A stretch of 14,008 nucleotides of DNA from Candidatus Bipolaricaulia bacterium (GTDB taxonomy: Bacteria > Bipolaricaulota > Bipolaricaulia > JBHIAT01): positions 1 to 14,008 of the forward strand of contig JBHIAT010000091.1 of the NCBI GenBank assembly GCA_046758705.1, in the 5' to 3' direction. Below are positions 1 to 14,008 of the stretch, in pieces. Within the stretch, counting starts at the first letter, position 1. Each line of letters begins with the position of its first letter. Below the pieces are notes generated by a model that saw nothing but the letters and a program-made list of their open reading frames with translations, ran no database searches and had not been told where the DNA came from. Both the position numbers and the translations under genes were made by a program.

Positions 1-79
1 TGGTGACAGAAGTATATCTCATCTTCTAGAAACACTCAACAGGGAGACCACCGAAAATTATATCCTCGATTTTTTAATT

Positions 80-108
80 AATATAAAGTATTTGCTCAGA
101 GGAGTCAA
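80..108 (-). promoter_or_regulatory. Leftward sigma70-type promoter (TTGACT-N17-TATATT) for a gene at or beyond the left edge
   Basis: Minus strand reads TTGACT (108-103), a 17-nt spacer, then TATATT (85-80), in an AT-rich intergenic region. Confidence 0.6.
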
Positions 109-132
109 GATCGGATTCAGGGTAGAGTTGGG

Positions 133-175
133 TGTAAGTCAACTTACAGATAAACGTCTCGTATTATACTATCTT
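133..175 (+). promoter_or_regulatory. CRP/FNR-family-like operator (TGTAAGTCAACTTACA) plus -10 box TATCTT; activator-dependent promoter of the redoxin-trxB operon
   Basis: Near-perfect 16-bp palindrome at 133-148. GTA-N8-TAC-N22-TAN3T spacing with -10 at 170-175. Same geometry at two other sites in the window. Confidence 0.75.
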
Positions 176-221
176 TAGAGTCAGGTCACTAAAACTTCTG
201 ATAGAGAGGAGGTGAGCCAGC

Positions 222-479
222 ATGGAAGAAGAGGTCAAGATCTACACAACACCGACATGCTCCTATTGCAAGCAGGCCAAAGCGTACATGGCGAAAAAGG
301 GCATCCAATATACCGAGTACGACGTGACGAAAGATCAGGAGGCATTGCAAGAGATGGTCCGGATTTCCGGTGCCCGTGCTGTACCGGTAATCGTAGTTTG
401 TGAACAAATCATGGTCGGCTTCGATCCGGCGAGATTCGATCAGATGCTCAACTGCATGCAGAATCGGACTGATCTGTAG
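222..479 (+). CDS. Glutaredoxin-like / NrdH-redoxin (YruB-type) protein
   Basis: VKIYTTPTCSYC (CxxC), cis-Pro motif AVPVIVV, C-terminal VGFD, 85 aa, strong RBS GGAGGTG, directly upstream of trxB. Confidence 0.9.
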   Translation: MEEEVKIYTTPTCSYCKQAKAYMAKKGIQYTEYDVTKDQEALQEMVRISGARAVPVIVVCEQIMVGFDPARFDQMLNCMQNRTDL

Positions 480-500
480 CAAAGAGCGAAGGAGAGCAAG

Positions 501-1436
501 ATGGAAAGAGAAAGATACGATATGATCATCATTGGGGCCGGGCCGGCGGGATTGACTGCCGGCCTCTACTGTGGCCGATCCCGACTTAAGACGTTGATTC
601 TGGAAGCTGTGATTCCCGGCGGTACACTGACCAAAACTGAAAAGATCGAAGACTATCCCGGCTTTGAGGAGATCACGGGCCAACAGTTGGCCGCCCGTAT
701 GGAGGGTCAAACGCGCAAATTCGGGGCCGAGATCAAGAGCGAGTCCGTGGTTAAAGTGCTCTGGGAAGCGAAAACCAAGCTCGTCAAGACGGAAGAAGCT
801 GAATACGAAGCTGGGGCGGTGATCATTGCCGCAGGAGGTTGGCCCAAGCAGCTAAACGTTCCCGGAGAACAAGAACTCACCGGCAGAGGCTGCTCCTACT
901 GCGCTCTATGCGATGGACCCTTCTTTCAGGATCAAGAGATCACCGTCATTGGTGGGGGCGATTCCGCTGTTGAAGAGGCGATCTTTCTGACGAAATATGC
1001 GAGCAAAGTCACGATCATCCACCGTCGCGACACGTTCAGGGCACAAAAAGCCATTCAAGAGAAGGCTTTTCAGAATCCCAAGATCGAAGTGCTTTGGAAC
1101 ACGGTCGTGGAAGAGATCCAGGGAGAAGATGGCGTCGAAGCTTTGGTGCTCAAGAACGTCCGGAGCGGGGAGCGAAAGAAGCTCGATGTGAAGGGTGTGT
1201 TCATCTTCATCGGGTTTGTACCCAACCAGGTCAAGGGGATGCACCCGAATCATGATAAGGGTGGATTTCTTGTGGCGGATGAGAGGATGGAGACGTCATG
1301 CCCCGGCATCTTCGCGGTGGGTGACATTCGATCACAGCCGGTGCGACAGATCACCAACGCCACTGGAGACGGGACGGTTGCCGCCGTGATGGCGGAGGAG
1401 TATTTGGAAGAACACAACTTACGGGTGAAATCCTAA
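501..1436 (+). CDS. trxB: Thioredoxin-disulfide reductase
   Basis: GAGPAGLTA FAD motif, GRGCSYCALCDG active site, GGGDSAVEEA and HRRDTFRA NADPH motifs, GIFAVGD; RBS AAGGAG. Confidence 0.95.
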   Translation: MERERYDMIIIGAGPAGLTAGLYCGRSRLKTLILEAVIPGGTLTKTEKIEDYPGFEEITGQQLAARMEGQTRKFGAEIKSESVVKVLWEAKTKLVKTEEAEYEAGAVIIAAGGWPKQLNVPGEQELTGRGCSYCALCDGPFFQDQEITVIGGGDSAVEEAIFLTKYASKVTIIHRRDTFRAQKAIQEKAFQNPKIEVLWNTVVEEIQGEDGVEALVLKNVRSGERKKLDVKGVFIFIGFVPNQVKGMHPNHDKGGFLVADERMETSCPGIFAVGDIRSQPVRQITNATGDGTVAAVMAEEYLEEHNLRVKS

Positions 1437-1514
1437 CCGCCTTGCACCGCCCCCCTCGCCCTCTTATAGGTTATAGGGAATCACACGAATCCAGGGTCGG
1501 TTTATCGGTCTCCT

Positions 1515-2732
1515 CTATCTCTTGAGCATCTTACGCATCATCAGCCTCGGTCCGCCAAGCCCCCAAAGATAGCGATAGCCGATCAGGTTCTTCAGTGTCC
1601 GCGCCGCCCAGCCGGAGAAGTGCAGTCCGAAGCCTCCCAGATTCAACACCCCTAAGGCATCCTTGTGTCCCAAGCTCAAGAACGTGCCCAACCGTTTGGG
1701 TCGGAACGGCTCGGGCGCCCGATCGGCCAGCTGGCGGGACAGGTTCCTCGCGGCCCAATACCCTTGTTGAAACGCGATCTGAGCCGTGGACGGCAACGGA
1801 CGACCTTGGTCATCGACGAATAACGAGCAGTCCCCAATGATGTAAACGTCCGGATGATCACGGGCTTGCAACAACTCGTTGACATAGGCCCGCCCTTGCC
1901 GATTGACCGCAAACCCGCTTTGCTCGACGAGGTGATGGCCACGCACGCCGCCGGCCCAAATGATCACTCCGGCCTCCAGTCGCTGGTCATTCCCCAGGAC
2001 CACACAGTGGGACTCCACGCGGCTGATGAGAGCCCCGGTGATCAACTCCACCCCTTTGCGCGTGAGGGTGTTGGTGGCCTGCTTGATCAGCAGCGGATCA
2101 AAGCCTGGGAGGATCGTTTCAGCTCCTTCCACCACGGTGATATGGATCTCTTTCGGGTCCAGGTCAAAGGTCTTAGCCAGGCGCGGTCGCCAGTCGACCA
2201 TCTCACCTGCCAACTCCACACCGGTGAACCCCCCACCCCCGATGAGGATATGGGTGCACCAGTGCTGATCGGGGTTTTCGTCATAGGCGACCATGGCCAG
2301 CTCGATGCGGCTGTGGATCAGGTGCGCGCTGCTGAGATCGTGCAGCACGAGCGCATGCTCCTGCAAGCCCTCGATCTCGTAGAACTGGGGTTCCCAGCCC
2401 AGTGCGATGATCAAGGCGTCGTAGGTGAGGGCCTTCGTCTCACCGCGTGTCTTCACCTCGACCTGGTGTGCTTGAGGATCGATGGTCTGAACGATGCCAC
2501 GCAGCACCCCGATCTGCGGGCTTAGCAACCTGGGCAGGTAGACCGAGACCTCTTCCAAGGCCGTATTCCAGATGGTCGGGTGATGCAAGAGCGTCGTCAG
2601 GTAATGGTAGTTGTGGTTGTTTACCAACGTGATTTGGGCTTTTCCTGAGGTCACGAGTCGACGCAGGCGGATGGCGGCGGTGACCCCGGCATAGCCGCCG
2701 CCGAGGATGAGGATCTGGGGTTTGTTCGCCAT
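1515..2732 (-). CDS. ndh: Type II NADH:quinone oxidoreductase (NDH-2 family FAD-dependent oxidoreductase)
   Basis: ILGGGYAG and IGGGGFTGVELAGE dinucleotide motifs, IWAGGV, YIIGD, AQIAFQQG (AQxAxQ quinone-site motif), basic amphipathic C-terminus. Confidence 0.88.
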   Translation of the reverse strand: MANKPQILILGGGYAGVTAAIRLRRLVTSGKAQITLVNNHNYHYLTTLLHHPTIWNTALEEVSVYLPRLLSPQIGVLRGIVQTIDPQAHQVEVKTRGETKALTYDALIIALGWEPQFYEIEGLQEHALVLHDLSSAHLIHSRIELAMVAYDENPDQHWCTHILIGGGGFTGVELAGEMVDWRPRLAKTFDLDPKEIHITVVEGAETILPGFDPLLIKQATNTLTRKGVELITGALISRVESHCVVLGNDQRLEAGVIIWAGGVRGHHLVEQSGFAVNRQGRAYVNELLQARDHPDVYIIGDCSLFVDDQGRPLPSTAQIAFQQGYWAARNLSRQLADRAPEPFRPKRLGTFLSLGHKDALGVLNLGGFGLHFSGWAARTLKNLIGYRYLWGLGGPRLMMRKMLKR

Positions 2733-2735
2733 GGT

Positions 2736-2855
2736 TCACGCCCTCTTATTTTCGCCTCTGGCTGCCTCATCAACGAACCACACGACCCGTCCTCTGGGGT
2801 GGACCCTGGCCACCGGGTAAAGATGGATCACCTGATCGAGCAAGTTCTTGACTCG
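2736..2855 (-). pseudogene. Probable C-terminal remnant of 6-phosphogluconolactonase (Pgl/DevB)
   Basis: Minus frame reads RVKNLLDQVIHLYPVARVHPRGRVVWFVDEAARGENKRA*. YPVARVHP..VVWFVDEAA resembles the Pgl C-terminus. The stop lies 3 nt before the ndh ATG and no Pgl-like N-terminal part is present. Confidence 0.6.
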
Positions 2856-2857
2856 AC

Positions 2858-3328
2858 TTAGACCCACGCTTCGTACAGCACACCGACCAGCAGACCGTAA
2901 ATCAAGTGGACCATGAGGAACCCCATCGCTGTCATGGCGGGATAGTTCTTGACGAAGACTCCAGGTGCCTGCATCTCACCACTGCGCATTAGCGGATGCA
3001 TCATCCCGATCATCCCCATGCCCATGCCCACCACCAGCCAGTGGCCGGCCCCGAAGAGGATCCCCCAACCGGCGAGGTTGGACTCCAGATCGAAGGCCTG
3101 GTAGAGGCCGGTGTGGATGAGAGCGAAGATGATGCCCATCATGGCGTGAATCATTGCCCCGACCATGTAGGCGGCTACTTTGCCTCGCACCATCATAGTG
3201 CCCAGCATGTACAGTATGTTCATGGTCATTTTCTGGGGCATCATAGCGATACCCATGTACATAATGACCGTCATCACCGCTGTCCCCACCAGCCCGGCTA
3301 AAACTGCTGCTCCAGCGTCGTAGGGCAT
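2858..3328 (-). CDS. Uncharacterised Met/His-rich ~4-TM membrane protein
   Basis: ATG at 3328 preceded by RBS AAGGAGGA. 156 aa with four hydrophobic segments, 25 Met and 5 His (MIHAMMG, LIH, GHW, MHP, VHLIYG). Confidence 0.85.
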   Translation of the reverse strand: MPYDAGAAVLAGLVGTAVMTVIMYMGIAMMPQKMTMNILYMLGTMMVRGKVAAYMVGAMIHAMMGIIFALIHTGLYQAFDLESNLAGWGILFGAGHWLVVGMGMGMIGMMHPLMRSGEMQAPGVFVKNYPAMTAMGFLMVHLIYGLLVGVLYEAWV

Positions 3329-3353
3329 CTTGTCCTCCTTTCTCTGTTGCTCT

Positions 3354-3396
3354 ACTGTATACGAGCTTTCATGGACAATCTGTAACACCGCTTACA
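3354..3396 (-). promoter_or_regulatory. CRP/FNR-family-like operator (TGTAAGCGGTGTTACA) plus -10 TACAGT upstream of the Met/His-rich gene
   Basis: Minus-strand TGTAA-N6-TTACA at 3396-3381. TAN3T box at 3359-3354 lies exactly 22 nt after TAC. Confidence 0.7.
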
Positions 3397-3451
3397 GTTT
3401 TTGTGGCCGTGCGTCTCGATAATGAGTTGTGTTCTCGTGATATGATTTGTA

Positions 3452-3481
3452 ATTATAAAATGTTGGGCTTAGAGAGGTCAG
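3452..3481 (-). promoter_or_regulatory. Leftward sigma70-type promoter (CTGACC-N18-TATAAT)
   Basis: Perfect TATAAT at 3457-3452 on the minus strand with a weak -35. The block resembles the leftward promoter at 80-108. Confidence 0.45.
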
Positions 3482-3583
3482 GATCGGGTCCGATAGACTA
3501 CAATTTAAGTGGTGAGGTGTGTTGGCGCTTCTGCCTGGTTGTATGAGCGCTGTTGCGTTTGTAGGCCACGAGAAGGAGCCGGA

Positions 3584-3626
3584 TGTAAGTTAACTTACAG
3601 ACAAACGTTTCGCACTGGGGTAGAAT
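3584..3626 (+). promoter_or_regulatory. CRP/FNR-family-like operator (perfect palindrome TGTAAGTTAACTTACA) plus -10 TAGAAT upstream of the three-paralog operon
   Basis: Perfect 16-bp palindrome at 3584-3599, -10 at 3621-3626 at the N22 spacing. 3584-3612 matches 133-161 at 26/29 nt. Confidence 0.8.
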
Positions 3627-3706
3627 CAAATCATAACGCGACAATGTTCTGAGAGAGGTGGTTTCAAAATGTGCACACTCAAGAGGTCGACAAGGGGGTG
3701 TTGGTG

Positions 3707-4090
3707 ATGGCGGAACGAGTAACTACACCAACACCGTGGGGTCTGCGACTGTTCCCGTTTCTGACCATGTCCGGCTGGATCCTGATCCTGATCGCGTTCA
3801 TCATCGGAGCCGCGATACTCGCTCCCTCCCACGCCGGATACTGGGGAGATCACTCCAAAGCGGATCGGGATGCAGCCGCCGCCGGTTCGGAGCTGCTTGG
3901 CGAACTGAACGAGATCAATACCTTCCCGCGCTGGGTTGCCCCCATGAAGTTCCTCGGGGTGGCGTCGTTCATGGTAGGGATTGCTCTTGAGTTCGCGACC
4001 ATTCCTAGGATCCTAAACAGACGAGGCGACGTGCTGAGCCGTGCGGTGCCGGTAATCGCTCGAGCAGGTGCGGATGCAAGGAGGAAGTAA
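3707..4090 (+). CDS. Uncharacterised 2-TM membrane protein, single copy of the W-x-x-P-x-K-F repeat (paralog A)
   Basis: ATG at 3707 after AAGGGGGTG. Hydrophobic segment, loop YWGDHSKADRDAAAAGSELL, then WVAPMKFLGVASFMVGIAL, which aligns with repeats in the next two genes. Confidence 0.8.
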   Translation: MAERVTTPTPWGLRLFPFLTMSGWILILIAFIIGAAILAPSHAGYWGDHSKADRDAAAAGSELLGELNEINTFPRWVAPMKFLGVASFMVGIALEFATIPRILNRRGDVLSRAVPVIARAGADARRK

Positions 4091-4093
4091 ACC

Positions 4094-4882
4094 ATGATGC
4101 AGAGCATGCTAGATGCGATGATGACGCGGTACCCGATGTTCATCGCCATGGGGTTCATGATCGTGATCGCCGCGCTGATCATCGGGGCCAACAACGCCGG
4201 CAACGCGTCCGAATATTATGCGTTCGATAAGGCGGTGCGGGATGCGGCGGGACGCGACTCGGAGCTGGCGCTTCTGAAAGTGGGTGTGGAGCGCATCGGA
4301 GTCTGGCTGCCTCCGTTCAAGTTTCTCGGGCTCGGGATGATCCTGGGAGGGATCACCATGGCGCTGGGAGTGATCATCAAGAATCTCGTCGGTGCCGGGG
4401 AGAAGGTGATGGCCGAGTTCCCGGAGGATCTCAGACTGCCGCCTCAGCCCAAGCCCCTCACCGCCCGGATGTTCCCGATGATTATGATGATGGGGATGGT
4501 CATCCTGTTCGTGGCCTTGTTCGTTTCACTGTGGCTTCAGGGGGTTGCGGCCGACTACTGGAACCACGCGATCGCCACGGAGCTTAACCCGGCGGCGAGC
4601 CGATCGGATTTGGCCGAGAAACTGGCGACGATCCAAGGGAACGAGGCGTGGCTGACGCCGTTCAAGTTCCTCGGGCTCGCCTTCCTGTTCACCGGGATCA
4701 CCCTAGCGCTGGTGACAATCATCCGGGCGTTGACGCTGCAGGGAGAGACGCTCGGTCGGGTCCTCCCCGAGATGCAGCAGCGTGCAACCGTAACCAAGAC
4801 CCAGAAGACCAAGGCCAGCAAGAAGCCTGAGGCCAAAACCGAGGTTGAGACGAAGGCGGAGAATCGGAAGGGAGGCGAGTGA
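4094..4882 (+). CDS. Uncharacterised Met-rich 4-TM membrane protein, two internal repeats and a Lys/Glu-rich tail (paralog B)
   Basis: RBS GGAGG. Motifs WLPPFKFLGLGMILGGITMAL and WLTPFKFLGLAFLFTGITLAL. Clear paralog of the next ORF. Confidence 0.88.
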   Translation: MMQSMLDAMMTRYPMFIAMGFMIVIAALIIGANNAGNASEYYAFDKAVRDAAGRDSELALLKVGVERIGVWLPPFKFLGLGMILGGITMALGVIIKNLVGAGEKVMAEFPEDLRLPPQPKPLTARMFPMIMMMGMVILFVALFVSLWLQGVAADYWNHAIATELNPAASRSDLAEKLATIQGNEAWLTPFKFLGLAFLFTGITLALVTIIRALTLQGETLGRVLPEMQQRATVTKTQKTKASKKPEAKTEVETKAENRKGGE

Positions 4883-4884
4883 TC

Positions 4885-5589
4885 ATGGAACAAACGAGGA
4901 TGGAACGGATGATGCAGCCGGTGATGCGGCGGTATTCGATGGTGATGATGATGGGGTTTCTGATCGTCCTGGCCTCGTTCATCATTGGAACCATCAACTC
5001 GTCGACCGCGGCTGAGTACTTTGCATTCTCCAAACAGGAGCGAGAGACAGCGACGGCCGGATCCGATCTGGTCAATCAGAAGGTCTTCGTAGAGCGAACG
5101 AAGGTCTGGTTGCCTCCGTTCAAGTTCGTGGGGCTGGGTATGATGCTCGGGGCGATCACCATGGCGCTTGGCACCATCGCCCAACGGCTGAGGACGATGG
5201 GTGAGACCGTGATGGGCACCTGGCCGGACCGTCTAAGGCCGGAGATGCCGCCCAAGCCGATGGCCGCAAAGATGTTCCCGATGATGATGATGATGGGGAT
5301 AGTGATCCTGTTCGTGGCCCTGTTCGTTTCGCTGTGGCTGCAAGGGGTCGCGGCCGACTACTGGAATCACGCGATCGCCACGCAGCTCAACCCGGCTCAG
5401 CCGGGGTCGGAACTGCTCAATCAGCTCGGGACCATCCAGTCGGTGAAGGCATGGTTGACCCCGTTCAAGTTTGTCGGGATGGGGTTCCTGTTCACCGGGA
5501 TCACCCTGGCACTGGTGACGATCATCGGTGCACTGCGCAAGCAGGAGGAGACGGTAGGAACGTTCATCTCGCAAGCGGAGTCGAGTTAG
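4885..5589 (+). CDS. Uncharacterised Met-rich 4-TM membrane protein, two internal repeats (paralog C)
   Basis: GGAGG 9 nt before ATG 4885 (alternative GTG at 4879 overlaps the previous stop). Motifs WLPPFKFVGLGMMLGAITMAL and WLTPFKFVGMGFLFTGITLAL; PMMMMMG run. Confidence 0.88.
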   Translation: MEQTRMERMMQPVMRRYSMVMMMGFLIVLASFIIGTINSSTAAEYFAFSKQERETATAGSDLVNQKVFVERTKVWLPPFKFVGLGMMLGAITMALGTIAQRLRTMGETVMGTWPDRLRPEMPPKPMAAKMFPMMMMMGIVILFVALFVSLWLQGVAADYWNHAIATQLNPAQPGSELLNQLGTIQSVKAWLTPFKFVGMGFLFTGITLALVTIIGALRKQEETVGTFISQAESS

Positions 5590-5618
5590 TTTAGTCGTCA
5601 GTTAGGTTAAAGCTATAG

Positions 5619-5655
5619 GGTGCTCAACCTCCCCGAGCGTGGGGGGTTGAGCACC
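5619..5655. terminator. Stem-loop between convergent genes, likely intrinsic terminator (possibly bidirectional)
   Basis: GGTGCTCAACC(TCCC)-cgagcgt-(GGGG)GGTTGAGCACC: 11-bp perfect outer stem extendable to 15 bp with one G-U pair, followed by TTTACTT on the + strand. Confidence 0.75.
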
Positions 5656-5660
5656 TTTAC

Positions 5661-7217
5661 TTAGTGCTTGTTCCCCAGACCCAGCAACTGCTTCCCCGCG
5701 TCACGCAACGCCTCCAGCGCCCGCGCCGCCGCTTCGGGACCTTGCTTTGAGGTGGCTTCGGTGTACAGTCGGGCGACCGGCTCGGTCCCCGAAAGTCGAA
5801 CCAACAACCAGCTCTTGTCTTCAAACAGGAACTTCCAGCCGTCCACGGCAATCGACCGGGCGACCGGCTTCCCGGCGATTTCCACCGTGCCTCCGGTTGC
5901 CACCTCCTCAACCAACCGATCGAACCGCTCTGGGATCTCATCTCGCAGCCGATCGGTCAACGGGATGTTGTCCCGATGATAAACATAATAACCGACCTGC
6001 TGCTGGATCTCATCCAGATGCTGTTTCAGCGATTTCCCGGTGCGGGCCACGATCTCGGCGGCCAGCACCCCGGCGAGGATTCCGTCCTTCTCCAGCACCC
6101 AATCCCGGATCGAAAGCCCGCCACTTTCCTCACCGGCCAGGATCACCGGGTGACCGCTCCCCGGTCTCAGGTGGTCGGTGAACCACTTGAACCCGACCGC
6201 CGTCTCGTAGATCGGGATGCCGAGCGATTCGGCAACCGCGTTGATCAGGTCGGTGGTCGCCACCGACTTGGCGGCACCGCCGCGATAGCCCCGCACCTCA
6301 TACAGATACCGGAGTGCGATCGCAATGAACTGGTTGGGCGTGATGTAACTTCCGTCGCGATCGACGATCCCGAACCGGTCGACGTCCGGATCTCCAGCGA
6401 TACCGAGCGCTTGACCTGAAGCACGTTTCACCCGATCGATCAACTCCCCGAGATGTGCCTCGGCCGGCTCGGGAGAGAGTCCCCTGAAGTCGGGATCGGG
6501 GGTCGCATGGAGGATATCCTCTTGGGATCCCCCGAGCGCTTCGAAAATCCACTGATAGGCACGGATTCCCGCGCCGTTCATCGGGTCGGCGATGAGCCGA
6601 AGGTCGGATCCCCGGATCGTGTCAAAGTCGATCACACGCTTGAGATCGTCGAGGTAGGCGGGCAATAAGTCGACTTCAGCAATCTTTCCGCTCCGGACTG
6701 CCGCCTCGTAATCCTGGTACAGGCGGATCTCAGGGTGTTTCCGCTTCATGTATCCGTTGGTGCGGCGCTCAATCTCATCGGTGATCGCCTTGCCCGCCGG
6801 GCCTCCGTGAGCCGGGTTGAACTTGATCCCGTTCCAGTTTCCCGGGTTGTGGCTGGCGGTGAGATTGATCCCGCCGACGGCCTGATGATGGGTGATCGCG
6901 TGAGAGATGACCGGGGTCGGTGTATAGGCTTTGCCGACAACCGGGTCGAGGCCGTGGGCGGCGAGGATGACGGCTGCCCGCTGGATGCCCTCCTCGCCGA
7001 GCGTCCGCGGGTCTCGCCCCAGGATAATGCTCCCGGTAAGGCCCTGATCATTGAGACAGTCGGCGATGGCTTGGACGACCAGGCCGATGTTCTCGGGCGT
7101 GAACGCCTCACCGATGACCGCCCGCCAGCCACTGGTTCCGAACGAGACATTTACCGGCTTCCAGTCTGTCTCCCGGCTCAACCTGAGCGTGATCGGTTCG
7201 TGATCCATCTCTGTCAT
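5661..7217 (-). CDS. pgm: Phosphoglucomutase/phosphomannomutase (alpha-D-phosphohexomutase)
   Basis: FGTSGWR, TASHNP phosphoserine loop, GDPDVDR metal loop, AGEESGG sugar loop, RLSGTEP; strong purine-rich RBS. Confidence 0.93.
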   Translation of the reverse strand: MTEMDHEPITLRLSRETDWKPVNVSFGTSGWRAVIGEAFTPENIGLVVQAIADCLNDQGLTGSIILGRDPRTLGEEGIQRAAVILAAHGLDPVVGKAYTPTPVISHAITHHQAVGGINLTASHNPGNWNGIKFNPAHGGPAGKAITDEIERRTNGYMKRKHPEIRLYQDYEAAVRSGKIAEVDLLPAYLDDLKRVIDFDTIRGSDLRLIADPMNGAGIRAYQWIFEALGGSQEDILHATPDPDFRGLSPEPAEAHLGELIDRVKRASGQALGIAGDPDVDRFGIVDRDGSYITPNQFIAIALRYLYEVRGYRGGAAKSVATTDLINAVAESLGIPIYETAVGFKWFTDHLRPGSGHPVILAGEESGGLSIRDWVLEKDGILAGVLAAEIVARTGKSLKQHLDEIQQQVGYYVYHRDNIPLTDRLRDEIPERFDRLVEEVATGGTVEIAGKPVARSIAVDGWKFLFEDKSWLLVRLSGTEPVARLYTEATSKQGPEAAARALEALRDAGKQLLGLGNKH

Positions 7218-7278
7218 TCCTCCTCCCCTCGAAAACTACCCTGATCAGACCTCAGTTGTCAACCATCACGATCCCCAG

Positions 7279-7307
7279 TTGCAAAAAGTTTGTTCTGCGG
7301 CTATATT
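7279..7307 (+). promoter_or_regulatory. sigma70-type promoter (TTGCAA-N17-TATATT) for the GH57 gene
   Basis: TTGCAA at 7279-7284, 17-nt spacer, TATATT at 7302-7307, in the divergent intergenic region. Confidence 0.6.
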
Positions 7308-7322
7308 GGCATCATTATAACC

Positions 7323-9509
7323 ATGTCCAGGCTTGACTTCATCTTCGGAATTCATTGCCATCAGCCCGTTGGCAACTTTGACTATGTGTTCGAGGCCGCC
7401 TATCAGGACGCTTATCTGCCGTTCATCGAGACACTGGAGCGCTACCCGGAGGTGAAGGTCACCCTCCACTACACCGGACCGCTCCTCGAGTACTTCGAGG
7501 CCGAACAACCGGAGTTCCTGGATCGGTTGGCGGCGCTGGTTGCTGCGGGGCAGGTCGAGATCCTGAGCGGTGGGTTCTACGAGCCGATCCTGTCGGTAAT
7601 TCCGGAGACAGACCGTCAAGGACAGATAGCCCTGCTGTCGGAGTATCTTGAGACGCGGTTCGATCAACCCCCGCAGGGGATGTGGCTGGCGGAGCGGGTC
7701 TGGGAGCCTCAGCTGCCGAGCACACTCACCCGCGCCAGGATCCGGTACCTGCCGATCGATGACTTCCACTTCAAGCGGGCGGGCCTTGAGGACGAGGAGC
7801 TGTTCGGTCATTACCTGACCGAGGATCTCAACCGGACCGTCTCGGTCTTCCCGATTAACGAGAAGCTCCGTTATATGATCCCGTTCCGCTTGGTTGAGAA
7901 GGTGATCGAGTTCCTCAAACAGATCCAGAAACACGGTGCCACGCTGGTGACCATGATCGATGACGGTGAGAAGTTCGGCGTCTGGCCAGGGACGAGGAAA
8001 TGGGTCTACGAGGAGGGCTGGCTCGACCTGTTTTTCAAAACGCTCACCGAGAACCGAGATTGGCTGCATACCTGTACCCTAGGAGAGGGCTATCGGGAGC
8101 ATGCGGCGCTCGGCCGGGTCTATCTGCCAACCACCGCCTACTTTGAGCTGACCGAGTGGGCGATGCCTGCTACCACCGGACGGGAGCTCGAGGATCTCCA
8201 GAAGCAGCTCGATGACCAACTTGAGACCTATCGACCGTTCCTGGCCGGGGGGTTTTGGAGGAATTTTCTGGCGAAGTACCCGGAGAGTAACCACATGCAC
8301 AAGCGGATGCTCCGCACCAGCCGGCGGCTCGCCGAACTCCAGGTGCAGGGCTACTCGGTCGCTGAGCTTGCCGAGGCCCATCGCGCGCTCTACCGGGCTC
8401 AAAGCAACGATCCCTACTGGCACGGGGTCTTCGGCGGGCTCTACCTCAGCCATCTCCGCGATGCTACCTATCGTCACCTCATCGAGGCGGATCGCGCCCT
8501 CGATCGGCTCACCCGTCAGGAGGAGCACTGGGTCGAAGCAAAAGCTGAGGACTGTGACGGCGATCTAAACGATGAGATCCTGGTCGACACCGACCAACTG
8601 TTCGCTATGTTCAAGCCCACTGATGGCGGCGTGCTCGTCGAGCTCGACGATAAGATCCAGGGGTTCAACCATCTCAACACCCTGACCCGACGGGAGGAGA
8701 TCTACCACCGTGAAATCATCGAGCGAGACCAGTCGACCGTCTCGGCCGCGGAGTCGGAAGGCGAAGGCGAAGGTGGATCAGAGGCAGCGAGCATTCACGA
8801 GATCGCCAAGGAGATCAACGCGTCCCTGGTGGAAGCGTTGATCTACGACCGATACCGGCGCAGCTCGGTTATCGACCATTTCCTTCCCGTCGATACCGAT
8901 CTGGAGGCGTTGATGAAGAACGACTACCGGGAGCTGGGTGATTTCACCATCGCCCCCTACCGCCACCGGATCATCAGCGACGCCGACGCCGATGCCACCT
9001 CAATCGAGCTCACCCGGGACGGTGGCGTCTCTGGCAGCTCGATCACGTTAAAGAAACGGGCTCGGTTCTATCCGAGGATGCGCGGTTTCGATTTGGACTG
9101 GGAGCTGGTGAACCGATCGGAGGCGACCCTGGAGGTGAAGTACGGTGTGGAGTTCAACTTCTCAATGCTGGCCGGGGATGCTCTGGATCGCTTCTACCTC
9201 ATCGACGGGGCCAAACCAGATAACGGGCGGTTCGCCAGCGTCGGCGCCTCGGAGGGGGTCGAGGAGGTCCGGTTGGTCAACGATTGGGATCGGTTTGCTA
9301 TTGTGCTCTGCCTGAACCGAACCGGAGGGCTGTGGCGGTTTCCGATCGAGACGGTGAGCAGCTCTGAGGCGGGATTCGAACGCGTTTATCAATCCTCGTG
9401 TCTGATCTTCCACTGGGACATTCATCTGGAACCGGGTGCCCGATGGGAGATGGGTATCCGTTATGAGATCGTCGCGCTCGATCCCGGTGAAGTGAATCAG
9501 ACAGGTTGA
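7323..9509 (+). CDS. GH57 4-alpha-glucanotransferase / alpha-amylase (AmyA-like, with C-terminal beta-sandwich region)
   Basis: HCHQPVGN, GGFYEPIL, GMWLAERVW (nucleophile Glu), DDGEKFGVWPGT (acid/base Asp), QSNDPYWHGVFGGLY, SEAGFERVYQ. Start placed at MSRLDF. Confidence 0.92.
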   Translation: MSRLDFIFGIHCHQPVGNFDYVFEAAYQDAYLPFIETLERYPEVKVTLHYTGPLLEYFEAEQPEFLDRLAALVAAGQVEILSGGFYEPILSVIPETDRQGQIALLSEYLETRFDQPPQGMWLAERVWEPQLPSTLTRARIRYLPIDDFHFKRAGLEDEELFGHYLTEDLNRTVSVFPINEKLRYMIPFRLVEKVIEFLKQIQKHGATLVTMIDDGEKFGVWPGTRKWVYEEGWLDLFFKTLTENRDWLHTCTLGEGYREHAALGRVYLPTTAYFELTEWAMPATTGRELEDLQKQLDDQLETYRPFLAGGFWRNFLAKYPESNHMHKRMLRTSRRLAELQVQGYSVAELAEAHRALYRAQSNDPYWHGVFGGLYLSHLRDATYRHLIEADRALDRLTRQEEHWVEAKAEDCDGDLNDEILVDTDQLFAMFKPTDGGVLVELDDKIQGFNHLNTLTRREEIYHREIIERDQSTVSAAESEGEGEGGSEAASIHEIAKEINASLVEALIYDRYRRSSVIDHFLPVDTDLEALMKNDYRELGDFTIAPYRHRIISDADADATSIELTRDGGVSGSSITLKKRARFYPRMRGFDLDWELVNRSEATLEVKYGVEFNFSMLAGDALDRFYLIDGAKPDNGRFASVGASEGVEEVRLVNDWDRFAIVLCLNRTGGLWRFPIETVSSSEAGFERVYQSSCLIFHWDIHLEPGARWEMGIRYEIVALDPGEVNQTG

Positions 9510-9534
9510 CAATCCTGACATTTGCTGCTAGTTT
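9506..9534 (+). promoter_or_regulatory. Internal sigma70 promoter TTGACA-N17-TAGTTT with extended -10 TG, for galT-like/glgA/branching enzyme
   Basis: Consensus -35 TTGACA (9506-9511, overlapping the GH57 stop), TGc at 9526-9528, TAGTTT at 9529-9534, RBS GGAGGAG downstream. Confidence 0.65.
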
Positions 9535-9581
9535 ACCTTAATTGGGAATAATAGAGAGTAAGAATACGGAGGAGCACCGAG

Positions 9582-10649
9582 ATGCCTGAGCTGAGACGGG
9601 ATCCAATCACCGACTGGTGGGTGATCATCGCCAAGGAACGGAGTAAACGTCCTTCTGATTTTGCTTCCCATGAGGAGCATCATCTGAACGAGGCCGAAAG
9701 CTGCGCGTTCTGCGAGGGGCACGGGGGTATGACCCCCAAGGAGATCTATGCGATCCGGGAGGACGGTTCGAAGCCGAACACCCCGGGTTGGCAGGTTCGG
9801 GTCGTGCCGAACAAATACCCGGCGCTCATCATCGAGGGGGACATGAACCGGACCGGAATCGGGATCCTCGATATGATGAACGGCGTCGGCGCCCATGAGG
9901 TGATCATTGAAACACCGTGCCACAACTGCGATCTGACCGACCTGTCGATCGACCACATCGTCAAAGTGCTGAAGACCTACAGCGTACGGATCAAAGATCT
10001 CCACGAGGACGATCGGTTCCGTTACGTGCTCGTCTTCCGAAACTACGGCCGCTCGGCAGGCGCGTCGCTTTCCCATCCACACTCCCAGTTGATCGCCACG
10101 CCGGTCACCCCCAACCTGATGCGGACCAAACTGAGGATCGCCCGAGACCATTACCATCAGAAGGAACGCTGTATCTACTGTGACATCATCCAACAGGAGC
10201 TGGAACGTGAGGAGCGGATCATCTCTGCCGATGAGCACTATGTGGTCTGGTCCCCATTCGCGGCGAGATTCCCGTTCGAAACGCACATCTACCCAAGGGA
10301 ACATTCCCACGATTTCACCGAGGATCAGGGTGAAAAACAGTATCATCTGGCTCGCACCCTCAAGGATATCCTGCTGCGCCTCCAAATCTCTCTCAACCAT
10401 CCCGGCTATAACTTCATGATCCATACCTCGCCGAATCTGACCCCCAGGCTGGGCAAGCCCGATTACTGGGGGACGATCGAACAGGATTTTCACTGGCATA
10501 TCGAGATCATCCCCCGGCTGACCCAGGTCGCCGGTTTTGAGTGGGGGACCGGCTTCTACATCAACCCGACCCCGCCCGAAGAGGTCGCAAACTACTTGCA
10601 GGAGATCGACACCTCGGAGCAGATCGAGGATGTGGTGGAAGAGGCATGA
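9582..10649 (+). CDS. galT: GalT-family (HIT superfamily) hexose-1-phosphate nucleotidyltransferase, glycogen-cluster-associated
   Basis: MPELRRDP..WVIIA.ERSKRP N-terminus, CAFCEG, VPNKYPAL, GAHEVIIE, GASLSHPHSQ (HxHxQ), CIYC, FHWHIEI.PRL...AGFEWGTG. Confidence 0.9.
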   Translation: MPELRRDPITDWWVIIAKERSKRPSDFASHEEHHLNEAESCAFCEGHGGMTPKEIYAIREDGSKPNTPGWQVRVVPNKYPALIIEGDMNRTGIGILDMMNGVGAHEVIIETPCHNCDLTDLSIDHIVKVLKTYSVRIKDLHEDDRFRYVLVFRNYGRSAGASLSHPHSQLIATPVTPNLMRTKLRIARDHYHQKERCIYCDIIQQELEREERIISADEHYVVWSPFAARFPFETHIYPREHSHDFTEDQGEKQYHLARTLKDILLRLQISLNHPGYNFMIHTSPNLTPRLGKPDYWGTIEQDFHWHIEIIPRLTQVAGFEWGTGFYINPTPPEEVANYLQEIDTSEQIEDVVEEA

Positions 10650-12169
10650 ATGGGGGAGAGTTAAACGTGTTGATGGTGGCCTCTGAGGGTGCCCCGTTCG
10701 CCAAGACCGGCGGATTGGCCGATGTCGTCGGGGCGCTGCCCGAGGCGCTCCACGCGCTAGGACATGACATCCGGGTGATGCTGCCGTATTACCGGATGGT
10801 GTCGACGAACCTTCGGGATCTGGGGCTCGAGCTGGAGAGGCAGGATGAGATTGAGGTCCCCATCGGGGGGAAACCGGTCCAGGGGACCATCTACCGGGGA
10901 ACCTTCCCCGACACGAGCATCCCAACCTACTTCGTTGCCGTCGACCGTTACTACGATCGCGATGAACTCTACGGGGAAGGCAAAGACAATTATCCGGACA
11001 ACCTGGAGCGGTTCGTCTTCCTGGATCGGGCAGCGCTGGGGTTGGTCGATCGACTCGATTGGGTCCCCGATGTGATCCATTGCCATGACTGGCAGACGGC
11101 CCTGATCCCCGTCTACCTGAAGACCCACTACCGAAATGATTCCCGGTGGTCACGGGTCGCCACCCTGTATACCATCCATAACCTCGCCTATCAAGGGACA
11201 TTCGATGCAACCGAGGCCAACGCGAGGATCATCGACCTCGATCCCGTTCCGGAGGCGCTGCTCATGACAATGAATTCCGAAATGGAGGAAAGGATCAATC
11301 TGATGGCCGGCGGGATCCGGTATGTGGACCTGCTGAACACGGTGAGCGAACGCTACAGTCGCGAGATCCAGACCAAGGAGTACGGAGCCGGTCTCCATGA
11401 GATGCTCGCCGGCCGGGCCGATGATCTGTACGGGGTGTTAAACGGCGTCGACTACGATATCTGGAACCCGGCAACCGATCCGCTCATCCCGACGCACTAC
11501 GATCGGGACCGCCTGGAGGGAAAACGGGAGAACAAAAGGCAGCTACAACGGGAGAACCGTCTCGTTGAGGATCCGGGGATTCCGCTCATCGGCGCGATCT
11601 CGCGTCTCGCGGGGCAGAAGGGATTCGACCTCGTCGTCGACGCCATCGATGAGATCGTCGACCTCGGAGCGCAGTTCGTGCTGCTCGGGACCGGGGATTC
11701 CAATCTGCACCGTGCCTTCGAGAAGATTGCCGATCGCCACGTCGGCGCTGTAGGGATCAATCTGGAGTACAACGAGCGCAAGGCCCATGAGATCGAGGCC
11801 GGTAGTGACATGTTCCTGATGCCCTCCCGCTACGAACCCTGTGGCTTAAACCAGATGTACAGCTTGAGGTACGGCACCGTCCCGATCGTACGGGCTACCG
11901 GTGGGCTGGACGACACGATCCAGAATTACGATCCGGCCACCGGCGTGGGAAATGGTTTCAAGTTCCATAAATACACCAAGGAGGCGTTGCTCGACGCGGT
12001 AAGGTGGGCTCTGGAGGTCTATCGGAGTCAGGAGCAGGAGACGTGGCGGAAGCTGATGATCCGTGGGATGGAGGCCGATCATTCGTGGTCGGCCTCGGCG
12101 GGACGCTACGTCGCGCTCTATGAACGGGCAATCGCCAAGCTGAAACAGGGAGAAGGAGTGCCAACATGA
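10646..12169 (+). CDS. glgA: Glycogen synthase (GT5)
   Basis: KTGGLADV, IHCHDWQ, TIHNLAYQG, SRLAGQKG, MPSRYEPCGLNQ, TGGLDDT. ATG at 10646 overlaps the galT stop (ATGA). Confidence 0.95.
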   Translation: MNGGELNVLMVASEGAPFAKTGGLADVVGALPEALHALGHDIRVMLPYYRMVSTNLRDLGLELERQDEIEVPIGGKPVQGTIYRGTFPDTSIPTYFVAVDRYYDRDELYGEGKDNYPDNLERFVFLDRAALGLVDRLDWVPDVIHCHDWQTALIPVYLKTHYRNDSRWSRVATLYTIHNLAYQGTFDATEANARIIDLDPVPEALLMTMNSEMEERINLMAGGIRYVDLLNTVSERYSREIQTKEYGAGLHEMLAGRADDLYGVLNGVDYDIWNPATDPLIPTHYDRDRLEGKRENKRQLQRENRLVEDPGIPLIGAISRLAGQKGFDLVVDAIDEIVDLGAQFVLLGTGDSNLHRAFEKIADRHVGAVGINLEYNERKAHEIEAGSDMFLMPSRYEPCGLNQMYSLRYGTVPIVRATGGLDDTIQNYDPATGVGNGFKFHKYTKEALLDAVRWALEVYRSQEQETWRKLMIRGMEADHSWSASAGRYVALYERAIAKLKQGEGVPT

Positions 12170-13887
12170 CCCACAATGAACGACCTAGCTTCACGATGGT
12201 TCTCCATTCCCATATCCCCTACGTCCTCAATCACGGCCGCTGGCCCCATGGGACCGATTGGCTGAACGAGGCGACTGCCGGGAGCTACATACCGTTGCTC
12301 AACGTGCTTAACCGGCTGGTCGATGAGGGGATCTCGCCGAAGCTCACCCTGGGGATCACCCCGGTCTTGGCCGAGCAGTTCGCCGATGCCGGATTCCGAA
12401 CTGAGTTCTCGAGTTATCTGCGGAATAAGATCGAGGTGGCGGAGGAGAACGCCCGGGAGTTTGAGCACAGCGGCATGGAGGAGATGAACGCGTTGGCCGA
12501 GTCGTGGCAGACCCATTTCACCGAGTTGCAGCATGCGTTCGAGGACCGGTACGGCGGTGATCTGGTGGGGGCGTTCAAAGCGCTCCAAGACGAAGGTCAT
12601 ATCGAGATCCTCACCTCAGCGGCGACTCATGGCTACTTTCCGCTTCTGAGCGAGGATGTGAGCATCGATGCCCAGATCAAATGCGGCGTTTCAGCTTACC
12701 AAAGGCATTTCGGACGCGCCCCGCGGGGGCTCTGGCCGCCGGAGCTTGCCTACCGTCCAGAGTACGAATGGACCCCACCAGTGAGCCATCCGAAGCGGAA
12801 GGGAAGCTATCCGAGGAAAGGCGTGGAGCGTCTGCTCTCGGAGAACCGGATCGAGTACTTCCTCATTGACACCCCGCTGCTCAAGGGGGGCAAGTCCATC
12901 GGCGTCTACCTCGCTCGGTTCAAAGCGCTCCAGCAACTGTGGGAGCAGTTCGAAGCGCAGTACCAACCTCGCGAGCAGATTGAGAAGTCCCCTTATCGAC
13001 CGTATCTCGTCGGCGGAGGTGCGGAGATCACCCCGGTGGCGATCTTCACCCGGGATTCGGAGATCGGGCTCCAGGTGTGGAGTGGCGAGTGGGGCTATCC
13101 CGGGGACGCGTGGTACCTGGATTTCCACAAGAAGCACTTCCCCGGCGGTCACCGCTACTGGCGGGTGATCAGCAGTAAGGCCGACTTGGCGGACAAGGAA
13201 ATCTACAACCCCCAGATGGCCCGGGAGCGCGTCGTGGAGAATGCTTCCCACTTCGTCCATCTGGCGGCAGAGATCCTGAACCAGCGTGGACCCCAAGACG
13301 AACCCGGCATCCTGGTGGCCCCGTTTGACACCGAGCTGTTCGGCCACTGGTGGTTTGAAGGGGTGGAGTTTCTCTATCTGGTTCTGAAGCAACTGGGAGA
13401 GCGGGAGGAGGTCACGCTCGTCACCTGTGGTGAGTACCTGGATCGCTACCCACCGAACGAAATCGTTGCGCTGCCCGAGGGTTCCTGGGGTGAGGGTGGG
13501 TTCCACTGGATCTGGTTGAACGAATGGACCGAGTGGACTTGGGAACGGATCTACGACGCCGAGGTCGAGATGATTGATCTGGCCGGGGAGTACGCGGGGA
13601 TCCCCGACGGAACGCTTCAGGAGATCCTGAAGCAGGCTGGCAGGGAGCTGTTACTCCTCCAGGCTTCCGATTGGCAGTTCCTGATCTCGACCTGGAGCGC
13701 TCGGGATTACGCCGAGATGCGCTTCTCCAGGCACTACGAGGATTTCGAACGTCTGGCCCGGATGGCACGAACCTATCAGGAAACCGGGAATCTCGACGCG
13801 GGGGACCGAGGTTTTCTAGAGGAGTGCATGGACCGGGACCGAGTGTTCTCAGACGTCAATCCCGCCTGGTGGGCCCCGGACGAGTAG
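12166..13887 (+). CDS. GH57 1,4-alpha-glucan branching enzyme
   Basis: LHSHIPYV, ATHGYFPL, GLWPPE (nucleophile), APFDTELFGHWWFEG (acid/base), QASDWQF. ATGA overlap with glgA. Confidence 0.92.
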   Translation: MTHNERPSFTMVLHSHIPYVLNHGRWPHGTDWLNEATAGSYIPLLNVLNRLVDEGISPKLTLGITPVLAEQFADAGFRTEFSSYLRNKIEVAEENAREFEHSGMEEMNALAESWQTHFTELQHAFEDRYGGDLVGAFKALQDEGHIEILTSAATHGYFPLLSEDVSIDAQIKCGVSAYQRHFGRAPRGLWPPELAYRPEYEWTPPVSHPKRKGSYPRKGVERLLSENRIEYFLIDTPLLKGGKSIGVYLARFKALQQLWEQFEAQYQPREQIEKSPYRPYLVGGGAEITPVAIFTRDSEIGLQVWSGEWGYPGDAWYLDFHKKHFPGGHRYWRVISSKADLADKEIYNPQMARERVVENASHFVHLAAEILNQRGPQDEPGILVAPFDTELFGHWWFEGVEFLYLVLKQLGEREEVTLVTCGEYLDRYPPNEIVALPEGSWGEGGFHWIWLNEWTEWTWERIYDAEVEMIDLAGEYAGIPDGTLQEILKQAGRELLLLQASDWQFLISTWSARDYAEMRFSRHYEDFERLARMARTYQETGNLDAGDRGFLEECMDRDRVFSDVNPAWWAPDE

Positions 13888-13905
13888 AGAGGTCTGGGAA
13901 TCGGG

Positions 13906-14007
13906 TCACTGTTTCTGATGCTGAAGCACCTCTTCCAGAGAAGTGATGCCGCCGATGACCTTGCGCAGGCCATCCTCGATGAAGGGGGTCATCCCACCGT
14001 TGATCGC
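13906..14007 (-). CDS. 3' end (partial) of a GspE/PilB-family secretion/pilus ATPase
   Basis: Minus frame AINGGMTPFIEDGLRKVIGGITSLEEVLQHQKQ* matches the characteristic GM....DGL.KV..G.TSLEEV C-terminus; truncated by the window edge. Confidence 0.8.
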   Translation of the reverse strand, partial: AINGGMTPFIEDGLRKVIGGITSLEEVLQHQKQ

Positions 14008-14008
14008 T

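Follow-up and report, generated by a model that had tools for sequence, protein, structure and literature searches.

Five related membrane hairpins encoded by three adjacent bacterial genes: a candidate stress-inducible assembly of an undescribed family

MscL is a homopentamer of two-helix subunits, and the FliP/FliQ/FliR (SctR/S/T) export gate is built of homologous helical hairpins that differ in number from chain to chain. 'Mets' motifs are known from CTR and CusF, and Met/His copper sites are usually extracytoplasmic. According to the abstract of one article (PMC11494321), Met-rich domains serve as copper recruiters, and CueO is one of the Met-richest proteins in E. coli. We describe here a locus to be compared with all of these: three adjacent genes, A, B and C, together with a divergent neighbour, on a contig assigned to a Candidatus Bipolaricaulia bacterium (JBHIAT010000091.1), of which positions 1 to 14,008, the whole stretch analysed, are called the window. 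The module and its neighbour consist of the following features:

3707-4090, + strand: gene A (open reading frame from 3671), 127 aa from the ATG at 3707, one two-helix unit
4094-4882, + strand: gene B, 262 aa, two units and a Lys/Glu/Thr-rich C-terminal tail
4094-4438 and 4439-4783, + strand: units B1 and B2 of gene B
4466-4560, + strand: patch of gene B about 90% identical in DNA to gene C (50-70% elsewhere), probable gene-conversion tract
4879-5589, + strand: gene C, 236 aa from a GTG or 234 aa from the ATG at 4885, two units
4897-5241 and 5242-5586, + strand: units C1 and C2 of gene C
2858-3328, - strand: divergent gene for a DUF6789-like four-helix membrane protein, 156 aa from the ATG at 3328 (open reading frame to a GTG at 3388)

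The initial annotation had read the three genes as 1+2+2 copies of one two-helix unit in a family that it did not recognise, and both statements are confirmed. All ten pairs among the five units, each of about 115 aa, align (BLASTP, E 6.8e-10 to 3.7e-48, 29-71% identity), hydropathy predicts two, four and four membrane helices for A, B and C, and the motif W..P.KF recurs in every unit, at A76, B71, B186, C77 and C192. An AAGGGGG Shine-Dalgarno sequence lies 8 nt 5' of the gene A ATG at 3707, A and B are separated by 3 nt, and the start of C overlaps the stop of B by 4 nt; translational coupling of the three genes is indicated. Neither Pfam nor NCBIfam returned anything above cut-off for A, B or C, PADLOC models gave no match for these proteins, the DUF6789-like protein, the single-chain archaeal homologues described below (the fused form) or the neighbour of the fused form, and Rfam gave none at gathering thresholds. 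Profile searches found no sequence relatives in the PDB for the unit, for the fused family or for the neighbours of DUF6789 type; the sole unit match below E 0.1, to 32 residues of a designed coiled coil (E 8.8e-8), was taken as a composition artefact. The Atlas model of B (pTM 0.72) has as its only close structural neighbours unnamed Chloroflexota clusters, named entries reaching TM 0.36-0.43 by query and a PX-domain entry TM 0.51; the Atlas includes no model of the fused form. A limited literature search returned nothing relevant on pseudo-pentameric assemblies or transmembrane hairpins. The hairpin family is undescribed.

It is also rare, with nearly all members in Chloroflexota: it occurs in 4 of the 401 genomes sampled from that phylum, and the window's own phylum has it in 1 of 184. 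The module may have been acquired by horizontal transfer, or the contig may be mis-binned (contamination 4.69%). The hosts of the family are uncultivated. Of eight pairs, the six that gave estimates have a dN/dS of 0.10-0.14, and the family is under purifying selection.

Bacterial (Chloroflexota-type) loci are split, with layouts of 1+2+2, 2+1+2 or 1+2 units. Of 66 gene clusters that no contig end interrupts, 40 have five units, 21 have three, four have two (decayed) and one has a single unit, while totals of four or above five do not occur; the best 150 representative proteins have one unit (101), two (32), three (2) or five (4), with 11 fragments and no protein of four, six or seven units. 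Archaea carry the fused form, a single chain of about 585 aa: 24 such homologues were found, with five units in all 22 checked, and the form is absent from the 401 sampled Chloroflexota genomes. Unit and fused family match in profile-profile comparison (97.2%, E 4e-11). By class profiles, unit 1 of the chain is of first-unit type (X1/Y1) in 21 of 22, unit 2 of second-unit type (X2/D2) in 22 of 22, and unit 5 scores highest with the A-type profile in all 22.

The window's own genes fall among the five-unit loci. Gene A shares 44-53% identity with A proteins from those loci and 28-36% with A proteins from three-unit loci. The best class match of B1 is X1 (147 bits, as compared with 115 bits for Y1), and that of C2 is Y2/D2. 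A quick tree in which B and C appear as sisters (SH-aLRT 93) suggested that B and C had arisen in the window by a duplication of their own, an interpretation that we rejected given the X-type B1, the Y-type C, the five-unit type of A and a gene order equal to that of nine A-X-Y loci; the apparent sisterhood follows from the patch at 4466-4560. Elsewhere, in one locus of the three-unit lineage (L009), the two-unit gene has been duplicated anew and independently, bringing the total to five.

Together, the five-unit single chains and the cluster totals support a closed assembly of five hairpins and ten helices, and A, B and C most likely form one such assembly. The initial annotation had proposed that the five hairpins make one complex and had named variable repeat totals across homologous loci as counting against it. 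The single chains and the 40 five-unit clusters support the proposal, and the 21 three-unit clusters, with three genomes in which the genome-wide total is three (G184, G186 and G187), weaken it: totals do vary in part, being five (40) or three (21). A three-unit locus could make a pentamer only as A1B2, and we infer both that stoichiometry and contact among A, B and C.

Both helices of the unit have conserved small-residue faces, with Gly at one position of helix 1 in 95 of 101 aligned units and, in helix 2, Gly in 99 of 101 plus Gly or Ala in 98 of 101. The predicted topology is N-in/C-in. The outer loop of about 40 aa carries the conserved motifs Y-[FW]...K-A-x-R-[DE]-A-A..G-S..L and W-L-x-P-F-K-F-L-G, and no invariant charged residue lies within the helices of the aligned units. 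The Lys of W-x-x-P-x-K-F, present in all five units of the window as first described, does not hold across the family, where 68 of the 101 units have K at this position, 13 have R and 10 have T, and Lys is kept in only 4 of 24 A-type orthologues (alignment read by eye).

Met richness does not hold family-wide either. The counts given earlier for B and C stand (18/262, or 6.9%, and 24/236, or 10.2%, the latter 23/234 from the ATG at 4885; A has 4/127), and among 3258 open reading frames of at least 100 aa in the genome (median Met 2.1%, 99th percentile 5.3%) the DUF6789-like gene ranks first, C second and B eighth. Read by eye, A, B and C contain no Cys. Met columns map to the side predicted to be cytoplasmic, with none in the outer loop. 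Bacterial two-unit proteins have a median of 5-7% Met in all six unit classes; the richness claimed for B and C does not, however, extend to A-type units (median 2.5%) or to the fused form of archaea (median 2.6%, range 1.6-3.4%), so that Met is not essential to the core function.

The Met-richest protein of the genome lies beside the module. Its PF20587 (DUF6789) score of 18.2 bits (E 0.0029) is below the cut-off of 27.1 bits, and a whole-genome scan with PF20587 did not return it; its family nevertheless aligns with the archaeal DUF6789 neighbours of the fused form over 134 columns (hhalign 96.3%, E 1.6e-9), which themselves pass the cut-off at 43.8-53.1 bits, and three of six bacterial DUF6789-like members match PF20587 (best E 3.4e-9). 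Like DUF6789 it is a small, Met-rich four-helix membrane protein, DUF1440/YagU and DUF2938 being more distant comparisons. The alignment has four invariant His and no Asp or Glu among its invariant columns. The two halves of the protein are homologous to each other (hhalign 91.6%, E 8e-7), each with an H-L-I-Y-G helix; the family is unrelated to the hairpin unit (hhalign 0.5%). In the window, in seven bacterial loci and in 7 of the 14 archaeal loci with the fused form, a DUF6789-like gene is no more than 500 nt away from the module. Such genes head the gene string before A-B in five loci (L010, L017, L020, L029 and L036) and encode proteins with 9-16% Met where they adjoin it. An obligate partnership was considered and rejected, since a DUF6789-type partner is present in one of five module-bearing genomes searched; the partner is facultative. 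A limited literature search on DUF6789 returned nothing relevant, and the family has no known function.

The sequences 5' of the module and the far end of the window provide a second line of evidence, on regulation. The relevant features are:

3584-3599: perfect palindrome TGTAAGTTAACTTACA (TGTA-N8-TACA), 108 nt 5' of gene A
133-148: second copy of this operator with one mismatch, 74 nt 5' of the glutaredoxin-like gene
3598-3626, + strand: promoter-like CAGACA-17-TAGAAT
222-479, + strand: glutaredoxin-like CxxC protein, 85 aa, first gene of its operon (PF00462, E 3.6e-19)
501-1436, + strand: thioredoxin-disulfide reductase TrxB (TIGR01292, 371.8 bits against an equivalog cut-off of 343.45)
1515-2732, - strand: FAD-dependent pyridine nucleotide-disulfide oxidoreductase, 405 aa (family-level matches only)

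Operators of the CRP/FNR type (NtcA-like) have the consensus TGTA-N8-TACA and lie about 41.5 nt 5' of the start site. That sequence pattern is present at both 3584-3599 and 133-148, and the palindrome's centre would lie about 41-42 nt 5' of the start expected from the -10 box. The two copies share 30 of 30 specified positions over 40 nt, a likeness extending to about 3613. Searched in the genome at up to two mismatches, the operator has four sites (reversed control, none), the two best being those 5' of gene A and of grx-trxB. Nine of the 10 upstream regions inspected, 7 relatives included, contain a TGTA-N8-yAC element; none of the loci taken from other genomes has the exact palindrome. In L017, L018, L029 and L036 a divergent Crp/Fnr-family gene accompanies the module, which in L064 has a partial one; in L017 and L018 it also adjoins a Thioredoxin_3 CxxC protein. 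The regulator acting on the gene A operator may be of Crp-family type, and the common operator suggests that the module is co-induced with the grx-trxB operon. The oxidoreductase gene lies on the same strand as the DUF6789-like gene and 125 nt 3' of it, and the two may be co-transcribed.

By our own tally at least one stress-type neighbour of the kinds listed occurs in 26 of 75 bacterial loci, whose counts are not independent because the genomes are related: ECF sigma factors in 17, small HxxxCxxC anti-sigma proteins in 16, DoxX in 16, TlpA/ResA-like proteins in 9 and CcdA/DsbD in 7. DUF3179, a UxxC selenoprotein family in the table of one review (PMC9312934), is found in eight loci, and in Caulobacter, according to passages of another paper (PMC11626156), a copper-stress operon likewise comes with DoxX and ECF sigma factors. 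Because a crude ungapped comparison of 17 loci found no promoter motif common to the ECF sigma genes and the module, it is adjacency that suggests ECF control. Module neighbourhoods are otherwise diverse, and the scanned neighbours include no copper genes (CopA, CopZ, CsoR, CusF or CopC/D). Both the regulation of the module and the genes around it suggest thiol-redox or envelope stress. The window further holds genes for PGM, GH57, GlgA and branching enzyme; the PGM neighbour has slightly higher scores with Chloroflexota (271-298 bits) than with the phylum of the window (at most 242 bits), and the best named match of GlgA is 'Candidatus Acetothermia' (54% identity).

We propose, with a probability of about 0.5, that A, B and C form an inducible A1B1C1 assembly of an undescribed family with a role in thiol/oxidant or thiophilic-metal stress. 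Five homologous N-in/C-in hairpins would contribute ten helices to one integral-membrane body, an inducible accessory module and not a housekeeping one, with the gene A promoter under a CRP/NtcA-type operator that is repeated ahead of the grx-trxB operon. Paired with the very Met-rich DUF6789-type four-helix protein, the complex would be induced against thiol/oxidant stress or stress from thiophilic metals (Cu(I)-like); Met belts of FPMxMMMG type where each first helix begins on the cytoplasmic face, and the Met/His-rich partner, might bind or conduct soft species or absorb oxidant. We infer this biochemical role in its entirety. A stronger version, which we hold to be doubtful, would have exactly five non-identical hairpins close into a ring or bundle that, with the pseudo-dimeric, Met/His-rich DUF6789 protein, makes an ancient, undescribed redox- or soft-metal-gated conduit, present as one chain in archaea and as A1B1C1 or A1B2 in bacteria, and placed, by lineage, under Crp-family, ECF/zinc-anti-sigma or two-component control.

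Other explanations bear on different parts of this proposal. The hairpins might never close into a five-unit complex, A instead joining one two-unit protein in a six-helix body, or the units forming an open array, with C as a partly redundant paralogue. Three-unit clusters and genomes would be natural on such an arrangement, as would P0264, a single chain of three units, and the B/C patch, probably a gene-conversion tract, could mark ongoing exchange between redundant copies. We regard this as possible and somewhat unlikely, since archaea have five units in one chain, the X and Y paralogues are both retained in 40 clusters under purifying selection, and an open array would permit four, six or seven units, none of which is seen in clusters or proteins.

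An assembly of five hairpins might instead be an emergency valve like MscL, a pseudo-pentameric, tension-gated solute channel in which the Met-rich N-terminal stretches would be membrane-surface helices. The size of the unit, its predicted two-helix topology and the conserved small-residue faces on both helices suit a channel hairpin, and enzymes of compatible-solute or glucan metabolism recur near the module, including the four in the window, GH15 trehalase/glucoamylase-like proteins in L025, L030 and five archaeal loci, and GH63/MGH-like proteins in L012 and L028. These neighbours are few, however, and those in archaea lie on contigs related to one another; neither MscL (PF01741) nor any other Pfam family shows similarity at E up to 1, nor does the PDB, and dedicated redox-type regulation would be unexpected in a constitutive safety valve, making a valve of this kind improbable. 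The ion-driven motors MotAB (MotA5B2), ExbBD (ExbB5D2), TolQR, GldLM (GldL5M2) and ZorAB have 5:2 architectures, and a pseudo-pentamer around the internally duplicated DUF6789 pseudo-dimer could be imagined on their pattern from the five hairpins, the homologous halves of the partner and the adjacency of both gene types in bacteria and archaea. We think it very improbable that the locus encodes such a machine: the partner has four helices instead of two, its helices lack any invariant acidic residue, there is no soluble domain that it could drive, it is missing from four of the five module genomes searched, no Pfam or PADLOC stator model matches, Zorya models included, and serially fused or non-identical chains would seem ill-suited to rotation.

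If A, B and C do form one ten-helix body, it would be a rare pseudo-five-fold membrane protein whose evolution can be read in genomes, from a 1+2 locus to 1+2+2 by duplication and on to a single archaeal chain. DUF6789, a widespread family without a function, gains its first recurring partner, and the tie of both families to thiol-redox regulation opens them to ordinary stress assays.

Among known systems, copper-handling Met-rich proteins resemble the module in their proteome-extreme Met content, M-x-x-M-type runs and stress context; its Met runs, unlike theirs, are predicted to be cytoplasmic or at the inner leaflet, and the richness is lost in the archaeal form. Handling of Cu/Ag or of oxidants by the module, as the initial annotation suggested, is possible. 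The FliP/FliQ/FliR gate likewise has paralogues with one, two or more hairpins, occasional fusions and a fixed composition, but shares no sequence similarity with the module and differs in stoichiometry, and no secretion-system genes lie nearby. From MscL the module differs in sequence, in its non-identical units spread over three genes or joined in one chain, in its regulated, stress-linked character and in loop motifs of its own over some 40 aa; what the two have in common is a unit of about 115-130 aa, predicted N-in/C-in, with two helices and an outer loop, five of which give ten helices.

The hairpin module comprises three tightly packed plus-strand genes, A, B and C (3 nt between A and B, a 4-nt overlap of B and C), and a DUF6789-like gene, hereafter the partner, diverges from them:

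3707-4090, plus strand: gene A, 127 aa
4094-4882, plus strand: gene B, 262 aa
4879-5589, plus strand: gene C, 236 aa from GTG, 234 aa from the ATG at 4885
2858-3328, minus strand, divergent from A: DUF6789-like four-helix protein (partner)

The initial annotation read A, B and C as 1+2+2 copies of a two-helix repeat, and this is borne out both by BLASTP among the five units, in which all ten pairs are significant (E 6.8e-10 to 3.7e-48; 29–71% identity), and by hydropathy, which gives two, four and four helices. The W-x-x-P-x-K-F motif, with its Lys, was rightly placed in all five predicted units (A76, B71, B186, C77 and C192), and the high Met counts of B (18/262) and C (24/236 from GTG) hold, A having 4/127.

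Counting units in stop-to-stop frames at every locus of the family, we found five, in the order 1-2-2 or 2-1-2, in 40 of the 66 clusters clear of contig ends, three (1-2) in 21, two in four visibly decayed clusters and one in a single cluster; none had four or more than five. Likewise, the 150 best representatives include proteins with one, two, three and five units and none with four or six. The expectation of the initial annotation that totals per homologous locus sum to five is thus upheld in 40 clusters and fails in the 21 with three units and in three genomes: among module-bearing genomes, whole-genome totals are three in G184, G186 and G187, five in G188 and the window's genome, and ten in G185, where one locus is present as an inverted duplicate. 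Locus L033 carries identical 2-1-2 modules in inverted orientation (1307-3182, minus strand; 7001-8876, plus strand) around inverted CcdA/TlpA pairs; this is a real inverted duplication, or else a palindrome created in assembly.

A profile search also revealed single chains of ~585 aa, and searching with one of them returned 24 proteins, of which all 22 examined contain five units. Profile comparison shows homology between this fused family and the unit (97.2%); the family sits among archaeal genes (ribosomal protein S6e, aIF2-gamma, an eRF1-domain protein, PAC2), and it occurs in none of the 401 sampled Chloroflexota genomes. Class profiles assign unit 5 best to the A type (22/22), unit 1 to the first-unit type (21/22) and unit 2 to the second-unit type (22/22), units 3 and 4 being ambiguous, so that the archaeal chain reads as 2+2+1. 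One 777-aa five-unit protein (P0283) is joined to a PAC2 domain; it may be a read-through into the gene that adjoins the fused form at the archaeal locus L087.

Taken as Rosetta-stone and stoichiometric evidence, the fused chains and unit counts suggest that five hairpins form one closed assembly, to which we assign a probability of roughly 0.55–0.6. Three-unit loci would plausibly form A1B2. Counting against five-unit closure is a three-unit chain, P0264, whose composition is unlike that of fusions of A with a two-unit gene. Three-unit ORFs of the latter kind are found at L040 (7641-8855) and in P0121. Anaerolineae retain two old paralogues, X and Y, of the two-unit gene, and a three-unit-type locus, L009, shows an independent duplication of it.

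As the initial annotation had it, the family is unrecognised: A, B and C scored near no cut-off in Pfam or NCBIfam, PADLOC models gave zero matches, and our literature search found no publication on it. A profile of 101 units matched nothing among solved structures except a short designed coiled coil, dismissed as a composition artefact. Close structural neighbours of the Atlas model of B (pTM 0.72) are unnamed Chloroflexota clusters only, and the 259 relatives of B at E up to 1e-3 are all unnamed or 'hypothetical', those of named source being Chloroflexota (Anaerolineae, Dehalococcoidia, Promineifilaceae). Nearly all of the 75 loci taken from species genomes, with genes called as greedy ORFs, bear Chloroflexota labels; many come from related genomes, and locus counts overstate independence. 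The family is rare: its unit profile matched 462 cluster representatives among 1.84 billion, and 4 of 401 sampled Chloroflexota genomes carry the module, as does 1 of 184 genomes of the window's phylum, the window's own. Ratios of dN/dS of 0.10–0.14 in the six orthologue pairs, of eight, that allowed an estimate (the other two being saturated at synonymous sites) argue that these are working genes. Split-type modules on contigs labelled Heimdallarchaeota and Patescibacteria (L058 and L025) nest among Chloroflexota sequences in the tree, and these bins may therefore hold foreign contigs.

In a quick tree B and C are sisters; a private duplication in the window was nevertheless rejected on class profiles, A identity, gene order and a DNA patch. 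The first unit of B is X-type (147 bits versus 115) and C is Y-type; window A shares 44–53% identity with A of five-unit loci and 28–36% with A of three-unit loci; the order A-X-Y is that of nine Anaerolineae loci; and B and C are ~90% identical in DNA over 4466-4560, against 50–70% elsewhere. The window's module is thus best read as a 1-2-2-type orthologue with a putative gene-conversion patch. Downstream lies a complete glycogen gene set (5661-13887), in which the GalT-like and GlgA ORFs overlap as called:

5661-7217, minus strand: phosphoglucomutase (PGM)
7290-9509: GH57 amylase/4-alpha-glucanotransferase
9582-10649: GalT-like uridylyltransferase
ORF from 10541: GlgA, Pfam match beginning at residue 42
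12166-13887: GH57 branching enzyme

The best named match of GlgA is 'Candidatus Acetothermia', and PGM scores against Chloroflexota slightly exceed those against the window's own phylum, affinities that indicate either horizontal acquisition of the module or a mis-binned contig. The window's genome measures 3.7 Mb, about twice those of its phylum (1.1–2.3 Mb among those listed), and its contig C8 holds a second PGM resembling the phylum's own copy. Three runs from a single study, labelled hydrothermal vent metagenome, are a possible source of this DNA.

Charge counts over alignments give the N terminus and inter-unit linkers a net charge of about +2 to +3 and the ~40-aa intra-unit loops about 0 to −2; the former are predicted to lie inside and the latter outside. 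Among 101 aligned units, helix 1 carries a Gly in 95, with small residues at +7 and +11, the loop conserves Y-[FW], K-A-x-R-[DE]-A-A and G-S-x-L-L, and in W-L-x-P-F-K-F-L-G the W is found in 97 and the next G in 99; helix 2 has an invariant Ile (101/101). The Lys position of W-x-x-P-x-K-F is occupied by K (68 units), R (13) or T (10) in most of the 101, the Lys being missing from most A-type orthologues. Met clusters in alignment columns 9–29, the predicted cytoplasmic flank and start of helix 1 (F-P-M-x-M-M-M-G), and is essentially missing from the outer loop. Among 3258 ORFs of the window's genome (median 2.1% Met, 99th percentile 5.3%), the partner ranks first (14.8%), C second (10.2%) and B eighth (6.9%). 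Bacterial two-unit proteins are Met-rich in every class (medians 5–7%); A-type units (2.5%) and archaeal fused proteins (2.6%) are not, so Met richness is a lineage trait added to the fold rather than its essence.

The partner itself (16% Met, four invariant His) scores 18.2 bits against Pfam DUF6789, under the cut-off of 27.1, yet its small family matches the DUF6789 genes divergently upstream of archaeal fused genes at 96.3% by profile. Its two halves are homologous (91.6%), and comparison with the hairpin unit gave no relationship. In the window, at seven bacterial loci and at 7 of 14 archaeal loci, the module has a DUF6789-like gene no more than 500 nt away, and in five three-unit loci such a gene heads a same-strand string (c10-A-B); only one of five module-bearing genomes searched has one, which marks the partner as facultative.

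Gene A is preceded at 108 nt by a perfect palindrome, TGTAAGTTAACTTACA, and a one-mismatch copy stands 74 nt upstream of the first of two redox genes:

222-479: glutaredoxin-like gene
501-1436: thioredoxin reductase

These two sites agree at 30/30 specified positions across a 40-nt consensus; the next-best site in the genome, before a FolE-like frame (translation judged by eye), reaches 23/30. With at most two mismatches tolerated, four palindrome sites occur genome-wide, and a reversed control gives none. TGTA-N8-TACA has the form of CRP-family (NtcA-type) sites, and the palindrome centre would lie ~41–42 nt from the start predicted by a TAGAAT box, a putative class II geometry. Crp-family matches in the window's genome number 17. 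TGTAAG-N4-CTTACA recurs there, counting further copies and a weaker match, at C136:6469-6484, C199:2377-2392 and C24:1347-1386; one operator copy is flanked by GTP cyclohydrolase I and an MBL/LysM gene, another by a pair of small unknown genes, with a Crp-family gene 1.6 kb away, and a weaker extended match precedes a second FolE-like frame. The copies may define a small regulon of pterin synthesis and thiol-redox genes.

A related element, TGTATGCAAGAC[CT]AC[AC]GAAC, precedes the first module gene by 84–362 nt in seven relatives (L010, L017, L018, L020, L029, L036, L064), matching 9 of 10 upstream regions against a chance estimate of ~0.02 per region. Four of the seven loci have a divergent Crp/Fnr-family gene and a fifth a truncated one; in two, a small Thioredoxin_3 CxxC protein adjoins the module. 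Upstream genes in Anaerolineales loci instead encode ECF sigma factors, at 17 loci, and small soluble anti-sigma factors with C...H-x3-C-x2-C, at 16, with DoxX (16), ResA/TlpA-like (9), DUF3179 (8) and CcdA (7) genes nearby; no promoter motif common to the ECF sigma genes and the module was found. OmpR-type regulators occur at some 1-2-2 loci. Echoing the bacterial neighbourhoods, the contig of L087 bears CcdA-like and DUF3179-like genes. Read from these neighbourhoods, the common thread of regulation is a predicted signal-dependent expression of thiol-redox or envelope-stress flavour.

We propose that A, B and C would build an inducible ten-helix hetero-assembly that acts, often together with DUF6789, in thiol/oxidant or thiophilic-metal stress, a role we offer tentatively and consider doubtful next to the five-hairpin architecture. 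Met-rich copper proteins (PMC11494321) and DoxX/ECF copper operons (PMC11626156) supply precedents for a copper reading, which is weakened because the Met residues are predicted to face inward and no copper gene was found among the module's neighbours. A 5:2 motor-like machine, with the pseudo-dimeric DUF6789-like protein as partner, is attractive in form and poorly supported. The main functional rival to the stress role is an MscL-like valve, which is supported by unit size and predicted topology and by the presence, close to several loci, of trehalase-like, GH63-like and glycogen genes.
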